Part shown: in pieces, positions 1 through 64,000 of the stretch
How the letters are laid out: each line of letters opens with the position of its first letter
Position numbering within the stretch: position 1 is the first letter of the stretch
DNA from: Escherichia coli
GTDB taxonomy: Bacteria; Pseudomonadota; Gammaproteobacteria; Enterobacterales; Enterobacteriaceae
Length of the DNA stretch: 64,000 nt
Direction: 5' to 3' (one strand)
Assembly: GCF_003334785.1 (NCBI RefSeq)
Contig: NZ_QOWV01000008.1
The notes under the pieces: model-generated
The model's input: only the letters and a program-made list of their open reading frames with translations
The model's database searches: none
What the model was told of the DNA's origin: nothing
Program-made: the position numbers and the translations under genes

Positions 1-1605
1 GTCAATTTGTTCCGCCAGCGACTGCGCCGTGTCGGTGCTCATCAGCCCGGCAATGGGTAACGGCAGATGACTTTGTACCTGGCCGTTACGTACCACGCAC
101 AGCCCGCCGCCATCCTGAATCACCTGATTGACCGCCAGCGCCATCTCTTCGGCACTGCGACCGATCACCACAATATTATGGCTGTCATGGCTGACCGTCG
201 CAGCCAGCGCACCTTCATTCAGTCCAAAGCCGCCAAGCAAACCACAAGCCGGAGCCAGCCGTTGCCCGTAACGCTCAAGTACGGCAATAAAGCTCACATC
301 ATCGCGATCAAAACCATTTTCGCTGTAGACGCTGGAGTGGGAGTGCGTAATCAATTCGTTATGGATGACGTCAATGACCCGATAGCGTTTTCCGGGCGTA
401 AATTGCAGGGCAAAGTCGCTGGCGGAAACTGGCTGGCGGGCAATGGTGTTGCCATATGGCGGAGCGGATTGTGCCAGTCTCGCCGACTCTTCCGCCTGTA
501 AGGTTTGCGCATCAATCGGCTCGCCTTTCACCAGTACCTGCTGCACCGTGACCTTACGCGCATCGCTCAACAGGACGATATCGGCCTGCTTGCCGGGTGC
601 CAGTAAGCCGAGGTGATTCAGACCAAAGTGGCGCGCCGTCGACCAGCTGGCGACGCGATATGCCACATGCAGCGGCACATTGTGTTGTTCGATCAGGCGG
701 CGAATTAAGGCATCGATGTGTCCTTCATGGGCGATCTCCCACGGGTTACGGTCATCGGTACAGAGCATGCATTGCGGGCTGTTAAATTCGTTGATCAACG
801 GTGCCAGCGCGTTGAGATTGCGGGCAGCGGACCCTTCGCGGATCATCAACGACATGCCGAGTTGTAATTTCCGGCGTCCTTCTTCCAGCTGATAACTTTC
901 GTGGCAGTTTTCAATACCCGCAGTAATATAGGCGTTAAGTTCTTTACCACCCAAACCCGGGCAGTGACCGTCCAGCGTCAGGTGGCGAAATGCATCCAGT
1001 TTATCGAGCAGCGCATTCTGCCCGCTAATTACGCCAGGGTAGTCCATCATTTCTGCAAGGCCGGTAACCTGCGGATGGTCCCGCCAGGCGAGCATCTGTT
1101 CAAGGGTAAAACTGGCACCGTTAACATCGCAGCCTTCCAGGGCGGGTACGCAAGAGCTGACCTGTAAGTACTGGTTTTGCCTTGCCTGTTCGGCACAGCG
1201 GGCAAACCAGGCGAATCCGGCTTCGCCCATCACGTTGACGATTTCATGAGGGTCGCAAATAACGGTCGTCAGGCCGCGCGGCAGGGTAGCGGTTTCAAAA
1301 GTGACCGGCGTCATCATGCTGGATTCAATATGCAGGTGAGCATCAATAAACCCTGGCACCGCCGTTGCGCCGCGAGCATCAATCCGCTGCAAAGCCGGAG
1401 CATCAGTGTATTCTGCGCCAACACCGGCAATGTAACGTCCTTTAATCACAATTGGGCCGGAAATTTCTCCGCCATTGATCAGGTCGAGAATAGAGACATT
1501 ATCAATAATATAATCGGCAACAGCGTCGCCACGGGAAACGGCTAACAATTCCTGGTATTCAGCCCGGCTAATGTGATGAAATTTATGGTTAATAGAATTA
1601 TTCAT
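1..1605 (-). CDS. ade: adenine deaminase, 3' end cut by window edge
   Basis: Reverse-strand reading from ATG at 1603-1605 gives [21 protein letters not shown]... open to position 1; absent from ORF track because the stop lies outside the window; plus-strand ORFs listed here are shadow frames. Confidence 0.85.
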
Positions 1606-1779
1606 ATTTTTCTCATTTTGATTTTATCAATTTGATTATTATTTATCATAAAGAAACGTCGCGAGATTATTAAAGAATATCCATTAATGTGCAATTGAAA
1701 TGTGATAATTATCACTGAACCGTTGTTGTCATTTGTTTTACAAAAGCAAGGGATTAAATCTCCTCCAATGGACAAAAAA

Positions 1780-3114
1780 ATGAATAATGACAATACCGAT
1801 TACGTGAGTAATGAATCAGGGACGCTTTCGCGATTATTTAAACTACCTCAGCATGGGACCACCGTCCGCACAGAATTGATTGCGGGGATGACCACTTTTT
1901 TAACCATGGTGTACATCGTTTTTGTGAACCCGCAAATCCTCGGCGCGGCACAAATGGACCCGAAAGTGGTGTTTGTTACCACCTGTTTGATTGCCGGTAT
2001 CGGCAGTATTGCGATGGGGATATTTGCTAACTTACCCGTGGCGCTGGCTCCGGCAATGGGGCTGAACGCCTTCTTTGCCTTCGTGGTCGTGGGGGCGATG
2101 GGCATCTCCTGGCAGACCGGGATGGGCGCAATATTCTGGGGCGCAGTTGGACTATTTTTGCTCACGCTGTTTCGTATCCGGTACTGGATGATCTCCAACA
2201 TTCCCTTAAGTTTACGTATTGGTATCACCAGCGGAATTGGATTATTTATCGCCTTAATGGGATTAAAAAATACTGGCGTTATTGTCGCCAATAAAGACAC
2301 GCTGGTGATGATTGGCGATTTAAGTTCTCACGGCGTGTTGTTAGGTATTTTAGGGTTTTTTATTATAACCGTGTTGTCATCACGTCATTTTCATGCCGCG
2401 GTGCTGGTTTCTATTGTGGTGACGTCTTGCTGTGGATTATTTTTCGGTGATGTTCATTTTAGCGGCGTCTATTCCATTCCGCCTGATATTAGCGGCGTCA
2501 TTGGTGAAGTAGATTTGAGCGGCGCGTTAACACTTGAACTCGCCGGTATCATTTTCTCCTTTATGCTGATCAACCTATTTGATTCATCAGGAACATTAAT
2601 TGGTGTAACTGATAAAGCGGGCTTAATAGATGGTAACGGTAAATTCCCCAATATGAATAAGGCGCTGTATGTTGATAGCGTCAGTTCGGTGGCGGGTGCG
2701 TTTATCGGCACCTCGTCTGTTACTGCCTATATTGAAAGTACTTCTGGTGTGGCAGTCGGTGGCCGCACGGGGCTGACTGCGGTTGTGGTTGGCGTTATGT
2801 TCCTGTTGGTTATGTTCTTCTCACCGCTGGTGGCGATAGTTCCTCCTTACGCAACCGCCGGAGCGTTAATCTTTGTTGGCGTGCTGATGACTTCGAGCCT
2901 GGCGCGCGTTAACTGGGATGATTTTACCGAATCGGTGCCTGCGTTTATTACCACGGTGATGATGCCCTTTACTTTCTCGATCACCGAAGGGATTGCACTC
3001 GGCTTTATGTCGTACTGCATCATGAAAGTATGCACCGGGCGCTGGCGCGATCTGAACCTGTGTGTGGTGGTGGTCGCAGCTCTGTTTGCACTGAAGATTA
3101 TTCTGGTGGATTAG
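1780..3114 (+). CDS. adeQ: adenine permease (NCS2/AzgA family)
   Basis: ORF 1702..3114; internal ATG at 1780 (MNNDNTDYVSNESG...) gives 444 aa, the length I recall for YicO/AdeQ; multi-pass hydrophobic profile. Confidence 0.8.
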   Translation: MNNDNTDYVSNESGTLSRLFKLPQHGTTVRTELIAGMTTFLTMVYIVFVNPQILGAAQMDPKVVFVTTCLIAGIGSIAMGIFANLPVALAPAMGLNAFFAFVVVGAMGISWQTGMGAIFWGAVGLFLLTLFRIRYWMISNIPLSLRIGITSGIGLFIALMGLKNTGVIVANKDTLVMIGDLSSHGVLLGILGFFIITVLSSRHFHAAVLVSIVVTSCCGLFFGDVHFSGVYSIPPDISGVIGEVDLSGALTLELAGIIFSFMLINLFDSSGTLIGVTDKAGLIDGNGKFPNMNKALYVDSVSSVAGAFIGTSSVTAYIESTSGVAVGGRTGLTAVVVGVMFLLVMFFSPLVAIVPPYATAGALIFVGVLMTSSLARVNWDDFTESVPAFITTVMMPFTFSITEGIALGFMSYCIMKVCTGRWRDLNLCVVVVAALFALKIILVD

Positions 3115-3139
3115 TAACTGGCGAGGGTTTCCAGATATC

Positions 3140-3619
3140 ATGAGTTCTGATTACGCAGGAGAACTCATGATCTGGATAATGCTCGCCACGCTGGCGGTAG
3201 TGTTTGTGGTTGGTTTTCGGGTGCTGACATCCGGGGCCAGAAAAGCGATTCGCCGTCTCAGCGATCGGCTGAACATCGATGTCGTACCCGTGGAGTCGAT
3301 GGTCGATCAAATGGGAAAGTCAGCTGGTGACGAATTTTTACGTTATTTGCATCGTCCGGATGAGTCGCACCTGCAAAACGCCGCGCAGGTGTTGCTCATC
3401 TGGCAAATTGTCATTGTCGATGGTAGCGAACAGAACCTGCTGCAATGGCATCGGATTTTACAAAAAGCTCGCCTCGCCGCGCCGATTACCGACGCTCAGG
3501 TCAGGCTGGCGCTAGGTTTTCTGCGCGAAACCGAACCTGAAATGCAGGATATTAATGCTTTTCAGATGCGCTATAACGCGTTCTTTCAGCCTGCCGAGGG
3601 CGTTCACTGGTTGCATTGA
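3140..3619 (+). CDS. yicN: DUF1198-type small inner membrane protein
   Basis: 159-aa ORF with N-terminal TM helix; position after adeQ as in E. coli. Confidence 0.55.
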   Translation: MSSDYAGELMIWIMLATLAVVFVVGFRVLTSGARKAIRRLSDRLNIDVVPVESMVDQMGKSAGDEFLRYLHRPDESHLQNAAQVLLIWQIVIVDGSEQNLLQWHRILQKARLAAPITDAQVRLALGFLRETEPEMQDINAFQMRYNAFFQPAEGVHWLH

Positions 3620-3627
3620 AACCGTTT

Positions 3628-3695
3628 CGTCTTATCAGCCTACAGACCGCGCCTGACCTGTCGGGTGGATAAGACGTTCACGCCGCATCCGGTAA
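3628..3695. repeat. REP-like extragenic palindromic element
   Basis: gtcttatcagcctaca ... ggtggataagacgttcacgccgcatccggtaa; reverse complement resembles the REP consensus gccggatgcggcgtgaacgccttatcc. Confidence 0.5.
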
Positions 3696-3829
3696 TCTTT
3701 GCCCTGTTCCGTTTCGATCTTAACTCCAGCTCAAGCAACACCGTAAAAGTTGCAAAAACGTTAAATGCGTCACACATTTCAATGTTAAAGTGGTCGGCTT
3801 TTCCCCTGAAACATGCCACGGGTAACACC

Positions 3830-5020
3830 ATGAGTGAATTTATTGCCGAAAACCGCGGCGCGGATGCCATCACCCGACCGAACTGGTCAGCCGTTTTCTC
3901 GGTGGCGTTTTGTGTCGCCTGTCTGATTATCGTTGAGTTTTTGCCCGTCAGTTTGTTGACGCCAATGGCCCAGGATTTAGGCATTTCGGAAGGGGTTGCC
4001 GGGCAATCGGTGACCGTGACCGCCTTTGTGGCAATGTTTGCCAGTTTGTTTATTACCCAGACAATTCAGGCTACTGACCGCCGCTACGTTGTTATTTTGT
4101 TTGCCGTTTTGCTGACGCTCTCCTGCTTGCTGGTTTCCTTTGCTAACTCATTCAGTTTGCTTTTAATCGGTCGTGCCTGTCTGGGGCTGGCGCTGGGCGG
4201 GTTCTGGGCGATGTCGGCGTCGCTGACCATGCGTCTGGTGCCGCCGCGTACGGTGCCGAAGGCGCTGTCGGTGATCTTCGGCGCGGTTTCTATTGCGCTG
4301 GTGATTGCCGCGCCGTTGGGCAGTTTTTTAGGCGAGCTTATCGGTTGGCGCAATGTCTTTAATGCGGCGGCGGTGATGGGCGTGCTGTGTATTTTCTGGA
4401 TTATCAAATCATTGCCTTCACTGCCAGGCGAACCCTCGCATCAGAAACAAAATACTTTCCGCTTATTACAACGTCCGGGTGTGATGGCAGGGATGATCGC
4501 CATCTTCATGTCTTTCGCCGGGCAGTTTGCTTTCTTCACGTATATTCGCCCGGTGTATATGAACCTGGCGGGATTCGGCGTGGATGGCTTAACGCTGGTG
4601 CTGTTGAGTTTTGGTATCGCCAGCTTTATTGGTACGTCGCTTTCGTCGTTCATTCTTAAACGTTCGGTAAAACTGGCCTTAGCAGGCGCGCCGTTAATAC
4701 TGGCTGTGAGTGCGTTGGTACTGACGTTGTGGGGAAGCGATAAAATCGTTGCTACCGGCGTGGCGATTATCTGGGGGCTAACTTTTGCATTGGTTCCCGT
4801 CGGCTGGTCAACGTGGATCACCCGCTCGCTGGCCGATCAGGCAGAAAAAGCCGGGTCTATTCAGGTGGCGGTTATTCAGCTTGCTAATACCTGTGGCGCG
4901 GCAATCGGCGGTTATGCGCTGGATAATATTGGTCTGACTTCGCCGTTGATGTTGTCCGGCACATTGATGTTGCTGACTGCATTGTTGGTTACTGCAAAGG
5001 TGAAAATGAAGAAATCCTGA
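3830..5020 (+). CDS. nepI: MFS purine ribonucleoside efflux pump
   Basis: ORF 3665..5020; ATG at 3830 ([10 protein letters not shown]...) gives 396 aa; 12-TM MFS profile; upstream part of ORF overlaps the REP element. Confidence 0.75.
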
Positions 5021-5060
5021 TATCAGGTAAAGAAGCGTTGGTCAGTAGTTGTTGCTGTTC

Positions 5061-5354
5061 TTACATATCCGGGCATTCTACCTTACCCAACGCTTCCCAA
5101 TAATTGCTCTGATTATTACGTTCCATCGCCACGATGGCCTCGCGTATATGTTGTTTATTGTTTTCATCTGACAACATTAACTTTTCCCACGCTTCATCTG
5201 ATAATGACGCCTGTGGCGTGCAAATTTTACGTAAATCTTGTAATACCGTGGTTTTCTCTTTTGCGGACTGCAGTGAGCTAAAAGGCGACTCGGCGTATAC
5301 GATGCCTGGCATAGCGAAAAAAGTGAAAATAAGCAGTAGTGTCGTTGGTTTCAT
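5061..5354 (-). CDS. yicS: small secreted protein (signal peptide)
   Basis: 97-aa ORF, N-terminal signal-like MKPTTLLLIFTFFAMPGIVYA. Confidence 0.55.
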   Translation of the reverse strand: MKPTTLLLIFTFFAMPGIVYAESPFSSLQSAKEKTTVLQDLRKICTPQASLSDEAWEKLMLSDENNKQHIREAIVAMERNNQSNYWEALGKVECPDM

Positions 5355-5575
5355 GGATTCAACCTTTTACAAATGTGTATCGAATGAAGCATAAGTGTAG
5401 TTTGCTTTCATCGCTCTCATCATGCTGTACGAAACGCGCTTGCGTGGTCAGTAAGAAGTGCCAGACTTTATATTCCACTTTTATTCCTTTTTATTCTTAT
5501 CGATAGCGTTTCGTTTTTTAAACCGCAGCGACCTTACCGCTATAGTCAGGTAATCATTAATAAAAGGATAAAAAA

Positions 5576-6394
5576 ATGAAACTGACAACACATCATCTAC
5601 GGACAGGGGCCGCATTATTGCTGGCCGGAATTCTGCTGGCAGGTTGCGACCAGAGTAGCAGCGATGCAAAACACATTAAAGTTGGCGTTATAAATGGCGC
5701 AGAACAAGATGTCGCGGAAGTCGCTAAAAAGGTGGCAAAAGAGAAATATGGCCTCGATGTTGAACTGGTAGGATTTAGCGGTTCGTTGCTACCGAACGAT
5801 GCGACAAATCATGGCGAACTTGATGCGAATGTCTTCCAGCATCGACCCTTTCTTGAACAAGATAATCAGGCGCATGGTTATAAACTGGTAGCGGTGGGAA
5901 ATACGTTTGTCTTCCCTATGGCGGGTTATTCCAAAAAAATCAAAACCGTGGCGCAAATAAAAGAAGGCGCGACAGTGGCGATCCCCAACGACCCGACCAA
6001 CCTTGGTCGCGCACTTTTACTGTTGCAAAAAGAGAAGCTAATTACTCTGAAAGAGGGAAAAGGGTTATTACCTACCGCGCTGGATATAACCGATAATCCT
6101 CGTCATTTGCAGATTATGGAACTCGAGGGGGCGCAGCTCCCGCGCGTACTGGATGATCCCAAAGTTGATGTAGCGATTATCAGCACCACTTACATTCAGC
6201 AGACCGGGCTTTCTCCGGTGCACGACAGCGTATTTATTGAAGATAAGAATTCGCCGTATGTGAATATTTTGGTGGCACGGGAAGATAATAAGAATGCAGA
6301 AAACGTGAAGGAATTTCTGCAATCTTATCAATCACCCGAAGTCGCTAAAGCGGCAGAAACCATTTTTAACGGTGGCGCGGTGCCTGGCTGGTAA
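5576..6394 (+). CDS. nlpA: lipoprotein-28, methionine-binding NlpA family
   Basis: 272 aa, lipobox LLAGC near N-terminus, MetQ/NlpA-like sequence. Confidence 0.8.
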   Translation: MKLTTHHLRTGAALLLAGILLAGCDQSSSDAKHIKVGVINGAEQDVAEVAKKVAKEKYGLDVELVGFSGSLLPNDATNHGELDANVFQHRPFLEQDNQAHGYKLVAVGNTFVFPMAGYSKKIKTVAQIKEGATVAIPNDPTNLGRALLLLQKEKLITLKEGKGLLPTALDITDNPRHLQIMELEGAQLPRVLDDPKVDVAIISTTYIQQTGLSPVHDSVFIEDKNSPYVNILVAREDNKNAENVKEFLQSYQSPEVAKAAETIFNGGAVPGW

Positions 6395-6397
6395 TTC

Positions 6398-7321
6398 TCA
6401 CTTATGCCGCGCCGGACGATTTATTTTTCTGGCGCGGCGACGGGAATCCATTGAAATCAAAATCACCGATGACAGAATCAGCAGCGTTCCCAGCCAGTCC
6501 GGTAATGTGAACGTGATCCCCAGCAACAGCAAAGAGAGTAGCGCGCTACTTAATGGTTCTGCACAGCTCAAAATGCTGGCTTTTGGACCGCCAATTAATT
6601 GTGCTCCTTTCAGGTACAGACTAAATGTCAGGGACGTACCAATGACCACCAAATAAAAAAACGCCAGAATCAAACTGCCGTTAACGACAAAGTTTGTTCC
6701 TTGTCTGGCATAAAAAGGCAACAGAATCAGACCGCCAATCAGCATACTCCAGCCGACGACTGGTAACGTGCCATAGCGGGCAATTAGCGTTGAGGGATAG
6801 GTGGTATAGAATGCAGCAGCAAATGCCGAGGCAATGCCCCAGAACAACGCGGCAGGAGAGATCGATAATGACGTCGGATTACCGTGTGTCACCAATAAAA
6901 AAGTCCCGACCAGCGATGTCAAAATAGCGCAGAAAACCAGAATGCCCGGGCGCGATTTACGCACCAGTGAGAACCAGGCGACGATAATCGTCGGTGAGAG
7001 GAATTGCAGCACCGTTGCCGTGGCTGCGTTCGATTTTTCGATGGTTAGCAAAAAAGTGAGCTGTACAGTTAGCGCGCCAACCACGGAAAAAATCAGCAGG
7101 CTAATGGCATCTTTATGATTGTTAATAATAGAAAAGATTTTATCGCCATGAACAAATGACAGCGTCAGTAGAATCAAACCGGCGAATATCAAACGCGTCA
7201 TAGTCAAAAACTGCGACGACATCTGGCTTTGCTCCATGATGTATTGCGCGCAGACCCCTGAACTTCCCCACAACACGGCGGCAATCAGAACGTTCAGCAT
7301 CCCCTTTCTGGTGGAACCCAT
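6398..7321 (-). CDS. yicL: EamA/DMT family transporter
   Basis: 307 aa, ~10 TM segments, position between nlpA and setC. Confidence 0.7.
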
Positions 7322-7431
7322 TTTTCCCTCTGCATACTGTTTTGTCGTTTATGTATGCAGGCATGATAGCAAAAATGGCGAGGATGGCTCTGTTTGCGCC
7401 ACGCCGATTTTTCTTAGCCCAGACTGGTGAG

Positions 7432-8616
7432 CTAAATATCTTTAATAAACAGCAGGCAAATCATCGCAATACCCAACATCCCTATCGCCAGCCAGAACAA
7501 CGCATGGTAGCTCCAGATTTCAACCATAATTCCGTCAACAGAGCCGGCGATAATCCAGCCGACGCGTGAAGTATTTGCATATAACGTTGTCGCAGAGCCT
7601 ATTTTTTCAGGCATCAAGTCCTGAAAATAAAGCATGCCGATACCACAGAGAATACCAAGGAAGATGGCATTAAGAATTTGCAATTCCAGCTCAACCGCCG
7701 GAGTCGTCGCCATGAGTACGCTGGCGTAAAAACACATTCCACTCACGATAGCAATGAGCATTAATAGTCGCTTGCCAATACGTTTCATGTAATAGCCTGC
7801 GATTAACATCATCGGAATTTCCAGACCGGCAGCGATACCAATCATTTCTCCAGCCAGTTTATCGGTTAGATGCAGTTCATCAATAATAAATAGCGGCATA
7901 TTTATCATGTAGAGATTATTCGCCGCCCACATCATTGAACAGACCACAAAAAGTAGCCGCGTATCCCGCTTCCTGTGGGTGGAGGGTAAAATTTCTACGG
8001 GTTGGGTAACGACAGGAATATTTCTTTGTATTGATGGCAAAAACAACCAGACTATCAGTCCGCAAACAACAAATGCGATGGCAGCGGTGAGATACATCAC
8101 TTTAAAACTAAATCCCATTGCCAGTTCATAAGCGAGCGGTGGCCCGATAACCCAGGCAAGCGAGATCTGAGCACGTAAAAATGTACTGAACATGACCGTC
8201 TCACGGCCTGTTCTGTCGGCGTGTTCACGGGCGAGGGCGAACATTTGCGGGTTTGCGGTGGAAGCAAAACTACTCAGAAGTACGCCCGTTGAGAGGAGAA
8301 TGAAGTAGTTGCGATTCCACGCAAAAAGCGTGCAGGCCAGCACTCCAAATAAGCAACATAGCAGAATCAGTAATTTACGGTCGCCTTGTTTATCGGAGTG
8401 CCTTGCCAGAAATTGACTGACCAGAATTCCCATAATAGCGCTACCGGTGAAGAAAAAACCTACCATTATAGGACGGGCTTTCAGTTCATCTGCGAGGAAT
8501 ATACTTAGGGTAGGAGTCTGAAGAGCGCCCGCAATACCCGTCAGAAAGGCGACAAGTAAAAATGCCGCGGCAGTGAGATCAAGTATTTTTGATGGAGTGG
8601 TAGCCGTTTTTTGCAT
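7432..8616 (-). CDS. setC: MFS sugar efflux transporter SetC
   Basis: 394 aa, 12-TM MFS; neighbour of selC in E. coli. Confidence 0.8.
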   Translation of the reverse strand: MQKTATTPSKILDLTAAAFLLVAFLTGIAGALQTPTLSIFLADELKARPIMVGFFFTGSAIMGILVSQFLARHSDKQGDRKLLILLCCLFGVLACTLFAWNRNYFILLSTGVLLSSFASTANPQMFALAREHADRTGRETVMFSTFLRAQISLAWVIGPPLAYELAMGFSFKVMYLTAAIAFVVCGLIVWLFLPSIQRNIPVVTQPVEILPSTHRKRDTRLLFVVCSMMWAANNLYMINMPLFIIDELHLTDKLAGEMIGIAAGLEIPMMLIAGYYMKRIGKRLLMLIAIVSGMCFYASVLMATTPAVELELQILNAIFLGILCGIGMLYFQDLMPEKIGSATTLYANTSRVGWIIAGSVDGIMVEIWSYHALFWLAIGMLGIAMICLLFIKDI

Positions 8617-9248
8617 TCTTCTGAATCACCGGGCGAAAAAATATAACTGAGTTACAAATAAGTACCAGTCGAATGAGTATTGTATTAAGAATTTTTGAGT
8701 ATCGCTGATACAACCAGAAAGCAATGCTAGCGCAATATTATAGGGCCAGCAATTGAGATTATTAGTAAAAGCATGTTAAGAATTAATTACCGAATTTATA
8801 TATTAATTATAGTAAGGCAATGAGCTATTTTTGATAGTAAAAATAAAACAAGTTGATTTGATATATTAAATGAACAAATTAATCTTGATGGCAGTCTGAT
8901 TATTGGTGAAGTTTATAGTCAGTTTTTTTCGCCAGCGGTTAAAGAAATAGAATAGTCGTATAAAAAAGGGTGTTCTGGGGCGAGTAAAACAACATCTTCA
9001 CCTTAATGGCGATACAGTTGGCTGAGAGTCAGCAGGGGGGCAAATCACCTGCAAATAAACACGGCGCATACTGGCGTGAATATCGCGGATGCGTTCGAGG
9101 ACAGAAGAACCGACAGGCGGATTCTTCAGCCGCTCATCGTCCATCACAAAACCTTAGACCAGGTATTCCTGAAGCCGATTGAATATTGAGCAGTAGAAAA
9201 TATCTGGATTGACAGTATTACAAGGGGTTGGAGAACGTCAGGAGAGGC

Positions 9249-9273
9249 ATTTTGGCGGAAGATCACAGGAGTC
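9249..9273. repeat. attL core: duplicated 3' end of tRNA-Sec
   Basis: 25-nt attttggcggaagatcacaggagtc identical to 21074..21098; sequence diverges immediately on both sides. Confidence 0.85.
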
Positions 9274-9399
9274 AAAATTGACATATAACAATTTGATTCC
9301 AATCGTTTATATTTATCAGCTCTAATTCATTTATACACATCCTTATACACATAATATCTGTCGATTAATTTTTACACGTATCTTCACGCACGTTAACTC

Positions 9400-9700
9400 A
9401 GGAAAAAAATTTTTTTTCGAAAGAACTGTTCACACTGTTCACCTTTCTGTTTTCTCCTTTTATTTCAGTTTGATAGGTGGTGAATAATGGGTGAAGGGTG
9501 AACATTCGATTCTTCACCTCCGGCATTCTGCCGGTGTGACTTGTGCAGGGGATTAATCCTCCGCACTGAAATCACACAGGGAGAAAAAAGTTTTTTTGAT
9601 TTGATTGTTCATCTTTCGTTTTTCTCTTTTAATTTCAGTGTGATAACGGGTGAATATACGGTGAAGGGTGAACAGTGGATTGTTCACTTTCGGGGAATTC
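9400..9700. repeat. crr-like region: two ~120-bp direct repeats carrying TGTTCACC/GGTGAACA iterons
   Basis: Unit 1 about 9403..9525 and unit 2 about 9583..9700 share (a)8-9ttttttt...tgttca...tttctc...atttcagt.tgata..ggtgaa...ggtgaagggtgaaca; iteron motif matches the P4 alpha-binding repeats. Confidence 0.7.
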
Positions 9701-9705
9701 AGGGA

Positions 9706-9731
9706 TAAAAAAAGACCGGCAGATGCCGGTC
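9706..9731 (-). terminator. rho-independent terminator after alpha
   Basis: Minus-strand hairpin gaccggcatctgccggtc followed by TTTTTTTA, directly 3' of the alpha stop at 9739. Confidence 0.7.
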
Positions 9732-9738
9732 AGATGAG

Positions 9739-12072
9739 TCAGGCTGTTGCAGGGTCGTCACATTTCGGCAGCCAGTCGCCGTAGCTTTCCTCTTTCAGCG
9801 TCAGGTTGGTCTGTATCCCCTGTTTGGTATGGCGCTTCTCGTAATTCAGTCCGTATTCCTTCAGCATCACCGGCAGCCCCAGCCCGAACATTTTCAGACT
9901 GAGTACATTCCGGTAGCCGTTTGCCTCCATGTAGGCCAGATAGGCGTGATAGAGGTATTTACGGTAATTACGCGGGATGATACTGGCGTTCCCCATATAC
10001 ATGCCGCTGGTCTGCGGCAGGGTTTCCAGATAGCCGATAAAATCAAACGTCGGGTCGGCATCCCGTTTGATGTTCAGTGCCTCGTCTGAGTTCTGCTGGG
10101 ACTGAAGCAGTGACCGGGCGAGCATCGGGTCGCTGAACTTCTGCATCAGGTAACGCACGATGACCGCCAGCTCGCGGGTGATTTTGTCCTTAAGCTGCGG
10201 GTCGCGCTCCTGCGGGGCTATCTGTTCCGGGAAGTGAATAATCACCCGCCGGCGTGACACGCCGCCGCTGCGGTCGGTGAAGCGCATCGGGTTATTGTTC
10301 ACGGCCAGAATCACCGCCGGGATGTGCGTGGAGTACGCATCCCGGTATTTCGGGTCAACGGACACCGCATCGCCGCCGGTGATGGCCTTGAGTCCGGCAC
10401 CGTCGCCGCTCCATTTTTCCTGGTCCGGCAGGCGTATCAGTGAGAAGCCAGTTAACGCGGCACGTTCACGCGGGGATTCCAGCGTCTCGATGGTGGCCGA
10501 CGTGGCGTTATCCTCACCGGCCAGCAGGGTGGCTATTTCGGCCATGATACTTTTGCCGCTGCCGCCGGGACCGGTCACCTCCAGAAAGAGCTGCCAGTCG
10601 TAGCGGTTTGCCAGCACCATAAACAGTGCGGCCAGAATCACGTCGCGTTTTTCCGCACGGCCACCGGCGGCACGGTCAAGCCAGCGCCAGAATGCGGGGG
10701 CGTGGGTTTCCAGCGTTTCACCTTCCACCGGCGGGGTGAAATCCACATCGCACAGGGCGCGCATCCAGTGTGACGGACTGTGCGGGTGGAACGTGCCGTT
10801 CTGCGTGTCGAGCACGCCGTTACGAAAGCCAATCAGGCGGCGGGAGGGGGCTTCCTGCTGCGGAATAATCAGCTTCAGGGTGTCCACCACGGAGGCCACC
10901 TTCCCGGAGGAGAACGGCGCGCGCAGACGCTGAAACAGCCCGGCCACATCCCGGGCAAAGTCCTGTGGTGGCAGCACCTTCCAGACACCATTTTCATAGC
11001 GGGACAGAAGCTGGCCGTTGGCATCGACCGCGAGCGCCTCGCCGTAATGCTCATAGATACGCATGGCCTTTTCGCTGGTACTCATGGCGGAAAACTCCGC
11101 TTCGCTCATGGTGTCGAACGGGCTTTCAGCCGGTGGCCGGATGGCATCATAAATGGCCTTACGGGTGGTTTCCCCGCCGTACTGCGTGAAGGCATCATTC
11201 CAGTCACCGAAGACCGGCGGCAGGGCAACAACGCCCTCACACGCATCTGCGGCTGCGGCGGCTTTTTTCTGGCCGTCACCGCTGAGGTCACGGTCTGCGG
11301 CAAGGACAATCTGACAGGCCGGATGCTTCTGCCGGGCAAGGCTGGCCAGAGAAAGGAGGTTCACGGAAGAAAGCGCCACCATCACCGTTTCACCGGTCAG
11401 GTGATGTACGGTAAGTGCGGTCGCGTATCCCTCCGCTATCCACAGACGTTTTCCGGCCTGATTCTGTCCTTCAAGGGTGTGACAGGTGCCCCTGACCTGT
11501 CCGCCTTTCAGGGTGCGCTTACGGCCGTCAGCACTGATTAACTGAAGGTTAACCAGTTCGCCGCTGTCGTCATACAGTGGCACCACAAGGTCACCGGCGC
11601 GCCAGCTCACGCCACCGGCTCTGTGTGTGCCGGTCAGCATCCGGCATTCCCGGCCGGGAAAGCCCTTGCGGGTCAGGTAGGCGTTACCGGTTCCGGGACG
11701 GGTTTTCGCCATCAGGGTTTGTGCCAGTGCGGCGGCGTTCTTCCGGGCGGCTTCTGTTTCAGCACCGGCGGCGGCCGTCACTGCCGGGTCAGCCGGGGGC
11801 AGGCAGCCGGTCACGGCAGCCACCTTTGCGGCCGCGTCGGACGGGGAAACACCAAACACCTTTTCAACCAGTTTCAGGCCGTCACCGGCACCACACTGAT
11901 TGCAGTACCAGGTGCCGCGCCCCTCCCTGTCATCAAAACGGAAACGGTCACTTCCGCCACAGACCGGACAGGGCTGATGACGGTTTTTCAGCACCTGAAT
12001 CCCCAGCGACGGGAGAATACGCGGCCAGTGGCCGAGCGCATGGCTGACGGTGGCGGTTACGTTCATTTTCAT
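9739..12072 (-). CDS. P4 alpha-type primase/helicase
   Basis: 777 aa, the size of P4 alpha; N-terminal CPVCGG...CNQCG zinc-binding primase motif; Walker A GPGGSGKS in C-terminal half. Confidence 0.9.
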   Translation of the reverse strand: MKMNVTATVSHALGHWPRILPSLGIQVLKNRHQPCPVCGGSDRFRFDDREGRGTWYCNQCGAGDGLKLVEKVFGVSPSDAAAKVAAVTGCLPPADPAVTAAAGAETEAARKNAAALAQTLMAKTRPGTGNAYLTRKGFPGRECRMLTGTHRAGGVSWRAGDLVVPLYDDSGELVNLQLISADGRKRTLKGGQVRGTCHTLEGQNQAGKRLWIAEGYATALTVHHLTGETVMVALSSVNLLSLASLARQKHPACQIVLAADRDLSGDGQKKAAAAADACEGVVALPPVFGDWNDAFTQYGGETTRKAIYDAIRPPAESPFDTMSEAEFSAMSTSEKAMRIYEHYGEALAVDANGQLLSRYENGVWKVLPPQDFARDVAGLFQRLRAPFSSGKVASVVDTLKLIIPQQEAPSRRLIGFRNGVLDTQNGTFHPHSPSHWMRALCDVDFTPPVEGETLETHAPAFWRWLDRAAGGRAEKRDVILAALFMVLANRYDWQLFLEVTGPGGSGKSIMAEIATLLAGEDNATSATIETLESPRERAALTGFSLIRLPDQEKWSGDGAGLKAITGGDAVSVDPKYRDAYSTHIPAVILAVNNNPMRFTDRSGGVSRRRVIIHFPEQIAPQERDPQLKDKITRELAVIVRYLMQKFSDPMLARSLLQSQQNSDEALNIKRDADPTFDFIGYLETLPQTSGMYMGNASIIPRNYRKYLYHAYLAYMEANGYRNVLSLKMFGLGLPVMLKEYGLNYEKRHTKQGIQTNLTLKEESYGDWLPKCDDPATA

Positions 12073-12086
12073 GGTGTTGTTCTCCT

Positions 12087-12407
12087 TCAGTGCAGTACCG
12101 GCGCTTTTATGTGACGGGCACAGAGTTCATCCATCACAACCAGCCCGAGAAAGGACAGCGACGGCGCGGCCTTCAGGGGGCCGGATTCCATTAAATCTTC
12201 CAGCAGGGCACAGGCTATCTGACGCCCTTTTTCCTCACCGTGCTGGCGCAGATAAAAGCCTTCCAGCTCAGCGGCGATGGCCGCCTCCAGTGACTCAAGG
12301 GTGAGATGCGGGTAGCGGTGCTGACGTTCGCACACGGTCAGCCAGGCACAGGCGACAGCGCGACGGTAAAGGGCAGCGCGTAAGACGGGCGGTAAGGGGG
12401 TTTTCAT
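12087..12407 (-). CDS. hypothetical protein, P4-like satellite backbone
   Basis: 106-aa ORF immediately upstream of alpha, same strand. Confidence 0.5.
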
Positions 12408-12542
12408 TTGTTTTCCTCCCTGTGACAGATGACTGCATTCCGTGCCGGTTGCATTAACTGATAAGGCATATCTGCGTCTCCTGAAGACGTGCGTATCCCT
12501 GCGCGAATACGCACATTTAATTTTTCGGGTGTCGTTTTTTAA

Positions 12543-12998
12543 TTACAGATAATTGCGGTAACTGTTATCCGGGGTGATTTCCGGGTCAGGCTCCGTGCGG
12601 GGAATTTCCCGCCATTCCCGCGCCACCGGTGCCGCCCGGCTGACCGGAACAGGGTCCTGCGGGTAAATATCCAGATATTTCTCCCGCCATTTCTGTAATT
12701 CCGGGTCTCCGGCCATTTCTTTCAGTACCGCATGCCGGTTTACGGGGCTGCGTTTAAACAGGTCAGGACGGTCACAGGTAAATTCCCGCAGAAAACGCCC
12801 CAGCGGGATGTCTGTGGTGCGCCCGTCGGCGATGATACGCACAAGGATACTGAATTTACGGCGGTACGGGTTCCAGACAATTTCCGGGCAGCGGTACGGC
12901 ATTTCCCACGGAATACCGTCTTCCAGAATGCCGACCACGGCCACATCGGGAAAACCGGCAGAACGGTAAATCTCACCGGGCTGGGGAAAATCAAACAT
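12543..12998 (-). CDS. hypothetical protein, P4-like satellite backbone
   Basis: 151-aa ORF, same strand as alpha, in the P4 left operon position. Confidence 0.5.
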   Translation of the reverse strand: MFDFPQPGEIYRSAGFPDVAVVGILEDGIPWEMPYRCPEIVWNPYRRKFSILVRIIADGRTTDIPLGRFLREFTCDRPDLFKRSPVNRHAVLKEMAGDPELQKWREKYLDIYPQDPVPVSRAAPVAREWREIPRTEPDPEITPDNSYRNYL

Positions 12999-13857
12999 GC
13001 GTCCTGTCTCCCCGGTCTTTCTGCTGGGCGAGAAAATCGCGGCACAGGCCTTTGGCTTTCAGCTCATTCAGCACAAAATCAATATCTTCATTCAGGTAAC
13101 TGAAAATATGCGGAATGTAGAGCTGATGCAGGCCGGAGAGTTCACGGTGAATCAAATCACCCCCAACAAACTGGGATACGGCGCTGGCGCGGTTGAGCTT
13201 ATGGTAAGCCTCAATGCTGAGGTGTTCACGGGCGTCATGACGCGCTGAGACGGTCTGAGGGGCTTTTTTATTACGCACGGGACACCTCCACCACCGGCAG
13301 ACGGGCAGCAAGGGAGAGCACATAGTCACGGACAAGGGAACGGCGGGCGCTGCGTTCATCACCGGCGACGGTGCGAAGCATACAGATACGGGGATGACGG
13401 TCTGTGCGACGGACAGCCGCAAACACAAAGACAAATTCAGGGTGTGAGGGGGTAAGGGTTGTAGCCATGATGGCAGCCTCCTGTGAATAGCAAATAACGC
13501 TATCGCCGGAGTTCTCACGCTCGATGGCGATAGCCCAGACGGGGGTGAGAATACCGGCTTCACAGGATACCGGCCAGCCCGGAGGCTGCCCCGCCTGAGC
13601 TACCATTGACTCAGAGGCATAACATGCGATTGCGAACAGGATCATACCTGCACGGCAAACCACACGCCACACCATAATCTGGTGCTCTGTGGCGTTGATT
13701 GCGACACAAAAAAAGACGCATGGCGCGTCATATGTCGCCTGTGAATTGCTCGGGTTCTCACGCCCGGCTGCCGATTTTGCGGCAGCGGAAAAACTATATC
13801 CGCAAATGCCGGAAAAAGGCAAGCCAGAAAAAGGGAGTTTTTGCAGAGCGGGCATCA
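12999..13857 (-). other. P4-like immunity/early region with unresolved small ORFs
   Basis: Overlapping ORFs in several frames (12991..13563, 13271..13906, 12997..13248); only C-terminal parts look protein-like; position corresponds to P4 kil/cI-RNA/eps. Confidence 0.3.
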
Positions 13858-14124
13858 TCATGCGTCGTACCCCCGTTTGCGTCCGGCAATGCGTCCGGCC
13901 ATCCATGCGGTGACTTCAGAGTGCAGCCAGGCCACATTTTTACCGCCAAGACTCACCTGCGGCGGAAATTCCCCCTTACGGATGAGTTCGTAGATGGTCG
14001 AGCGTGACAGGCCGCACAGGTGCATCACTTCCGGAAGACGTAAAAAACGCTCCTGTGTGATGTCCGGCAGCGGCATCAGTGGCGTCACAGGGGCGGGAGA
14101 CGGGGAAGAAAAAACAGCTTGCAT
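13858..14124 (-). CDS. AlpA/Vis-family DNA-binding regulator/excisionase
   Basis: 88-aa ORF with [48 protein letters not shown], typical AlpA-type HTH; true start may be the internal Met (MPLPDITQ). Confidence 0.8.
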
Positions 14125-14403
14125 CGGGCTACCTCGTTAATGTCCATACAGCACCGGATAAGTCCGTCCGGCTTCAGGTAGCGCTTTATTTTGTGAATAT
14201 TTTCAGCAGACGCAACAGGGGGGATTTGTTCCGGCAGCCTTACAATGCTTGTGTATTTTTTGTTCATCTCCACTTAAAGTCATTTAAAGCCACTTAAAGC
14301 AATTCGTAATTTTTATAGTGAAATACAAATCGTTTTTTCTTATTCATTCCCGGCGAATTAATAAAAACAAACAGTAATAAACAGCACAAAAAGCCCATCA
14401 ACG

Positions 14404-14508
14404 GGTGAACAGTGGTGAACAGACGGTGAACAGTCATTACTGCGATTGTTCACCCTTTAACTTACTGTATTACTTATCTTTTTTCTTATGGTGAACAGAG
14501 GTGAACAG
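14404..14508. repeat. ori-like iteron cluster
   Basis: Five direct GGTGAACAG copies (14404, 14414, 14425, 14490, 14500) plus one inverted TGTTCACC (14447) between vis and sid. Confidence 0.7.
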
Positions 14509-14586
14509 TAAAATATAAAAAAACAAACAGTAAGCCGGTTTTTCCTACGACCTTTTCCTGGCTTGCCGGTGTGAGGATGAGTCTCC

Positions 14587-14604
14587 TGTGTCAGGGCTGG
14601 CACA
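14587..14604 (+). promoter_or_regulatory. TGT-N12-ACA activator site of a P2/P4-type late promoter upstream of sid
   Basis: tgtgtcagggctggcaca lies ~75-90 bp upstream of the sid ATG; Ogr/Delta-activated late promoters carry TGT-N12-ACA near -55. Confidence 0.5.
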
Positions 14605-14676
14605 TCTGCAATGCGTCGTGTTGTTGTCCGGTGTACGTCACAATTTTCTTAACCTGAAGTGACGAGGAGCCGGAAA

Positions 14677-15411
14677 ATGTCTGACAACACCATCCCTGAA
14701 TATCTGCAACCCGCACTGGCACAACTGGAAAAGGCCAGAGCCGCCCACCTTGAGAACGCCCGACTGATGGATGAGACCGTCACGGCCATTGAACGGGCAG
14801 AGCAGGAAAAAAATGCGCTGGCGCAGGCCGACGGAAATGACGCTGATGACTGGCGCACAGCCTTTCGTGCAGCCGGTGGTGTCCTGAGCGACGAGCTGAA
14901 ACAGCGCCACATTGAGCGCGTGGCACGCCGGGAGCTGGTACAGGAATATGACAATCTGGCCGTGGTGCTGAATTTTGAACGTGAACGCCTGAAAGGGGCG
15001 TGTGACAGCACGGCTACCGCCTACCGGAAGGCACATCATCACCTTCTGAGTCTGTATGCAGAGCATGAGCTGGAACACGCCCTGAATGAAACCTGTGAGG
15101 CGCTTGTCCGGGCAATGCATCTGAGCATTCTGGTACAGGAAAATCCGATCGCCAACACCACCGGCCATCAGGGCTACGTCGCACCCGATAAGGCTGTCAT
15201 GCAGCAGGTGAAATCATCGCTGGAACAGAAAATTAAACAGATGCAAATCAGCCTCAGCGGCGAGCCGGTTCTCCGGCTGACCGGACTGTCAGCGGCAACA
15301 CTTCCGCACATGGATTATGAGGTGGCAGGCACACCGGCACAGCGCAAGGTGTGGCAGGACAAAATAGACCAGCAGGGAGCAGAGCTTAAGGCCAGAGGAC
15401 TGCTGTCATGA
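14677..15411 (+). CDS. sid: Sid-like capsid size-determination protein
   Basis: 244 aa from ATG 14677 preceded by GAGGAG; alanine-rich coiled-coil protein; first gene of a sid-delta-psu operon. Confidence 0.75.
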   Translation: MSDNTIPEYLQPALAQLEKARAAHLENARLMDETVTAIERAEQEKNALAQADGNDADDWRTAFRAAGGVLSDELKQRHIERVARRELVQEYDNLAVVLNFERERLKGACDSTATAYRKAHHHLLSLYAEHELEHALNETCEALVRAMHLSILVQENPIANTTGHQGYVAPDKAVMQQVKSSLEQKIKQMQISLSGEPVLRLTGLSAATLPHMDYEVAGTPAQRKVWQDKIDQQGAELKARGLLS

Positions 15412-15908
15412 TTTACTGCCCGTCGTGTGGACATGTTGCTCACACCCGCCGCGCACATTTTATGGACGATGGCACCAAGATAATGATTGCACAGTGCCGG
15501 AATATTTATTGCTCTGCGACATTTGAAGCGAGTGAAAGCTTTTTCTCTGACAGTAAAGATTCAGGAATGGAATACATTTCAGGCAAACAGAGATACCGCG
15601 ATTCACTGACGTCAGCCTCCGGTAGCATGAAGCGCCCGAAAAGAATGCTTGTTACCGGATATTGTTGTCGGAGATGTAAAGGCCTTGCACTGTCAAGAAC
15701 ATCGCGGCGTCTGTCTCAGGAAGTCACCGAGCGTTTTTATGTGTGCACGGATCCGGGCTGTGGTCTGGTGTTTAAAACGCTTCAGACCATCAACCGCTTC
15801 ATTGTCCGCCCGGTCACGCCGGACGAACTGGCAGAAAGCCTGCATGAAAAACAGGAACTGCCGCCAGTACGCTTAAAAACACAATCATATTCGCTGCGTC
15901 TGGAATGA
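15408..15908 (+). CDS. delta: Delta, duplicated Ogr-type zinc-finger late activator
   Basis: 166 aa with two Cys4 motifs (CPSCGH...CRNIYC and CRRCKG...CTDPGCG); start overlaps sid stop. Confidence 0.8.
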   Translation: MIYCPSCGHVAHTRRAHFMDDGTKIMIAQCRNIYCSATFEASESFFSDSKDSGMEYISGKQRYRDSLTSASGSMKRPKRMLVTGYCCRRCKGLALSRTSRRLSQEVTERFYVCTDPGCGLVFKTLQTINRFIVRPVTPDELAESLHEKQELPPVRLKTQSYSLRLE

Positions 15909-15981
15909 GGGCTGCCGGTTAACACCGGCCGTCGCCGCACACCGTATTTTTATTCTTCAGCATGATGAGAAAGAGATAACG

Positions 15982-16554
15982 ATGGAAAGCACAGCCTTAC
16001 AGCAGGCCTTTGACACCTGTCAGAATAACAAAGCAGCATGGCTGCAACGCAAAAATGAGCTGGCTGCGGCCGAACAGGAATATCTGCGGCTTCTGTCAGG
16101 AGAAGGCAGAAACGTCAGTCGCCTGGACGAATTACGCAATATTATCGAAGTCAGAAAATGGCAGGTGAATCAGGCCGCCGGTCGTTATATTCGTTCGCAT
16201 GAAGCCGTTCAGCACATCAGCATCCGCGACCGGCTGAATGATTTTATGCAGCAGCACGGCACAGCACTGGCGGCGGCACTGGCACCGGAGCTGATGGGCT
16301 ACAGTGAGCTGACGGCCATTGCCCGAAACTGTGCCATACAGCGTGCCACAGATGCCCTGCGTGAAGCCCTTCTGTCCTGGCTTGCGAAGGGTGAAAAAAT
16401 TAATTATTCCGCACAGGATAGCGACATTTTAACGGCCATTGGATTCAGACCTGACGCGGCTTCGGTGGATGACAGCCGTGAAAAATTCACCCCTGCGCAG
16501 AACATGATTTTTTCGCGTAAAAGTGCGCAACTGGCATCACGTCAGTCTGTGTAA
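15982..16554 (+). CDS. psu: Psu polarity-suppression protein
   Basis: 190 aa, MESTALQQAFDTCQNNKAAWLQRKNELAAAEQEY..., recalled as P4 Psu. Confidence 0.8.
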   Translation: MESTALQQAFDTCQNNKAAWLQRKNELAAAEQEYLRLLSGEGRNVSRLDELRNIIEVRKWQVNQAAGRYIRSHEAVQHISIRDRLNDFMQQHGTALAAALAPELMGYSELTAIARNCAIQRATDALREALLSWLAKGEKINYSAQDSDILTAIGFRPDAASVDDSREKFTPAQNMIFSRKSAQLASRQSV

Positions 16555-16718
16555 AATTCCCCGAAAATCCGCCCGTTTTTACTGAAAAAAGCCATGCATC
16601 GATAAGGTGCATGGCTTTGCATGCGTTTTCCTGCCTCATTTTCTGCAGATCGCGCCACGCCCGGCGTGGCCTGAGCGTGTCAGCGCAACTGCATTAAAAC
16701 CATCCCACAAAGCGGGCG

Positions 16719-16737
16719 GGCGAGGCGGGGAAAGCAC
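16719..16737. other. cos site (P2/P4-type 19-nt cohesive end)
   Basis: Exact ggcgaggcggggaaagcac, ~165 bp downstream of psu as in P4. Confidence 0.8.
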
Positions 16738-16979
16738 TGCGCGCTTACTTAGATGCGTGAATTTATTTATATCACTGAAGTATATCCCTAAGCTCATTTC
16801 TCAAAGGGCCTATGGTTGCACAAGGTTGTACCATGGCATTCAAAACTTTTTAAACCAAGAATGACAATTTCATTATTAGGCCGGAATAGTTACTAATTTT
16901 AGTATAGGTTGCGATTGTTTAACGCATTTTTTATTATGATGCAGATTTTATTATTACTAATGGGGTGCAAAAAACACGT

Positions 16980-18269
16980 ATGAAAAAAAATGTTGGTAAC
17001 CGCAATAAAAATTCTGATGTGCTTATTCTTAAAGGTATGTTGAACAATTTAAAAGATGGTTTAAATAATTTTGAATTATTGCTTAAATTGCAGTTTAAAA
17101 TATTGGTGTGCGTGATGAGATGTGAGCGGAAAATTAAGTTTCTTAAAAAGAATAATGCTCATTTAAGGTCGGTGTTAAAAAAATCAAGACTTCCAAAAGA
17201 AAAATCTCTGGCAGTAAAAGAAAAAATTAAATACAATTCTGAAGTAATTACTGCTGAAAAATTCAAGATATATACGTATAAAATGTTTGGCGATGCTGTT
17301 GCATTTTTATACATCGATAAATATACAATTAAACAGTTATACTACAATGTACATAATTACAATGTTAAAGAAACGTCGGGGGATTTGAGCGGTAAGTCTG
17401 GATTGCGAGAGGAATGGGAATGCGTAAAACTTGCATGTGATAATAAAGTTCCAGCTCTGTTGCATGATATTACAATGAGTATAAGGCATGGAGATGTATC
17501 ACTTTTAGGTAAAGATGAGCCATTTATTATTGAGATGAAATCAAGCTCAAATACAAATAAGAGAGTTGAGCGGCAAAAATCTAACCTTGAAAAATTAGGA
17601 AGTTTCATAGCAAAAGACGAAGCTGAAAATTTTCGAGGGATTCCATTGTTAATCAGGAAAAATTTGTTAACTGAAGAGGAATCATATTCTCAGGTTTTAA
17701 ATGAGTGTCTTAATGATTGTCGCAGCAAAGGAATGGCTTTGGTTGAAGCTGAAAAAGGATTTTATATCTGCGCAGTTAGAGAAGGGAATATGGCTTCTAT
17801 GCTAGAAAATATAGATTTTGATGAAAAAAAAGAAGTTTTTCCTGTATTTCTCAATCAATATAAAAATAATGGGGAGTGGCTACCATTAACACCATTTACA
17901 CTATTAATTAACGATCCTTACGATCTCCATGATTTTATCGAAGGGGAATTAACAATAGCTTGTTTTTTAATGCTCGATGAATACAAAAAAATTGCTATAG
18001 AACTAGGCTATGAATTAGTTTTTGTTTCTAATGATGAATATAGTATCTTGTTAAAAAGAATTGGTGAAGATATTATATTTGGTGTTTCCTGGCAAATGTT
18101 GTTAAGAGTTCCATTAGAGATGATGTCCATGTCATGGTTGATAAAAGAAAGTATTAATATATATAGTAACTCCCTAGAAAATAGCACCCATAATGATGAA
18201 TTAAATCAGGGGCAGGGAAATACTAAAAATTCATTATTCGAAAAATACAAGAATTTATTTTCTTACTAA
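16980..18269 (+). CDS. hypothetical cargo protein A, possible PD-(D/E)xK nuclease
   Basis: ORF 16965..18269 (GTG) or ATG 16980; strongly AT-rich, Lys/Asn-rich; motif LHDITMSIRHGDVSLLGKDEPFIIEMK; no homologue recognised. Confidence 0.6.
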   Translation: MKKNVGNRNKNSDVLILKGMLNNLKDGLNNFELLLKLQFKILVCVMRCERKIKFLKKNNAHLRSVLKKSRLPKEKSLAVKEKIKYNSEVITAEKFKIYTYKMFGDAVAFLYIDKYTIKQLYYNVHNYNVKETSGDLSGKSGLREEWECVKLACDNKVPALLHDITMSIRHGDVSLLGKDEPFIIEMKSSSNTNKRVERQKSNLEKLGSFIAKDEAENFRGIPLLIRKNLLTEEESYSQVLNECLNDCRSKGMALVEAEKGFYICAVREGNMASMLENIDFDEKKEVFPVFLNQYKNNGEWLPLTPFTLLINDPYDLHDFIEGELTIACFLMLDEYKKIAIELGYELVFVSNDEYSILLKRIGEDIIFGVSWQMLLRVPLEMMSMSWLIKESINIYSNSLENSTHNDELNQGQGNTKNSLFEKYKNLFSY

Positions 18270-18301
18270 TTAAGCATTGTAATTATATTTGATTTTTTCT
18301 A

Positions 18302-18335
18302 CAGGCTTGGACGGAATCATATAGCTCCAAGCCTG
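18302..18335. terminator. bidirectional hairpin between the convergent cargo genes
   Basis: caggcttgga (18302..18311) pairs with tccaagcctg (18326..18335); flanked by T-rich sequence. Confidence 0.5.
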
Positions 18336-18370
18336 TTGTGTCGGTATCAAAAAGAAAGTGATATTATTGT

Positions 18371-19744
18371 TTATCTAATATATTTTGTTACTTCCATATT
18401 ATCTTCATCGTCAAAAGAGTACTCAACCATCATACGACTATTTTTACCTGACTTAATATCTTGAAGCCAAGCTGAGGCAACCCTAGGGTCTAAATGCTGT
18501 TTTCTACTCAGCTCATTATTTTTTAGCCTATCAAGCCTTATTGCTCTTTGAAGAGTTTTATCGATGTAGTCTTCCAAATCAATGGACAACCTCCTTTTTG
18601 GATATAAATATTGGTATTCATCACACAATAGTACTCCTGGTAATTTAATTTCGCGTAGGTCGAAAGAATACCAACTATAGTTTTTAGACTCATTAGCTAA
18701 TTCCGAAACTAGATGAGCCCCATTTTGTTGTAAGAGAGATATTTTGTGATCGATGCTAATGTCAGATATTTCTCTTAAAGACTCAAAATGCATGTTTTCG
18801 TAGATAGTATTTAATAAAATACTCTCCATGTAAGAGTAAAAATCAGTACCATCGATGATAATATTAGTTTCATTGTAGACTGCAAGAGACATAAGATATA
18901 TGAAGAAAACTGCGGGAGTACTATTACCTCTGTTTATATCAAGTCTAAGGGAGTTGACATAATCAGGCGGAGAGTTTGAGAAAATTTCTCTTATTAACCA
19001 GTCTGGAATAGTGGTTCTTGTTAGAATGTCAGCGTTCAAACTTGAACGACATAAAAAAATACACATCTTTAATTTTAATTTTATTGAAAATGATGGGAAT
19101 AAATGATCGATGAAAGATAAAATACATGTATACTCTGCTAAGTCTGTTTGTTGCAACTTTTCTTTTATTTCATTTTCAAGCATTTTTAATTTAAAAAAAT
19201 CATTCCTTTTTTCTAATATTTCCCAATGAAATAATTGCTCCTGAGCGTACGCATGCCCCTCTAAAATAGCTAGCATGCTTAAAGGAATGTTTAGGATTTC
19301 TTGATAATTATTAACATACCCAAAGAAATGGACTCTGATATACACACCCATATCGTCATCATATTGTAATGATGCTTTAATATTTTTATAATTTAATTTA
19401 TTAGTGCTGTTGTTTTTGAAGTGATAATGTAAAGTAATTTCAGTATCATCAACTAATAAATTATCAAAAGCCTCCTTTGTTTCATATTTAAAATAGTTAT
19501 ATAGCCGACATGAATAATTTAACCCCCAGTGAGTTGTAGAACAATCAAGTAAATGGATTGTTTCATGGAGATATGTTTTATAAAATTCAATTTCGCTATC
19601 ATCAAAATCATATATGCTTTTACTGTCTATGATATTTTGTGCTTGCGGTAAACTTATATTTAATTCATCGTTTGAAATCTCAATTAAATGTGATGAAAAA
19701 TCATAAGAACCCAATGTTTTGCTGTTAAATATACATCCGCTCAT
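18371..19744 (-). CDS. hypothetical cargo protein B, HExxH motif (possible zinc metallopeptidase)
   Basis: 457 aa, AT-rich; N-terminal YLHETIHLLDCSTTH; start ATG overlaps the integrase stop (ATGA at 19741..19744). Confidence 0.6.
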   Translation of the reverse strand: MSGCIFNSKTLGSYDFSSHLIEISNDELNISLPQAQNIIDSKSIYDFDDSEIEFYKTYLHETIHLLDCSTTHWGLNYSCRLYNYFKYETKEAFDNLLVDDTEITLHYHFKNNSTNKLNYKNIKASLQYDDDMGVYIRVHFFGYVNNYQEILNIPLSMLAILEGHAYAQEQLFHWEILEKRNDFFKLKMLENEIKEKLQQTDLAEYTCILSFIDHLFPSFSIKLKLKMCIFLCRSSLNADILTRTTIPDWLIREIFSNSPPDYVNSLRLDINRGNSTPAVFFIYLMSLAVYNETNIIIDGTDFYSYMESILLNTIYENMHFESLREISDISIDHKISLLQQNGAHLVSELANESKNYSWYSFDLREIKLPGVLLCDEYQYLYPKRRLSIDLEDYIDKTLQRAIRLDRLKNNELSRKQHLDPRVASAWLQDIKSGKNSRMMVEYSFDDEDNMEVTKYIR

Positions 19745-20916
19745 AGCAAATCCCCTAAAAGATAATCAGAGTACCATTGAATCATCGTTTTCCTTTGAGA
19801 AAAATATTGTGCGTGATTATAGGTTCCTCGGATATTGTTCTTATCAACATGTGCTAATTGCATTTCAATCCAGGTACTATCAAATCCCTGTTCATGTAGG
19901 ATTGTTGACATTGTATGTCTAAAACCGTGACCTGTAGCACGTCCTTTGTAACCAAGTAACTCAATCACTTGTGAAACACTTTCTTTTGAAATTGGTTTGC
20001 TACGATTGTTCCTGCCAATAAAAATATAGGGATAATGGCCGGTGATAGGCTTTAGCTGTTTAAAGAGGTCTACCACCTGAGTAGACAAAGGTACAATATG
20101 TGGTCTGCGCATTTTCATACGTTCCGCTGGTATCTCCCATATACCTTTTTCGAGGTCTACTTCTTCCCACGTAGCAAAGCGCATCTCCTGCGTTCTTACA
20201 CCAGTCAGCATGACTATCTTCGTAGCATTTTTGGTGATGATGCTACCGGTATAAGCTTCGAGATCCCGAATAAAATGAGGCAATTCTTCGGCAGATAGAA
20301 ATGGATGATGTTTTTGCTTAGGAACGGCCAGAGCGATGGCTAAATCAGGCGCAGGATTGTATTCAGCGCGGCCAGTTATGATTGCGTAGCGATAAACCTC
20401 ACCGCACCTCTGACGTACCTTACGTGTTTTCTCTAGTGCTCCACGCTTCTCTATTCGTCGCAACACTTCAAGAAGTTCTAAGGGTTTGATTTCACTAATA
20501 GGACGTTTACCAATGAACGGGAAAACATCTTGCTCAAATGTTTTAATAATTTCTTCGCGGTAGGCAAGTGTCCAGCGATCGGCTTTATTTGAGTGCCACT
20601 CACGACATATAGCCTCGAATGAGTTTTCTGTTGAGAGCTGCTGTGCCAGCTTTTGGGCTTTACGTTCTTCCACTGGGTCTATGCCGTTTGCAACCTGCTT
20701 CCGAGCTGTATCGCGTTTCTCACGTGCTTCAGCTAGGCTCACAAGGTCGTAGCTACCAAATGACATTAACCGCGCTTTTCCGGCAAAGCGGAAACGGAAA
20801 CGCCAGCCCTTCGAGCCATCGGGATTGATAAGCAATGACAGGCCCTGCCCGTCGTTCAATGTGTATGGCTTGTCTTGGGGCTTTGCTCGTTTGATTTGTA
20901 TATCTGTAAGTGCCAT
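19741..20916 (-). CDS. int: P4-family tyrosine integrase
   Basis: 391 aa; N-terminus MALTDIQIKRAKPQDKPYTLNDGQGLSLLINPDGSKGWRFRFRFAGK typical of P4-type integrases; C-terminal catalytic region with HGFRHT...Y; adjacent to the tRNA. Confidence 0.9.
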   Translation of the reverse strand: MALTDIQIKRAKPQDKPYTLNDGQGLSLLINPDGSKGWRFRFRFAGKARLMSFGSYDLVSLAEAREKRDTARKQVANGIDPVEERKAQKLAQQLSTENSFEAICREWHSNKADRWTLAYREEIIKTFEQDVFPFIGKRPISEIKPLELLEVLRRIEKRGALEKTRKVRQRCGEVYRYAIITGRAEYNPAPDLAIALAVPKQKHHPFLSAEELPHFIRDLEAYTGSIITKNATKIVMLTGVRTQEMRFATWEEVDLEKGIWEIPAERMKMRRPHIVPLSTQVVDLFKQLKPITGHYPYIFIGRNNRSKPISKESVSQVIELLGYKGRATGHGFRHTMSTILHEQGFDSTWIEMQLAHVDKNNIRGTYNHAQYFSQRKTMIQWYSDYLLGDLL

Positions 20917-21073
20917 GTGTATAAGCCAAAAATATGTATAAAAAATCTATACACATCACTATACATATTTTTCATGGATTCAGGGAGATCTTGTCGGACG
21001 GTTACGGATGAGTGATTTACTATATGTTTTGAAAATAAAGGATTTTTAGACTCTCTCGGATGGTGACGGAAGA

Positions 21074-21098
21074 ATTTTGGCGGAAGATCACAGGAGTC
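21074..21098. repeat. attR core overlapping the 3' end of selC
   Basis: Same 25-nt sequence as 9249..9273. Confidence 0.85.
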
Positions 21099-21172
21099 GA
21101 ACCTGCCCGGGACCGCTGGCGGCCCCAACTGGATTTGAAGTCCAGCCGCCTCACCGGAGACGACGATCTTCC
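21078..21172 (-). tRNA. selC: tRNA-Sec (selenocysteine, UCA anticodon)
   Basis: Reverse complement reads ggaagatcgtcgtctccggtgaggcggctggacttcaaatccagttggggccgccagcggtcccgggcaggttcgactcctgtgatcttccgcca, the 95-nt E. coli selC sequence. Confidence 0.95.
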
Positions 21173-21464
21173 GCGCCTCGATTGCTACATGGAGGCGGGG
21201 CGCATTATAGCTACTTCCTTGAGTTTCTACATCCCCCAGATCAGTTTTTTCCGCCTAATACACGCAGCGTATTATCACGAAAGCATTATAGTTCATATAA
21301 AATCCATATTTTACAATGATATATGAGCGGAATTAACGCTACCACGATCACATAAAACAAGAATCATAAATTAATAACCAGATATCGGAATATTCGCTCT
21401 CACAGGGATGGTTTACAAAATGCGTTATCGGTCTCAGCACCCCTATAGCATCAAGGAAAAGTAG

Positions 21465-22847
21465 ATGAAGAGTGAAGTGTTGTCCGTTAAAGAGAAAATT
21501 GGTTATGGCATGGGAGACGCCGCCAGCCACATTATTTTCGATAACGTAATGTTATATATGATGTTCTTTTATACCGATATTTTTGGCATTCCTGCCGGAT
21601 TTGTCGGAACCATGTTTTTGGTCGCTCGTGCACTGGATGCGATTTCCGATCCTTGCATGGGGTTGTTGGCCGATCGAACGCGCTCTCGCTGGGGTAAATT
21701 TCGTCCGTGGGTACTGTTTGGCGCACTGCCATTTGGGATCGTCTGTGTACTGGCCTATAGCACGCCAGATCTCAGTATGAACGGAAAAATGATTTATGCA
21801 GCAATTACTTACACCCTACTTACCTTACTTTATACCGTCGTCAATATCCCTTACTGCGCATTGGGTGGTGTAATCACCAATGACCCGACTCAGCGTATCT
21901 CGCTGCAATCCTGGCGTTTTGTGCTGGCGACCGCGGGAGGCATGCTTTCTACGGTTCTGATGATGCCACTGGTTAATTTAATTGGTGGTGATAATAAACC
22001 ACTCGGTTTCCAGGGTGGTATCGCGGTCCTTTCCGTGGTGGCATTCATGATGCTGGCATTCTGTTTCTTCACCACTAAAGAACGCGTTGAAGCACCACCT
22101 ACAACGACGTCTATGCGGGAAGATTTACGTGATATCTGGCAAAACGACCAGTGGCGGATTGTCGGTTTACTAACCATTTTCAATATCCTGGCGGTGTGCG
22201 TACGCGGTGGAGCGATGATGTATTACGTCACATGGATTTTGGGTACGCCGGAAGTGTTTGTCGCTTTTCTCACCACTTATTGCGTGGGTAACCTGATTGG
22301 TTCCGCTCTGGCAAAACCGCTGACCGACTGGAAATGTAAAGTCACTATTTTCTGGTGGACGAACGCCCTGCTGGCAGTGATTAGCCTCGCGATGTTCTTT
22401 GTTCCCATGCAGGCCAGCATCACTATGTTTGTCTTCATCTTCGTGATTGGTGTGTTGCATCAACTGGTGACACCTATCCAGTGGGTAATGATGTCCGATA
22501 CCGTCGACTACGGCGAGTGGTGCAATGGTAAACGCCTGACCGGGATCAGTTTTGCTGGCACGCTGTTTGTGCTCAAACTGGGGTTGGCCTTCGGCGGCGC
22601 TCTTATCGGCTGGATGCTGGCTTATGGCGGATATGATGCGGCAGAAAAAGCGCAGAACAGCGCCACGATTAGCATCATTATTGCGCTATTCACGATTGTT
22701 CCGGCGATCTGTTATTTGCTGAGCGCGATTATCGCTAAACGCTACTACTCACTCACGACGCACAATCTGAAAACCGTTATGGAACAGCTGGCCCAGGGCA
22801 AACGCCGTTGCCAGCAACAATTCACCTCTCAAGAAGTGCAGAACTAA
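21465..22847 (+). CDS. yicJ: GPH-family glycoside/cation symporter
   Basis: 460 aa, 12-TM; followed by a GH31 gene. Confidence 0.75.
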   Translation: MKSEVLSVKEKIGYGMGDAASHIIFDNVMLYMMFFYTDIFGIPAGFVGTMFLVARALDAISDPCMGLLADRTRSRWGKFRPWVLFGALPFGIVCVLAYSTPDLSMNGKMIYAAITYTLLTLLYTVVNIPYCALGGVITNDPTQRISLQSWRFVLATAGGMLSTVLMMPLVNLIGGDNKPLGFQGGIAVLSVVAFMMLAFCFFTTKERVEAPPTTTSMREDLRDIWQNDQWRIVGLLTIFNILAVCVRGGAMMYYVTWILGTPEVFVAFLTTYCVGNLIGSALAKPLTDWKCKVTIFWWTNALLAVISLAMFFVPMQASITMFVFIFVIGVLHQLVTPIQWVMMSDTVDYGEWCNGKRLTGISFAGTLFVLKLGLAFGGALIGWMLAYGGYDAAEKAQNSATISIIIALFTIVPAICYLLSAIIAKRYYSLTTHNLKTVMEQLAQGKRRCQQQFTSQEVQN

Positions 22848-22856
22848 GGAACGGCA

Positions 22857-25175
22857 ATGAAAATTAGCGATGGAAACTGGTTGATTCAACCTGGCCTCAA
22901 TTTGATTCACCCGCTTCAGGTGTTCGAGGTTGAACAGCAGGGTAATGAAATGGTGGTCTATGCTGCCCCCCGTGATGTGCGTGAACGTACCTGGCAGCTT
23001 GATACGCCTTTATTTACGCTGCGCTTTTTCTCCCCACAGGAAGGTATTGTCGGTGTACGGATTGAGCATTTTCAGGGGGCGCTGAATAACGGTCCTCATT
23101 ACCCACTCAATATTTTGCAGGACGTGAAGGTCACAATCGAAAACACAGAGCGTTATGCTGAGTTTAAAAGTGGCAACTTAAGTGCGCGTGTCAGCAAAGG
23201 TGAGTTCTGGTCACTGGATTTTCTGCGCAACGGCGAACGTATTACCGGTAGTCAGGTGAAAAATAATGGCTACGTGCAGGACACGAATAATCAACGAAAT
23301 TATATGTTTGAGCGGCTGGATCTTGGCGTTGGCGAAACAGTTTATGGTCTGGGAGAGCGCTTCACTGCCCTGGTGCGCAATGGTCAAACGGTAGAGACCT
23401 GGAACCGGGACGGCGGCACAAGTACTGAACAGGCGTATAAAAATATCCCGTTCTACATGACTAACCGTGGTTATGGGGTACTGGTCAATCATCCCCAATG
23501 CGTCTCTTTTGAAGTGGGATCGGAGAAAGTCTCCAAAGTGCAGTTCAGCGTTGAGAGTGAATATCTCGAATACTTTGTTATCGACGGTCCGACGCCGAAA
23601 GCGGTACTTGATCGTTATACCCGCTTTACTGGTCGTCCGGCGCTGCCGCCCGCGTGGTCCTTCGGTCTGTGGCTAACCACTTCATTTACCACCAACTACG
23701 ACGAGGCGACAGTAAACAGCTTTATCGATGGTATGGCGGAACGCAATCTGCCACTGCATGTTTTCCACTTTGACTGTTTCTGGATGAAAGCCTTCCAGTG
23801 GTGCGATTTTGAGTGGGACCCGCTGACTTTCCCGGACCCGGAAGGGATGATCCGCCGCCTGAAAGCGAAAGGGCTGAAAATCTGCGTCTGGATTAACCCC
23901 TATATCGGGCAAAAATCCCCCGTCTTTAAAGAGTTACAAGAGAAAGGCTATTTACTCAAACGCCCGGACGGTTCGCTGTGGCAGTGGGATAAATGGCAGC
24001 CAGGTCTGGCGATTTATGACTTTACCAATCCGGATGCCTGCACATGGTACGCCGACAAACTGAAAGGTCTGGTCGCGATGGGCGTTGATTGCTTTAAGAC
24101 CGACTTTGGCGAACGTATCCCAACCGATGTTCAGTGGTTTGACGGTTCCGATCCGCAGAAAATGCATAACCATTATGCGTACATCTACAACGAACTGGTG
24201 TGGAACGTGCTCAAGGACACCGTTGGTGAGGAAGAAGCCGTCTTGTTTGCCCGCTTGGCCTCCGTTGGTGCGCAGAAATTCCCGGTACACTGGGGTGGTG
24301 ACTGTTACGCTAACTACGAATCAATGGCGGAAAGCCTGCGCGGTGGTTTGTCTATTGGCCTTTCAGGTTTTGGCTTCTGGAGCCACGATATCGGCGGCTT
24401 TGAAAATACCGCTCCGGCACACGTTTACAAACGCTGGTGCGCGTTTGGTTTGCTCTCCAGCCATAGCCGTTTACATGGCAGCAAATCTTATCGTGTGCCG
24501 TGGGCCTACGATGATGAGTCCTGTGATGTGGTGCGCTTCTTCACGCAACTGAAATGCCGCATGATGCCGTATCTGTATCGTGAAGCTGCGCGTGCAAACA
24601 CGCGGGGTACGCCGATGATGCGGGCCATGATGATGGAGTTCCCGGACGATCCGGCTTGTGATTACCTTGACCGTCAATACATGTTAGGCGACAACGTGAT
24701 GGTTGCGCCGGTGTTCACTGAAGCGGGCGATGTGCAGTTCTACCTGCCGGAAGGTCGCTGGACACACCTGTGGCACAACGATGAACTCGACGGTAGTCGC
24801 TGGCATAAACAGCAGCACAGCTTCCTGAGTCTGCCCGTTTATGTGCGTGATAACACTCTACTGGCGCTGGGCAACAACGATCAACGTCCCGATTACGCGT
24901 GGCACGAAGGCACGGCATTCCACCTCTTTAATCAGCAAGACGGGCATGAAGCCGTCTGTGAAGTGCCCGCTGCTGACGGTTCGGTGATCTTTACTCTAAA
25001 AGCAACACGTACTGGTAACACGATTACTGTGATTGGTGCGGGCGAGGCGAGGAACTGGACACTGTGCTTGCGCAATGTTGTGAAAGTAAATGGTCTGCAA
25101 GGCGGTTCGCAGGCTGAAAGTGAGCAGGGGCTGGTGGTGAAGCCTCAAGGGAATGCGCTGACAATTACGTTGTAA
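22857..25175 (+). CDS. yicI: alpha-xylosidase (GH31)
   Basis: 772 aa; GH31-like motifs (WINPY, KTDFGE, HWGGD). Confidence 0.8.
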
Positions 25176-25227
25176 TCTATTGATGGAATGCCGGGTACGT
25201 CTGAGTCGTACCCGACGAGATTGATGT

Positions 25228-26937
25228 TTACTGCACCGGCTCCGTCGATGTAACTTCACCGCTGGAAACGACGCCCGCATTCATGGTTTGAGTCACTTGC
25301 TGCTTTGCGGCGTTCACGGCATGCAATTGCCCGCTAACCGTAGGTTTCAGCGGGGCATTGGCCTGAATATCTCCACTGGCGGTAAGCTGAATATTGCCGT
25401 CGCCAGTCAACGGTAATTCAGGCCATCCCCATTGTTGCAAAATATTCACCGGCACACCGCGTCCATTCAGGCTGATATGGGTCTGACGTTGTGGCGTTTG
25501 TGAAACACTGGCGGTGGCTTCCAGAATGCCTTTTTCAGTAAATGCACTCAGTTCGCTGATATTCACCGTGCTGCTGTTGGCGGTCAGCGCCAGCGACGGG
25601 CGACGAACATCAACACGATTGAATGTCGCGGCGGCGGCATTCAGATTCGCCGAGCCACTCCAGACGCCCCATTTATGATCGGTAACCAGCGTCAGGTTGG
25701 CACCGTAACCATCGAGCGTGGTGAGCTGCCACGGGAAGTCAGGGTCGATATCAATGATCAGATTGCGGCTGGCGCTAAATCTCTTCAGTTGCAGGCTGTT
25801 TAACCAACCGGGTGTCGTTTCCATCCACAACTGTTGCCAGTTTTTCGGCAAGGTATATTCCAGCCCGGCAATTGCCGCATCATCAAGGATCAACGTTTTC
25901 CCGTCACGCAGCCAGTTCCCTGACGTTCTGACCATACCCCCTTCCCAGCGGCTGGTGAACTGGCGCAGCGCTACGCCCTGCGGGGAAAATTCCGCGTTTA
26001 TAATCGGGTCAAATAAATGCAGCGAACCATAAATGAACTCGCTAGCGTTCATCGACAGTTTGCCTTCTTGTGTCTGCCAGTCATCTTTACTGAAGGTCAT
26101 GTTGCGCAAGCTGAGATCGAGGTCGGTCACCGCCCAGTCCGGACCTTGCAAACGAGCATCGATCACTTCCAGGCGACCAATCTGCAACGACGGGACAGAG
26201 CGTAATGGCGCAAAGAAGTCGGTTAGCGATTTTTCGCTTTGTAGACGGATATCCGCCATGCGCAGGTTTTCCACTTGCCAGCTGCCGTCGGCGTTACGCT
26301 GCGCGTTTCCGGTTAATGTCCCGCGCGCGATGTCGGCACCCAGGTTAGTCAGCGTAACGCGATCGTTATCAATACTGCCTTCAATCAGTACATTGGTGGC
26401 AGGAACATCATTGAGCGAAAGCGATCCGGCACTAAACTGAATCTGCGCCTTCGTACCCAGCACTTTACCGGCTTCTGGTGACCACGGAACCACGCCGCCA
26501 TTTACCCGCTGCGCGCTCAGTTTCCATTCGCTATTCGGGCTATTAAACGCCATATCACGCAGTTGCAGACGATCGGCTTTGAACGGTAGCGGCGCGGTCT
26601 GGTCGGTGAGATTCAGCGTCCCGTTTTCCAGCAGGATGGTATCGACATGGCGTGGTTCGGTCAGTTGCCGACTACTTAGCGCAATGTCGACACTTTTGGC
26701 CACCAGGGTCGCGGGCTGGCCATCACGACCAAACGTGACATTCTCCAGCACGATATGAGATGGCGCGGAAAAACGGTGATCCATCGCCCCGAAGGCCAGA
26801 TGATAGTCGCTATTCTCGGAAACCCATGCGCTGATATGTTCTGCTCCCCAGCGGGTTTGCAGAAGAAAATAGAGGCCAGCGATCACCACTAACAGAGCGA
26901 TGAGAATGTAGAGAAGCAGCTTCCCAATAAATTTCAT
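25228..26937 (-). CDS. yicH: AsmA-family protein
   Basis: ORF 25228..26961; probable start MKFIGKLLLYILIALLVV (N-terminal anchor); ~569 aa. Confidence 0.7.
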   Translation of the reverse strand: MKFIGKLLLYILIALLVVIAGLYFLLQTRWGAEHISAWVSENSDYHLAFGAMDHRFSAPSHIVLENVTFGRDGQPATLVAKSVDIALSSRQLTEPRHVDTILLENGTLNLTDQTAPLPFKADRLQLRDMAFNSPNSEWKLSAQRVNGGVVPWSPEAGKVLGTKAQIQFSAGSLSLNDVPATNVLIEGSIDNDRVTLTNLGADIARGTLTGNAQRNADGSWQVENLRMADIRLQSEKSLTDFFAPLRSVPSLQIGRLEVIDARLQGPDWAVTDLDLSLRNMTFSKDDWQTQEGKLSMNASEFIYGSLHLFDPIINAEFSPQGVALRQFTSRWEGGMVRTSGNWLRDGKTLILDDAAIAGLEYTLPKNWQQLWMETTPGWLNSLQLKRFSASRNLIIDIDPDFPWQLTTLDGYGANLTLVTDHKWGVWSGSANLNAAAATFNRVDVRRPSLALTANSSTVNISELSAFTEKGILEATASVSQTPQRQTHISLNGRGVPVNILQQWGWPELPLTGDGNIQLTASGDIQANAPLKPTVSGQLHAVNAAKQQVTQTMNAGVVSSGEVTSTEPVQ

Positions 26938-27057
26938 GGTCTTCCATCCCGTGAAATGCACATAAGGGAGTTATGCACGATTTACGCGCAATCCTCAAGG
27001 CGGGAATGGTGAAAGAGGTGAGACTGCGGCGGTAATTATCTTACCGCCGCCAGTGAA

Positions 27058-28449
27058 TTACTGTTTTTCTGGTGGGAAAATCAGATTCAGCACGATGGCA
27101 GTAATACCGCCCGCGGCGATCCCGGAGGAGAGCAGGTTTTTCAGCCATTCAGGGGCAAACTGCAAAATCAGCGGCTGCTGAGACACGCCCAGACCAACCG
27201 CCAGCGACAGCGCGATAATCAGAATCGCCCGACGGTTCAGCGGCTCACGAGAAACGATACGCACACCGGAGGCGGCGATGGTGCCAAACATTACAAGCGT
27301 TGCGCCGCCCAGAACCGGTTCTGGAATGTGTTGTACAAAACCGCTCACTGCCGGGAACAGACCCAGCACGATCAACATCAGCGCGACGACAAAACCGACA
27401 TAGCGGCTGGCAACACCAGTCAACTGGATCACTCCGTTGTTTTGCCCGAAGCAGGAGTTCGGGAAGGTGTTAAACACCGCCGAAACAAACGAGTTCAGGC
27501 CGTTTGCCAGCACGCCACCTTTCAGGCGTTTCATGTACAGCGGACCGGACACTGGCTGTTCGGAAACGTCAGAGGTCGCCGTGATATCGCCAATGGTTTC
27601 CAGCGAAGTGATCATAAAGACCAGCATCAGCGGCAGCAGCAGACTCCATTCAATGCCAAGACCGTAATAGAGCGGCGTTGGCACCATAATCAGTTCTTGC
27701 GTCATCGGTTCGTTGCTTTCTGGCAACATGCCCATAAACCACGCCAGCGCATATCCGGCCGCCATCGCAATCACCAGTGAGGCCACGCGTAAGTAAGGGT
27801 TACGTTGACGGTTAAGCAGGATAATTAAGGCTAAGACCACGCCTGCCAGCAGCAGATTTTTCGGTGCGCCGAAGGTGTTATCGCTCATGGCTGCGTAACC
27901 GCCGCCAATGGACGTTAACCCAACCTGAATTAGCGACAGGCCGATAATCATCACCACAACGCCAGAAACCAGCGGCGTAATAATGCGGCGCGCCAGATGC
28001 AGAACGCGGGAGATCACCATCTCGGTGCAACTTGCCAGCATCAACGTGCCGAACAAAGCCGCCATCATGGTAGGAACATCAGCACCACCGGTTTTCAGCG
28101 CGGTACCGCCCATAATCAGCGGGGCAACAAAGTTGAAGCTGGTGCCCTGAATAGACAACAGCCCGGAGCCAACCGGACCCCAGGCCTTAATTTGAATAAT
28201 CGATGCCACACCGGAGGCAAACAGCGACATACTAATAATGTGTTGCGTGTCTTGTGCCGGTAAACCCAGCGCCTGGCAGATTAATAGCGCTGGCGTGATC
28301 ACCGCAACGAACATCGCCAGCAGATGCTGACAGGCGGCAAACAGGGTTTGAGGAAGCGGCGGACGATCTTCAAGACGGTAAATCAGTTCGCTGTTTTGAG
28401 TCTGCGCAACCGGTTGCGCATTTTCTGACTCGAGGGTGGAAACAGACAT
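27058..28449 (-). CDS. xanP: xanthine permease (NCS2)
   Basis: 463 aa from [13 protein letters not shown]; NCS2 transporter profile. Confidence 0.8.
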
Positions 28450-28728
28450 CGAAAACAATCCCGTGGTAGCAAAGCGGGCATTTTAGCTGACCGAAAGAGA
28501 AAAGCAAACGTTTGCCACATCCTCATCTAAATATTTAAATGAGATAAATGCACTTTTTTATATAACTTTTGGTATTTTTCTGCTTAAAATCCATGCCATT
28601 TGTTCATTAACAGCTGAGAATTTGACCCAGGAAAGCATAACTCGATACCCGTCATAGTTCATGAAGTTGCCACTGCGCGATGAAGTATGACGAGTATGAA
28701 AGAGTGATGCGGATACAAAGGAGTAACT

Positions 28729-29934
28729 ATGTTTCATCTCGATACTTTAGCAACGCTTGTTGCCGCAACGCTGACGTTGCTGCTCGGGCGTAAGTTGGTC
28801 CATTCCGTCTCCTTTTTGAAGAAATACACCATACCGGAACCTGTTGCGGGTGGTTTGTTGGTGGCGCTGGCGCTACTAGTACTGAAAAAAAGCATGGGCT
28901 GGGAAGTCAACTTTGATATGTCCCTGCGCGATCCGTTAATGCTGGCTTTCTTCGCCACCATTGGCCTGAACGCCAACATTGCCAGTTTGCGTGCCGGTGG
29001 GCGTGTGGTTGGCATCTTCTTGATTGTGGTTGTTGGTCTGTTGGTGATGCAAAATGCCATTGGCATTGGTATGGCTAGCCTGTTAGGGCTTGATCCGCTG
29101 ATGGGGCTGTTGGCCGGTTCTATTACGCTTTCCGGCGGTCACGGTACGGGCGCTGCGTGGAGTAAATTGTTCATTGAACGTTATGGCTTCACCAATGCGA
29201 CGGAAGTGGCGATGGCCTGTGCAACGTTCGGTCTGGTGCTGGGCGGCTTGATTGGCGGTCCGGTGGCGCGCTATCTGGTGAAACACTCCACCACGCCGAA
29301 CGGTATTCCGGATGACCAGGAAGTCCCGACGGCGTTTGAAAAGCCGGATGTGGGCCGCATGATCACCTCGTTGGTGCTGATTGAAACTATCGCGCTGATT
29401 GCTATCTGCCTGACGGTGGGGAAAATTGTTGCGCAACTTTTGGCTGGCACTGCTTTTGAACTGCCGACCTTCGTCTGTGTACTGTTTGTTGGCGTGATTC
29501 TGAGCAACGGTCTGTCAATAATGGGCTTTTACCGCGTCTTTGAGCGTGCGGTATCCGTGCTGGGTAACGTAAGCTTGTCGTTGTTCCTGGCGATGGCGTT
29601 GATGGGGCTGAAACTGTGGGAGCTGGCTTCGCTGGCGCTGCCGATGCTGGCGATTCTGGTGGTACAGACCATCTTCATGGCGTTGTATGCCATCTTCGTT
29701 ACCTGGCGCATGATGGGCAAAAACTACGATGCGGCAGTGCTGGCTGCGGGTCACTGTGGTTTTGGCCTCGGTGCAACGCCAACGGCAATCGCCAACATGC
29801 AGGCGATCACTGAACGCTTTGGCCCGTCGCACATGGCGTTTTTGGTGGTGCCGATGGTCGGTGCGTTCTTTATCGATATCGTCAATGCGCTGGTAATTAA
29901 GTTGTATTTGATGTTGCCGATTTTTGCCGGTTAA
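28729..29934 (+). CDS. gltS: sodium/glutamate symporter
   Basis: 401 aa, GltS-like membrane protein. Confidence 0.85.
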   Translation: MFHLDTLATLVAATLTLLLGRKLVHSVSFLKKYTIPEPVAGGLLVALALLVLKKSMGWEVNFDMSLRDPLMLAFFATIGLNANIASLRAGGRVVGIFLIVVVGLLVMQNAIGIGMASLLGLDPLMGLLAGSITLSGGHGTGAAWSKLFIERYGFTNATEVAMACATFGLVLGGLIGGPVARYLVKHSTTPNGIPDDQEVPTAFEKPDVGRMITSLVLIETIALIAICLTVGKIVAQLLAGTAFELPTFVCVLFVGVILSNGLSIMGFYRVFERAVSVLGNVSLSLFLAMALMGLKLWELASLALPMLAILVVQTIFMALYAIFVTWRMMGKNYDAAVLAAGHCGFGLGATPTAIANMQAITERFGPSHMAFLVVPMVGAFFIDIVNALVIKLYLMLPIFAG

Positions 29935-30099
29935 CCGATGAAGCGGCGGTAGAAGTGCCGCCGCAACAAAGACAAATGCCTGATACGCTTCGCTTATCAA
30001 GCCTGCGTATTGATTCATAATTTATTGAATTTGTAGGGTGAATCGCATCCGGCAGGAAGGTAGGGTAACCTGAAATGGCGGTCTTCTCACTGCCGCCTT

Positions 30100-32181
30100 T
30101 TACGCATTCGAGTAACGTTCTGTCTCCGGCATCCAGCGTTCTATCAAGGCTTTTGCCTGTTGTGGGTAACGTTCGTGAATATGTCGCGCCAGGCGCTGAA
30201 CTTCCGGGATCATCGCCTGATCGCGCAGTAAATCCGCCACTTTAAATTCAGCATTACCCGTCTGACGCGTGCCTAACAATTCGCCAGGGCCGCGAATCTC
30301 CAGATCTTTTTGCGCAATCACAAAACCGTCGTTACTGTCGCGCAGCACTTGCAGGCGAATTTGCGCCGTTTTAGAAAGCGGCGTTTTGTAGAGCAGCACG
30401 CAGTGAGAAGCCACCGCGCCACGACCTACGCGCCCGCGCAGCTGGTGTAACTGCGCCAGACCCAGACGCTCAGGGTTTTCGATAATCATCAGGCTGGCGT
30501 TAGGCACATCAACACCGACTTCAATAACGGTAGTGGCAACCAGCAGATGTAGCTCACCTTGTTTAAACGACGCCATCACCGCCTGTTTCTCGGCTGGTTT
30601 CATCCGCCCGTGTACCAGGCCAACATTCAATTCTGGTAGCGCCAGTTTCAACTCTTCCCAGGTAGCTTCCGCCGCCTGCGCTTCCAGTAACTCTGACTCT
30701 TCAATCAACGTACAAACCCAGTACGCCTGACGACCTTCAGTTATGCAGGCGTGGCGCACGCGGTCAATGATGTCGGTACGGCGGGTATCAGGAATAGCGA
30801 CCGTAGTCACTGGCGTGCGGCCTGGCGGCAGCTCATCTATCACCGAGGTATCGAGATCGGCATACGCCGTCATTGCCAGCGTGCGGGGGATCGGCGTGGC
30901 GGTCATGATCAACTGATGCGGATGGAAGCCCTGCTGCTGGCCTTTCTCCCACAATGCCAGACGCTGATGCACGCCAAAACGATGCTGTTCGTCGATAATC
31001 ACCAGCGCCAGGCCGTTAAACTGCACCTGTTCCTGGAAGATGGCGTGTGTACCGACAATCATCTGCACCTGACCGCTGGCGATGGCTTCCTGCTGAGACA
31101 GTCGCGCTTTGCCTTTCTGCTTACCGGCGAGCCAGCCCACTTTGATACCGAGCGGTGCAAACCAGTTGCGGAAGTTATTGGCGTGCTGCTCGGCGAGTAA
31201 TTCGGTTGGTGCCATCAGTGCCACCTGTTTGCCGTGGGCAATCGCACGCAGCGCGGCGAGGGCGGCGACCAGCGTTTTACCGGAACCTACATCGCCCTGT
31301 ACCAGGCGCATCATCGGCACATCCAGCGCCATATCATGCTCGATCTCCGCCACTACGCGTGCCTGTGCGCCCGTTGGCTTGAACGGTAAGGCGGCGAGGA
31401 GTTTATTTTTCAGCGTGTCATTGGCGCTCAGCGGCTGGGCATGAAAACGCTGTGCTCCGGCACGTAAGGCTAACATGCTGAGGTTGTGCGCCAGCAGTTC
31501 TTCCAGAATCAGACGACGTTGCGCCGGATGCTGCCCGGTTTCCAGATCGCTAAGCTGTAGCGTCGGTGGCGGGCGGTGCAAAGTGCGCAACGCTTCCGGT
31601 AGCGTCATCATTCCTTGTGACAGTTCCGGCGGCAGGAGTTCTTCAATGGCGCAGGTGTCGAGCAGATCCAGCGCCTGGTCGGTTAATTTACGCAGCGTGG
31701 CCTGCTTTACGCCTTCCGTTGTTGGATAAACCGGCGTGAGCGTTTCCTGTAATTCTGGCGTGCTGAGATCGCCCTGCACGCGGTATTCCGGGTGGATCAT
31801 CTCCGCACCATATTTACCGCGCTTTGCTTCGCCATAAGCCAGTACACGGCGGCCCGTCGCCAGGCTATTTTTCATTGCCGCGCTGAAATTGAAAAAGCGC
31901 ATGGTGAGGATGCCGGAACCGTCGCTGATCTGGCAGGTCATCATCCGCCGACCGCCGAAGGAGATATTGCAGTTCAGCACTTCGCCTTCCACCGTGGCAT
32001 AAACGCCCGGCAGTAGTTCTCCGATGGGGTAGAGATGGGTGCGATCTTCGTAGCGCAGGGGAAGGTGTAAGAGTAAATCCTGCACGGTATGCAGGTTGAT
32101 TTTCGCCAGTTTGTTACTAAGCGCTGCGCCAACGCCCGTTAGGGAACTGAGCGGGACAGTATCTAACAGGCGGCCTTTCAT
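30100..32181 (-). CDS. recG: ATP-dependent DNA helicase RecG
   Basis: 693 aa from MKGRLLDTVPLSSL; helicase motifs GDVGSGKT, DEQHRFG. Confidence 0.9.
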   Translation of the reverse strand: MKGRLLDTVPLSSLTGVGAALSNKLAKINLHTVQDLLLHLPLRYEDRTHLYPIGELLPGVYATVEGEVLNCNISFGGRRMMTCQISDGSGILTMRFFNFSAAMKNSLATGRRVLAYGEAKRGKYGAEMIHPEYRVQGDLSTPELQETLTPVYPTTEGVKQATLRKLTDQALDLLDTCAIEELLPPELSQGMMTLPEALRTLHRPPPTLQLSDLETGQHPAQRRLILEELLAHNLSMLALRAGAQRFHAQPLSANDTLKNKLLAALPFKPTGAQARVVAEIEHDMALDVPMMRLVQGDVGSGKTLVAALAALRAIAHGKQVALMAPTELLAEQHANNFRNWFAPLGIKVGWLAGKQKGKARLSQQEAIASGQVQMIVGTHAIFQEQVQFNGLALVIIDEQHRFGVHQRLALWEKGQQQGFHPHQLIMTATPIPRTLAMTAYADLDTSVIDELPPGRTPVTTVAIPDTRRTDIIDRVRHACITEGRQAYWVCTLIEESELLEAQAAEATWEELKLALPELNVGLVHGRMKPAEKQAVMASFKQGELHLLVATTVIEVGVDVPNASLMIIENPERLGLAQLHQLRGRVGRGAVASHCVLLYKTPLSKTAQIRLQVLRDSNDGFVIAQKDLEIRGPGELLGTRQTGNAEFKVADLLRDQAMIPEVQRLARHIHERYPQQAKALIERWMPETERYSNA

Positions 32182-32186
32182 GGCGC

Positions 32187-32876
32187 TTACCCTGCGGCCT
32201 GCATGGTGGACCACCAGTCAGCATCAGCTTCGATCTCGCCTTGCTGATTGACGTGGGGGTAAGGCAGGCCTTTGCGTTTTGCGACTTTCGCCAGCACCGG
32301 ATAGCCGCCTTCAAACAACAGGCGTTGTTGCTCTGCTTCCGGCAACATGCTGTTTTCACGCAGGTACATGCCTGCATTTTGCCGCTGACGCTGGGCTTCG
32401 TAAAGAATGAGGGCTGAGGCAACGGAAACATTCAGCGACTGCACCATGCCGATCATCGGAATGATGATGTCCTGATCCGCCAGGGCCAATGCTTCCTGCG
32501 TGATGCCCGTTTTCTCCTGTCCCATCAAAATGCAGGTCGGGCGAGTGTAATCAATTTCGCGGAAATCGACAGCATTATCAGAAAGATGGGTTGCCAGAAT
32601 CTGCATGCCCTGGCCTTTCAGATGAGCGACGGCATCGCCAATGGTGCGGTGTGTTTTCACCTGTACCCAGCTGTTACTACCCGCCGCTGCCGAAGCCATG
32701 GTGCGCATCCGGCTACCAGGCCAGACGGCGTGAACTTCATGTACGCCAACGGCATCTGCGGTACGAATAATCGCAGAAACGTTATGAGGTTTGTGGACCT
32801 GCTCCATGCAGACGGTCAGGTCAGGCTGCCGCCTGGCGAGCATTTCGCAGATGCGTGCATAACGTGTTGGGTTCAT
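32187..32876 (-). CDS. trmH: tRNA (Gm18) 2'-O-methyltransferase
   Basis: 229 aa SpoU-family methyltransferase, between spoT and recG. Confidence 0.85.
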   Translation of the reverse strand: MNPTRYARICEMLARRQPDLTVCMEQVHKPHNVSAIIRTADAVGVHEVHAVWPGSRMRTMASAAAGSNSWVQVKTHRTIGDAVAHLKGQGMQILATHLSDNAVDFREIDYTRPTCILMGQEKTGITQEALALADQDIIIPMIGMVQSLNVSVASALILYEAQRQRQNAGMYLRENSMLPEAEQQRLLFEGGYPVLAKVAKRKGLPYPHVNQQGEIEADADWWSTMQAAG

Positions 32877-32882
32877 AAAACA

Positions 32883-34991
32883 TTAATTTCGGTTTCGGGT
32901 GACTTTAATCACGTCTGGCATCACGCGGATTTTGCGCATGATATTCGCCAGATGCACACGGTCACGAGCGGTCAGACGAATAAAGGCGCTGTAGACGCGA
33001 CCATCTTTCTCTTCCGTATTCAAACTTTGAATATTCGAGGTCGTGGTGTTAATTGCCGCCGTCAGGTTTGCCAGCGCACCCTGATGATTGAACATCTCCA
33101 CCTTGATTTCGGTGATGAATTCCTGCGCCGTCTCTTTATCCCATTCCACAGCCATAAACTTCTCTGGCTCTTTCTGGTAGCCACGGATGTTACGGCAGGA
33201 TTCATGGTGGATCACCAGACCTTTACCGGGGCTGACGTGGGCGATAATCGGGTCGCCAGGAATAGGGCGGCAGCATTTCGCAAAGGTGATCAGCACGCCA
33301 TCGGCACCTTTAATTGGCAGATGTCCGTGACTTTGGGTTGCCGGTGGAATGGAGGCGTCCCCATGTTGTAGATTTTTCGCGACCACCACGCTCATTGCGT
33401 TACCAAGGCCGATTTCAGCCAGCAGATCGTCAAGCGTTGCCAGCTTCATGCGATCCAGCTCGCGCTGAATATTTTCCTGCGGGATTTCATTCAGCTTACG
33501 GCTACCACCCAAAGCATGGTTGAGCAGACGACGGCCCAGGCTTACAGAATCATCACGCTTGAGGTTTTTCAGCAACTGACGAATTTTGGCGCGCGCTTTT
33601 GAGCTAACGACAAAGTTCAGCCACGCGGCATTCGGGCGAGCGCCCGGTGCGGTAATGATTTCAACGGTTTGACCGCTGGTAAGCGGCTGCGACAGCGGGT
33701 AAGGCTGGCGGTCAACGCGTGCGCCCACGCAGGCATGACCGATATCGGTATGCACTGCATAAGCGAAGTCGACGGGCGTTGCACCGGCAGGCAGCTCGAC
33801 AATGCGCCCTTCCGGTGTGAAAACGTAAATCTCATCCGGGAAGAGATCGGATTTAACGCTCTCGATAAATTCAAACGAACTACCGGCGCTCTGTTGCAGC
33901 TCCAGCAGGCTTTGCATCCAGCGCTGGGCGCGGATTTGTGCGGTAGTACTGGTTTCGCCGTGCTCTTTATAAGCCCAGTGCGCGGCAACACCCATCTCCG
34001 CCATCTGATCCATATCTTCGGTACGGATCTGGACCTCAACCGGCACGCCGTGCGGGCCAATCATCGAGGTGTGCAAAGACTGATAGCCGTTCGCTTTTGG
34101 AATGGCGATATAGTCTTTCACGCGGCCCGGACGCGGCTTGTACAGGCTGTGCATCTGGCCCAGCACGCGATAACAGGTGTCAGAATCATTGACGATCACG
34201 CGGAAAGCGTAGATGTCCATGATTGAGTGAAAACGCTGCTCTTTGAGCACCATTTTGCAGTAAATCGAATAAAGATGCTTTTCGCGACCACTGACGCGGC
34301 ACGGTATTCCCGCTTCCTGCAAACGCCCTTCGATTTCAGAAAGAATCTTCTGGATCATCTCTTTACGGTTGCCGCGCGCGGCTTTCACCACTTCTTTGAT
34401 TACGCGATAACGGTTGGGATACAGCGCCTCAAAACCCAGCTCTTCGAGTTCGGTTTTAATGTGGTGGATACCTAAACGGTGCGCCAGCGGGCTGTAAATT
34501 TCGAGAGTTTCACGGGCGATGCGGCGACGTTTGTCCGGGCGAAGTGAGCCCAGCGTGCGCATGTTGTGGGTACGGTCGGCAAGTTTGATGAGGATGACGC
34601 GGATATCCTGCACCATCGCCATAATCATCTTGCGAAAGTTTTCGGCCTGCGCCTCTTTCTTATCGCGGAACTTGAGTTTATCAAGTTTCGACACCCCCTC
34701 TACCAGCTCGGCGACGCTTTTACCAAAAAGCTGTTCCATATCCTGGTAGGTGGCGGGAGTATCTTCAATCACGTCATGCAGCAGCGCCGCCATCAGCGTT
34801 TCATAGTCGAGTTTCATCTCGGCCAGAATGCAGGCAACCGCTACCGGGTGCGTGATATAGGGTTCACCGCTTGAACGTGTTTGCCCCTCGTGAGCATCAC
34901 GTGCAACGAGATACGCCTGCCGCAGACGCTTGATTTGGTCTTCCGGCAGGTAGGTTTGAATCAGTTGATTCAGGCTTTCAAACAGATACAA
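32883..34991 (-). CDS. spoT: bifunctional (p)ppGpp synthetase/hydrolase
   Basis: 702 aa; HD-domain motif and RelA/SpoT synthetase domain, ACT C-terminus. Confidence 0.9.
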   Translation of the reverse strand: MYLFESLNQLIQTYLPEDQIKRLRQAYLVARDAHEGQTRSSGEPYITHPVAVACILAEMKLDYETLMAALLHDVIEDTPATYQDMEQLFGKSVAELVEGVSKLDKLKFRDKKEAQAENFRKMIMAMVQDIRVILIKLADRTHNMRTLGSLRPDKRRRIARETLEIYSPLAHRLGIHHIKTELEELGFEALYPNRYRVIKEVVKAARGNRKEMIQKILSEIEGRLQEAGIPCRVSGREKHLYSIYCKMVLKEQRFHSIMDIYAFRVIVNDSDTCYRVLGQMHSLYKPRPGRVKDYIAIPKANGYQSLHTSMIGPHGVPVEVQIRTEDMDQMAEMGVAAHWAYKEHGETSTTAQIRAQRWMQSLLELQQSAGSSFEFIESVKSDLFPDEIYVFTPEGRIVELPAGATPVDFAYAVHTDIGHACVGARVDRQPYPLSQPLTSGQTVEIITAPGARPNAAWLNFVVSSKARAKIRQLLKNLKRDDSVSLGRRLLNHALGGSRKLNEIPQENIQRELDRMKLATLDDLLAEIGLGNAMSVVVAKNLQHGDASIPPATQSHGHLPIKGADGVLITFAKCCRPIPGDPIIAHVSPGKGLVIHHESCRNIRGYQKEPEKFMAVEWDKETAQEFITEIKVEMFNHQGALANLTAAINTTTSNIQSLNTEEKDGRVYSAFIRLTARDRVHLANIMRKIRVMPDVIKVTRNRN

Positions 34992-35009
34992 GGGCGACCC
35001 GCTTTGTGA

Positions 35010-35285
35010 TTAACGACGACCTTCAGCAATAGCGGTAACGGCTTGTAATTCAGCGGCTTCCTGCTCTTGCTGTTCCTGGCGTTCGCGAACGTCGAGGATC
35101 TGGTTGTTGATCAGACCTTCTTCGATTTCGCGCAGCGCGATTACAGTGGTTTTATCGTTTTCTTCCGGTACCAGCGGATCCTTTCCGCCTACCTGCATCT
35201 GACGAGCGCGACGCGCGGCGACCAGTACCAGGTCAAAACGGTTACCAATTTTCTCTACAGCGTCCTGAACAGTTACGCGTGCCAT
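35010..35285 (-). CDS. rpoZ: RNA polymerase omega subunit
   Basis: 91 aa, [29 protein letters not shown]. Confidence 0.9.
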
Positions 35286-35339
35286 ACTTAAAAAGCTCCA
35301 CAGGTGAAGAAATGACTGGGCATGATACTGAAATCAGGT

Positions 35340-38517
<3,178 letters not shown>

Positions 38518-38808
38518 GGTTCTCTCCCTAAAAATCTGTCTGGCAGGGTAGCGATTTGTGCGTATTGTCACGATTGAGATTTTTTAAGGTGAGAGGAAAT
38601 TGATAACTTGTAGTTATGTGAAATCGCTATTTTCTGTAGCGTAGATGCATTCTTCTGACTTCTTGTCTGAGAAAATGCATAAGAAAAAATAGGTTAAAAT
38701 TGAGGGGTGGAAAAGAAAGGTGCAATGTTTAGCCATTGTGTTCACCGCACCTGGACTTTGGCTTACGCATCGGGTATCTCAATCAACAAAAAGAGTTTTT
38801 AGTTTCTG

Positions 38809-39633
38809 CTATTTCTTCTCTGTAATTTTTACACTGTTTTCCAACTGCTTGATGCTGACCTGCGGGGTCGGCAACTCCTCAGGCATGGTTCCGCCAAGTT
38901 CCTGAATGGTTTGCATCACCTTGCTACCCACGTCAAAGTGTGTGGTATTAGCTTGCTGTTTTGAATTCACGCCATCCCGCTTGAGTTTTTCTTCTGTTTG
39001 GGTAGCTCGAAAGAGATTAGCCGCCAGTTCTGTTGAACCCATATGATCCAGGATCTTCTGATTCTTTTTCAGCCCCTTCCGCTGATGAATAGCTTTCTGA
39101 TCTAATCCACCATACAGCCCCTGGTAACCATGATTCTGAAATATGGCGAAATCAGTAGCTGTCGCTACCCCAGCTTGCTGTGCTGCCTCAACCAATTGTT
39201 TGTTATGTTCTTTCAACTCATTTCTCAGAAACAGACGCTTTTCGTCTTCACGAAGTTGCTTAAATGCTTCATCGTCAGCAAGCTCCTGCCGTCGGGTCTG
39301 GATAGCAAAATAAGTCTGCCCTGCCGCAATGACCGGTTTCGCAGGGTCGCCGTTTTGTACTACCAGGTAACAGGCATAGCGGGAGAGTACGATGTCTTTT
39401 AATGCTCTTTTGGCATTTGAGCCAATTTTGACCATATCGAGGATCTCCTCGAAATGGTCATCAATTGTGTGACCACTGTTCTCACAGGCTTCTTTGGCGC
39501 GCGTTAATACAGGTATAAAGTGACGATACTCTGAATAACCCAGTAGTTTCCCAAGTTGTCTTGCTGACCATTGTTCTGCTCCGTTTGCATTAATCAGTTT
39601 TATCTCTTCAAAAGGTTGATGATGTTCGTTCAT
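38809..39633 (-). CDS. dinD: DNA damage-inducible protein D
   Basis: 274 aa from MNEHHQPFEEIKLINANGAEQWSARQLGKLLGY. Confidence 0.8.
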   Translation of the reverse strand: MNEHHQPFEEIKLINANGAEQWSARQLGKLLGYSEYRHFIPVLTRAKEACENSGHTIDDHFEEILDMVKIGSNAKRALKDIVLSRYACYLVVQNGDPAKPVIAAGQTYFAIQTRRQELADDEAFKQLREDEKRLFLRNELKEHNKQLVEAAQQAGVATATDFAIFQNHGYQGLYGGLDQKAIHQRKGLKKNQKILDHMGSTELAANLFRATQTEEKLKRDGVNSKQQANTTHFDVGSKVMQTIQELGGTMPEELPTPQVSIKQLENSVKITEKK

Positions 39634-39678
39634 TGCCCACTCCATGTGATATCAATTGCAAAGAAAGTAAATCTGTAA

Positions 39679-39694
39679 CTGTATTTATATACAG
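39679..39694. promoter_or_regulatory. LexA (SOS) box upstream of dinD
   Basis: ctgtatttatatacag matches CTGT-N8-ACAG, ~45 bp upstream of the dinD start. Confidence 0.7.
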
Positions 39695-39854
39695 TTGTGA
39701 GTATCTCACGTTCTCAGTGTGCTGGGCAAAAAAACATCGCAAAATCTGGAGCAGGCACGAAAAACAGAATTGAAAGTTGCGGGGAAGAAAAATGCCGCTC
39801 TGTTTGAGTGGGCGGCATTTGTGAAGGCTGAAAAGTAAGAATTGGCGTTACGAG

Positions 39855-40718
39855 TTATTCAATATTCTGAATCTGCTCGCGCATCTGCTCAATCAACACT
39901 TTCAGCTCAATCGCGGAGTTTGTCACTTCGGCATTGATAGACTTCGACGCAAGAGTGTTCGACTCGCGGTTGAACTCCTGCATCATAAAGTCCAGACGAC
40001 GACCAACGGCTTCTTTTTTCTTCAGAATGTTGTAGGTCTCTTTGACATGCGCTTCGAGGCGGTCCAGTTCTTCGGCAACGTCAATTCGTTGTGCCAGCAG
40101 AACCAACTCCTGCTCCAGACGGTTGTTTTCCAACTGAACCTGAGCATCTTCCAGCTTCGCGACCAAGCGTTCACGCTGCCATTGCAGGATTTCCGGCATA
40201 TGGGAGCGGACTTTGACCACTTCGGCGGTGACGCCTTCCAGACGCTGCTCGATCAATGCTTTCAGTGCCTGACCTTCGGTTTCGCGCGCGACAATAAAGT
40301 CGTCCAGCGTACCATCCAGCGCCGCGAGAATTTCAGCGGCAATGGCGTCAAGATCCTGCTCCTGGGCTGCCATCACGCCCGGCCAGCGTAGAATATCAAC
40401 CGGGTTGATTTCCCCTTCGTCACTCTGCATTTTTACCCAGTTCGCGGCAGTTACCAGCTGTTTAGCCAGTTTTTCGTTGAGGATCAGCTCACCTTGCGCG
40501 CTAACATCTGGCTCATAGCGCAGGGTACATTCCACTTTACCGCGCGTCAGGCGAGAACGAATACGCTCGCGAACGACAGGTTCAAGGCTACGGAACTGCT
40601 CCGGCAGACGAAAGTAAGTTTCCAGATAACGCTGGTTTACCGAGCGCATTTCCCAGGTTGCGCTCCCCCATTCACCCTTGATTTCACGCCGGGCGTAGGC
40701 GGTCATACTGCGGATCAT
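39855..40718 (-). CDS. yicC: YicC-family stress-induced protein
   Basis: 287 aa, MIRSMTAYARREIKGEWGSATWEMRSVNQRYLE. Confidence 0.8.
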   Translation of the reverse strand: MIRSMTAYARREIKGEWGSATWEMRSVNQRYLETYFRLPEQFRSLEPVVRERIRSRLTRGKVECTLRYEPDVSAQGELILNEKLAKQLVTAANWVKMQSDEGEINPVDILRWPGVMAAQEQDLDAIAAEILAALDGTLDDFIVARETEGQALKALIEQRLEGVTAEVVKVRSHMPEILQWQRERLVAKLEDAQVQLENNRLEQELVLLAQRIDVAEELDRLEAHVKETYNILKKKEAVGRRLDFMMQEFNRESNTLASKSINAEVTNSAIELKVLIEQMREQIQNIE

Positions 40719-40844
40719 AGACGTTCCTGTTTATAAAAGGAGAGGTGGAAGGATTATAGCCATCGATGCCTTGTCAGGATAGGAATAACCGCCGGAAGTC
40801 CGTATAATGCGCAGCCACATTTGTTTCAAGCCGGAGATTTCAAT

Positions 40845-41561
40845 ATGCGTCCAGCAGGCCGTAGCAATAATCAGGTGCGTCCCGTTACCCTGACTCGTAA
40901 CTATACAAAACATGCAGAAGGCTCGGTGCTGGTCGAATTTGGCGATACCAAAGTGTTGTGTACCGCCTCTATTGAAGAAGGCGTGCCGCGCTTCCTGAAA
41001 GGTCAGGGCCAGGGCTGGATCACCGCAGAGTACGGCATGCTGCCACGTTCTACCCACACCCGTAACGCTCGTGAAGCGGCGAAAGGTAAGCAGGGTGGAC
41101 GCACAATGGAAATCCAGCGTCTGATCGCCCGTGCGCTTCGCGCGGCAGTAGATTTGAAAGCGCTGGGTGAGTTCACCATTACGCTGGACTGCGACGTGCT
41201 TCAGGCTGATGGTGGCACGCGTACCGCTTCGATTACGGGTGCCTGTGTGGCGCTGGCAGATGCGCTACAGAAGCTGGTGGAAAACGGCAAGCTGAAAACC
41301 AACCCGATGAAAGGGATGGTAGCCGCGGTTTCTGTCGGGATTGTGAACGGCGAAGCGGTTTGCGATCTGGAATACGTTGAAGACTCTGCCGCAGAGACCG
41401 ACATGAACGTAGTGATGACCGAAGACGGGCGCATCATTGAAGTGCAGGGGACGGCAGAAGGCGAGCCGTTCACCCATGAAGAGCTACTCACCTTGTTGGC
41501 GCTGGCCCGAGGGGGAATCGAATCCATTGTAGCGACGCAGAAGGCGGCGCTGGCAAACTGA
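40845..41561 (+). CDS. rph: ribonuclease PH, full length
   Basis: 238 aa from [14 protein letters not shown], ending ...ATQKAALAN. Confidence 0.9.
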
Positions 41562-41568
41562 TTTTTAA

Positions 41569-41593
41569 GGCGACTGATGAGTCGCTTTTTTTT
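41569..41593 (+). terminator. rph terminator / pyrE attenuator
   Basis: Hairpin ggcgactgatgagtcgc followed by TTTTTTTT, between rph stop and pyrE start. Confidence 0.75.
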
Positions 41594-41625
41594 GTCTGTA
41601 GAAAAGTAAGATGAGGAGCGAAGGC

Positions 41626-42267
41626 ATGAAACCATATCAGCGCCAGTTTATTGAATTTGCGCTTAGCAAGCAGGTGTTAAAGTTTGGCGAGTTTACGCTG
41701 AAATCCGGGCGTAAAAGCCCCTATTTCTTCAACGCCGGGCTGTTTAATACCGGGCGCGACCTGGCACTGTTAGGCCGTTTTTACGCTGAAGCATTGGTGG
41801 ACTCCGGCATTGAGTTCGATCTGCTGTTTGGCCCTGCTTACAAAGGGATCCCGATTGCCACCACAACCGCCGTGGCGTTGGCGGAGCATCATGACCTGGA
41901 CCTGCCGTACTGCTTTAACCGCAAAGAGGCAAAAGACCACGGTGAAGGCGGCAATCTGGTTGGTAGCGCGTTACAAGGACGCGTAATGCTGGTAGATGAT
42001 GTGATCACCGCCGGAACGGCGATTCGTGAGTCGATGGAAATTATTCAGGCCAATGGCGCGACGCTTGCTGGCGTGTTGATTTCGCTCGATCGTCAGGAAC
42101 GGGGGCGCGGCGAGATTTCGGCGATTCAGGAAGTTGAGCGTGATTACAACTGCAAAGTGATCTCTATCATCACCCTGAAAGATCTGATTGCTTACCTGGA
42201 AGAGAAGCCGGAAATGGCGGAACATCTGGCGGCGGTTAAGGCCTATCGCGAAGAGTTTGGCGTTTAA
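41626..42267 (+). CDS. pyrE: orotate phosphoribosyltransferase
   Basis: 213 aa from [23 protein letters not shown]. Confidence 0.9.
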
Positions 42268-42303
42268 AGAAACTCGCCGGATGAAAATTCATCCGGCGTC
42301 ATA

Positions 42304-42900
42304 TTACTGCAACTGCGCGGCAATTAGCGGCCAGCGGGCGTCAAAATCATCCGTCGGGCGGTATTTAAATTCGCTGCGGACAAAACGTGACAGCATACCT
42401 TCACAGAAGGCCAGGATCTGGCTTGCCAGCAGGGTTTCATCGGTGGTGTAACCTTCACCCTCACGCATTCTCTTTTCACGCAATACCTGGCGCAGCTGCG
42501 CTTCAATACGCTCGAACAGCTGGTTGATGCGCCCTTGCAGGCGATCCTGTTCAAACATTAGCGCATGACCAGTGAGGATGCGGGTCAGGCCAGGATTACG
42601 CTCACCAAAACCGAGAAGCAGCAACACAATCAGACGCAGGCGCGCTGTGGTGTCTTTCTCATCTTTCAGAATCAGATTGATGCGAGTAATCAGGCTATCT
42701 TCGATAAACTCAATCAGGCTATCGAACATGCGGGTCTTACTGGGGAAGTGGCGATACAGTGCCGCTTCGGAAACGCCGACAGAGGCGGCCAGTTTTGCCG
42801 TCGTGATACGTTGGCTTCCATCGCTGGATTCCAGCATCAGCGCCAGAGACTGAAGTATTTCCTCGCGACGGTTCCTTTTCGCAGTTTGTTTTTCTGCCAT
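42304..42900 (-). CDS. slmA: nucleoid occlusion factor SlmA (TetR family)
   Basis: 198 aa from [24 protein letters not shown]. Confidence 0.85.
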
Positions 42901-43006
42901 GTTACAAAATACCCCTGAAAATAAGCACTTGCCAGGCGGCACCCACGCTATGACCGCAAACGAAATGTTTGCGGCTATGTTATGACGTTATTCGGATGCG
43001 TATGTG

Positions 43007-43462
43007 TTACTGACGACCAGAGTGACCAAAGCCGCCTTCACCGCGGTCGGTGGCGTCGAAATCTTCCACCAGATTAAATTCAGCCTGTACTACCGGAACA
43101 AAAATCATCTGGGCGATGCGTTCGCCAGGTTGAATGGTGAAGCTGTCCTGACCACGGTTCCACACGGAAATCATCAACTGGCCCTGATAGTCGGAATCGA
43201 TCAATCCTACCAGGTTACCAAGCACGATACCGTGCTTATGTCCCAATCCGGAGCGCGGCAGCATCATTGCCGCCAGTGAAGGATCGGCAATATGAATCGC
43301 CAGCCCGGTCGGAACCAGCGTAGTGTCACCCGGAGCCAGTTCTACGGCGTCGTCGAGACAGGCACGCAGGTCAAGTCCGGCAGAGCCAGAGGTGGCATAA
43401 GTCGGGAGCGGAAATTCCTTCCCAACGCGCGGGTCCAGAATCTTAACGTCGATTTTTTTCAT
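43007..43462 (-). CDS. dut: dUTP diphosphatase
   Basis: 151 aa [34 protein letters not shown]; start overlaps the end of coaBC. Confidence 0.9.
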
Positions 43463-44663
43463 CATAACGGGTCACGATCTCGTCGAGTAATAATTGGCCA
43501 AGGAGCTCTTTGCGCTCAAGCGGTAAGACTTTATCTCCGTCCTGCCAGAAAAGGTGTAATGCGTTGTTGTCGCTGTTAAATCCTTGAGTTGGCTGGGAAA
43601 CATCGTTCGCGCAGATCAGATCAAGGTTTTTACGGATACGTTTTTGCCGGGCGTATTCTTCCACATTATTTGTTTCGGCGGCAAATCCAACGACGTAGGG
43701 TCGATGGTCTTTTAGTGCGGCAACGCCTGCGACGATATCGGGGTTTTTAACCATTTTTATTGTTAATTCATCACCCTGCGTGGCCTGCTTTTTGATTTTT
43801 TCTGGGGCCACGGTAGCTGCGCGATAATCCGCCACGGCGGCGCAGCCGATAAAAATATTTTGCTGCTGTACAGAAGCATTCACGGCGGCTTCCATTTCCA
43901 GCGCGGTCATCACATCAACACGTTTAACAAACGGTGGCGTCGGTAGTGAAACCGGACCTGATACCAGCGTGACGTTCGCGCCACGACGGGCAGCGGCGGC
44001 GGCGATAGCAAAACCCATCTTGCCGGAGCTGTGATTAGAGATATAACGCACCGGATCGAGCGGTTCACGCGTCGGACCGGCGGTAATCATAATGTTCAGA
44101 TGTTTCAGGTCGTTGACGGGCGAAAAATGCGCCACCGCCATATCCACAATGGTTAACGGATCGAGCATTCGCCCAGGACCGATATCACCACAAGCCTGAC
44201 TGCCACTGTCTGGCCCCCAGATGAGCAAACCACGGGAAGCAAGCACCTCTAAATTATGCTGCGTGGCAGCGGCACGGTACATCTGCTGGTTCATGGCGGG
44301 GAGCACGGCTACAGGCGCAGGTGTAGCCAGACAAATCGTCGATACCAGGTCATTCGCCATTCCGGCAGCAACACGGGCAATCAAATCTGCCGTGGCAGGG
44401 GCGAGAATCACTAAATCAGCCCATTTACCCAGCTCAATATGGCCCATAGCGGCTTCGGCTGCCGGGTCCAGCAAACTGTCGGAAACGGGATAACCAGAAA
44501 CCGCCTGCAAGCTAAGTGGGGTGATAAAGGCTTTTGCCGCTTCGGTCATGGCTACGCGGACGTCGGCCCCGCGATCGCGCAAACGACGCACCAGTTCAGG
44601 GGTTTTATAGGCAGCAATACCGCCGCTAACGCCGAGAACGATTTTTTTACCGGCCAGGCTCAT
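43443..44663 (-). CDS. coaBC: phosphopantothenoylcysteine decarboxylase / phosphopantothenate-cysteine ligase
   Basis: 406 aa from [20 protein letters not shown]; flavoprotein N-domain and CoaB C-domain. Confidence 0.9.
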
Positions 44664-44834
44664 GATGATTTTTCCTGTTGGGTGACACCAGAAGTTGGCG
44701 ATTTTATCACAATACTTTTGTTGTCGTGCCTTCACCTGAGAATCACTTTGCGAGGCGCTTTCCAGGATTGAAAACTGGCCGTCGATTTAACGGAACGGCT
44801 ATGACAGGATGCGAGCACCACAAAGGAGGTGAAG

Positions 44835-45503
44835 GTGAAAAACAATTCACAGCTGTTGATGCCGCGCGAAAAAATGCTGAAGTTTGGTATTAGCGCCTTA
44901 ACGGATGTCGAGCTGCTGGCGCTATTTCTGCGTACCGGAACGCGCGGTAAAGATGTATTAACCCTGGCAAAAGAGATGCTGGAGAATTTCGGCTCTCTTT
45001 ATGGCTTGTTAACCTCTGAATATGAACAATTTAGTGGCGTTCATGGAATTGGCGTGGCGAAATTTGCCCAGTTAAAGGGGATTGCTGAACTGGCGCGGCG
45101 TTACTACAACGTGCGGATGCGTGAAGAAAGCCCTTTACTCAGCCCGGAGATGACGCGGGAATTTTTACAAAGCCAGCTCACGGGTGAGGAGCGGGAGATC
45201 TTTATGGTGATCTTTCTCGACTCACAACACCGGGTTATAACGCATAGCCGTCTTTTTTCCGGCACGCTAAACCATGTTGAAGTCCATCCTCGGGAAATTA
45301 TCCGCGAAGCGATAAAAATAAACGCCTCGGCGCTGATCCTTGCACATAATCACCCTTCGGGTTGTGCTGAACCCAGTAAAGCGGATAAACTCATTACTGA
45401 ACGGATAATAAAGAGTTGTCAGTTCATGGATTTACGCGTGCTCGACCATATCGTGATTGGGCGTGGAGAGTATGTTTCTTTTGCCGAACGCGGTTGGATT
45501 TAA
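44835..45503 (+). CDS. radC: RadC-like JAB-domain protein
   Basis: 222 aa from GTG 44835 (AGGAGG 5 nt upstream); JAMM-like HNHPSG motif. Confidence 0.75.
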
Positions 45504-45698
45504 CCCGCTATGCGCGATCCTTCGGGATCTTTGTCTGTTCGGGACTTGAGCACATCGCTGAGTCAGCGTATACTACGCCACCTTTGAGAATCTCGGGTTT
45601 GGCATTTGGGCCTGGCAATCGAGAGTTCACATAGAACTGCGATGACCGGGCTGTAAAGCCTGACGAGGCGCCAATACCCCATACGAAGCTCGAGCTAA

Positions 45699-45956
<258 letters not shown>

Positions 45957-45973
45957 GTACTTAGAGGAAATAA

Positions 45974-46144
<171 letters not shown>

Positions 46145-46170
46145 TTCTCGCTTTGATGTAACAAAAAACC

Positions 46171-46199
46171 TCGCTCCGGCGGGGTTTTTTGTTATCTGC
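46171..46199 (+). terminator. rho-independent terminator after rpmG
   Basis: cctcgctccggcgggg hairpin followed by TTTTTTGTT. Confidence 0.65.
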
Positions 46200-46241
46200 T
46201 TGCCCCCATATTGACTGCATCTGTTCATTCCTGGAGATGCT

Positions 46242-47051
46242 ATGCCTGAATTACCCGAAGTTGAAACCAGCCGCCGCGGCATAGAACCGCATCTCGTTGG
46301 TGCAACCATTCTTCATGCAGTGGTGCGCAACGGACGCTTGCGCTGGCCGGTTTCAGAAGAGATCTACCGTTTAAGCGACCAACCAGTGCTTAGCGTGCAG
46401 CGGCGGGCTAAATATCTGCTGCTGGAGCTGCCTGAGGGCTGGATTATCATTCATTTAGGGATGTCTGGCAGCCTGCGCATCCTTCCAGAAGAACTTCCCC
46501 CTGAAAAGCATGACCATGTGGATTTGGTGATGAACAACGGCAAAGTGCTGCGCTACACCGATCCGCGCCGCTTTGGTGCCTGGCTGTGGACCAAAGAGCT
46601 GGAAGGGCATAATGTGCTGGCCCATCTTGGACCGGAGCCGCTTAGCGACGATTTCAATGGTGAGTATCTGCATCAGAAGTGCGCGAAGAAAAAAACGGCG
46701 ATCAAACCGTGGCTGATGGATAACAAGCTGGTGGTAGGCGTAGGGAATATCTATGCCAGCGAATCTCTGTTTGCGGCGGGGATCCATCCGGATCGGCTGG
46801 CGTCATCACTGTCGCTGGCGGAGTGCGAATTGCTGGCTCGGGTGATTAAAGCGGTGTTGCTGCGTTCGATTGAGCAGGGCGGTACAACGCTAAAAGATTT
46901 TCTGCAAAGCGACGGTAAACCGGGCTATTTCGCGCAGGAATTGCAGGTTTACGGGCGAAAAGGTGAGCCGTGTCGGGTGTGCGGTACGCCGATTGTGGCG
47001 ACTAAACATGCGCAGCGGGCAACGTTTTATTGTCGGCAGTGCCAGAAGTAA
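46242..47051 (+). CDS. mutM: formamidopyrimidine-DNA glycosylase
   Basis: 269 aa [14 protein letters not shown]..., C-terminal zinc finger CRVCGTP...CRQCQ. Confidence 0.9.
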
Positions 47052-47060
47052 TTCATGCGC

Positions 47061-47082
47061 GCCGGATGGCATACCATCCGGC
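47061..47082. terminator. hairpin between convergent mutM and coaD
   Basis: gccggatggcataccatccggc perfect stem-loop; no strong T-tract. Confidence 0.4.
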
Positions 47083-47089
47083 ATAAACG

Positions 47090-48854
<1,765 letters not shown>

Positions 48855-49201
48855 AATAAATAGCTGACTTATGGATGTGCTGGGGATTCTATGTATTTAG
48901 CACCGGGTTTGCCATTACTTTTCCTTTTTTTGACTTAATTAGCCTCTGTTTGAGCTGATCTGCCGCTAGATCTTCATTTTTTTTGTATTTTTATGCGATT
49001 CATTGAATTTCAGCCAGGATTGCAGCTTTACATCGACAATATCTGGATTCTCGAGTATGCAAAATTTTATCTCTATGATTTTTATAATTAAAACATATTT
49101 TGTGTATAAAAATCATTCGGGTCGGATTGCTGCGAAAGAAATGATACACTAGCGCGTCAAAGTAAGTGCGTTATCAGTATTCGGGTAGCTGTTGAGCCTG
49201 G

Positions 49202-49213
49202 GGCGGTAGCGTG
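49202..49213 (+). promoter_or_regulatory. ops element (RfaH recruitment) in the waaQ leader
   Basis: Exact ggcggtagcgtg ~50 bp upstream of the waaQ start. Confidence 0.8.
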
Positions 49214-49260
49214 CTTTTTTCTGCTTAACTTAACCAGACAATCACACAAAAGAGTCGCTA

Positions 49261-50331
49261 GTGGAAAAGCCATTTCGAAAAATCCTGGTCATAAAGATGC
49301 GATATCACGGAGATATGTTATTAACTACTCCTGTAATCAGTACACTCAAGCAGAATTATCCCGACGCAAAAATCGATATGCTGCTTTACCAGGATACAAT
49401 TCCGATTTTATCTGAAAACCCAGAAATTAATGCACTCTATGGTATAAGCAATAAAGGTACGGGAACATTCGATAAAATTAAAAATGCACTTTCACTGATA
49501 AAAACTCTGCGTGCGAATAATTACGACCTGGTCATTAATCTTACGGATCAGTGGATGGTGGCCCTGCTGGTACGTTGTTTACCTGCTCGTATGAAAATAT
49601 CGCAGCTTTATGGTCATCGGCAGCATGGCATTTGGAAAAAAAGCTTTACACACTTAGCGCCTATACACGGTACACATATTGTTGAGCGTAATTTGTCGGT
49701 CCTTGAGCCATTAGGTATTACCGATTTTTATACTGAAACAACCATGAGTTACGCCGAGGATTGCTGGAAGAAAATGCGCCAGGAATTAGATGCACTGGGC
49801 GTGAAAGATCATTATGTCGTCATCCAGCCGACAGCCAGACAGATATTTAAGTGCTGGGACAACGATAAATTTTCTATGGTTATCGATGCGTTGCAACATC
49901 GTGGTTATCAGGTTGTGCTGACTTGTGGCCCTTCGGCAGATGATCTCGCTTGCGTAGATGAAATTGCACGAGGCTGCCAAACAAAACCTATTACCGGCCT
50001 TGCCGGTAAAACACGTTTTCCTGAACTGGGCGCATTAATTGATCATGCAGTGCTCTTTATTGGTGTGGATTCTGCGCCGGGGCATATTGCAGCGGCTGTG
50101 AAGACGCCAGTTATTAGCCTGTTTGGGGCCACTGATCATGTATTCTGGCGTCCATGGACCGAGAATATTATTCAGTTCTGGGCGGGGAATTATCAAAAAA
50201 TGCCTACCCGGCACGAACTTGACCGCAACAAAAAATATCTTTCTGTTATTCCAGCGGAAGATGTCATTGCCGCTACGGAAAAGCTGTTGCCAGAAGATGC
50301 ACCTTCAGCTGACAGGAATGCGCAATTATGA
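49261..50331 (+). CDS. waaQ: LPS heptosyltransferase III (GT9)
   Basis: 356 aa from GTG; FRKILVIKMRYHGDMLLTTPV aligns with N-termini of WaaC/WaaF. Confidence 0.8.
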   Translation: MEKPFRKILVIKMRYHGDMLLTTPVISTLKQNYPDAKIDMLLYQDTIPILSENPEINALYGISNKGTGTFDKIKNALSLIKTLRANNYDLVINLTDQWMVALLVRCLPARMKISQLYGHRQHGIWKKSFTHLAPIHGTHIVERNLSVLEPLGITDFYTETTMSYAEDCWKKMRQELDALGVKDHYVVIQPTARQIFKCWDNDKFSMVIDALQHRGYQVVLTCGPSADDLACVDEIARGCQTKPITGLAGKTRFPELGALIDHAVLFIGVDSAPGHIAAAVKTPVISLFGATDHVFWRPWTENIIQFWAGNYQKMPTRHELDRNKKYLSVIPAEDVIAATEKLLPEDAPSADRNAQL

Positions 50332-51452
50332 TCGTGGCATTTTGCTTATATAAATATTTTCCATTTGGTGGGCTACAGCGTGACTTTATGCGTATTGCCT
50401 CAACAGTTGCCGCACGGGGCCACCATGTTCGGGTATATACACAGTCGTGGGAAGGCGATTGCCCGGAAGCATTTGAGCTTATTCGCGTACCGGTTAAATC
50501 CCATACTAACCATGGACGTAATGCAGAATATTATGCCTGGGTTCAAAACCATCTGAAGGCACATCCCGCTGATCGCGTTGTTGGCTTTAATAAGATGCCT
50601 GGGCTGGATGTTTATTTTGCCGCCGATGTCTGTTATGCCGAGAAAGTGGCGCAAGAAAAGGGATTTTTCTATCGTTTAACATCGCGCTATCGCCATTATG
50701 CTGCATTCGAGCGAGCGACTTTCGAACATGGTAAATCGACGAAACTTATGATGTTGACCGATAAGCAAATCGCCGATTTTCAGAAGCATTACCAAACTGA
50801 ACCAGAACGTTTTCAAATTCTTCCCCCTGGTATCTATCCTGACAGAAAATACAACGCGCAAATCCCAAACAGTCGTGAAATTTATCGCCAGAAAAATGGC
50901 ATCACTGAACAACAAAACTTATTGCTGCAGGTTGGTTCAGATTTTGGTCGTAAAGGTGTGGATCGCTCAATTGAAGCTTTGGCATCGTTACCAGAATCGT
51001 TACGCCATAATACGTTGTTGTTTGTTGTTGGCCAGGATAAACCGCGTAAATTTGAAGTGCTGGCAGAAAAACTCGGTGTGCGTAGTAAAGTGCATTTCTT
51101 TTCCGGGCGGAATGATGTGTCTGAATTAATGGCAGCCGCTGATTTATTAATGCATCCCGCTTATCAGGAGGCTGCAGGTATTGTTCTCCTTGAGGCAATT
51201 GCCGCGGGATTACCTGTGTTGACGACTGCGGTATGCGGATACGCACACTATATCACAGATGCTAATTGTGGAACGGTCATCGCTGAACCTTTCTCCCAGG
51301 AACAATTAAATGACGTTTTACGTAAAGCGTTAACTCAATCTCCATTGCGCATGGCCTGGGCGGAGAATGCTCGGTATTACGCCGATACTCAGGATTTATA
51401 CAGCCTGCCGGAGAAAGCGGCAGATATCATTACAGGTGGTTTAGATGGTTGA
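50328..51452 (+). CDS. waaG: LPS glucosyltransferase I (GT4)
   Basis: 374 aa, GT4 E-x7-E motif, position after waaQ. Confidence 0.85.
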
Positions 51453-52242
51453 ATTAGAAGAGCCACTTGCCACACTCTGGCGTGGTAAAGATGCCTTTGC
51501 AGAAGTTAAAAAACTGAATGGCGAGGTCTTCCGTGAACTGGAGACGCGTCGCACATTACGCTTTGAACTGGCCGGCAAAAGTTATTTCCTCAAATGGCAC
51601 AAAGGGACGACCCTAAAGGAGATTATAAAAAATCTGCTCTCATTGCGGATGCCCGTTTTAGGTGCAGACAGAGAGTGGCACGCTATTCATCGACTGCATG
51701 ATGTCGGTGTTGATACGATGCACGGAATAGGATTTGGTGAAAAAGGGTTAAATCCATTAACTCGCACATCATTTATTATTACCGAAGATCTCACTCCCAC
51801 AATTAGCCTTGAAGATTATTGTGCAGATTGGGCGGTCAACCCGCCTGATGTACATATTAAGCGTATGCTGATCGCGCGTGTGGCAACCATGGTGCGCAAA
51901 ATGCATGCAGCAGGGATTAATCACCGTGATTGTTATATCTGCCACTTTTTACTCCATTTGCCATTTACTGGCCGGGAAGATGAATTAAAAATTTCGGTTA
52001 TCGATCTGCACCGGGCACAGATACGTGCAAAAGTACCACGTCGTTGGCGGGATAAAGATTTGATTGGTTTATATTTCTCATCAATGAATATTGGTCTGAC
52101 GCAGAGAGATATCTGGCGATTTATGAAGGTTTATTTTGGGATGCCTTTACGCGATATTTATAGACTTGAGATTGATTTACTTAAAAAGGCAAGGATTAAA
52201 GCAGGAAAAATAGAAGCAAGAACAATAAGAAAAAACTTGTAA
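51445..52242 (+). CDS. waaP: LPS core heptose(I) kinase
   Basis: 265 aa kinase-like protein, overlaps waaG stop. Confidence 0.85.
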
Positions 52243-52274
52243 ATAGTATTTTATTACAAAAAGGGATTCTAAAA

Positions 52275-53255
52275 TTGTTGAAATATAGAAACTTCGTTGC
52301 TAAGAAGAAAAATTTATACCAAAACGAAGTGTCGTATGTTAAAAATTTACATATTGCACTATGCTTTGACCGTGAATTCATAATGCCAGCGGGTGTTGCA
52401 TTATATTCAATTATATCCAACAATAGACATATTAACCTTCATTTTCACCTTCTTATATCAGGCATAGAAGAAAAGGAGTGTTCAGCTTTTTACGAACTAG
52501 AAGGTCCTAATACATCAATATCTGTATATTATATAACTGATAAATTTGACATTAATCCGGATACATTAGTTCTTGGTATTCCTTTATCAACATGTTTACG
52601 TTTTTTAATCCCAGAAGTTATTGATGATAAAATAAATAAGATACTTTATCTTGACTGTGATGTCATATGTAATGGTCCTTTAGATGAACTGGTTGATTAT
52701 AATTTAAATGCTGATATTGCATGTGTAATTCCAGATTCGCCAGAAATGCAAGAACGTGTAAAAAAATTAGACTATGGCATTGAGTTTATTAATTATTTTA
52801 ATGCCGGGGTTATGTTTATTAATACCAGCGAATGGAAAAAAAATAATATAACACAAAAAGCGTTAGAAATGATCAACAGTGGAAAAGTATATAGGTATGC
52901 AGATCAGGATGTGCTCAATATTTTACTTAATGGACGAGTGCATTACCTTGATAAGAAGTACAATAATAAGACAACATTGTCAGTACGATGTGATGAAGAA
53001 CAAAAAAACTTGCCCAACACAATTATAATGCATTATGTTACCCAGAATAAACCATGGTACAAAATATTTAGAGCACAAAATTTTGATCATTATTTTTCAA
53101 ATTCTCCTTGGAAGAACCATAAAAGAAATCTAGCTCCATCATCAAGTGAGATTAGGTTAAAGTCTAAAGTTTTTTGGCTAGAAGGAAAATATTGTAAAGC
53201 CATTTCTTATTATTATAAGTATTTACTTGTTAAATTATTTGGCTTAAAGATTTAG
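52275..53255 (+). CDS. GT8-family LPS core glycosyltransferase (waaS position)
   Basis: 326 aa, AT-rich; GT8 motifs YLDCDVIC, FNAGVMFIN, HYVTQNKPW; identity within the waa family not resolved. Confidence 0.6.
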   Translation: MLKYRNFVAKKKNLYQNEVSYVKNLHIALCFDREFIMPAGVALYSIISNNRHINLHFHLLISGIEEKECSAFYELEGPNTSISVYYITDKFDINPDTLVLGIPLSTCLRFLIPEVIDDKINKILYLDCDVICNGPLDELVDYNLNADIACVIPDSPEMQERVKKLDYGIEFINYFNAGVMFINTSEWKKNNITQKALEMINSGKVYRYADQDVLNILLNGRVHYLDKKYNNKTTLSVRCDEEQKNLPNTIIMHYVTQNKPWYKIFRAQNFDHYFSNSPWKNHKRNLAPSSSEIRLKSKVFWLEGKYCKAISYYYKYLLVKLFGLKI

Positions 53256-53268
53256 CTGGAATGAAATT

Positions 53269-54348
53269 ATGAAAATAGCCTTTATTGGCGAAGCTGTTTC
53301 TGGATTTGGCGGCATGGAAACAGTCATTCGTGATGTTATTACTACCTTCAGGCAACAACATATCCAAAGTGAAATTTTTTTCTTTTGTCGTAATGACAAA
53401 ATGGATAAGGGATGGCTGGAAGGTATTAAGTACTCGTGTTCATTTTCCAATATTCGCTTAGGTTTTTTGCGTCGCGCGAAACATATTCATGCTTTAAGCA
53501 AATGGCTTCATGATTATCAGCCAGATGTTGTTATTTGTATTGACGTGATCTCGTGTTTGTATGCGGCCAAAGCTCGTAAAAAATCGGGGATTGATGTACC
53601 TGTATTTTCATGGCCGCATTTTTCTTTAGATCATAAAAAACATGCCGAATATATCACCTGTGCCGACTATCATTTAGCCATCAGCTCTGGTATTAAACAG
53701 CAAATGATTAGCCGGGGTGTACCAGAATCGACAATAAACGTTATTTTTAATCCCGTTGAGGCGAAAAATTCAGTCATTCCTGCACCCGGGGAAGGCGAAA
53801 CGGCAACATTCATTTATGTTGGGCGCATGAAATTTGAAGGCCAAAAGCGCGTAAAAGATCTGCTTGATGGCTTATCACAAGTGCAAGGTGACTGGAAACT
53901 TCATGTATTGGGAGATGGCTCCGATTTCGAAAAATGCCAGGCTTATGGTAGAGGATTAAATATTGATGATCGAATTGTCTGGTATGGTTGGCAACAACAT
54001 CCCTGGAAATTAGTTCAGCAAGATATTAAAAAAGTGAGTGCATTATTACTCACGTCATCTTTTGAAGGTTTCCCAATGACTCTACTTGAAGCCTTGTCGT
54101 GGGGGATCCCTTGTATCAGTGCAGATTGTGTCTCCGGGCCTGTTGATATCATTCAGCCTGATGTTAATGGTCATTTATATCAACCGGGGGATATGACCGG
54201 TTTTGTTGCTCTTCTCAATAAATACATAGCCGGTGAAATTCACATCGCACATGAAAAAATTCCGGCGTCGATCGATAAATTTTATCAACCGAAATATTAC
54301 GACAGATTGCAAAAGATAATTATTTCTGTTATTTCCCGGAGGAAATAA
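53269..54348 (+). CDS. waaB: LPS 1,6-galactosyltransferase (GT4)
   Basis: 359 aa MKIAFIGEAVSGFGGMETVIRDVITTFRQQ, recalled as WaaB. Confidence 0.8.
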   Translation: MKIAFIGEAVSGFGGMETVIRDVITTFRQQHIQSEIFFFCRNDKMDKGWLEGIKYSCSFSNIRLGFLRRAKHIHALSKWLHDYQPDVVICIDVISCLYAAKARKKSGIDVPVFSWPHFSLDHKKHAEYITCADYHLAISSGIKQQMISRGVPESTINVIFNPVEAKNSVIPAPGEGETATFIYVGRMKFEGQKRVKDLLDGLSQVQGDWKLHVLGDGSDFEKCQAYGRGLNIDDRIVWYGWQQHPWKLVQQDIKKVSALLLTSSFEGFPMTLLEALSWGIPCISADCVSGPVDIIQPDVNGHLYQPGDMTGFVALLNKYIAGEIHIAHEKIPASIDKFYQPKYYDRLQKIIISVISRRK

Positions 54349-55367
54349 TGCAGCAGGTTTTTTTCCAGGAGACTGAGTTTCTCAATTCGGTTATTGATTA
54401 TAATCATAAAATAGAAGCAGAAAATCTTTGTCTGGATATTGCTTATGGGACTGACAAAAATTTTCTTTTTGGATGCGGAATATCGATTGCTTCAATATTA
54501 AAATATAATGAAGGAAATCAATTATGCTTTCATATTTTTACTGATTATTTCGGTGATGACGATCGCAAATATTTTGATGCCCTGGCCAGGCAATATAAAA
54601 CAAGAATTAAGATATATTTAATTAATGGTGATCGACTCCGTTCATTACCCTGCACCAAGAACTGGACTCATGCTATTTATTTTCGTTTTGTTATCGCCGA
54701 TTACTTTTTTAATAAAGCACCCAAAGTTCTTTATCTGGATGCAGATATTATTTGTCAGGGAACTATAGAACCACTTATCAATTACACGTTTTCTGAACAT
54801 ACAGTCGCAATGGTTGTTACAGAAGGACAAAAAGACTGGTGGGCAAAACGTGCTCATTCGTTAGGTGTTGCTGGGATTGCTAATGGTTACTTTAACTCCG
54901 GTTTTTTACTGATTAATACTAATCAATGGACGAATGAGCGGGTTTCTGCACGGGCCATTGCAATGTTAAGTGATCCAGAGATAGTCAAAAAAATAACACA
55001 TCCTGATCAGGATGTATTAAATATGTTATTGGCAGACAAACTTGTTTATGCTGATATTAAATATAACACTCAGTTTAGTTTAAATTATCAACTAAAAGAA
55101 AGTTTTAAAAACCCAGTAACTAACGATACAGTTTTTATTCATTATATTGGTCCAACTAAACCCTGGCATGACTGGGCCTGGGATTATCCAATATCACAAG
55201 CTTTTATGGCGGCAAAAAATGCTTCACCATGGAAGGATACTGCGTTATTGAAACCGGTTAATAGTAATCAATTAAGATACAGTGCTAAACATATGTTGAA
55301 AAAAAAGCAATATATCAAAGGATTTGGCAACTATCTTTTGTATTTTATAAAAAAGCTAAAGCATTAA
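54348..55367 (+). CDS. waaO: LPS alpha-1,3-glycosyltransferase (GT8), WaaO/WaaI type
   Basis: 339 aa, GT8 motifs YLDADIIC, FNSGFLLIN, HYIGPTKPW; follows waaB. Confidence 0.65.
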   Translation: MQQVFFQETEFLNSVIDYNHKIEAENLCLDIAYGTDKNFLFGCGISIASILKYNEGNQLCFHIFTDYFGDDDRKYFDALARQYKTRIKIYLINGDRLRSLPCTKNWTHAIYFRFVIADYFFNKAPKVLYLDADIICQGTIEPLINYTFSEHTVAMVVTEGQKDWWAKRAHSLGVAGIANGYFNSGFLLINTNQWTNERVSARAIAMLSDPEIVKKITHPDQDVLNMLLADKLVYADIKYNTQFSLNYQLKESFKNPVTNDTVFIHYIGPTKPWHDWAWDYPISQAFMAAKNASPWKDTALLKPVNSNQLRYSAKHMLKKKQYIKGFGNYLLYFIKKLKH

Positions 55368-55530
55368 TACTGATAATCTATACTCTAAATAATTCGAGTT
55401 GCAGGACAAAAAGCCAGTGGCGTTTTGAGGAACGCTTGCGTTGGCCCTGAAATGCCGAGTAACTCGCCGATGCAGCACATGCAACTTGAAGTATAACGAG
55501 TATATAAAGTAATGATATAAGGATAGCCTT

Positions 55531-56547
55531 GTGAACTCATTTCCTGCCATAGAGATAGATAAAGTTAAAGCCTGGGATTTTAGGCTTATTGATGAAAATA
55601 CTGCTGAAAGTTTAAATGTTGCCTATGGTGTCGATTCCAATTATCTTGATGGTGTAGGTGTTTCCATTACTTCAATTGTCATTAATAATCGACATGTTAA
55701 TCTTGATTTTTATATTATTGCTGATGTTTATAACGACGATTTCTTTCAAAAAGTTGAGAAACTTGCTGAGCAATACCAATTAAGAATCACACTTTATAGA
55801 ATAAATACTGATAATCTTCAGTGCCTGCCTTGTACACAAGTCTGGTCAAGAGCAATGTACTTCCGTTTATTTGCTTTTCAATTATTGGGAGTAACACTTA
55901 ATCGTTTGCTTTATCTTGATGCCGATGTAGTTTGTAAGGGAAATATTAGTCAACTATTGCATTTAGAGTTTAATGGAGCGGTGGCTGCAGTAGTCAGGGA
56001 TGTAGACCCAATGCAGGAAAAGGCGGTAGTCAGATTATCTGATCCTGAACTTCGGGGGCAGTATTTTAATTCTGGTGTCGTTTACTTAGACCTAAAAAAA
56101 TGGACAGAAGCAAAACTAACCGAAAAAGCACTGTCTATTCTTATGAGTAAAGATAGTATTTATAAGTATCCTGACCAGGACGTTATGAATGTCCTACTAA
56201 AAGGGATGACAATATTCCTGCCACGTGAGTTCAATACTATATATACAATAAAAAGTGAGTTAAAAGATAAAACGCATCAAAAATATAAAGAGTTGATAAA
56301 AGAGGATACTCTTCTTATTCATTATACTGGGGCCACCAAGCCGTGGCACAAATGGGCAATTTATCCATCGGTAAAATACTATAAAATAGCTTTAGAAAGA
56401 TCCCCCTGGAAAGATGACTCACCACGAGATGCAAAATCAATTATTGAATTCAAAAAAAGATATAAACATCTGTTAGTGCAACATCATTATATCTCAGGAC
56501 TCATTGCAGGAGTGTGTTATCTTTGCCGAAAATATTACCGTAAATAA
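55531..56547 (+). CDS. waaJ: LPS alpha-1,2-glycosyltransferase (GT8), WaaR/WaaJ type
   Basis: 338 aa, GT8 motifs YLDADVVC, FNSGVVYLD, HYTGATKPW. Confidence 0.6.
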   Translation: MNSFPAIEIDKVKAWDFRLIDENTAESLNVAYGVDSNYLDGVGVSITSIVINNRHVNLDFYIIADVYNDDFFQKVEKLAEQYQLRITLYRINTDNLQCLPCTQVWSRAMYFRLFAFQLLGVTLNRLLYLDADVVCKGNISQLLHLEFNGAVAAVVRDVDPMQEKAVVRLSDPELRGQYFNSGVVYLDLKKWTEAKLTEKALSILMSKDSIYKYPDQDVMNVLLKGMTIFLPREFNTIYTIKSELKDKTHQKYKELIKEDTLLIHYTGATKPWHKWAIYPSVKYYKIALERSPWKDDSPRDAKSIIEFKKRYKHLLVQHHYISGLIAGVCYLCRKYYRK

Positions 56548-56564
56548 CATTTAACTGGTTTAAC

Positions 56565-57263
56565 ATGATTCAGAAGAATAAAATCAAAGATTTAGTTGTT
56601 TTTACCGATGAAAATAACTCAAAGTATCTCAATGTATTAAATGACTTTCTTTCTTATGATATTAATATCATCAAAGTTTTTCGTTCTATAGATGATACAA
56701 AAGTCATGCTTATTGATACCGATTACGGTAAATTGATACTTAAAGTTTTTTCGCCTAAAGTAAAACGCAACGAACGTTTCTTTAAATCTCTTTTAAAGGG
56801 AGATTATTATGAACGCCTTTTTGAGCATACTCAAAAAGTGCGTAACGAGGGGCTACATTCTCTCAATGATTTTTATTTGTTGGCAGAACGGAAAACATTA
56901 CGTTTTGTCCATACTTATATCATGCTTATCGAATATATCGATGGCGTAGAGTTGTGTGATATCCCCGATATTGATGAAACTTTAAAAAATAAAATTCAAC
57001 AATCAATTCGTTCATTACACGAACACGGTATGGTATCTGGTGATCCTCACCGCGGTAATTTTATTATTGAAAATGGTGAAGTACGCATTATTGATCTTTC
57101 AGGAAAACGGGCATCTGCACAACGTAAAGCGAAAGATCGTATTGATTTAGAGCGACATTATGGTATTAAGAATGAGGTTAAAGATCTCGGTTATTATCTT
57201 TTAGTTTATCGTAAAAAAATACGTAATCTTATGCGGCGTTTGAAAGGGAAGCCAGCACGATAA
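56565..57263 (+). CDS. waaY: LPS core heptose(II) kinase
   Basis: 232 aa, kinase-like (GDPHRGNFII), position. Confidence 0.75.
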   Translation: MIQKNKIKDLVVFTDENNSKYLNVLNDFLSYDINIIKVFRSIDDTKVMLIDTDYGKLILKVFSPKVKRNERFFKSLLKGDYYERLFEHTQKVRNEGLHSLNDFYLLAERKTLRFVHTYIMLIEYIDGVELCDIPDIDETLKNKIQQSIRSLHEHGMVSGDPHRGNFIIENGEVRIIDLSGKRASAQRKAKDRIDLERHYGIKNEVKDLGYYLLVYRKKIRNLMRRLKGKPAR

Positions 57264-57334
57264 AGTAAAAGTCTTACATTTAAACGTCTTCGTCAGGACA
57301 TTTCTATGCGGAGTTCTTATTTCACAGGTTTATC

Positions 57335-58144
57335 ATGAAGAATATTAGATACATTGACAAAAAAGATGTTGAAAACCTGATAGAAAGTAAAACGTCTGAT
57401 GATGTTATTATTTTTCTTTCCGGCCCCACATCGCAAAAAACACCATTGTCAGTGCTGCAGACAAGGGATGTTATTGCTGTCAATGGTTCTGCACAATATC
57501 TATTAAGTCATAATATTATTCCCTATATTTATGTACTTACCGATGTTCGCTTTTTACATCAACGGCGTGATGATTTTTATAAATTTAGCCAGAGAAGTCG
57601 TTATACCATCGTAAATGTTGACGTTTATGAACATGCTTCTGAAGAAGATAAGCGGTACATCCTTCAAAACTGCCTGGTACTACGTTCATTTTACCGCAGA
57701 GAAAAAGGTGGATTGATCAAGAAGATCAAGTTTAATATTTTGAGCCGAATTCATAAAGAGCTCCTGATCTCTGTACCTTTTTCTAAAAAAGGTCGTCTGG
57801 TTGGCTTTTGCAAGGATATTAACCTCGGTTATTGTTCATGCCATACCGTTGCTTTTGCTGCAATCCAAATAGCCTATTCGCTGAAGTATGCTCGTATTAT
57901 CTGTTCAGGCCTTGATTTAACGGGTAGCTGTTCGCGTTTCTATGATGAAGATAAGAATCCTATGCCCTCAGAGTTGATTCGGGATTTATTCAAAATTTTA
58001 CCATTTTTCCGTTTTATGCGTGAAAATATAGAAGATATCAATATTTATAATTTATCCGACGATACTGCAATTCAATATGATATTATTCCCTATATGAAAA
58101 TATCCGAAATTGAAGAGCCGTGTGTTTATGAAAAAATAAGCTAA
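57335..58144 (+). CDS. waaZ: LPS core biosynthesis protein (WaaZ position)
   Basis: 269 aa, AT-rich, between waaY and the terminal GT4 gene. Confidence 0.55.
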   Translation: MKNIRYIDKKDVENLIESKTSDDVIIFLSGPTSQKTPLSVLQTRDVIAVNGSAQYLLSHNIIPYIYVLTDVRFLHQRRDDFYKFSQRSRYTIVNVDVYEHASEEDKRYILQNCLVLRSFYRREKGGLIKKIKFNILSRIHKELLISVPFSKKGRLVGFCKDINLGYCSCHTVAFAAIQIAYSLKYARIICSGLDLTGSCSRFYDEDKNPMPSELIRDLFKILPFFRFMRENIEDINIYNLSDDTAIQYDIIPYMKISEIEEPCVYEKIS

Positions 58145-58196
58145 TATTTTATATGTGTTTATTACGTGTTATAAATTATATTGGAGTTGGCTAATA

Positions 58197-59339
58197 ATGA
58201 TTAAAAAAATAATATTTACCGTCACACCAATATTTTCTATACCGCCAAAAGGAGCTGCAGCGGTTGAAACATGGATTTATCAGGTCGCAAAAAGACTTTC
58301 GATTCCAGTAACTATCGCCTGTATTCGAAACGAAGGTTACCCAACCTACACAAAAGTAAATGATCACTGTGATATTCACTACATTGGTTTTAGTCGAGTC
58401 TATAAACGACTTTTCCAAAAGTGGACTCGACTTGATCCTGTGCCATATTCTCAGCGTATTTTAAATACCCAACCTAAAAACACTGATCCGAAAGACTCTG
58501 TTATTGTTATCCACAATAGCATGAAGCTGTATAAACAGATTCGTAGCAGAAGCCCTCACGCGCAGCTAGTTATGCATCTTCATAATGCTTTCGAGCCAGG
58601 TGAGTTAGACAAAAATGCAAAGATAATTGTTCCTAGCCAGTTTCTTTTCGATTTCTATTCGGAAAAAATGCCTGATGCAAATATTGCTATTGTGCCTAAT
58701 GGTTTTTGTTCTGAATCGTATGAACAAAATAATACTGAAGATTTGAGGCAGAAACTGAACATTGATGCAAATGATACCGTGTTATTATTTGCAGGAAGGA
58801 TATCACCAGATAAAGGTTGCCTGATGCTTATGGAGGCTTTTAATCAGCTGAATAAGATACAAGATAACCTCAAACTGGTGATTGTCGGAGATCCTTTTGC
58901 CAGTAAAAAAGGCGAAAAAGCTGAATATCAGAAAAAAGTTCTGGATGCAGCGAAAGCTATTGGAGCGCAATGCATTATGGCGGGTGGACAGCCTCCAGAG
59001 CAGATGCATAACTATTACCGTTTAGCAGATTTAGTTGTTGTTCCTTCTCAGGTAGAAGAAGCTTTTTGTATGGTAGCTGTTGAAGCGATGGCGGCAGGTA
59101 AACCAGTGCTTGCCAGTCAAAAAGGTGGAATTAGTGAGTTTGTTCTGGAAGGAATTACAGGCTATCACCTTGCAGAGCCTATGACATCTGAAAGTATTCT
59201 CGCGGATATTAAGCGCGTTTTGGCGGATGCTGACAGAGCTCAAATTGCTAAAAATGCCCGAAATTTTGTTTTCTCAAAATATAGCTGGGAACATGTTACT
59301 CAGCGTTTTGAAGCACAAATACAAGACTGGTTTGGTTAA
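58197..59339 (+). CDS. waaK: GT4 glycosyltransferase, WaaK-like
   Basis: 380 aa from ATG 58197 (GGAG upstream); GT4 E-x7-E motif EAFCMVAVEAMAAGKPV; last gene before waaL. Confidence 0.6.
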   Translation: MIKKIIFTVTPIFSIPPKGAAAVETWIYQVAKRLSIPVTIACIRNEGYPTYTKVNDHCDIHYIGFSRVYKRLFQKWTRLDPVPYSQRILNTQPKNTDPKDSVIVIHNSMKLYKQIRSRSPHAQLVMHLHNAFEPGELDKNAKIIVPSQFLFDFYSEKMPDANIAIVPNGFCSESYEQNNTEDLRQKLNIDANDTVLLFAGRISPDKGCLMLMEAFNQLNKIQDNLKLVIVGDPFASKKGEKAEYQKKVLDAAKAIGAQCIMAGGQPPEQMHNYYRLADLVVVPSQVEEAFCMVAVEAMAAGKPVLASQKGGISEFVLEGITGYHLAEPMTSESILADIKRVLADADRAQIAKNARNFVFSKYSWEHVTQRFEAQIQDWFG

Positions 59340-59357
59340 AAATTATTGGATTTGAAG

Positions 59358-59394
59358 AGCCTGCCTGAACTTAATGTCAGGCAGGCTTTTTTTT
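59358..59394. terminator. bidirectional terminator between waaK and waaL
   Basis: agcctgcctgaacttaatgtcaggcaggct hairpin followed by TTTTTTTT; overlaps waaL stop. Confidence 0.7.
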
Positions 59395-60610
59395 ATTTAT
59401 TCCGCATTGCTAACAGTAAACCAACAATCAAGCCAATTGGTTTGAGATCAACTTCCTCGAAGTTACCTCGAATAATATAAAAGCTTACAAGCGTTAAAAA
59501 TAGTAGTAATTGACCATTATAAGGAGTGACGACAACTGTTTTAAACGTTGCATTAGCTGTCTCTTTGATAATAGAGCCATACAGATAAAGTAAAGCGAGT
59601 AGTCCAGCCAAACCCGCTGCAAACCAAATTGACAAAACAACGTTGTGTGGCCCAATGGATTGCCTGAACTTCCATGACGGAAAATCTACAACACGCTTAT
59701 TATATATTGCATGGTAAATATCATCGCCGTAGCCATATCCCTTAAGAGGATTTTCCATAATTAATGTCCACGCCGTACCTTGAGTACCATTGGTATAGCG
59801 ATAAGAACTGTCGGTCTGTTGAAGTTTATAAATAAGCCTGTCTTTACCAGCATGATCACCTTTATAGGTAAATACACCCACTGCGGCAACAGAAATAACG
59901 ATGGAAGTCAGCATCAATAATTTCCACTGACGATTTAAGATTAACCATAGCAGAGTCACTATGAATACTGCCAGCCATGCACCACGAGACAGCGTTCCTA
60001 ATAGCAGAAATAAGAAAACTGCACTAAAAATTACGAATGCTATTTTATAAGAGGTTTTCTTGATAAGCCAAAGGTTTAATAATGCTGGAAACAGAAACAC
60101 CATTGAATCGGAAATACTACGGTGTTCATAGGTGGAAAATGGCATTATTCCTTTATTATAATCCTGAATATAAAGAATAAGTTCAACAAGACAACGTAAG
60201 CCAAGTCCGGTAACTAATGAGTATAGTACAATTTTACCAATGCTTTCATTATCTTCATCTTTTAATAATGCAGGTATAAGTAAACTATAGGCCAAAAATC
60301 CTTTAAGTACCGTATTACTGAATTCTTTAAAACTGATTTTCAGATCAGGTGATATAAAAGTAGCATATAAAAGAATGAGTGATAGTGCCAGGACACTATA
60401 AAAAAGATTATTTTTATAGAGTACTTTAAATGTTCCCGGAGCACGAGAAACTTGATAGATTACCGTAATAATCATTAGTATAGATATGATGTGTTTATAA
60501 CGGGTTATACCATCAAGGAAAAAGGTTGCAATAAAGAGGAATACCAACGCTTTATTCCAGTACGGTTTCCACTTTTCTTTATTACGTAGCGCCAGCGAGG
60601 CTGTTAACAT
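59393..60610 (-). CDS. waaL: O-antigen ligase
   Basis: 405 aa polytopic membrane protein between waaK and waaC. Confidence 0.8.
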   Translation of the reverse strand: MLTASLALRNKEKWKPYWNKALVFLFIATFFLDGITRYKHIISILMIITVIYQVSRAPGTFKVLYKNNLFYSVLALSLILLYATFISPDLKISFKEFSNTVLKGFLAYSLLIPALLKDEDNESIGKIVLYSLVTGLGLRCLVELILYIQDYNKGIMPFSTYEHRSISDSMVFLFPALLNLWLIKKTSYKIAFVIFSAVFLFLLLGTLSRGAWLAVFIVTLLWLILNRQWKLLMLTSIVISVAAVGVFTYKGDHAGKDRLIYKLQQTDSSYRYTNGTQGTAWTLIMENPLKGYGYGDDIYHAIYNKRVVDFPSWKFRQSIGPHNVVLSIWFAAGLAGLLALLYLYGSIIKETANATFKTVVVTPYNGQLLLFLTLVSFYIIRGNFEEVDLKPIGLIVGLLLAMRNK

Positions 60611-60648
60611 TGCTTCTCCACCATCTTAAATAATATATAACGTATTAA

Positions 60649-61605
60649 TCAGGAATTGATTTTATTAAATACCGTTTCTGCAGTCAGATGAGCAAGATCT
60701 TTATCTGGTGCCCTACAAACCACCTGATTCTTCCCATATCCGCCAATTAATCCCGGATCGGTTGGTCCATAAACCGTGATATTCGGTCGATCCAGTGCTG
60801 CAGTTAAATGACTTAACCCAGTGTCTACCGATACCACGAATTTCGCTCCGGCCAGCACACGGGCAACACCTTCCAGACTCATCTTCGGCAATACTTCAAC
60901 ATAAGCAAATCCTTCCGCCAGTCGTTTCGCCCGTTTTTCCTCATGCGGCGCACCCCACGGAAGTTTAATGCGAATCCCTGAATCTGCCAGTAAACCAATC
61001 AATTCTCGCCAGTGTTCTTCCGGCCAGTGTTTATCATCACGGGTCGTCGCATGAAGAAATACGGCATATTCGCCAGCATCTGTAGGCAGGTTCGTCAGAA
61101 AATGCTGTGCGATAGCATAATCGCCCTGGGTTTGCGGTTTGCTATAGCCCAGACTTTTGGCAAAAAGTTCGCGGATGCGTTCTACGGCGTGCTGCTGTTT
61201 TGCAATATGATGTTTACGATTGTAAAACAGGCTGGCTAAAGGTTCGCGAGCGGTTTGCCAGTCCATTCCATGCTTTACGCCATGCGCCAGACGCGTCACC
61301 AGCGCCGCGCTTTTTACCAGCCCCTGAGCATCGATAACTGCGTCATAGTTCTCTGCTTGTAGCGCTTCACGAAACGCTTTGCGTTCAGCTTTTATGGGGG
61401 CCGAGAACCAGGCTTTACGCCAGCGACGTATTGCCACAGGAATAACTCGCTCAACGGCGGCGTGCCAGGAAGGAATCTGTGCGAACCCTTCTTCCACCAC
61501 CCAGTCAAACTTAATCCCTGGGATTGCCTGCTGGGCATCAGTGAGTGCGGGCAACGTATGGAGAACATCGCCCATCGACGATGTTTTAACGATCAAAACC
61601 CGCAT
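60649..61605 (-). CDS. waaC: LPS heptosyltransferase I
   Basis: 318 aa MRVLIVKTSSMGDVLHTLPALTDA. Confidence 0.9.
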   Translation of the reverse strand: MRVLIVKTSSMGDVLHTLPALTDAQQAIPGIKFDWVVEEGFAQIPSWHAAVERVIPVAIRRWRKAWFSAPIKAERKAFREALQAENYDAVIDAQGLVKSAALVTRLAHGVKHGMDWQTAREPLASLFYNRKHHIAKQQHAVERIRELFAKSLGYSKPQTQGDYAIAQHFLTNLPTDAGEYAVFLHATTRDDKHWPEEHWRELIGLLADSGIRIKLPWGAPHEEKRAKRLAEGFAYVEVLPKMSLEGVARVLAGAKFVVSVDTGLSHLTAALDRPNITVYGPTDPGLIGGYGKNQVVCRAPDKDLAHLTAETVFNKINS

Positions 61606-61608
61606 CCG

Positions 61609-62655
61609 TCAGGCTTCCTCTTGTAACAATAGAGAGTTGAGTTCTTCCAGCACGCGCTGGGGAGTAATGTCGATCAAGCTCTGGTGATAACCTTCTGCGG
61701 CGTCGCCTTTGCGTACTTTGTGATAGCCGGTAATCAGGCGGATCACGCGCGCTTTATGGGATAGCGGCGGTGTGAAGTCCGGGCTACTCGGACCATACAG
61801 GGCAACCAGCGGACGATTGAGCGCCGCCGCAACGTGCATCAGGCCAGAATCGTTAGTGACAATGGCTTTACAGGCTGCAATCAGGATAACCGCTTGATCA
61901 AGCTGTGTTTCCCCCGCCAGGTTCCGGCACCATGCCTGCTGCTCGGTATTTAAAGCGGCAAGAATCTCATTGCCCGCTTCATGATCTTTCGCCGAGCCAA
62001 ACAGAACCACTTGATAACCTTCATCAATCAGTTGCTTTGCCAGTTCCGCATAGTGGTAGTGTGGCCAGCGTTTTGCCGGACCAAACTCCGCACCCGGGCA
62101 AAAACCAATCATTGGACGTTCTGATGAAAGCGAAAATTGATTACAGGTATATGATTTTTCACCTTCGCTCACCTGCAACTGCGGCCATAACAATGGCTGC
62201 GGCAGATCTTGTGCGGTACGCATAATACCTTTGTCATAGGCCAGCGCCACATAGCGTTCCACCATCAGCGGCCAGGCTTCTTTATCCAGCACACGCACAT
62301 CGTTGAGTAAACCGTAGCGCATTTCGCCGCGCCAGCCGGTGCGATGAGGAATACCCGCGAAGAAAGGCACTAATGCGGATTTGAAGGAGTTGGGTAAAAC
62401 GTAGGCGCGGTCGTAACGTTTTTCGCGCAGGCTATGACCCAGCTTGCGGCGTTCGCCAATTTCCAGCGCCCCGTGACCAAGCGGCATAGGAATGGCTTCG
62501 TTAACTTCCGGCATCCGCGATAATAATGGACGGCACCATGCCGGTGCCATCACGTCGATTATCGCCTGGGGATAGCGCGCCTGGAGCGTGCGATAGAGAC
62601 TTTGCGACATCATCATGTCGCCAACCCATGACGGGCCGATCACCAATATTTTCAT
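61609..62655 (-). CDS. waaF: LPS heptosyltransferase II
   Basis: 348 aa MKILVIGPSWVGDMMMSQSLYRTLQARYPQ. Confidence 0.9.
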   Translation of the reverse strand: MKILVIGPSWVGDMMMSQSLYRTLQARYPQAIIDVMAPAWCRPLLSRMPEVNEAIPMPLGHGALEIGERRKLGHSLREKRYDRAYVLPNSFKSALVPFFAGIPHRTGWRGEMRYGLLNDVRVLDKEAWPLMVERYVALAYDKGIMRTAQDLPQPLLWPQLQVSEGEKSYTCNQFSLSSERPMIGFCPGAEFGPAKRWPHYHYAELAKQLIDEGYQVVLFGSAKDHEAGNEILAALNTEQQAWCRNLAGETQLDQAVILIAACKAIVTNDSGLMHVAAALNRPLVALYGPSSPDFTPPLSHKARVIRLITGYHKVRKGDAAEGYHQSLIDITPQRVLEELNSLLLQEEA

Positions 62656-62734
62656 TCACTTCATCCTTCAAGCTGTCTCTGCGGCGGCTGCCTGCGTTCA
62701 CTCCGGTCACTTACTTTTGTAAGCTCCCGGAGAT

Positions 62735-63715
62735 TCACTTAGTTGCTGCCTTGATACCGCTCGAATGATTTTGTGAATTTACGTTGATGTCGCGATTCAG
62801 CCAGGCCATGTATTCCGTTACGCCTTCGGCAACGGTTTTGAACGGTTTGTCATAACCCGCCGCGCGCAGATTCGTCAGATCTGCCTGCGTGAATGCCTGA
62901 TAGCGGCCTTTCAGTTTATCCGGGAACGGAATGTATTCGATCTGGCCTTTCTTGTGATAAGCAAGCGTTGCATCGGCTACCGCCTGGAAGGATTCCGCAC
63001 GACCAGTACCGAGGTTGAAGATGCCGGAAACGCCATTTTCCAGGAACCACAGGTTTACATCTGCCACGTCGCCAACATAGACGAAGTCGCGTTTAAAGTT
63101 CTCGCTACCTTCGAACAGCTTCGGTGATTCACCGTTATTAAGCTGGGTGTTGAGATGGAAAGCGACGCTCGCCATGCTGCCTTTATGGCCTTCACGCGGT
63201 CCATAAACGTTGAAATAACGGAAGCCAACAATCTGTGAGTTTGCTTCCGGCAGAATTTGACGAACATATTCATCAAACAGGAATTTCGAGTAACCGTAGA
63301 CGTTCAACGGTTTTTCGTACTCGCGGGATTCAATAAAGTCGGAAGTGCGACCGCCGTAAGTGGCTGCGGATGAAGCGTACAGGAACGGGATTTCACGCTC
63401 CAGGCAGTAGTGCAGCAGCTCCTTGGAGTATTGATAGTTGTTATCCATCATATACTTGCCGTCCCACTCGGTGGTGGAAGAGCACGCGCCTTCGTGGAAA
63501 ATCGCTTCGACATCGCCGAACTCTTCGCCAGCCATAATCTGGATCAGGAAGTCTTCCTTATCCATATAGTCTGCGATATTCAGGTCCACCAGGTTCACAA
63601 ACTTGGTGCCGTCTTTCAGGTTGTCCACCACCAGAATATCGGTGATGCCTTTGTCATTCAGGGCTTTAACGATGTTGCTGCCGATAAAGCCCGCGCCGCC
63701 GGTAACGATGATCAT
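62735..63715 (-). CDS. hldD: ADP-L-glycero-D-manno-heptose 6-epimerase, C-terminus apparently extended
   Basis: [23 protein letters not shown]...; ORF is 326 aa, ending ...[23 protein letters not shown] rather than the ...AWLNRDA I recall. Confidence 0.85.
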
Positions 63716-63928
63716 AACTGTAACCTTCGAATTGTGGAGTCAGAGACAATCTCAGACACGAATACTTCTATCATATCACTACACGGCGCTGGCTACAGCC
63801 ATTCACCGAAAGTGGTATGCCTGAGCGTGATTTATGCTTATTTTTTGACAAGTACAAATGCTTCATCTCGTATCAACCTATGGCTTTCGGTAATATGTGC
63901 TGAAATTTGCCCAGTCTGGAGAATCGCG

Positions 63929-64000
63929 ATGCGTGGAGATTTTTATCAGCAGTTAGCCAACGATCTGGAAACCGCTCGTGCGGAAGGATTGTTTAAAGAA
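63929..64000 (+). CDS. kbl: 2-amino-3-ketobutyrate CoA ligase, 5' end only
   Basis: ATG 63929 then MRGDFYQQLANDLETARAEGLFKE, runs off the window; divergent from hldD. Confidence 0.8.
   Translation, partial: MRGDFYQQLANDLETARAEGLFKE

Follow-up and report, generated by a model that had tools for sequence, protein, structure and literature searches.

The locus described here raises the question of what is encoded by a cargo gene, named B in the following, which occupies part of the psu-int interval of a P4-like satellite inserted at selC, and whose product contains a HExxH motif suggestive of a zinc metallopeptidase. The window, i.e. the whole stretch of Escherichia coli DNA analysed, is 64,000 nucleotides long; the features discussed are collected in Table 1. 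The satellite is organized in the order sid-like, delta, psu, A, B, int, tRNA-Sec, with the alpha primase upstream, and RefSeq annotates yicJ and yicI beyond selC. The GC content falls to 31% in the A/B cargo, from about 50% in the flanking DNA. Rousset et al. (2022, PMC9122126) defined the psu-int locus of P4 as a hotspot and showed that it harbours a reserve of anti-phage systems, and the A-B pair shares with the cargo of this hotspot both the location and the low-GC, swap-in pattern. The exact pair is entered in Table S1 of the same paper as 'hypothetical + hypothetical', and B is not among the systems tested or named there (PARIS and others). In a 2026 preprint, six out of eight randomly chosen unannotated P4 hotspot loci were protective against phage (10.64898/2026.02.27.708500); B differs from the systems reported in it (Crouga, Bandua, Aernus, Toga, Reve, Hailong), and the A/B DNA is absent from its synthesis datasets. 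A search of the literature found no paper naming protein B or its family.

Table 1. Position of the cargo genes, of the flanking satellite features and of the conserved codons of gene B within the window.
Feature	Position	Strand	Description	Source or remark
psu	15982..16554	+	polarity suppression protein; left boundary of the psu-int cargo hotspot	RefSeq annotation of identical locus
Cargo gene A	16980..18269	+	429 aa, WP_000742539.1; convergent with B	PD-(D/E)xK-like signature D172...E185-x-K187
Inverted repeat	18301..18336		perfect 11-bp repeat, 14-nt loop, between convergent A and B	repeat search
Cargo gene B	18371..19744	-	457 aa, WP_001406847.1, 'hypothetical protein'	ORF and RefSeq annotation
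E204-Y205 codons	19130..19135	-	Y205, possible transition-state-stabilising Tyr	role inferred
E162-G-H-A165-Y-A-Q-E169 codons	19238..19261	-	E162, candidate third metal ligand	ligand role inferred
HExxHxxD motif codons (H60-D67)	19544..19567	-	putative zinc-binding His pair, catalytic Glu and second-shell Asp	
int	19741..20916	-	P4-type tyrosine integrase	NCBIfam PRK09692, E=1e-86
tRNA-Sec (selC)	21078..21172	-	satellite attachment site	ARAGORN

Gene B is a complete frame, from ATG to stop, on the minus strand, the plus strand translation being full of stops. Its coordinates and length (18371-19744, 457 aa) had been correctly given in the preliminary description, which left the strand unstated. 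A dN/dS ratio of 0.08, measured against a 73%-identical orthologue, indicates that the gene is under purifying selection. The start codon overlaps the stop codon of int (ATGA), with a Shine-Dalgarno-like sequence, AGGGGA, 8 nt upstream of it, and the same arrangement is present in L010, a second P4-like element. Gene B shares its transcript with int and is probably coupled to it at the translational level; a link this tight could mean that B serves the biology of the element itself. Promoter and terminator scans of this AT-rich stretch gave no excess over the shuffled background. The protein contains neither a transmembrane segment nor a signal-like N-terminus.

The HExxH motif occupies residues 60-64, within YLHETIHLLDCSTTH (residues 58-72), and the codons of H60, E61 and H64 fall within 19553-19567. 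Given its length and composition, 0.03 such motifs would be expected in the protein by chance, and of the 54 open frames in the window that reach 200 aa two have one, the other being HELEH in the Sid-like ORF. For these reasons a lone HExxH in B is not significant by itself, and its significance derives from conservation across the family. Word-indexed searches detected only 6-7 relatives, even when a profile was used; the full set was obtained by an exhaustive profile search, which collected 188 representatives at E<=1e-3. The family comprises no fewer than 188 clusters at 50% identity, and every member encountered carries the annotation 'hypothetical'.

Conservation was evaluated on an alignment of 121 full-length homologues, with a mean column identity of 18%. 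The HExxH motif, whose conservation had been set beforehand as one of two tests of the metallopeptidase suggestion, is kept in every full-length representative, with HDxxH in one. In the alignment no substitution is seen at H60, H64, D67, G74 or E162, and E61, E169 and Y205 are nearly as constant (99% each), followed by A165 (96%) and E204 (91%); P154 and S156 are also conserved. The motif residues, with consensus HExTHFLD (H60-E61-T-I-H64-L-L-D67 in B), are the most conserved positions of proteins which are otherwise 14-34% identical, and the N-terminal half is better conserved than the C-terminal one (1.54 versus 0.90 bits). The same analysis removes the 'third His' of the preliminary description: H72 is not conserved, is replaced by Leu in 34%-identical homologues and lies outside the columns conserved at 60% or more. 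Its spacing is also wrong for a metzincin, and this identity was rejected.

An AlphaFold (AF2) model built on the 121-sequence alignment reached a pLDDT of 93 and a pTM of 0.91; an earlier prediction from 5 sequences (pLDDT 49) was set aside. In the model the HExxH motif is located in a long helix (residues 49-70, pLDDT about 96-98), placement in a helix being the other test set beforehand. E162 and E169 are carried by a second helix (157-179), directly after a three-stranded sheet, and preceded by strand 147-154 and by the conserved P154 and S156. A Glu third ligand on a second helix is the expected pattern, for which E162 is a candidate in the model. Sequence and model together fit a gluzincin-like HExTHxxD...ExxA signature: the family motif shares its Thr and the Asp at His+3 with HEITHGFD of the M13 peptidases (neprilysin/PepO), and E162xxA165, with its invariant Glu and Ala at +3 on a later helix, resembles the ExxxD third-ligand helices of M13 and of M4 thermolysin. 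The suggestion of a zinc metallopeptidase is supported in part, by the conserved HExxH on a helix, the acidic residues on a second helix and the location in a defence hotspot; H72 is dropped as a ligand.

Assignment to a known family was attempted at both structure and sequence level. Structure comparison of the model gave no match to any solved structure and no known peptidase fold, and did not recognise the zincin core (mixed sheet, active-site helix, Glu helix). Searches of PDB sequences with the 5- and 121-sequence profiles returned only noise. A Pfam-A scan of B revealed no family even at E<=10, no peptidase family was matched by sequence, a Pfam scan of the 121 relatives included, and PADLOC-DB v2 gave no family at E<=1 for B and likewise for A. 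The remainder of the protein, already described as unrecognised, is indeed such by Pfam, NCBIfam and PADLOC, with only a marginal PHROG match. One relative in AFDB bears the UniProt label 'EH_Signature domain'; the corresponding Pfam family is matched by no member of the B family, and the label was treated as a mis-annotation or the effect of a Zorya neighbour.

Lit, the cell-death peptidase of the cryptic prophage e14, is similar to B in being a single HExxH protein beside the integrase of a degenerate mobile element, lit adjoining intE. The two proteins differ in size (297 versus 457 aa) and have no detectable homology: aligning the B family to E. coli K-12 Lit with hhalign covered 12 columns around HExxH, at a probability of 0.9%, and no U49 match was found by Pfam in B or in the 121 relatives. 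Membership in Lit/Peptidase_U49 was therefore rejected. Lit excludes phage by cleaving EF-Tu upon the appearance of T4 late proteins.

The genomic contexts of the homologues are varied. In the chromosomal integron of V. parahaemolyticus the homologue is a lone 1.5-kb cassette between attC-like repeats; others lie beside Tn7-like tnsABC/tniQ genes, beside the type I-F cas genes of a CAST-like element, next to QatABC, next to ZorC/ZorD and AbiGi, next to a CBASS cyclase, between SIR2 and patatin genes and, in Acinetobacter, near a prophage integrase. Some branches are found in overlapping operons, with HNH or with PIN toxin-antitoxin genes. No neighbour gene is conserved across the loci, which fits a protein working alone. 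About 9 of 12 independent contexts are associated with defence islands, a tally that is anecdotal. GenBank phage genomes yielded only matches to the Arc domain discussed below, and no full-length relative.

The explanation which best accounts for these data, and to which we give about an even chance, is that B is a stand-alone, cytoplasmic zinc peptidase of an undescribed zincin-like family, carried as accessory, probably anti-phage cargo. The way in which it would bind metal, act as a peptidase, take part in defence and meet its trigger and substrate is proposed as follows. B would be a metallohydrolase, soluble in the cytoplasm and dependent on zinc, and most likely an endopeptidase. H60 and H64, on the HExTHxxD helix, would provide two metal ligands and E61 the general base, with D67 as a second-shell partner at the His+3 spacing seen in neprilysin; E162, in the ExxA of the later helix, would be the third ligand, and E169 and Y205 may be further catalytic or second-shell residues. 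The catalytic module would correspond to the better conserved N-terminal half, about residues 1-240, and the variable, helical C-terminal half may recognise the trigger or the substrate. Acting alone as an anti-phage protease, in a phage-exclusion or abortive-infection mode, B would cleave upon infection a protein either of the phage or essential to the host, by analogy with the action of the unrelated Lit on EF-Tu. A wider version of this proposal, advanced as tentative and less likely than not, is that B may found a new clan of zinc metallopeptidases, on a scaffold that resembles no solved structure, and may be a new anti-phage system of one gene, which satellites, integron cassettes, Tn7/CAST elements and prophages have carried through Proteobacteria and beyond. 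Some component of the phage would be detected by the variable C-terminal domain, and proteolysis of a target in the host or the phage would then be unleashed.

Whether B needs a partner depends on gene A, the product of which has no match in Pfam, but matches phrog_14906 (E=4e-135) and keeps the nuclease-like residues D172, E185 and K187 invariant in 11 homologues. A PD-(D/E)xK-type nuclease and a metallopeptidase could form a two-gene system, one component sensing or regulating and the other executing. B is carried by 10 of 5,426 complete E. coli genomes and A is present in all ten, so that B may not act alone in this element; in addition, the pair is kept in the L010 element at equal divergence (74% and 73% identity), and a 4-bp overlap with a DUF3427-HNH nuclease gene is seen in a distant branch of the family of B. 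However, A and B are convergent, and therefore separate transcription units, and each occurs without the other. In the P2 gpA-portal hotspot, homologues of A stand by themselves in Citrobacter and next to a 456-aa protein of another kind in Serratia, in no case beside a homologue of B, and homologues of B (about 20-35% identity) lack an A homologue in every other locus, including the one-gene integron cassette; in AP019856, A is split and B is intact. Further neighbours were evaluated as possible relatives and turned out to be unrelated: the 456-aa proteins beside A homologues (Serratia L020, metagenome L021), compared with B, and a 241-aa neighbour of B in Idiomarina, compared with A. A is probably cargo in its own right, not a partner that B requires, and a two-gene system appears unlikely. 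The inverted repeat between the two genes could form a hairpin shared by the ends of both transcripts; it has no T-run and was not called as a terminator by the scan.

The stand-alone peptidase could also serve purposes other than defence. B may be a hydrolase or toxin involved in maintenance or addiction, in manipulation of the host or of the helper P2, or in counter-defence, possibly with a non-peptide substrate. Its coupling to int would agree with such a role, as would the overlap of one relative with a UPF0175/DUF3368(PIN) toxin-antitoxin pair, the location of several relatives immediately beside transposition genes (tnsA, tniQ) and a fold matching no known peptidase. On the other hand, the P4 psu-int locus is overwhelmingly filled by defence systems (PMC9122126; 10.64898/2026.02.27.708500), and adjacency to Qat, Zorya, CBASS and SIR2 genes is repeatedly observed among the homologues. 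A role outside phage defence seems quite unlikely, also because nearly all characterised enzymes of clan MA with HExxH on a helix and a downstream Glu are peptidases.

The preliminary description had proposed a protease of the ImmA/IrrE type, which, like CapP, might cleave a repressor or regulator of the element or of a nearby defence operon in response to a stress signal. ImmA, IrrE and CapP share with B the HExxH zinc-peptidase motif and a frequent association with mobile elements and defence operons. A further likeness is the DNA-binding domain joined to one branch of the family: the Acinetobacter prophage relative, 558 aa long, has an N-terminal Arc domain (Pfam Arc E=4e-11) and underlies phrog_228, 'Arc-like repressor' (E=7e-155). 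Co-transcription of B with int and the homologue beside a CBASS cyclase point in the same direction, some CBASS operons being described as regulated by CapH/CapP. Against this, the profile comparison recommended in the preliminary description did not detect Peptidase_M78 (PF06114/COG2856), or any other Pfam family, in B or in its 121 relatives; no fold similarity links the model to solved IrrE/ImmA-type structures; and no HTH/Xre repressor gene adjoins B, its neighbours being the overlapping int upstream and the convergent gene A. ImmA-type peptidases are usually smaller than 457 aa, P4 immunity is RNA-based rather than repressor-based, and the lone integron cassette has no operon to regulate. 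Membership in the ImmA/IrrE family was rejected, and a regulatory protease is considered very unlikely.

The reading of HExxH as a coincidence in a protein that is no enzyme is almost certainly wrong, since this explanation, although compatible with the frequency of about 3% expected for such proteins and with the second ORF carrying the motif, is effectively refuted by the conservation of the motif residues in so divergent a family.

The B family is widespread and unnamed, has an invariant zinc-protease motif and matches no solved structure. It combines a clear, testable catalytic signature with a confidently predicted structure without solved relatives, and is met again and again in defence-cargo sites, of four independent kinds. 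Since the discovery of Lit, proteases have been known to exclude phage, and few effector proteases have been characterised; B, the gene of which is compact (1.4 kb), is well placed as a candidate for a phage defence of a new, protease-based type. If active, it would enlarge the defence repertoire by a new peptidase family or clan, would provide a tractable system for the study of trigger and substrate, and would explain a recurrent, unannotated allele of the P4 hotspot of E. coli, Klebsiella and Salmonella.

Gene B, a cargo gene, is carried on the minus strand as an ATG-to-stop frame of 457 codons; translation of the plus strand of the same interval gave stops throughout. Its product is identical to RefSeq WP_001406847.1, labelled 'hypothetical protein', and the gene is located within an island of 31% GC (about 17-20 kb), flanked by DNA of about 45-55% GC. 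Residues 58-72 read YLHETIHLLDCSTTH and include the motif H60-E61-x-x-H64. One HExxH by itself is unremarkable: the chance expectation in a protein of this composition is 0.03, and the motif was found in 2 of the 54 long open frames of the window. The second instance, a HELEH in a Sid-like frame, illustrates how a bare HExxH arises by chance. B is under purifying selection, with a dN/dS of 0.08 against a 73%-identical orthologue; the corresponding values are 0.12 for the neighbouring cargo gene A and 0.03 for int. Examination of the protein sequence revealed neither a transmembrane segment nor a signal-like N-terminus; the protein is therefore probably cytoplasmic.

A word-indexed search retrieved only six relatives of B; an exhaustive profile search, covering 1.84 billion cluster representatives, retrieved 188 at E<=1e-3, nearly all of 430-470 aa and sharing one architecture. 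The HExxH is kept in every full-length representative, mostly as HExTH, the one exception being HDxxH. Conservation was measured in an alignment of 121 sequences, with a mean column identity of 18%, where H60, H64, D67, G74 and E162 are invariant, followed by E61, E169 and Y205 (99%), W73 (98%), A165 (96%), P154 (93%), E204 (91%) and T71 (90%, with Ser in the remaining sequences). H72, proposed as a third His in the preliminary description, is not conserved and is replaced by Leu in 34%-identical homologues. Conservation is higher in the N-terminal than in the C-terminal half of the protein.

AlphaFold models of B reached a pLDDT of 49 with five sequences, and a pLDDT of 93 and a pTM of 0.91 with 121 sequences. 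In the latter model the HExxH lies in a helix (residues 49-70), in agreement with a metallopeptidase reading. Two further helices and a three-stranded sheet (119-129, 133-143, 147-154) follow, and directly after the sheet a helix (157-179) carries E162 and E169; the remainder is mostly helical. Foldseek comparison of the model against AFDB50 gave 67 matches at E<=1e-3; those listed are nearly all 'Uncharacterized protein' entries of about 450 aa, i.e. the B family itself, from Pseudomonas, Acinetobacter, Burkholderia, Deinococcus, Paenibacillus, Flavobacterium and others. The confident model showed no likeness to any solved structure, and the predicted fold is possibly new.

The thermolysin motif is HELTH and that of neprilysin and PepO is HEITH; in M13 peptidases (HEITHGFD) the Asp at His+3 supports a zinc-binding His. 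The B-family consensus, HExTHFLD, shares the Thr with thermolysin and neprilysin/PepO, and the Asp at His+3 with M13. In gluzincins the third zinc ligand comes from a Glu-helix (ExxxD/ExxAD), which is resembled by the invariant Glu of B, with Ala at +3, on a later helix (E162-x-x-A165); the topology is unlike that of canonical zincins, in that about 100 residues separate the HExxH from the Glu. H60, H64 and E162 should lie close in space. Y205 is a plausible transition-state-stabilising residue. The strand before the Glu helix ends in the conserved P154-x-S156, a candidate for the substrate-binding edge.

In this E. coli genome, B resides on a P4-like satellite that has integrated at tRNA-Sec (selC). 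Its psu-int interval is the defence hotspot of Rousset et al. (PMC9122126), whose Table S1 includes the entry 'hypothetical + hypothetical, WP_001406847 + WP_000742539', a pair not among the systems tested in that work. Six of eight randomly chosen, unannotated P4 hotspot loci were found to be phage-protective in a 2026 preprint (10.64898/2026.02.27.708500); the A+B pair matches none of the systems named there, and the DNA of the pair is absent from its synthesis datasets. The start codon of B overlaps the int stop codon (ATGA) and an AGGGGA sequence is located 8 nt upstream; from these features, B is read as co-transcribed with int, with translation probably coupled. A second P4-like element, L010, has int and B in the same arrangement. 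Genes A and B converge, and between them lies a perfect inverted repeat of 11 bp, with a loop of 14 nt; lacking a T-run, this hairpin does not qualify as a canonical intrinsic terminator.

A short RhuM-family pseudogene fragment, located just beyond the satellite's alpha-primase end, may be a remnant of an older island at selC. A second low-GC stretch of the window (32-40% GC at 52-61 kb) belongs to the waa/rfa LPS core cluster (RfaQ, a GT4 glycosyltransferase, RfaP, galactosyltransferases, a GlcNAc-transferase, the RfaL ligase and RfaC) and is ordinary chromosomal content.

Coordinates of the features described, in the window and in loci retrieved from other genomes or metagenomes (L numbers)
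Sequence	Feature	Position	Strand	Remarks
Window	RhuM-family pseudogene fragment	about 9013-9174		RefSeq annotation; from L001 4414-4575
Window	alpha primase-helicase	9739-12072	minus	
Window	Sid-like open frame	14659-15411	+	HELEH near residue 138
Window	psu	15982-16554		order: sid-like gene, delta, psu
Window	cargo gene A	16980-18269	+	between psu and B
Window	inverted repeat	18301-18336		
Window	B	18371-19744	minus	
Window	codons H60-E61-x-x-H64 of B	19553-19567	minus	ORF translation
Window	int	19741-20916	minus	beside B
Window	tRNA-Sec (selC)	21078-21172		integration site; yicJ and yicI beyond
Window	waa/rfa cluster	about 49260-62650		
L002	A, split	3418-4667		AP019856, E. coli O8:H8 16F5M1D1
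L016	558-aa B relative	7575-9251		Acinetobacter venetianus prophage
L020	456-aa protein after A homologue	7771-9141		Serratia fonticola P2-like prophage
L025	locus of a distant B-like gene	6216-8356		overlaps DUF3427-HNH gene
L026	locus of a distant B-like gene	5479-7619		overlaps DUF3427-HNH gene
L029	B homologue and neighbours	3051-7359		
L032	B, frameshifted	3091-4463		E. coli SCU-115

B was found in 10 of 5,426 complete E. coli genomes, and A in the same ten. In SCU-115 a frameshift divides B into two ORFs, in 16F5M1D1 it is A that is split, and three further genomes show 1-nt length differences near the 5' end of A; the genes could really be decaying, or AT-rich runs could have caused indels in the assemblies. 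At 90% identity, B clusters with sequences to a total of 774, the named ones listed being from E. coli and Klebsiella; a Salmonella fragment, 97% identical to B, forms a cluster of its own. All are annotated 'hypothetical'.

Comparison of A with Pfam, PADLOC and NCBIfam gave no match; it matches phrog_14906, of unknown function, at E=4e-135. Eleven homologues share an invariant D172...E185-x-K187, which would constitute a PD-(D/E)xK-like nuclease signature, together with D105, D113, D163 and R169. Homologues of about 50% identity are located in Citrobacter and Serratia prophages within the P2 gpA-portal interval, the other classical hotspot for defence. A two-gene system made up of A and B would account for their occurrence together in 10 of 10 genomes and their equal divergence in L010, and has a parallel in a distant B-family branch pairing the peptidase with an HNH nuclease. 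Against it, a tblastn search found A beside B only in P4 loci, and in the P2 hotspot the A homologue is alone in Citrobacter and accompanied in Serratia by an unrelated 456-aa partner. A and B thus look like two independent cargo genes travelling together in the P4 allele, and A may be a separate single-gene defence candidate. The Serratia fonticola 456-aa protein, similar to B in size, has no Pfam match and no HExxH, and was rejected as a B relative, being unrelated in sequence.

Elsewhere, B homologues occur in varied contexts. One is the only gene of a 1,496-bp cassette, with attC-like repeats on either side, in the V. parahaemolyticus chromosomal integron, where neighbouring cassettes encode toxin-antitoxin, acetyltransferase, kinase and MazG products. 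In Idiomarina and a metagenome the homologue lies immediately upstream of Tn7-like tnsA-tnsB-tnsC-tniQ, in an element adjoining a truncated Mg-chelatase (comM-like) gene; in Photobacterium it immediately precedes a tniQ-like gene with Csy2-, Csy3- and Csy4-like genes, a locus resembling a type I-F CAST. Others are adjacent to QatA, QatB and QatC (Colwellia) or beside a CBASS cyclase (Acinetobacter pittii); one overlaps a UPF0175/DUF3368(PIN) toxin-antitoxin pair, and one shares its island with a D5-type primase and an integrase. In L029 the homologue lies between a patatin gene and the gene of a 1,276-aa SIR2_2 protein, and 115 bp separate it from an upstream gene encoding a 944-aa AAA_22/SEC-C protein. 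In a distant branch, the B-like gene and the DUF3427-HNH nuclease gene upstream of it share 4 bp; their island also encodes ZorC, ZorD and AbiGi, and the two genes may form a nuclease and peptidase operon. The Acinetobacter venetianus relative, near an integrase, carries an N-terminal Arc DNA-binding domain, a fusion also found in two prophage-contig copies in IMG/VR. Its first 246 residues are matched by phrog_228 ('Arc-like repressor', E=7e-155), a label hiding a peptidase-like domain, since this profile covers the B-family HExxH region at positions of about 93-251. An all-against-all ORF comparison of eight loci revealed no conserved neighbour, the B homologue alone being common to them. 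Roughly 9 of 12 independent contexts are mobile-element cargo sites or have known defence genes as neighbours, a count which is anecdotal and not a statistic.

B matched no Pfam family, even at E<=10, and its 121 relatives matched none at E<=1e-3, barring one spurious 'B domain' match in one relative; NCBIfam and PADLOC gave no match for B, and PDB sequences no relative. Membership in ImmA/IrrE (M78), M13, M4 or other peptidase families is thus unsupported by sequence, as it is for Lit (U49), the HExxH cell-death peptidase of cryptic prophage e14: when the family profile was compared with E. coli Lit by hhalign, only 12 columns aligned, at the motif, with a probability of 0.9%. What holds of the preliminary description is its core inference, that of a metallopeptidase with a conserved HExxH in a defence-type module; its third His and its assignment to ImmA/IrrE do not hold. 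Motif invariance, helix placement and purifying selection are shown for B, whereas metal binding and peptidase chemistry are inferred. Among the rival readings, an ImmA-like regulatory protease and a role outside defence are unlikely, and a chance HExxH is very unlikely.

B is likely to be a metallohydrolase, and the balance tilts slightly towards an anti-phage role; a specific Lit-like abortive-infection scheme, drawn by analogy, is rather doubtful. According to this scheme, B would be a cytoplasmic zinc metallopeptidase, expressed by the satellite together with int and held inactive until a phage component engages its variable C-terminal domain, in analogy with Lit, which also adjoins the integrase of its own element. 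Activated B would then block phage production by cleaving a phage protein or an essential host factor. Protease cargo in a phage-defence hotspot is already known as a kind of system. The B family is new and has no name in Pfam, NCBIfam, PADLOC or RefSeq. Its distribution is what one would expect of a defence-associated accessory module that works autonomously.

What the first reader, a model, noticed from the sequence alone, without database searches (positions are those of the whole stretch)
19738..19747. Integrase stop codon overlaps the start codon of cargo gene B (ATGA)
The int TGA (19741..19743, minus strand) and the ATG of the 457-aa gene (19742..19744) overlap by 4 bp, implying translational coupling and co-transcription of the cargo gene with the integrase. 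The opposite cargo gene converges on it across a stem-loop at 18302..18335. A cargo gene riding directly on the int transcript is unusual and may tie its expression to the integration/excision state.
Basis: seen in the sequence. Interest (0 to 1): 0.5.

Follow-up and report, generated by a model that had tools for sequence, protein, structure and literature searches.

The report
Integrase-cargo overlap in P4-like satellite
The integrase gene of a P4-like phage satellite inserted at the E. coli selC tRNA ends four bases inside the start of an uncharacterised cargo gene, so the two are probably made from one message; this tight packing is common in the satellite's known anti-phage "hotspot" and is not an oddity.

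Summary
The integrase gene int (19741..20916, minus strand) stops at a TGA that overlaps the ATG of a 457-aa gene, gene B (18371..19744), as ATGA.

The context changes its meaning. The window is E. coli chromosome carrying a complete 11.85-kb P4-like satellite at tRNA-Sec (attL 21078-21101, attR 9253-9276). Genes A and B fill the known psu-cos-int defence hotspot. The pair is already catalogued, untested, as system 32 (48 loci) in Rousset et al. 2022.

The variable cassette runs from 7 nt past cos to inside the last 6-21 codons of int. Each cargo type therefore supplies its own Int tail and a ribosome-binding site.

Tight int-cargo junctions recur. In P4-like loci, 18 of 64 have a first cargo gene in the same orientation as int, within 20 nt of its stop or overlapping it. 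Among non-P4 relatives of the integrase the figure is 6 of 56. Canonical P4 has the same layout (int-cII facing gop-beta).

Co-transcription with int is likely. Obligatory translational coupling is unproven: gene B has its own Shine-Dalgarno-like AGGGGA, and no conserved RNA structure masks it.

Gene B belongs to an uncharacterised ~450-aa family with an invariant HExxH motif. A Vibrio relative is a promoterless integron cassette.

Verdict: a new member of a known kind, of modest interest.

The parts
21078..21172 (-). tRNA-Sec (selC). Its 3' end (21078-21101) is the attL core of the satellite.
   Evidence: ARAGORN. A 24-nt repeat of the tRNA 3' end lies at 9253-9276 with 1 mismatch; none expected by chance.
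20915..20968 (.). Four Int arm-type repeats (ATGTGTATAR) covering the int start codon and the putative int promoter (Pint).
   Evidence: Pattern search. Copies cluster here and at 9331-9352 next to attR, the same layout as the annotated attP arm repeats of P4.
19741..20916 (-). int, a tyrosine integrase (391 aa).
   Evidence: ORF. NCBIfam PRK09692 integrase domain, E 1e-86. 46-48% identical to the Sf6, HK620 and IntS-type phage integrases. Full-length match to homologues of 386-393 aa.
19842..19847 (-). -35-like hexamer TTGATA of a candidate internal promoter inside int, formed by the V-D-K codons.
   Evidence: Own scan. It lies 20 nt (a suboptimal spacer) from the TATAAT at 19816-19821. Unverified.
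19816..19821 (-). Perfect -10-like TATAAT, formed by the codons of the catalytic Tyr-Asn (GTYNH motif).
   Evidence: The hexamer is TATAAT, TATAAC or TACAAT in the other alleles. Unverified as a promoter.
19760..19804 (-). Int-proximal boundary of the variable hotspot cassette; homology to other selC alleles ends here, inside int.
   Evidence: Local alignments to the PARIS, GapS4a and SIR2 alleles end at 19804, 19760 and 19765 (alignment). The Int C-terminal tail differs in every cargo type.
19751..19756 (-). Shine-Dalgarno-like AGGGGA for gene B, 6 nt upstream of its ATG, inside the int tail.
   Evidence: Sequence. It reads AGGGAG (GGAG core) in the 73% allele.
19741..19744 (-). ATGA: the gene B start codon overlapping the int stop codon.
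   Evidence: Conserved in L011.
18371..19744 (-). Gene B, a 457-aa uncharacterised protein with HExxH (H60 E61 H64 D67) and a conserved E162.
   Evidence: No hit in Pfam, PADLOC, NCBIfam or PDB. Family of 188 representatives with these invariant residues in 48 sequences. dN/dS 0.08.
18301..18336 (.). Hairpin with an 11-bp stem between convergent genes A and B.
   Evidence: dG -18.6 kcal/mol, z -4.1; kept in L011 with a partly different, longer stem. The T-run is on the wrong side for a canonical intrinsic terminator on either strand, and the scan did not call it.
16980..18269 (+). Gene A, a 429-aa uncharacterised protein (start as called by PGAP) with an invariant D172...E185-x-K187.
   Evidence: Full-length match to phrog_14906. 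12 homologue clusters. Homologues stand alone in the gpA-portal hotspot of P2-like prophages. dN/dS 0.12.
16909..16937 (+). Promoter-like site (TTGCGA, 17 nt, TATTAT) just upstream of gene A.
   Evidence: A consensus match only.
16719..16737 (+). cos cohesive-end sequence GGCGAGGCGGGGAAAGCAC. The cos-proximal boundary of the variable cassette is at 16744/16745.
   Evidence: Identical to the first 19 nt of the linear P4 genome. Homology to the other alleles ends at 16744-16745.
14659..16554 (+). sid-like (14659-15411), delta (15408-15908) and psu (15982-16554): the late operon of the satellite.
   Evidence: RefSeq annotation of the identical strain A1 locus; the same genes in P4.
9739..12072 (-). 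alpha primase-helicase (777 aa) of the satellite.
   Evidence: P4 alpha is also 777 aa.
9253..9276 (-). attR core, a repeat of the tRNA-Sec 3' end. The element spans 9253-21101, about 11.85 kb.

Best explanation
The ATGA marks the join between the integrase gene of a complete P4-like phage satellite (integrated at selC) and the first gene of the satellite's variable psu-cos-int cargo hotspot.

The cargo cassette (about 16745 to 19760-19804) was exchanged by recombination. Its int-side end lies inside the last codons of int. The cassette therefore carries a short replacement tail for Int, a Shine-Dalgarno-like sequence, and gene B with no promoter of its own.

Gene B is transcribed as the second cistron of the int message, from the int promoter in the attL arm. 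That promoter is overlaid by Int arm-type sites, so it is probably kept at a low, self-limited level by Int. This would give steady low expression in the lysogen.

Ribosomes start gene B through its own SD. Ribosomes terminating at the overlapping UGA may add to this, so coupling would be an enhancement and not a requirement. The message ends at the conserved hairpin facing convergent gene A, which has its own promoter-like site on the cos side.

The arrangement saves space in an element limited to about 11-12 kb by the small P4 capsid.

Shown: the anatomy, the boundaries, recurrence across satellites, and purifying selection on both cargo genes.

Inferred: co-transcription, autoregulation, partial translational coupling, and an anti-phage role for genes A and B as two independent single-gene modules.
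For: Identity of the element:
- 100% match to E. coli strain A1, with psu, delta, sid, alpha and int annotated.
- att repeats and the P4 cos sequence.

Known hotspot:
- The psu-int hotspot is described in PMC9122126.
- The A+B pair is listed there as system 32, with 48 loci.
- Other alleles at selC carry PARIS, GapS4a or SIR2 cargo.

Boundary inside int:
-; a different Int tail for each cargo type.

Recurrence of tight junctions:
- Genome-representative set (GTDB): 7 of 14 P4-like loci against 6 of 56 non-P4 int relatives (Fisher p 0.003).
- psu-anchored viral-contig set (IMG/VR): 11 of 50 distinct junctions within 20 nt, at distances -38, -8, -8, 0, 0, 2, 3, 9, 10, 12, 14.
- PGAP-called gaps of +4 and +12 nt for GapS4a and SIR2.
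- Canonical P4 has the layout int-cII facing beta-gop, with an annotated terminator between.

Expression:
- No terminator and no strong promoter match just upstream of gene B.
- Arm repeats lie over Pint. tRNA-then-int loci, including selC-intL, are negatively autoregulated, and P4 int is repressed by Int and Vis (PMC2951348).
- Experimental hint: PARIS-1 has the same junction as L002 and the same orientation as int. It was inactive when cloned from the int codons GGGACATATAACC onward with its 'native promoter', and became active from Ptet.

Gene B as a promoterless module:
- Its Vibrio homologue is a single-gene integron cassette bounded by attC repeats, starting 24 nt before the ATG.

Independence of A and B:
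- Gene A homologues occur alone in hotspots of P2-like prophages.
- Gene B homologues occur without gene A.
Against: - There are no transcript data.
- A -10 TATAAT with a -35-like TTGATA at a 20-nt spacing lies inside int, 72-103 nt upstream of gene B's ATG. It could be an independent, if weak, promoter.
- The 30%-GC cassette and the AT-rich int tail hold many weak promoter-like sites (24 found, 18.4 expected).
- The simple scan found no good sigma-70 match for Pint itself.
- Gene B's own SD, together with the lack of any conserved masking structure, argues against strict translational coupling.
- The hairpin lacks a correctly placed U-run, so termination there is assumed.
- The surveys use heuristic ORF and start calls, and the samples are small.
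- The defence function of A and B is by association only: PADLOC finds nothing.
Confidence: 0.65

Rival explanations
1. Gene B is driven mainly by its own promoter embedded in the 3' coding part of int. The candidate is TTGATA (19847-19842), 20 nt, TATAAT (19821-19816), or another AT-rich site. On this view the overlap only reflects compaction, and gene B expression is independent of int transcription and translation.
For: - A perfect -10 hexamer with a 5/6 -35-like hexamer lies upstream of gene B.
- Equivalent hexamers occur in the PARIS, GapS4a, SIR2 and L011 alleles.
- Gene B has its own SD.
- Other hotspot systems were active from their 'native promoters' on plasmids, including one cloned from the same point in int (Hydrolase+3TM).
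Against: - The hexamers are dictated by conserved integrase residues (V-D-K and T-Y-N-H), so their presence needs no promoter function.
- A 20-nt spacer is poor for sigma-70 (general knowledge).
- In L011 the -35-like hexamer is degraded to TAGATA.
- PARIS-1, cloned with the TATAAC element but without upstream int sequence, was inactive until driven by Ptet.
- The Hydrolase+3TM fragment has a 56-nt spacer with its own promoter-like sequence, so it says little about this site.
Confidence: 0.22
2. The overlap is a neutral scar of cassette exchange, with no regulatory meaning. Recombination happened to join the cargo to the int 3' end so that stop and start overlap. Gene B expression level and timing are not under selection through this junction.
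For: - The hotspot boundary falls inside int, and the Int tails are arbitrary in sequence and length.
- About half of the hotspots have convergent cargo instead: 26 of 50.
- Junction distances vary continuously from -38 to +259 nt.
Against: - The exact ATGA and the purine-rich SD are kept between alleles with saturated synonymous divergence.
- Tight junctions are enriched in P4-like elements relative to other relatives of this integrase.
- Nearly all tight junctions carry a recognisable SD in or just after the Int tail.
Confidence: 0.1
3. Genes A and B form one two-gene system, for example a nuclease effector plus a protease-like sensor. On this view the int linkage serves to balance their doses from two convergent promoters.
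For: - A and B co-occur in all 10 E. coli genomes and in the 73-74% diverged allele, with similar divergence.
- They are listed as one system in PMC9122126.
- Gene A has a PD-(D/E)xK-like D...ExK motif and gene B an HExxH motif.
Against: - Each gene is found without the other: A alone in P2-like prophage hotspots; B alone as an integron cassette and beside Tn7-like genes.
- The 456-aa neighbour of gene A in Serratia is unrelated to gene B.
- Convergent orientation is unusual for a co-regulated pair.
Confidence: 0.2

Closest known systems
Defence hotspot of P4-like satellites between psu/cos and int (Rousset et al. 2022, PMC9122126; de Sousa and Rocha 2022, PMC8628076)
   Same: Same element type, same position, same cos-adjacent boundary and the same strain-to-strain cargo variability. 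This exact gene pair is in their catalogue as system 32.
   Different: Those papers describe cargo 'in either orientation' and clone systems with 'native promoters'. In the parts of the papers I searched, nothing says that the int-side boundary lies inside the int coding sequence, or that int-side cargo often abuts or overlaps the int stop. The pair itself is untested.
Canonical P4 non-essential region: int-cII facing gop-beta (NC_001609)
   Same: Same topology. One cargo gene follows int on the same strand, other cargo follows psu and cos on the other strand, and a stem-loop or terminator lies between them.
   Different: In P4, cII starts 66 nt after the int stop, with no overlap. The proteins are unrelated to A and B. 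P4 int is a different integrase lineage, integrating at leuX (from memory) and not at selC.
Translational coupling through overlapping stop and start codons (ATGA, TGATG) in bacterial operons such as trpE-trpD and trpB-trpA (general knowledge)
   Same: A 4-nt ATGA overlap with an SD embedded in the upstream gene's last codons.
   Different: Dependence of gene B translation on int translation is untested. No masking RNA structure was found.
Negatively autoregulated tRNA-adjacent integrase genes (KplE1 IntS, selC-intL; P4 int repressed by Int and Vis) (PMC2951348)
   Same: tRNA followed by int on the same strand, with Int arm-type sites over the int promoter and start.
   Different: Those studies concern int alone. 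No downstream cargo gene sharing the transcript was considered. Autoregulation here is inferred from geometry.
Integron gene cassettes (promoterless genes expressed from the platform's promoter)
   Same: A gene B homologue is a single-gene attC-bounded cassette in a Vibrio chromosomal integron. In both settings gene B sits where it must borrow upstream transcription.
   Different: The window has no attC or intI. The exchange here is by recombination in flanking int and cos sequence, not attC x attI recombination. The hairpin at 18301-18336 is too short to be an attC and has no R'/R'' cores.

Membership tests
P4-like phage satellite | Core genes psu, delta, sid, alpha primase, alpA/vis-like regulator and integrase, in P4 order | tested here: met
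   RefSeq annotation of the identical locus, tblastn and comparison with NC_001609.
P4-like phage satellite | P2/P4 cos cohesive-end sequence between psu and int | tested here: met
   Window 16719-16737 is identical to the first 19 nt of P4.
P4-like phage satellite | Bounded by att repeats at a tRNA gene; size near 11-12 kb | tested here: met
   24-nt repeat at 9253-9276 and 21078-21101, giving an 11.85-kb element.
P4 psu-int defence hotspot cargo | Lies between cos/psu and int and is replaced by unrelated genes in otherwise homologous elements | tested here: met
   PARIS, GapS4a and SIR2 alleles at the same site; boundaries; catalogued.
P4 psu-int defence hotspot cargo | Confers resistance to phage | not testable with these tools
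   The pair is not in Table S2 of PMC9122126, nor in the supplements of the 2026 preprint.
Translationally coupled gene pair | Stop of the upstream gene overlaps or abuts the start of the downstream gene on one transcript | tested here: met
   ATGA at 19741-19744 with no terminator between the genes. Co-transcription itself is inferred.
Translationally coupled gene pair | Downstream translation depends on upstream translation (for example the SD or AUG is masked by structure) | tested here: inconclusive
   The junction RNA is no more stable than shuffles (z -0.4 and +0.7), and no fold is shared by the two alleles. Reporter fusions are needed.
Known anti-phage defence families (PADLOC-DB 2.0) | Profile match to a known defence protein | tested here: not met
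   No hits for A, B or int, nor for 8 diverse gene B relatives.
Zinc metallopeptidase (HExxH zincins) | HExxH motif plus a third ligand, conserved across the family | tested here: met
   H60, E61, H64, D67 and E162 are invariant in 48 sequences of 15-34% identity.
Zinc metallopeptidase (HExxH zincins) | Membership of a described peptidase family or fold | tested here: inconclusive
   No Pfam family; the best is Peptidase_M43 at E 0.08 in 1 of 48. No PDB sequence match. The AlphaFold model has pLDDT 49. The N-terminal region matches phrog_228 positions ~112-225 in 6 of 9 members.
ZorC / EH_Signature proteins | Match to the EH_Signature profile or the ZorC models | tested here: not met
   One AFDB structural hit carries that label. 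No Pfam EH_Signature hit in 48 members and no PADLOC ZorC hit.
PD-(D/E)xK nuclease (gene A) | D...(D/E)xK catalytic motif on a restriction-endonuclease-like core | tested here: inconclusive
Integron gene cassette (gene B homologue, not the window copy) | A single ORF bounded by attC recombination sites | tested here: met
   127-nt VCR-type repeats at L006 7851-7977 and 9347-9473 flank the ORF at 8001-9347.

The most novel reading that the evidence does not exclude
P4-like satellites use the integrase gene as an expression platform. Cargo cassettes that face away from int are promoterless modules. Their int-side recombination boundary lies inside int, so each brings a new Int tail and a ribosome-binding site, and is expressed at a low, Int-autoregulated level from Pint. 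This would be functionally analogous to an integron. Gene B would then be a new single-gene, HExxH-type anti-phage protein that moves as a promoterless cassette between integrons, transposon-associated loci and satellite hotspots.
Probability: 0.25. Interest if true: 0.55.

Novelty: new member of a known kind. Interest (0 to 1): 0.3.

Why it matters
The overlap itself is ordinary operon architecture. Three practical points follow from it.

1. Cloning artefacts. Hotspot systems on the int side may lack their own promoter, so cloning them 'with native promoter' from the int stop onward can give false negatives. PARIS-1 behaved this way in the published work.

2. Catalogue accuracy. The hotspot boundary lies inside int. 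Catalogues that extract 'genes between psu and int' therefore miss the fact that Int's C-terminal tail and the cargo's ribosome-binding site travel with the cargo.

3. Untested candidates. Genes A and B are two untested, widely mobile candidate defence genes under strong purifying selection. Gene B defines a ~450-aa HExxH family with no annotation in Pfam, NCBIfam, PADLOC or the PDB.

Tried and rejected
- Pfam, NCBIfam, PADLOC, PHROGs and PDB sequence searches of A and B gave nothing useful, apart from phrog_14906 for gene A and a partial phrog_228 match for the gene B family.
- The AlphaFold2 model of gene B was too poor to trust (pLDDT 49). Its Foldseek hits were only uncharacterised ~450-aa proteins, so the 'EH_Signature' label on one hit was not adopted.
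- Is the 456-aa neighbour of gene A in Serratia a distant gene B? No.
- Does an RNA structure mask gene B's SD? None is significant or conserved.
- Is the A/B hairpin an intrinsic terminator or an attC remnant? The T-run is on the wrong side on both strands, and the element is too short for an attC.
- Is the 26-nt block that is perfectly conserved between the two alleles (starting at the TATAAT) a sign of constraint? My rough estimate is that about one such run is expected by chance in a gene of this length, so I did not use it.
- Ghisotti et al. 1990, on transcription of the P4 non-essential region, could not be obtained.
- A -1 frameshift fusing Int to gene B was considered and dropped. I saw no slippery site and did not search for one with a tool.
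Full report
**1. The observation**

On the minus strand the sequence reads ...TTG CTA TGA in the int frame and ATG AGC GGA in the next frame. The ORF list gives int at 19741..20916 (391 aa) and a 457-aa ORF, gene B, at 18371..19744.

The ATG is the true start of gene B. Met1 and Ser2 are invariant in five homologues down to 34% identity. NCBI's PGAP annotation pipeline annotates the same start in ten complete E. coli genomes.

The convergent gene (gene A, 16980..18269 by PGAP) and the stem-loop are also real. The stem-loop has arms at 18301-18311 and 18326-18336, with dG -18.6 kcal/mol and z -4.1.

A 4-nt overlap is not rare in itself. Two more occur in this window, and from general knowledge it is the commonest overlap class in bacterial operons.

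**2. What the locus is**

The window is E. coli chromosome, 100% identical to strain A1 over the 4.9 kb tested. The local gene order is setC, then the element, then tRNA-Sec, yicJ and yicI.

The element carries an alpha primase-helicase, an Icd-like protein, an AlpA-type regulator, sid, delta, psu and the integrase. The 19-nt P2/P4 cohesive end lies at 16719-16737, identical to the first 19 nt of P4. A 24-nt repeat of the tRNA 3' end lies at 9253-9276 and 21078-21101. This is a complete 11.85-kb P4-like satellite.

Genes A and B (30% GC, against 47-53% for the int 5' part and psu) fill the interval between cos and int. This is the anti-phage hotspot described by Rousset et al. 2022 (PMC9122126) and de Sousa and Rocha 2022 (PMC8628076).

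At the same selC site other E. coli strains carry PARIS (AAA ATPase + DUF4435), GapS4a or a SIR2 protein. The exact A+B pair is in Rousset's Table S1 as 'hypothetical + hypothetical', system 32, with 48 of 5,251 loci. It is not among the systems they tested. It is also absent from the supplements of the 2026 preprint on P4/P2 hotspots and from the main text of every paper in the searched library.

**3. Where the cassette ends**

Alignments of the window with the PARIS, GapS4a and SIR2 alleles keep about 90% identity through tRNA-Sec and int. Homology is lost at 19804, 19760 and 19765, which is inside the last 6-21 codons of int. On the other side it is lost at 16744/16745, 7 nt past cos.

Accordingly, the Int C-terminal tail after the conserved QWYS differs in every cargo type: DYLLGDLL, NHIFNIGVPK, DYLTKLKG, DKLY, and so on. 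The catalytic GTYNH motif lies upstream of the junction. Each cargo cassette thus supplies a short Int tail and, where its first gene faces away from int, that gene's ribosome-binding site.

**4. Is the arrangement unusual?**

I surveyed three sets of loci.

- Four selC alleles with PGAP gene calls. The first cargo gene is co-oriented with int at -4 (this one), +4 (GapS4a), +12 (SIR2) and +135 nt (PARIS).
- Eighty loci encoding relatives of this integrase, one per species, analysed with my own ORF and start heuristic. Of 14 loci that also have psu or delta, 7 have a co-oriented first gene within -37..+19 nt as scored (L011 is scored at -37, but its annotated ATG gives the same -4 overlap). Of 56 loci without P4 genes, 6 do (Fisher p = 0.003).
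- Eighty psu-anchored contigs from IMG/VR, which gave 50 distinct junctions. Twenty-six have convergent cargo, often with a hairpin straight after the int stop. Twenty-four are co-oriented, at distances of -38, -8, -8, 0, 0, 2, 3, 9, 10, 12, 14, 27, 30, 40, 41, 43, 66 and up to 259 nt. In most of the tight cases an SD lies in or just after the Int tail.

Canonical P4 itself has the topology psu-cos-gop-beta facing cII-int. There cII starts 66 nt after int, and an annotated terminator lies between beta and cII.

A cargo gene riding directly behind int is therefore uncommon for this integrase family in general, but a recurrent layout within P4-like satellites. The caveat is that starts are heuristic and the samples are small.

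**5. How gene B is probably expressed**

There is no terminator-like site between int and gene B, and no sigma-70 match of at least 9/12 in the 800 nt upstream of gene B's ATG on that strand.

Int arm-type repeats (ATGTGTATAR) cluster at 20915-20968, over the int start and the region where its promoter must lie. Two more sit at 9331-9352 beside attR. This mirrors the annotated attP arms of P4.

Panis et al. 2010 showed that integrase genes lying after a tRNA on the same strand are negatively autoregulated and expressed at a low constant level. Their tested cases included a selC-linked one. They also cite Piazzolla et al. 2006 for repression of P4 int by Int and Vis (PMC2951348).

The simplest model is a bicistronic int-B message from the int promoter (Pint), held low by Int.

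One piece of published data fits. PARIS-1 from E. coli O42 has the same junction sequence as my locus L002 and lies 135 nt downstream of int on the same strand. It was cloned from the int codons GGGACATATAACC onward. It gave no defence from its 'native promoter' but did from Ptet.

The excision state cannot physically separate gene B from Pint, because the att core lies upstream of the promoter. Only Int and excisionase occupancy could modulate expression.

**6. Translation**

Gene B has an SD-like AGGGGA at 19756-19751, 6 nt before the ATG. The 73% allele has AGGGAG (GGAG core) at the same place. Folding 60- and 100-nt windows around the junction gives energies no better than shuffled sequence (z -0.4, +0.7), and no structure is shared by the two alleles.

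Independent initiation is therefore possible. Reinitiation by ribosomes terminating at the overlapping UGA may add to it, but obligatory coupling is not indicated.

The ATGA and the flanking 15 nt are unchanged between alleles whose synonymous sites are saturated (dS 1.9 for B, 0.86 for int). This is consistent with selection on the junction but does not prove it.

**7. A rival: an internal promoter**

My own scan found TTGATA (19847-19842), a 20-nt spacer, then a perfect TATAAT (19821-19816), 72 nt upstream of gene B's ATG. These hexamers are made by the codons for V-D-K and T-Y-N-H and recur in the other alleles.

The spacer is suboptimal, and the -35-like element is degraded in L011. I give this rival about 0.2. 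Only transcript mapping can settle it.

**8. What A and B are**

Gene B has no match in Pfam, NCBIfam, PADLOC or the PDB.

- A word-indexed search found only six clusters. A full HMM search found 188 representatives, mostly 430-470 aa.
- In 48 of them (15-34% identity), H60, E61, H64, D67, W73, G74, E162 and Y205 are invariant. This is an HExxH...E signature typical of zinc peptidases, but no peptidase family matches.
- The N-terminal region matches part of phrog_228 in 6 of 9 members.
- The AlphaFold2 model is poor (pLDDT 49).

The two genes are independent modules.

- Gene A homologues (50-52% identical) sit alone, or with an unrelated gene, in the gpA-portal hotspot of P2-like prophages.
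- Gene B homologues occur without gene A. One is a single-gene cassette bounded by 127-nt attC repeats in a Vibrio parahaemolyticus chromosomal integron. Others lie beside Tn7-like tnsABC-tniQ genes in Idiomarina and in a metagenome.

Both genes are under purifying selection (dN/dS 0.08 and 0.12).

An anti-phage role is inferred only from location. In the 2026 preprint, 6 of 8 randomly chosen unknown P4 hotspot loci protected against phages.

**9. Comparison and verdict**

The finding is real. Its core reading (co-transcription, possible coupling) is reasonable. It sits in a well-described hotspot whose canonical member has the same topology, and tight int-cargo junctions are a family trait.

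What I did not find stated in the papers I could read is that the int-side hotspot boundary lies inside the int coding sequence, and that int-side cargo is often promoterless. This is a modest refinement with a practical consequence for cloning such systems.

Rating: new member of a known kind; interest 0.3.

Noticed in passing
window 16980-18269 (+): Gene A has an invariant D172...E185-x-K187 plus R195/R198/Q199 and a long N-terminal helical hairpin. Relatives at 50-52% identity sit in the gpA-portal defence hotspot of P2-like prophages in Citrobacter and Serratia. The same gene therefore shuttles between satellite and helper-phage hotspots.
   Followed up: partly
L006 7851-9473 (Vibrio parahaemolyticus): The gene B homologue is a single-gene cassette between two 127-nt VCR-type attC repeats. 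It lies in a chromosomal integron array alongside ParE/Phd pairs, acetyltransferases, a kinase, MazG and a reverse transcriptase.
   Followed up: yes
L010 6935-13356 and L012 489-7564: In Idiomarina and in a metagenome contig, the gene B homologue and a 241-aa unknown gene lie about 105 nt upstream of tnsA-tnsB-tnsC-tniQ, on the same strand. Whether they are transposon cargo, or the attachment-site side of a Tn7-like element, is unclear.
   Followed up: no
window 9013-9174: RefSeq annotates a rhuM pseudogene fragment just outside attR, between the satellite and setC. It may be a remnant of an earlier island at selC.
   Followed up: no
window ~9420-9700 (-): Between alpha and attR there are two similar stretches of roughly 100 nt (gaaca...ttcacccttcacc...ttattcacc...tatca.actgaaat.aaa.gagaaaa). 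They are in the position of the P4 crr (cis replication region) 120-bp direct repeats. Seen by eye only.
   Followed up: no
L094 7771-9141 (Serratia fonticola P2-like prophage): The 456-aa gene next to the gene A homologue is unrelated to gene B. By eye it contains an R-x4-H (RNKIIH) motif near its C-terminus, suggesting a HEPN-type protein.
   Followed up: partly
window 19816-19847 (-) and equivalent positions in L002, L004, L005, L011: The codons for the conserved integrase residues V-D-K and T-Y-N-H spell a -35-like (TTGATA or TGGACA) and a -10-like (TATAAT, TATAAC or TACAAT) hexamer 20 nt apart in all five alleles. Whether this ever acts as a promoter for int-side cargo is unknown.
   Followed up: partly
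IMG/VR loci L111, L117, L123, L126, L128, L158, L159, L162, L177 (int stop region): Where hotspot cargo is convergent with int, a GC-rich hairpin usually begins within a few nucleotides of, or overlaps, the int stop codon. This suggests two alternative int 3'-end designs: terminator or co-oriented cargo.
   Followed up: partly
window 19779-19804 versus L011 7941-7966: A 26-nt block starting at the TATAAT (TATAATCACGCACAATATTTTTCTCA) is identical in two alleles that differ at about 19% of the positions just upstream of the block. My rough estimate is that about one such run is expected by chance in a gene of this length.
   Followed up: partly

Follow-up and report, generated by a model that had tools for sequence, protein, structure and literature searches.

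The window, that is, the whole stretch of 64,000 nucleotides of Escherichia coli DNA that was analysed, carries rph and pyrE in tandem on the plus strand. The open reading frame of rph occupies positions 40845..41561 (717 nt), running from the ATG at 40845 to the TGA stop codon at 41559..41561, and encodes a full-length RNase PH of 238 aa. The gene pyrE, encoding an orotate phosphoribosyltransferase of 213 aa, is located at 41626..42267. The interval 40845-41625 consists of exactly rph and the intercistronic spacer, 41625 being the last intergenic base before the pyrE ATG at 41626. Within the spacer lie a hairpin (41567..41588) and a tract of eight Ts (41586..41593), the latter 32 nt before the pyrE ATG. 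A GAGGAG motif at 41613..41618 (+), 7 nt before the same ATG, is likely to be the Shine-Dalgarno sequence of pyrE, as judged from the sequence.

Several features flank the two genes. A TATAAT motif was present at 40803-40808, upstream of rph, for which a convincing -35 element at the right spacing was not found, and a promoter scan upstream of rph scored nothing. A perfect 10-pair palindrome, CGCCGGATGAAAATTCATCCGGCG, is located at 42275-42298, directly after the pyrE stop codon and between the convergent genes pyrE and slmA. The terminator scan scored this palindrome on the minus strand only, that is, on the slmA side. The longest dinD open reading frame (38809-39645, minus strand) encodes 278 aa, and the annotated MG1655 gene has 825 nt (274 aa); this length difference probably reflects an upstream in-frame ATG only.

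Both proteins were assigned to their families by profile search. The Rph protein matched NCBIfam TIGR01966 (ribonuclease PH, equivalog) with 380.8 bits (cut-off 141.5), residues 2-236 aligning end-to-end to profile positions 1-235 of 236. RefSeq labels the gene 'rph: ribonuclease PH' in genomes with 100% identity to the window here. The full-length 238-aa product that had been read from the letters is thus borne out by the open reading frame, its translation and the end-to-end match to TIGR01966. By its sequence, the product is an RNase PH of active length, which would be expected to have phosphorolytic 3'-5' exoribonuclease activity. The PyrE protein matched TIGR00336 with 240.6 bits (cut-off 106.8) and had 0 aa differences from that of MG1655.

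The 3' end of rph was aligned with the K-12 references NC_000913.3 3813000-3819000 (MG1655) and NC_007779.1 3800000-3849000 (W3110). The window has a run of five Gs at 41511..41515 (+), in codons 223-224, and both MG1655 and W3110 have GGGG at this site, one G fewer. The K-12 pair reads CCCGA-GGGGAATC, and the window counterpart is CCCGAGGGGGAATC. This run is the site of the rph-1 deletion, the loss of one G-C pair in the K-12 W1485 lineage, so the frameshift that the earlier note gave for K-12 MG1655 is real and is also present in W3110, and the alignment proposed as a check found no disturbance of the frame in the window. The rph-1 product of MG1655 and W3110 has 228 aa and ends in ...ARGESNPL. 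Its stop codon corresponds to a TAG at 41530..41532 (+) that is out of frame in the window, and it is separated by 36 nt from the downstream G+C stem of the hairpin, compared with 7 nt for the natural rph stop. RefSeq annotates rph of MG1655 as 'truncated RNase PH' (687 nt) and rph of W3110 as a 'frameshifted' pseudogene. The window and the rph-1 strains share the locus, the attenuator region and an rph 3' end that is nearly identical in its other positions; they differ in the G run, in the length of the product and in the distance from stop codon to stem.

Five Gs, as in the window, were also found by alignment in E. albertii and in the GTDB representative E. coli E69. The exact MG1655 81-mer across the rph-1 deletion occurred in 167 of 5,426 complete E. 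coli genomes, and the carriers were K-12 laboratory strains among the matches listed. In the non-rph-1 genomes that were sampled, the region spans 82 nt, the extra G being present. Since the rph-1 sequence is confined to 167 of the 5,426 genomes, full-length rph is the norm in E. coli. The window lacks the rph-1 allele, and its rph is wild type and ordinary for the species.

The earlier note had concluded from the full-length rph that the strain is not a derivative of MG1655. The conclusion holds; the inference from rph does not, because K-12 substr. RV308 (NZ_LM995446.1 3758261-3760142) also has a full-length rph of 238 aa and differs from MG1655 and W3110 by 1 base in 1,882 bp. The rph-1 allele is therefore not universal in K-12 derivatives, and a K-12 derivative with a repaired rph-1, or one that had never acquired the mutation, would show the same reading frame as the window. 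Such an origin is extremely improbable for this strain. Over 6 kb, the window showed 66 mismatches and 5 gap positions relative to MG1655 (98.8% identity), a stretch in which no difference separates MG1655 from W3110 (100% identity). Against RV308, 1,882 bp of the window contained 25 mismatches, and the locus is not near-identical to MG1655, W3110 or RV308. At the protein level, the window Rph has A138 and T216, and that of K-12 has V138 and I216. A K-12 strain with a repaired rph was rejected on the divergence from MG1655 and RV308. It is this sequence divergence that excludes K-12, and an 11.8-kb island at selC, which is present in the window and absent from W3110, adds to it. The 24 kb around rph are identical or nearly so in many human, animal and environmental isolates, for example H3, AST198 and NCTC9087.

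The island occupies 9249..21073 and adjoins selC (tRNA-Sec, 21078..21172, minus strand), which was identified with ARAGORN and serves as its integration site. Direct repeats of 28 bp bound the island at 9249-9276 and 21074-21101; they comprise the 3' end of selC and a copy of it. In W3110, selC is located directly beside a rhuM fragment and setC with no insertion, and the island at selC mentioned in the earlier note is thus real, consisting of the tRNA-Sec gene and an 11.8-kb insertion relative to W3110. Its integrase is of the tyrosine type (NF007246, 1.3e-86), and its primase matched the P4 family (TIGR01613, 5.5e-31) with 107.6 bits, just under the cut-off of 108.7. The Psu-, ogr/Delta- and Icd-like proteins were named after the RefSeq entries of strain A1, which is 99.6% identical. 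Together with the tyrosine integrase and the P4-family primase, these proteins identify the island as a P4-like satellite, and the features expected of such an element (an integrase adjacent to a tRNA gene, a primase, psu/delta-type genes and direct repeats) are all present. The whole island was found at a coverage of at least 80% in 296 of 5,426 complete E. coli genomes. Two large open reading frames, 16980-18269 (+, 429 aa) and 18371-19744 (-, 457 aa), separate the psu-like gene from the integrase. The psu-integrase interval of P4 satellites is the usual place for variable anti-phage cargo. Neither of the two open reading frames had a match in PADLOC, NCBIfam or Pfam (in Pfam even at E <= 10), and both are annotated as 'hypothetical protein' in RefSeq strain A1.

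Between rph and pyrE, the terminator scan and RNA folding identified the pyrE attenuator hairpin at 41567..41588 (+), composed of AAGGCGACT, a GATG loop and AGTCGCTTT. In its G+C core, 41569-41575 (GGCGACT) pairs with 41580-41586, the 3' arm AGTCGC corresponding to 41580-41585, and two upstream As extend the helix to 9 pairs. The hairpin folded with -13.8 kcal/mol (z = -5.1), and 0 of 200 dinucleotide-preserving shuffles folded as well. A G+C-rich hairpin with an immediate U-tract is thus present between the two genes, as expected of an attenuator. The rph stop codon lies 7 nt 5' of the G+C stem, a distance short enough for masking of the 5' arm; from what is generally known of ribosome footprints, a ribosome at this stop codon should reach the stem. 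A scan of 40600-42400 against Rfam at E <= 1 returned no family and no curated model of the pyrE attenuator.

The attenuator had been described as intact. The hairpin and the T-tract are indeed there; one C, however, is missing from the canonical 3' arm. As shown by alignment, MG1655, W3110, E. albertii and E. coli E69 read GAGTCGCCTTTTTTTTG, and the window reads GAGTCGCTTTTTTTTG, with one C fewer. The T-tract is preceded by CC in the canonical sequence and by one C (41585) in the window, which places the 1-nt deletion at 41585..41586 (+). The 3' arm is AGTCGC followed by eight Ts in the window and AGTCGCC followed by eight Ts in the canonical sequence, the T run having the same length in both, and the canonical stem GGCGACT/AGTCGCC is not formed in the window. 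In the whole spacer from rph to pyrE, the window differs from MG1655 in this one C and in nothing else.

The absent C is the partner in the G-C pair that closes the stem, and in the predicted fold G41569 pairs instead with T41586, the first T of the tract, as a G·U pair. Folded with their flanks (43 nt for the canonical sequence and 42 nt for the window), the two alleles gave -15.8 and -13.8 kcal/mol, respectively. The 18-nt stem-loop alone gave -11.7 kcal/mol for the canonical allele and -10.0 kcal/mol for the window allele. The predicted loss of stability of the window allele thus amounts to about 1.7-2.0 kcal/mol.

The frequency of the two alleles was determined by exact matching. The window allele (71-mer) occurred in 485 of 5,415 complete E. 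coli genomes (9.0%), and the canonical allele (72-mer) in 4,576 of 5,415 (84.5%). About 354 of the 5,415 genomes fit neither exact attenuator sequence. In some of these the region is 73 nt long, a length that points to additional Ts in the tract or to other indels.

These counts also bear on the quality of the sequence. The missing C abuts a run of eight Ts, and indel errors are common at such sites in some long-read assemblies, so that a sequencing or assembly error hiding a canonical sequence had to be considered. However, 485 independent complete genomes share the exact 71-mer. A 1,001-bp stretch of the window is matched with 100% identity by at least 30 genomes, and three genomes are identical over 24 kb as judged by bit score. 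Moreover, the change sits in the CC dinucleotide and not in the T run, which is eight in both alleles. An error at this position is very hard to reconcile with these observations, and it was rejected on the recurrence of the allele in 485 genomes. We therefore treat the single-C sequence as a true allele.

To place this allele among related bacteria, the 17-nt hairpin core was searched in a scan with one genome per prokaryotic species. The core was found in the rph-pyrE context in about 25 enterobacterial species, a number obtained with an exact 17-mer and thus blind to hairpins that differ elsewhere (Salmonella and Klebsiella were not retrieved). The species with the core included E. albertii, Escherichia sp. 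E1V33, several Citrobacter, Leclercia, Enterobacter, Pseudocitrobacter, Silvania and Kosakonia. All of the retrieved rph-pyrE loci outside the window had GTCGCC followed by 7-9 Ts. With CC present in about 25 enterobacterial species, the single-C attenuator is, by sequence comparison, the derived state. Identity of at least 99% to the window over the 24 kb around rph was found in 480 genomes. The 480 carriers of the haplotype and the 485 carriers of the allele agree closely, although this is a match of counts and not of individual genomes, and the agreement is consistent with a single origin. The window allele probably tracks one haplotype. The wild-type arrangement that had been claimed for this locus consequently stands for rph only, since the attenuator, one nucleotide short in its stem, is of a derived type that a minority of genomes carry.

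The way in which such an attenuator acts is known from the literature on K-12 and Salmonella, from which the UTP- and ribosome-coupled mechanism proposed here for the window was taken. In work of Jensen from 1993 and of Bonekamp, Poulsen and Jensen from 1984-85, low UTP reportedly slows the polymerase so that the ribosome translating rph masks the 5' arm of the hairpin, and at high UTP the polymerase is said to escape, the hairpin to form and transcription to terminate in the U-tract. Applied to the window, expression of pyrE would be set at the intercistronic attenuator, a predicted intrinsic terminator 7 nt past the rph stop. When UTP is scarce, the polymerase would lag, and a ribosome at the rph stop would cover the 5' arm of the hairpin and allow read-through into pyrE. 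When UTP is plentiful, the polymerase would outrun the ribosome, the hairpin would form and transcription would stop at the U-tract. This coupling should be preserved in the window because rph stays in frame up to its natural stop codon. In MG1655 and W3110, in contrast, the ribosome would halt 36 nt short of the stem. The 1-bp deletion of MG1655 has been reported to lower the level of orotate phosphoribosyltransferase, and translation of rph must approach the attenuator loop for transcription of pyrE (PMC2784333, PMC4166923). The low pyrE expression that the earlier note attributed to rph-1 is backed by the same two papers, which also report that growth in minimal medium repeatedly selects mutations returning the rph stop towards the attenuator loop (PMC2784333, PMC4166923).

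In the single-C allele, the closing G-C pair would be replaced by a G·U pair that borrows the first U of the tract, and the terminator is accordingly predicted to be slightly weaker. The deletion could be functionally important if the attenuator were substantially weakened, with pyrE expressed at a higher level and less responsive to UTP, which would make the allele a natural regulatory variant. The lost C closes the stem beside the U-tract, the hairpin is 1.7-2.0 kcal/mol less stable, and the free U-run after the stem is shorter by one. That CC is kept by about 25 enterobacterial species, and by 84.5% of the E. coli genomes, suggests constraint on this position, and laboratory evolution of K-12 repeatedly selects changes in the attenuator region (PMC2784333, PMC4166923). 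Set against these points, a helix of 9 pairs remains, with -13.8 kcal/mol, z = -5.1 and eight Ts following, and an allele that 9% of complete genomes carry, across many hosts, is not strongly deleterious. On balance, we regard a substantial regulatory effect of the deletion as unlikely. For the same locus, it is a tentative suggestion at best that the single-C allele raises basal read-through into pyrE and resets the pyrimidine set-point in about 9% of complete E. coli.

We favour the reading that rph and pyrE form an ordinary bicistronic operon here, in a natural E. coli outside K-12, with a variant attenuator that is slightly weaker and near-neutral, and we consider this reading likely to be correct. 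Because the helix and U-tract still compare comfortably with those of working terminators, read-through would be expected to rise modestly at most, and the single-C allele probably has little or no phenotypic consequence as far as the folding predictions go. Compared with the wild-type rph-pyrE operon of E. coli, as found in RV308 and natural isolates, the window has the same gene order, the same 238-aa Rph and the same placement of the hairpin relative to the stop codon. The loop, the 5' arm, the eight Ts and PyrE are also identical; the difference is the absence of one C from the 3' arm, with a G·U closing pair.

The attenuator region is likewise affected in the 82-bp rph-pyrE deletion obtained in laboratory evolution of MG1655 (PMC2784333, PMC4166923). 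That deletion alters the position at which rph translation ends with respect to the hairpin. It was selected in the laboratory as a suppressor of rph-1 and acts by displacing the stop codon, whereas the window carries a natural 1-nt deletion in the hairpin itself, in a background in which rph is intact.

The rph-pyrE system is already known in detail, and the sole new detail is the minority attenuator allele; knowledge of the system as such is unchanged by the findings in the window. The window comes from a natural isolate and not from a K-12 laboratory strain, which gives the context for other findings in this stretch. The strain and its relatives should be free of the pyrimidine pseudo-auxotrophy of MG1655 and W3110. 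Natural strains are polymorphic for the classic pyrE attenuator, a 1-nt deletion that weakens the stem being present in about 9% of complete genomes. This natural pair of alleles would offer a cheap test of the importance of the closing base pair of the attenuator in vivo.

Follow-up and report, generated by a model that had tools for sequence, protein, structure and literature searches.

Genes and features of the waa locus

The stretch of DNA analysed here (the window, 64,000 nucleotides from Escherichia coli) carries the E. coli waa (rfa) locus between 49.2 and 60.6 kb. Open reading frames, family models and RefSeq annotation give the gene order waaQ-G-P-wabA-B-O-R-Y-Z-K plus a convergent waaL, flanked by waaA and waaC, and the RefSeq annotation of an identical locus contains the same 11 genes. 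The features are as follows.

49175..49213, + strand: JUMPstart with ops GGCGGTAG (ops at 49202-49209), waaQ leader; Rfam RF01707, 53.1 bits against a gathering score of 35
49261..50331, + strand: waaQ, heptosyltransferase III (GT9); 98% amino acid identity to K-12 WaaQ; rfaQ in RefSeq
50328..51452, + strand: waaG, glucosyltransferase I (GT4), Glc I onto Hep II; 96% amino acid identity to K-12; RefSeq
51445..52242, + strand: waaP, Hep I kinase; NF011703, 460 bits against a cut-off of 170; 91% amino acid identity to K-12
52275..53255, + strand: wabA, predicted GT8 retaining hexosyltransferase of 326 aa; GT8 motifs; the waaS slot of K-12
53269..54348, + strand: waaB, alpha-1,6-galactosyltransferase (GT4), 359 aa; NF007396, 593 bits against 385; 92% identity to K-12, 63% to Salmonella
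54348..55367, + strand: waaO, GT8 alpha-1,3-glucosyltransferase (Glc II), 339 aa; NF011718, 572 bits; 88% identity to K-12 WaaO, 55% to Salmonella WaaI
55383..55502, no strand assigned: hairpin-forming, MITE-like dispersed repeat of ~120 bp in the waaO-waaR spacer; absent in K-12
55531..56547, + strand: waaR (rfaJ), GT8 alpha-1,2-glucosyltransferase (Glc III), 338 aa; 90% identity to K-12 WaaJ(R), 58% to Salmonella WaaJ
56565..57263, + strand: waaY, Hep II kinase, 232 aa; NF007684 (RfaY), 394 bits against 248; 92% amino acid identity to K-12
57335..58144, + strand: waaZ, Kdo III transferase, 269 aa; NF007333, 547 bits against 473; 89% amino acid identity to K-12
58197..59339, + strand: waaK, GT4 alpha-1,2-N-acetylglucosaminyltransferase; NF012028, 724 bits against 618; 74% identity to Salmonella WaaK
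59354..59391, no strand assigned: bidirectional intrinsic terminator hairpin between the convergent waaK and waaL; 15-bp stem with 7 G-C pairs, then a T-run
59393..60610, - strand: waaL, R2/Salmonella-type O-antigen ligase; NF012031, 651 bits against 277; 66% identity to Salmonella WaaL
60649..63715, - strand: waaC, waaF and hldD (rfaD), inner-core heptose operon; 95%, 99% and 100% amino acid identity to K-12

The first-pass annotation, made from the sequence alone, had described waaQGP followed by a GT8 gene, waaB, two further GT8 genes, waaY, a gene at the waaZ position and a GT4 gene; all were recovered as + strand open reading frames, placed as listed. Its count of three GT8 genes also stands, the first, third and fourth proteins of the series that starts with WabA matching the GT8 model NF011718 (E values of 5e-54, 3e-172 and 3e-83, respectively), though only the third, WaaO, passes the curated cut-off of that model. 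NCBIfam equivalog or subfamily cut-offs were exceeded by WaaB, WaaO, RfaY, WaaZ, the GlcNAc transferase, RfaL and RfaP. The AT-richness noted earlier is evident from a GC content of 35.3% over 52200-60610, compared to 50.3% for positions 1-49000 of the window and 51.8% for waaC-hldD; the minimum of the locus, 29.7%, is that of wabA.

The terminal GT4 gene had been credited with 380 residues and an E-x7-E motif. The length is correct when translation is taken from the ATG at 58197, which is the RefSeq start and has a GGAG site 9 nt upstream, while the mechanical open reading frame from the GTG at 58155 yields 394 residues. The motif lies at E288-E296 (EAFCMVAVE, 380-residue numbering). WaaK thus has both features of the CAZy GT4 description, a C-terminal E-x7-E and a Glycos_transf_1 domain, and multiple GT4 family models match residues 171-388 of the 394-residue translation.

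Folding of the repeat between waaO and waaR gives a dG of -42.6 kcal/mol (z -4.0), and copies of ~80% identity are present elsewhere on the chromosomes of other E. coli. The common R2 haplotype, to which the window belongs, has the ~120 bp repeat whereas the variant R2 allele of strain MB53 lacks it, as does K-12, each of these two having a 39-bp spacer instead; the repeat is outside the definition of the core type. Within the waaC-waaF-hldD region, an ERIC/IRU insertion at 62659-62788 was recognised by its ERIC primer sites and as extra DNA relative to K-12.

Core type and relationship to other waa loci

In the protein comparison with K-12 (BLASTP, E<1e-3), amino acid identities were 98% for WaaQ, 96% for WaaG, 91% for WaaP, 92% for WaaB, 88% for WaaO, 90% for WaaR, 92% for WaaY and 89% for WaaZ, and no K-12 orthologue was found at this threshold for WabA, WaaK or WaaL. 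DNA homology with K-12 is broken precisely at two cassettes, 52153-53267 and 58100-60705, ending at 52152 in waaP, 90 nt short of the stop codon, and stopping at 58099 in waaZ. Neither waaS nor waaU was found in the window by protein or DNA comparison. The K-12 MG1655 locus (b3619-b3633) has the flanking mutM, coaD, waaA, waaC, waaF and hldD, as well as the JUMPstart leader, in common with the window but bears waaS in the slot held here by wabA and an unrelated waaL. It also terminates, as the first-pass annotation had said, with waaU, encoding the GT9 heptosyltransferase IV, where the window has waaK and its GT4 GlcNAc transferase. Given these replacements, the O-antigen attachment site should differ from that of K-12.

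The LPS core typing PCR proposed in the first-pass annotation was carried out in silico with the primers of Table 2 of PMC13293308. The R2 primers match without mismatch at 57681-57701 (+) and 58270-58290 (-), the latter being the R2-F site inside waaK, and delimit the published 610-bp waaZ-waaK product. The K12-F primer, which lies in waaU, has no site in the window; the K12-R primer matches in waaY, a gene common to both types.

The locus very probably belongs to the chromosome of an E. coli strain whose LPS core is of the R2 type, and no observation speaks against this; the gene content, orthology, typing and regulatory elements of the locus were established directly. waaK is the gene that defines R2, and the R2 waa cluster is a type already described in 1998, of which the window is an ordinary member. 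Gene set and order are shared with the R2 cluster of E. coli F632 (GenBank AF019375 is the reference), as given in the published description; that cluster combines K-12-like genes with Salmonella-like waaK and waaL, a pattern matched here (Heinrichs, Monteiro, Perry & Whitfield 1998, J Biol Chem 273:8849, as cited in PMC13293308). The 11.35-kb block from waaQ to waaL occurs at 100% identity on many E. coli chromosomes; among 5,426 complete E. coli genomes it is present at 99-100% identity in 480 and at least 80% covered in 501. R2 is a minority type, at 9.3% of these genomes, or about one in eleven.

Two readings that involve K-12 were weighed against this assignment. That a K-12-type operon is present, its GT8 and GT4 genes being mis-called waaS and waaU, has next to no probability: eight of the 11 genes are indeed 88-98% identical to K-12, and the K12-R primer in the shared waaY matches, but no BLASTP similarity (E<1e-3) links the 326-residue protein to WaaS, the 380-residue protein to WaaU or the WaaL of the window to that of K-12, the two cassettes have no K-12 DNA homology and the K12-F site is missing. 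On these three grounds the K-12 core type was ruled out; the best matches are not uniformly K-12 proteins with WaaS and WaaU among them. Hybrids of R2 and K-12 have been described recently (PMC13293308), but it is scarcely conceivable that the window is one, whether by introduction of waaK into K-12 or of waaU into R2, since wabA, waaK and an R2-type waaL occur together, waaS and waaU are both absent, and the 11.35 kb is 100% identical to a common R2 haplotype shared by 480 genomes at at least 99%. Furthermore, wabA and full-length waaK are nearly equal in number (503 and 501 genomes, respectively, out of 5,426).

In the waa locus of Salmonella enterica subsp. salamae the genes follow the same order, down to waaZ, a GT4 waaK, a convergent waaL and a GT8 gene that separates waaP from waaB, and the whole locus is collinear at 65-74% nucleotide identity. 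Amino acid identities to the window are 55-86% throughout: 66% for WabA, 74% for WaaK and 66% for WaaL, each in the same slot, and 63% for WaaB, 55% for WaaO/I, 58% for WaaR/J, 67% for WaaY and 69% for WaaZ. A Salmonella Ra-type locus was rejected on the basis of these values and of the 100% DNA identity to E. coli chromosomes. The first-pass wording, R2/Salmonella-like rather than K-12, is therefore upheld in its R2 part, three proteins having no K-12 orthologue but 66-74% identity to Salmonella and the R2 amplicon being present, and is refined to E. coli R2 as opposed to Salmonella, WaaB, WaaO, WaaR, WaaY and WaaZ being only 55-69% identical to their Salmonella counterparts.

The R2 locus might also be a recent recombinant in which a K-12-like locus imported waaK-waaL, and wabA with them, from Salmonella. 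The closest characterised relatives of the three non-K-12 genes are indeed in Salmonella, and the 1998 description terms R2 a hybrid in its title, as cited in PMC13293308. We nevertheless consider such an origin rather unlikely: the identities of WabA, WaaK and WaaL to Salmonella fall within the range of the other outer-core genes, giving no sign of recent import, the loci are collinear at the nucleotide level, and WabA is found at the corresponding position in Citrobacter, Pseudocitrobacter, E. marmotae and E. ruysiae. The simpler reading of these sequences would be an ancestral R2 order, with wabA replaced by waaS in K-12.

Predicted transcription and core assembly

The ops site within JUMPstart loads RfaH for antitermination of the long operon (PMC6358824). 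A single long transcript would begin upstream of waaQ, be kept elongating by RfaH loaded at JUMPstart/ops and stop at the hairpin 3' of waaK.

In the R2 type, the outer core built on the heptose region is GlcNAc-(1->2)-Glc-(1->2)-Glc-(1->3)-[Gal-(1->6)]-Glc. Activities of the separate enzymes are predicted by orthology to characterised K-12, R2 and Salmonella enzymes. WaaO and WaaR are K-12-like (88% and 90% identical to K-12, compared to 55% and 58% to Salmonella WaaI and WaaJ), and with K-12-like WaaB, WaaY and WaaZ besides (88-92% for the five) the hexose backbone is expected to be Glc-Glc-Glc, like that of K-12. The galactosyltransferase label given to WaaO by RefSeq and NCBIfam conflicts with the glucosyltransferase role expected from its identity to K-12 WaaO; Salmonella WaaI, in contrast, is a galactosyltransferase.

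The enzymes would act in sequence on Hep2-Kdo2-lipid A at the cytoplasmic face of the inner membrane. WaaG would add Glc I, WaaP would phosphorylate Hep I, WaaQ would add Hep III and WaaY would phosphorylate Hep II. The alpha-1,6 Gal branch would then be added by WaaB, Glc II by WaaO and Glc III by WaaR, after which WaaK would cap Glc III with alpha-1,2 GlcNAc and WaaZ would add a non-stoichiometric third Kdo. Following export, the R2/Salmonella-type WaaL would ligate O-antigen, recognising the core through the GlcNAc added by WaaK; this terminal GlcNAc branch is needed by WaaL according to Heinrichs 1998, as cited in PMC13293308. The core structure of the source strain would thus be that of R2.

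The GT8 gene wabA

The first GT8 gene, whose identity had been left unclear, is wabA, the name in use for the GT8 gene downstream of waaP in R2 loci (PMC13293308). It has a TTG start codon, with an AAGGGA ribosome-binding site 7 nt upstream. Its product is unrelated to K-12 WaaS and 29-31% identical to K-12 WaaO/WaaJ, and it matches the LgtC structures 1SS9/1GA8 over residues 35-264 with an E value of 6e-17. In an alignment of 12 sequences the GT8 motifs are invariant, namely the DxD (D127/D129), D210-Q211-D212-V213 and H253...K259-P260-W261; all the elements of the GT-A fold signature by which WabA, WaaO and WaaR are placed among the CAZy GT8 retaining enzymes (the metal-binding DxD, DQD(V/I)LN and the C-terminal His in HY..KPW) are present, and Pfam PF01501 is recorded on homologues. 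Judged from these motifs, the catalytic apparatus of WabA is predicted to be intact. The structural archetype of retaining GT8 enzymes, LgtC of Neisseria meningitidis (PDB 1GA8, 1G9R and 1SS9), has the DxD, DQD and HY..KPW in common with WabA, but the resemblance is distant and the acceptor of LgtC is a lacto-series LOS, so that neither donor nor acceptor of WabA is deducible from it.

Composition data for the R2 core (Glc3-GlcNAc-Gal-Hep3-Kdo, terminal GlcNAc-(1->2)-Glc; PMC7504096) explain five of the six outer-core transferases; WabA is the sixth, with no residue attributed. It may add a non-stoichiometric alpha-hexose side branch, most likely with its target in the Kdo/inner-core region, by positional analogy to the Kdo-directed WaaS of K-12. 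WaaS is a rhamnosyltransferase and WaaZ the Kdo III transferase (PMC6358824). Besides gene position, the idea of a Kdo-region target draws on R2 inner cores. These carry partial Gal on Kdo. The presence of WabA in Pseudocitrobacter, where waaB is absent, would also suit a role in an outer-core branch. We tentatively suggest, as a possibility, that WabA and its orthologues form an uncharacterised GT8 subfamily whose members decorate the LPS core with a non-stoichiometric alpha-hexose. This sugar might be galactose on the Kdo region, which would make WabA a functional counterpart of K-12 WaaS; if so, this galactose would vanish in the acid hydrolysis of standard core analyses.

That wabA plays no part in the R2 core, as a redundant or decaying GT8 paralogue, is improbable. 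The outer core published for R2 is complete without it, no name for its function is found in database entries (RefSeq, homologue records) or the literature examined, many Salmonella enterica members of the WabA cluster are annotated 'partial' on long contigs, and the gene combines its TTG start with the lowest GC of the locus. Yet that start is preceded by a good ribosome-binding site, wabA is full-length in every one of the 503 carriers among 5,426 E. coli genomes (485 at at least 99% identity), dN/dS is 0.24 between two alleles that are 94% identical and differ at 5.7% of nucleotides, and the GT8 catalytic residues are invariant among orthologues down to 44% identity. The gene is conserved and under purifying selection.

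WabA orthologues are seen at the slot downstream of waaP in Escherichia, Salmonella, Citrobacter and Pseudocitrobacter. A 46%-identical copy adjoins the tail-fibre genes of a P2-like prophage of Hafnia, which, on the subfamily reading above, suggests that such a decoration may alter phage receptors.

Core type governs where O-antigen is attached, as well as many specificities of phages and antibodies and compatibility with glyco-engineering, so the R2 call is a useful, though routine, annotation. Research value lies only in wabA, which has no residue attributed to it in the R2 structure yet is maintained as an intact gene under purifying selection.

Gene content and core type of the waa locus

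The waa (rfa) neighbourhood was evident from the ORF listing of 46-64 kb, in which the coordinates that the first-pass annotation had given for seven ORFs proved exact. Its main features, including two cassettes lacking DNA homology to K-12, are as follows.

Features of the waa region
Upstream side: mutM, then coaD and waaA (minus strand)
49175-49213: JUMPstart element with ops octamer GGCGGTAG in the waaQ leader (Rfam RF01707, 53 bits)
49261-59339, plus strand: ten-gene run, waaQ-G-P-wabA-B-O-R-Y-Z-K
52153-53267: cassette 1, wabA and the last 90 nt of waaP, no K-12 DNA homology
58100-60705: cassette 2, waaZ 3' end, waaK, waaL and waaC 3' end, no K-12 DNA homology
59354-59391: terminator with 15-bp stem, between the convergent waaK and waaL
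Minus strand: waaL, waaC, waaF and hldD

Family names were based on NCBIfam models with curated cut-offs, these being exceeded for WaaB (593 bits against a cut-off of 385), WaaO-type GT8 (572 against 461), RfaY (394 against 248), WaaZ (547 against 473), LPS N-acetylglucosaminyltransferase (724 against 618) and RfaL (651 against 277). The three GT8 paralogues of the first reading all match one GT8 model, the middle protein above its cut-off and the first and third below it (E 5e-54 and 3e-83, respectively). The GT4 protein starts in RefSeq at ATG 58197, with a GGAG site upstream, and has the 380 residues and the E-x7-E motif already reported, the latter at residues 288-296. The AT-richness of the locus was likewise borne out, GC content being 35.3% over 52.2-60.6 kb compared to about 50-52% in the flanks. 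Within the locus, AT content is highest in wabA (52275-53255), with 29.7% GC.

The LPS core typing PCR suggested in the first-pass annotation was carried out in silico using primers taken from a 2025 typing paper (PMC13293308). The R2 primers match perfectly and delimit 610 bp at 57681-58290, the published size of the R2 product being 610 bp (PMC13293308). Of the K-12 primers, the one placed in waaY, a shared gene, binds and the one in waaU does not; the R1 and R4 primers find no match, and the R3 pair yields a lone match, with three mismatches, for one primer and no partner site. The locus is thus of the R2 core type, an arrangement that is real, correctly read at first pass and already known.

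JUMPstart/ops is the RfaH recruitment site of long LPS operons (PMC6358824). Promoter-like sites within the operon number 42, compared to 43.9 expected. The R2 core has the composition Glc3-GlcNAc-Gal-Hep3-Kdo with terminal GlcNAc-(1->2)-Glc (PMC7504096). Enzyme activities at this locus are predicted by orthology: WaaG, WaaO and WaaR would add the three Glc residues, WaaB the Gal and WaaK the GlcNAc. WaaP and WaaY would be the heptose kinases, while WaaQ would add Hep III and WaaZ a third Kdo (PMC6358824). According to Heinrichs 1998, as quoted in PMC13293308, acceptor recognition by the R2 WaaL requires the GlcNAc added by WaaK. In both RefSeq and NCBIfam the product of waaO (54348-55367) is named 'lipopolysaccharide 3-alpha-galactosyltransferase'; the donor sugar in this name is probably wrong, since the protein shares 88% identity with WaaO of K-12, a glucosyltransferase, but only 55% with Salmonella WaaI.

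Comparison with K-12 and Salmonella

Many E. coli chromosomes match the 11.35 kb block from waaQ to waaL at 100% identity, and 480 of 5,426 complete genomes have it at an identity of at least 99%. Amino acid identities to K-12 MG1655 are 98% for WaaQ, 96% for WaaG, 91% for WaaP, 92% for WaaB, 88% for WaaO, 90% for WaaR, 92% for WaaY and 89% for WaaZ. The 326-residue GT8 protein, WaaK and WaaL had no MG1655 orthologue at E<1e-3, and their slots are taken in K-12 by WaaS, WaaU and a WaaL unrelated to that of the window, which upholds the first-pass view that the core type is other than that of K-12. The two cassettes are the only places where DNA homology to K-12 is interrupted. The outer-core segments common to both have only 87-88% nucleotide identity, compared to 94-97% in the flanks; deep allelic divergence of this kind is usual at the waa locus.

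A contig of S. enterica subsp. salamae, found via a GT8 homologue, has a waa locus whose genes follow the order seen here, with waaP and waaB again separated by a GT8 gene. Its GT8 protein, WaaK and WaaL share 66%, 74% and 66% amino acid identity, respectively, with those of the window, and Salmonella WaaB, WaaY and WaaZ share 63-69%; collinearity with Salmonella holds over the full locus, with 65-74% nucleotide identity. Salmonella WaaI and WaaJ, however, are only 55-58% identical to WaaO and WaaR of the window, for which the K-12 figures are 88-90%. Of the original description as R2/Salmonella-like rather than K-12, the R2 assignment therefore holds but an overall likeness to Salmonella does not. 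The original account of R2 presented it as a 'hybrid' between the systems of K-12 and Salmonella (Heinrichs et al. 1998, as cited in PMC13293308).

Two small insertions were also seen. The waaO-waaR spacer contains about 120 bp of additional sequence at 55383-55502, absent both in K-12 and in MB53, an E. coli strain with a divergent R2 allele, each of which has a 39-bp spacer. Its fold is a single long, imperfect hairpin (dG -42.6 kcal/mol, z -4.0). Other E. coli carry 1-3 copies per genome, about 80% identical, at other chromosomal sites, and the insertion resembles a small dispersed repeat of the MITE type. The only Rfam scan matches, to SAM-II (18.5 bits) and V_AS5 (16.5 bits), were rejected as sub-threshold chance matches. 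The insertion stops 28 nt short of the waaR start codon, in a region where sRNAs control waaR in K-12 (PMC6358824).

The second insertion, about 118 bp relative to K-12, lies at the hldD/waaF junction (62659-62788). Both ERIC-PCR primer sequences are found there back to back, with 3 mismatches apiece, which identifies the insertion as an ERIC/IRU element. As the hldD stop codon is displaced, HldD has 326 residues, with a new 17-residue tail, rather than 310; this longer protein is the one annotated in RefSeq.

The gene at the waaS position

The first GT8 gene, whose identity at the waaS position had been considered unclear, is the wabA of the typing paper and is unrelated to K-12 WaaS. Full-text literature searches found the name wabA only in that paper and its preprint, with no activity given, and the database names within the WabA cluster are all generic: they read 'glycosyltransferase family 8 protein' or are copied from WaaO/WaaI-type enzymes. 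WaaS and WabA may add 'additional modifications' (PMC13293308).

That WabA has the GT8 fold is clear from its sequence, although such a fold would give no indication of the acceptor. The protein shares 29-31% identity with WaaO and WaaJ(R), the GT8 enzymes of K-12, matches LgtC crystal structures (E 6e-17) and keeps all the GT8 catalytic signatures (DxD at D127/D129, DQDV at 210-213 and H253...KPW). Full-length wabA is present in 503 of the 5,426 genomes, in each case as a single copy on the chromosome, and full-length R2 waaK in 501. Comparison with the 94.3%-identical MB53 allele gives a dN/dS of 0.24. The start codon is TTG, with a good ribosome-binding site and followed by a second TTG, and the starts of homologues align with it. 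Given the LgtC match, the kept motifs, the intact length in carriers, the dN/dS value and the start with its ribosome-binding site, wabA is a maintained gene and its product a predicted working enzyme, for which the published outer core offers no residue.

Side-chain substituents of Kdo are lost during the acid hydrolysis used in core analyses, and R2 inner cores may carry a partial Gal on Kdo. Our best guess, a tentative one drawn by analogy, is that WabA might add a non-stoichiometric alpha-hexose branch in the Kdo/inner-core region, because such a substituent would be lost in that hydrolysis and because K-12 has WaaS, a Kdo-directed rhamnosyltransferase, in the same slot (for WaaS, PMC6358824).

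WabA in other genera and the age of the R2 arrangement

Orthologues of WabA occur in E. marmotae and E. ruysiae, as well as in other genera.

wabA orthologues and their loci
Salmonella salamae: same slot; terminal gene waaK (GT4); waaB present
Citrobacter sp.: waaP-downstream slot; terminal gene GT9, waaU-like; waaB present
Pseudocitrobacter sp.: waaP-downstream slot; terminal gene GT9, waaU-like; waaB absent

In Salmonella enterica, many proteins of the WabA cluster carry the annotation 'partial' (137-316 aa) although their contigs measure 40-340 kb, which suggests frequent truncation or pseudogenisation of wabA in subspecies enterica. A WabA-clade GT8 gene was also found inside a P2-like prophage of Hafnia paralvei (CP014031, 9001-9969 of the extracted locus), its product being 46% identical to WabA compared to 26-31% for WaaO/WaaR. 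It directly adjoins tail-fibre and tail-fibre-assembly genes, a position typical of lysogenic-conversion genes.

Since the wabA slot is accompanied by a GT4 or a GT9 terminal gene across genera, WabA function would be independent of the terminal transferase; from the Citrobacter and Pseudocitrobacter arrangements, the wabA slot and the terminal-gene cassette vary independently. A recent import of wabA, waaK and waaL from Salmonella would be one origin for the R2 cassettes. Identities of their products to Salmonella (66-74%) do not, however, exceed the values for WaaB, WaaY and WaaZ, the collinearity with Salmonella extends over the whole locus, and the wabA slot is conserved in Citrobacter and Pseudocitrobacter, all of which argues against such an import. 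The comparison instead favours the R2 gene order as the older, in which case the K-12 arrangement would be derived.

Follow-up and report, generated by a model that had tools for sequence, protein, structure and literature searches.

An ERIC repeat at the hldD-waaF junction of Escherichia coli, with a hairpin that may couple waaF translation to hldD

The sequence analyzed here (the window) is a stretch of 64,000 nt from Escherichia coli contig NZ_QOWV01000008.1 (RefSeq assembly GCF_003334785.1), in which hldD (rfaD/gmhD; 62735..63715, minus strand) is followed by waaF (rfaF; 61609..62655, minus strand), the gene for ADP-heptose--LPS heptosyltransferase II, both taken from the list of open reading frames. 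Codons 1-309 of hldD (62789..63715, minus strand) specify the conserved body of ADP-L-glycero-D-manno-heptose 6-epimerase, as judged by the match to PDB 1EQ2, and the corresponding residues match the 310-aa chain of that entry at 100% identity. The terminal Ala of the 310-aa protein is swapped for 17 residues, a net gain of 16 that brings HldD to 326 aa, and the 17 extra codons with their TGA stop (62735..62737) occupy 62735..62788 of the minus strand. From this stop to the waaF start there are 79 nt (62656..62734). The 326-aa protein is annotated by NCBI PGAP as WP_000587766.1 and is found in exact form on at least 1000 public contigs.

Comparison with K-12 was made by four-way alignment. The rfaD genes of K-12-derived C600 and of Nissle 1917 are 933 nt long (310 aa, ending in NRDA) and rfaF begins 9 nt past their stop, which confirms the K-12 junction (310 aa, NRDA end, spacer of about 9 bp) as given in the first-pass annotation. 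That annotation had also described the hldD of the window as running some 16 codons further, with about 80 bp left before waaF; the lengths of 326 against 310 aa and the gap of 79 nt bear this out, and C600 and Nissle 1917 both lack the hldD 3' end and the spacing of the window. Codons 1-309 of hldD and the entire waaF are collinear with K-12 (97% DNA identity for hldD, 96% for waaF), and the 15-nt K-12 junction, GAC-GCATAAGAGCTCTGC-ATG, has 133 nt in its place. These 133 nt consist of a 9-10 nt linker between hldD codon 309 and the repeat (ATCAACGTA, with or without a final A; 62780..62788, minus strand), which diverges strongly among genera, and of one ERIC/IRU (RU-1) repeat some 127 nt in length. 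By position, the part that corresponds to the 127-nt consensus is 62653..62779 on the minus strand, its last three positions being the waaF ATG. Filled and empty sites differ by more than the ERIC itself, and the change is a replacement in which the 9-10 nt linker was added and GAGCTCTGC is gone; gain of the one and loss of the other are not accounted for by simple insertion of an ERIC. The first-pass suggestion of a small insertion was therefore essentially right, save that 133 nt strictly stand in place of 15. The terminal GCA-TAA of K-12 is absent from the window, and with the TAA stop removed by the replacement, the hldD frame continues across the linker and ends at the TGA in the 5' arm of the ERIC.

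ERICs are MITE-like imperfect palindromes of about 127 bp found in enteric bacteria. When the 133-nt junction was used as a query, it matched 2-17 places (median 11) in each of 5426 complete E. coli genomes, mostly over 122-127 nt, at 70-83% identity and in unannotated intergenic space. The places sampled were intergenic (hsdR-hsdM, queA-acpH, puuR-puuC, rhlB-gppA and pmbA-cybC), and five sampled paralogous copies aligned end to end with the junction element, from (T)ATACACAAAATCATTC to GAAGGATGAAGTGTATA. Of the E. coli paralogues, the hsdR-hsdM copy of K-12 comes closest, with 82.7% identity over 127 nt. The published 127-nt E. coli ERIC consensus was taken from Table 1a of Delihas 2007 (PMC2759123), which gives the Wilson & Sharp 2006 consensus as its reverse complement, and matched the plus strand of the window at 62661..62773 with 79.6% identity over 113 nt; since this match is to the plus strand, the ERIC has the Wilson & Sharp orientation on the hldD-waaF mRNA. 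Within the core at 62695..62738, each of the two primer regions of the consensus is matched with 3 mismatches (manual count), and the central inverted repeat, CTCCGGGAGCTTAC AAAA GTAAGTGACCGGAG (62701..62732, minus strand), lies in the ERIC-PCR primer region. On these sequence matches the junction is assigned as a single copy of the ERIC/IRU/RU-1 repeat family. A search of the junction against Rfam matched no curated ERIC family; it returned a chance match to REN-SRE and a match to RF02818 V_AS5 (Vibrio RNA AS5) at 62657..62780 with 29.7 bits (E = 2.8e-4), below the gathering threshold of 96 bits. Membership in V_AS5 was rejected on this sub-threshold score, and the match probably reflects the ERIC-like repeats carried by Vibrio genomes.

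The junction copy resembles the family (Sharples & Lloyd 1990; Hulton et al. 1991; Wilson & Sharp 2006) in its length of about 127 nt and its sequence, in being a long imperfect palindrome with a conserved central inverted repeat, and in belonging to a multi-copy set in transcribed intergenic space. It differs in being absent from K-12 and confined to one waa haplotype, in covering the hldD stop as well as the waaF start, and in having changed termini without a recognizable TA target duplication. Its ends read ATTCAC...GTGAAT where the paralogues have ATACAC...GTGTAT, a compensatory pair of changes, and its flanks are GTAA and TG, with no clear duplication of the TA that borders the paralogues on both sides; such flanks would fit an old, eroded insertion. 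Fusions in which an ERIC (RU-1) removes the stop of a conserved gene have been described for the Erwinia ECA3499 amidase and the ECA0168 threonine dehydrogenase (Delihas 2007, PMC2759123). As in those cases, hldD has lost its normal stop and its product is slightly lengthened at the C-terminus, beyond the conserved domain; in some lineages point mutations have introduced earlier stops. The described fusions, however, read a 42-aa frame in the reverse-complement orientation (PMC2759123), whereas the hldD frame enters the element in the opposite orientation and ends after 17 codons. The fusion cases listed by Delihas 2007 do not include hldD (PMC2759123), and no description of an ERIC with rfaD, hldD or waaF was found in the literature that could be searched. 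The junction combines a known element family with a known type of stop-codon fusion.

Among the 5426 complete E. coli genomes, the long junction was present at >=99% identity in 480 (about 9%) and almost all others had the short form, in keeping with the strain variation raised in the first-pass annotation. That reading stands as far as variation and insertion are concerned, and its third suggestion, a regulatory hairpin, is plausible; the identity of the insert as an ERIC, and its sharing across genera, had been missed. The waa cluster of the window has a K-12-like gene order with a WaaK-type GlcNAc transferase and a Salmonella-type RfaL, and we take it to be the R2 core type. The linked waaL type was found in 501 genomes, in 481 of them at >=99% identity, a near-exact match to the ERIC count of 480. 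Two genomes of the same core type, with a waaL allele of 97-98% identity, have the short junction, so that the ERIC marks a haplotype and not the core type itself; the long junction is almost always tied to this one waa core-type haplotype (WaaK with Salmonella-like RfaL). SNP density against three ERIC-less E. coli genomes was flat across hldD and waaF (3-8 per 100 nt), and an imported block around the ERIC was rejected on this flat profile, which has no breakpoint.

The site was then compared across species by scanning one genome per species, which returned 80 hldD loci. An ERIC was present at the identical site in 17 of the 80, mostly with the same distance of 133 nt from codon 309 to the waaF ATG; the 17 include one E. 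coli contaminant contig (L009). Among the carriers were Citrobacter portucalensis, C. sedlakii and other Citrobacter sp., Enterobacter hormaechei subsp. hoffmannii and other Enterobacter sp., Klebsiella oxytoca, K. michiganensis, Raoultella ornithinolytica, R. terrigena, Superficieibacter electus, Pseudocitrobacter faecalis, Phytobacter diazotrophicus, P. ursingii and Buttiauxella noackiae. Species without it included C. freundii, C. werkmanii, E. cloacae, K. pneumoniae, S. enterica arizonae and E. albertii, and the spacers of ERIC-less junctions were 1-16 nt. Carriers that depart in length include R. terrigena with a junction of 119 nt (internal deletion) and Citrobacter sp. Cu233 with one of 275 nt (nested insertion). 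Being common to many enterobacterial genera, the ERIC is old at the hldD-waaF site, and its patchy presence implies repeated loss or else recombinational spread. Empty junctions (about 33 types) were searched for an ERIC footprint; suggestive 9-10-mer matches occurred in three lineages (equaled in 3-12 of 500 shuffles), and the E. coli empty junction held no such 9-10-mer.

Conservation of the element was measured against its surroundings. The ERIC body has a mean pairwise identity of 0.87 across genera (all 55 pairs), compared with about 0.66-0.70 at third codon positions in the adjoining 300 nt of hldD and waaF and 0.51 in the 10-nt linker. Against L009, the ERIC bodies of ten other 133-nt loci are 87-97% identical, save one that is misregistered by an indel. 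By these comparisons the ERIC at hldD-waaF is conserved well beyond the neutral expectation. Homogenization or gene conversion by paralogues does not explain this, as the best E. coli paralogue reaches only 82.7%, and the divergent linker is evidence against recent short-patch import.

The C-terminal tail of HldD follows a different course from the nucleotides that encode it. It has 17 residues in eight loci, and in nine of the 17 ERIC loci stops cut it to 4-11 residues while the nucleotides 3' of these early stops remain conserved; in the set of 15 aligned orthologues, seven have tails shortened by stops to 5-11 residues, and the Buttiauxella tail has 15. An AlphaFold model built on a 16-sequence alignment to judge the tail had a mean pLDDT of 46 and is uninformative, and the solved HldD constructs are all of the 310-aa form, the tail being absent from every one. 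Its frequent truncation by stops indicates that the tail is probably a by-product without function of its own. That the 17 residues are instead a selected feature serving the localization, stability or oligomer contacts of HldD seems highly improbable: the tails of E. coli, C. portucalensis, E. hormaechei, C. sedlakii and Superficieibacter are almost the same, and public data contain many exact copies of the 326-aa protein, but the sequence is polar and of low complexity, the solved and active enzyme always has the 310-aa form, and truncation of the tail with retention of the downstream nucleotides places the conservation at the level of DNA or RNA.

To describe the element as RNA, positions 62654..62778 were folded, giving one long imperfect hairpin of 125 nt with an MFE of -51.7 kcal/mol. 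Shuffled controls (n=200) gave -30.6 +/- 3.5 kcal/mol (z = -6.0) and none folded as well, so that the stability of the hairpin is far beyond chance. At its tip lies cttacaaaagtaag (62710..62723, within the central inverted repeat), the palindrome that the first-pass annotation had correctly placed inside a longer imperfect inverted repeat. A consensus structure of 15 orthologues has 34 pairs with compensatory changes in 11, for example C-G to U-A at the hairpin base in Klebsiella and UUAC/GUAA to UGAC/GUCA near the tip in K. michiganensis. Being related by descent, the 15 orthologues do not amount to 15 independent trials. The sense strand folds better than its complement by 5-15 kcal/mol in 15/15 orthologues. 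This asymmetry was rejected as evidence of RNA selection specific to the locus, since the same orientation folds better in 5/6 paralogues whatever the direction of transcription.

The hairpin also contains the translation start of waaF. The 3' arm of the ERIC ends in ...GCUUGAAGGAUGAAGUGA-AUG, and within it GAAGGA (62664..62669, minus strand), 8 nt 5' of the ATG, is the sole Shine-Dalgarno of waaF and does not vary among the 15 orthologues. This Shine-Dalgarno and the A and U of the waaF AUG are predicted to pair with AUUCACAAAAUCAUUCGAGC in the 5' arm, with an unpaired probability of <=0.03 at most positions of the folded RNA. Forcing the first 69 nt, which reach 12 nt beyond the hldD stop, to remain unpaired mimics a ribosome terminating at that stop, and under this constraint the same positions were 0.5-1.0 unpaired. 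The hldD stop falls inside the 5' arm in 15/15 orthologues, at alignment columns 19-57 with the hairpin base at column 14, and in this model even the shortest tails would put the ribosome on the sequence that partners the Shine-Dalgarno. Neither a terminator-like nor a sigma-70-like site was detected in a scan of 62600..62800, and the stem is followed by GAAAAUAUUGG, without the U-run of an intrinsic (Rho-independent) terminator.

An ERIC with its linker has taken the place of the K-12-type junction; we consider it likely that its hairpin would couple waaF to hldD, and that the tail of HldD is a by-product of the arrangement. The ERIC would be transcribed within the hldD-waaF-waaC(-waaL) mRNA and fold as a long hairpin, the 3' arm of which holds the waaF GAAGGA and the first two bases of the AUG, while the 5' arm lies in the extended hldD frame. 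On wholly computational grounds, we infer that ribosomes finishing hldD would melt the 5' arm and so expose the waaF ribosome-binding site. Spacings of 1-16 nt are typical of coupled genes, and read-through would keep, and make obligatory, the translational coupling given elsewhere by spacers of that length; the ERIC may accordingly have been tolerated, and then maintained, because hldD read-through keeps waaF coupled to hldD. The lack of any predicted promoter-like or terminator-like site in the ERIC was counted in favor of this model. Unmasking of a sequestered ribosome-binding site by ribosomes is a classical mechanism of operons and RNA phage, with which the junction shares a Shine-Dalgarno and AUG paired inside the upstream reading frame; the junction differs in that the occluding structure comes from a mobile repeat, stop and start are 79 nt apart and the effect is predicted.

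Several observations weigh on the other side. A hairpin of about -50 kcal/mol might refold faster than a 30S subunit could bind, the stop-to-start distance being 79 nt, and the position of all stops within the 5' arm may be accidental, as the linker is no more than three codons long and the orthologues are related by descent. The similar ERIC at rhlB-gppA conceals the ribosome-binding site of gppA, with the upstream stop lying 18 nt before the ERIC; as no upstream reading frame invades this copy, unmasking by ribosomes cannot be a general requirement. The junction is also not a clean TA-duplicating insertion, which was counted against the same explanation.

Alternatively, the ERIC could be an inert relic of a selfish repeat, conserved only through the need for the waaF ribosome-binding site that it supplies, an account that we regard as unlikely though worth serious consideration. 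Such a relic would agree with the lack of an ERIC in about 91% of E. coli genomes, in most species and in two genomes of the same core type, with the variable and frequently truncated tail, and with tolerance of the deletion in R. terrigena (119 nt) and the nested insertion in Cu233 (275 nt). It sits poorly with the conservation of the whole body of about 123 nt, well beyond the Shine-Dalgarno (87-97% in most genera, against about 65% at third positions and about 50% in the linker, which neutral sequence of such age should resemble), and with the compensatory changes in 11 of the 34 pairs.

It was also considered that the ERIC might act as a determinant of mRNA decay or processing of the type reported for Yersinia, where ribosomes entering an ERIC that covers a stop codon block its folding and unmask an RNase E site; here such decay would degrade the hldD part of the transcript faster than the waaF-waaC part. 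This seems rather doubtful. RNase E prefers AU-rich single-stranded motifs, and by eye the 3' arm, GCUUGAAGGAUGAAGUGAAU, is without one. Yersinia ERICs that overlap stop codons reportedly modulate mRNA level (De Gregorio et al. 2005, as described in reviews). The hldD-waaF copy is like them in overlapping the stop of the upstream gene in an operon, with entry of the ribosome into the arm expected; activity in Yersinia is tied to the B orientation and to an RNase E site in the right-hand TIR, with a lower level of the upstream transcript. The coverage of the hldD stop, with the TGA at 62735..62737 inside the 5' arm, and the conservation of the ERIC past the neutral expectation would both agree with a decay function, whereas the sequence differences between E. 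coli and Yersinia ERICs count against it. The decay and coupling models are compatible and do not exclude each other.

Recent import of the E. coli copy, together with core-type genes, from a Citrobacter- or Enterobacter-like donor in place of vertical descent was judged improbable. Identity to the ERICs of Citrobacter portucalensis and Enterobacter hormaechei is 96-97%, against 82-89% for the genes on either side, and the E. coli copy is linked to the waa haplotype with Salmonella-like RfaL and WaaK. Against import, hldD and waaF are E. coli-like up to the edge of the junction (96-97% identical to K-12) without a sharply bounded foreign block, and the linker, which homologous recombination would have carried along, is only 40-50% identical to that of the donor genera. 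Finally, a role as terminator or attenuator, or as bearer of a promoter, splitting the operon between hldD and waaF is hardly credible in spite of the very stable hairpin, given the lack of a U-run after the stem and of any terminator-like or sigma-70-like site in 62600..62800, and with waaF an essential step for completion of the core and served by no other obvious promoter.

The ERIC explains a recurrent difference in length, 310 against 326 aa, in the conserved LPS enzyme HldD, and gives warning for annotation against taking the tail for a functional domain or a sequencing error. Within E. coli the junction marks one waa core-type haplotype almost perfectly, and this haplotype appears to include ST167-type clinical lineages. 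The same junction with and without an ERIC, within one species and across genera, constitutes a natural experiment suited to testing whether E. coli-type ERICs affect translation or mRNA stability. Beyond the coupling proposed above, it is conceivable, if speculative, that the ERIC has been domesticated as a cis-acting RNA device, a regulatory hairpin that sets the HldD:WaaF ratio by locking the waaF ribosome-binding site and is opened only by the ribosomes translating the hldD extension. If true, this would explain the identity of 87-97% in most genera and the invariable loss of the ancestral stop, as well as the supply of ribosome-binding sites by ERIC 3' arms at gppA and acpH; the 3' arms of ERICs would then be portable ribosome-binding sites gated by structure.

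Window coordinates are used throughout unless a locus is named. Within the interval separating kbl from hldD (63716-63928), yibB (htrL), which K-12 carries at this position, was absent; the kbl start lies approximately 214 nt from hldD, and the same kbl-hldD arrangement was observed in two other genomes (L090 and L091). Differences from K-12 became sharply denser towards the 3' end of waaC (60649-60750), reaching 15-26 per 100 nt within its final ~300 nt. This rise marks the boundary of the core-type-specific region, approximately 2 kb downstream of the ERIC. A 326-aa ORF at the K-12 rfaS position (52275-53255, plus strand) was matched weakly to the GT8 LPS 3-alpha-galactosyltransferase model (184 bits, under the cutoff of 461) and is a putative core-type-specific glycosyltransferase. 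On the strand opposite the waaF start, an ORF of 80 aa (62526-62768, plus strand) runs through the ERIC in the hydrophobic frame and resembles the RU-1f frame reported by Delihas (Delihas 2007, PMC2759123); it is probably not a gene.

Enterobacterial hldD-waaF sequence was recovered from two database records, JAEWTL010000099.1 (L009, labelled 'Bacillota MAG'; 100% identical to the window) and CACSKA010000004.1 (L023, labelled 'Chryseobacterium sp. 18061'), so both records look mislabelled or contaminated.

Some hldD-waaF spacers that lack an ERIC, namely those of Buttiauxella/Dryocola (L079, L085-L087), Mangrovibacter (L084) and Pseudocitrobacter vendiensis (L067), harbour stretches of 9-10 nt that exactly match sequence from inside the ERIC (GCAGG[C/T]AGCC, TATCAAGGC and GAAGCCAAC). 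Approximately 33 junction types were tested, and for each match only 3-12 of 500 shuffles were as good; these short matches may be remnants left behind when an ERIC was deleted, or may have arisen by chance. At the Citrobacter sp. Cu233 junction (275 nt; ERIC with insertions at 2425-2710 of its locus, L013), the ERIC was found to carry two nested insertions of ~70 nt each, one per arm, each opening with the 30-nt motif GTGACAAAT..GTCTGGAAC..ATTTGAAC; the two copies are 87% identical to each other. Cu233 hldD reaches a stop after 4 tail codons, that is, codons past codon 309.

The ERIC 3' arm, the half of the hairpin proximal to waaF, was compared at three sites: waaF (62653-62669, minus strand), gppA in the rhlB-gppA interval (L007:1501-1621) and acpH in the queA-acpH interval (L005:1501-1629). 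The annotated ATG of each of these genes immediately adjoins the 3' arm (GAAGGATGAAG[T/A]G..). ERICs in this orientation therefore repeatedly provide the downstream gene with its Shine-Dalgarno sequence and with part of its start codon.
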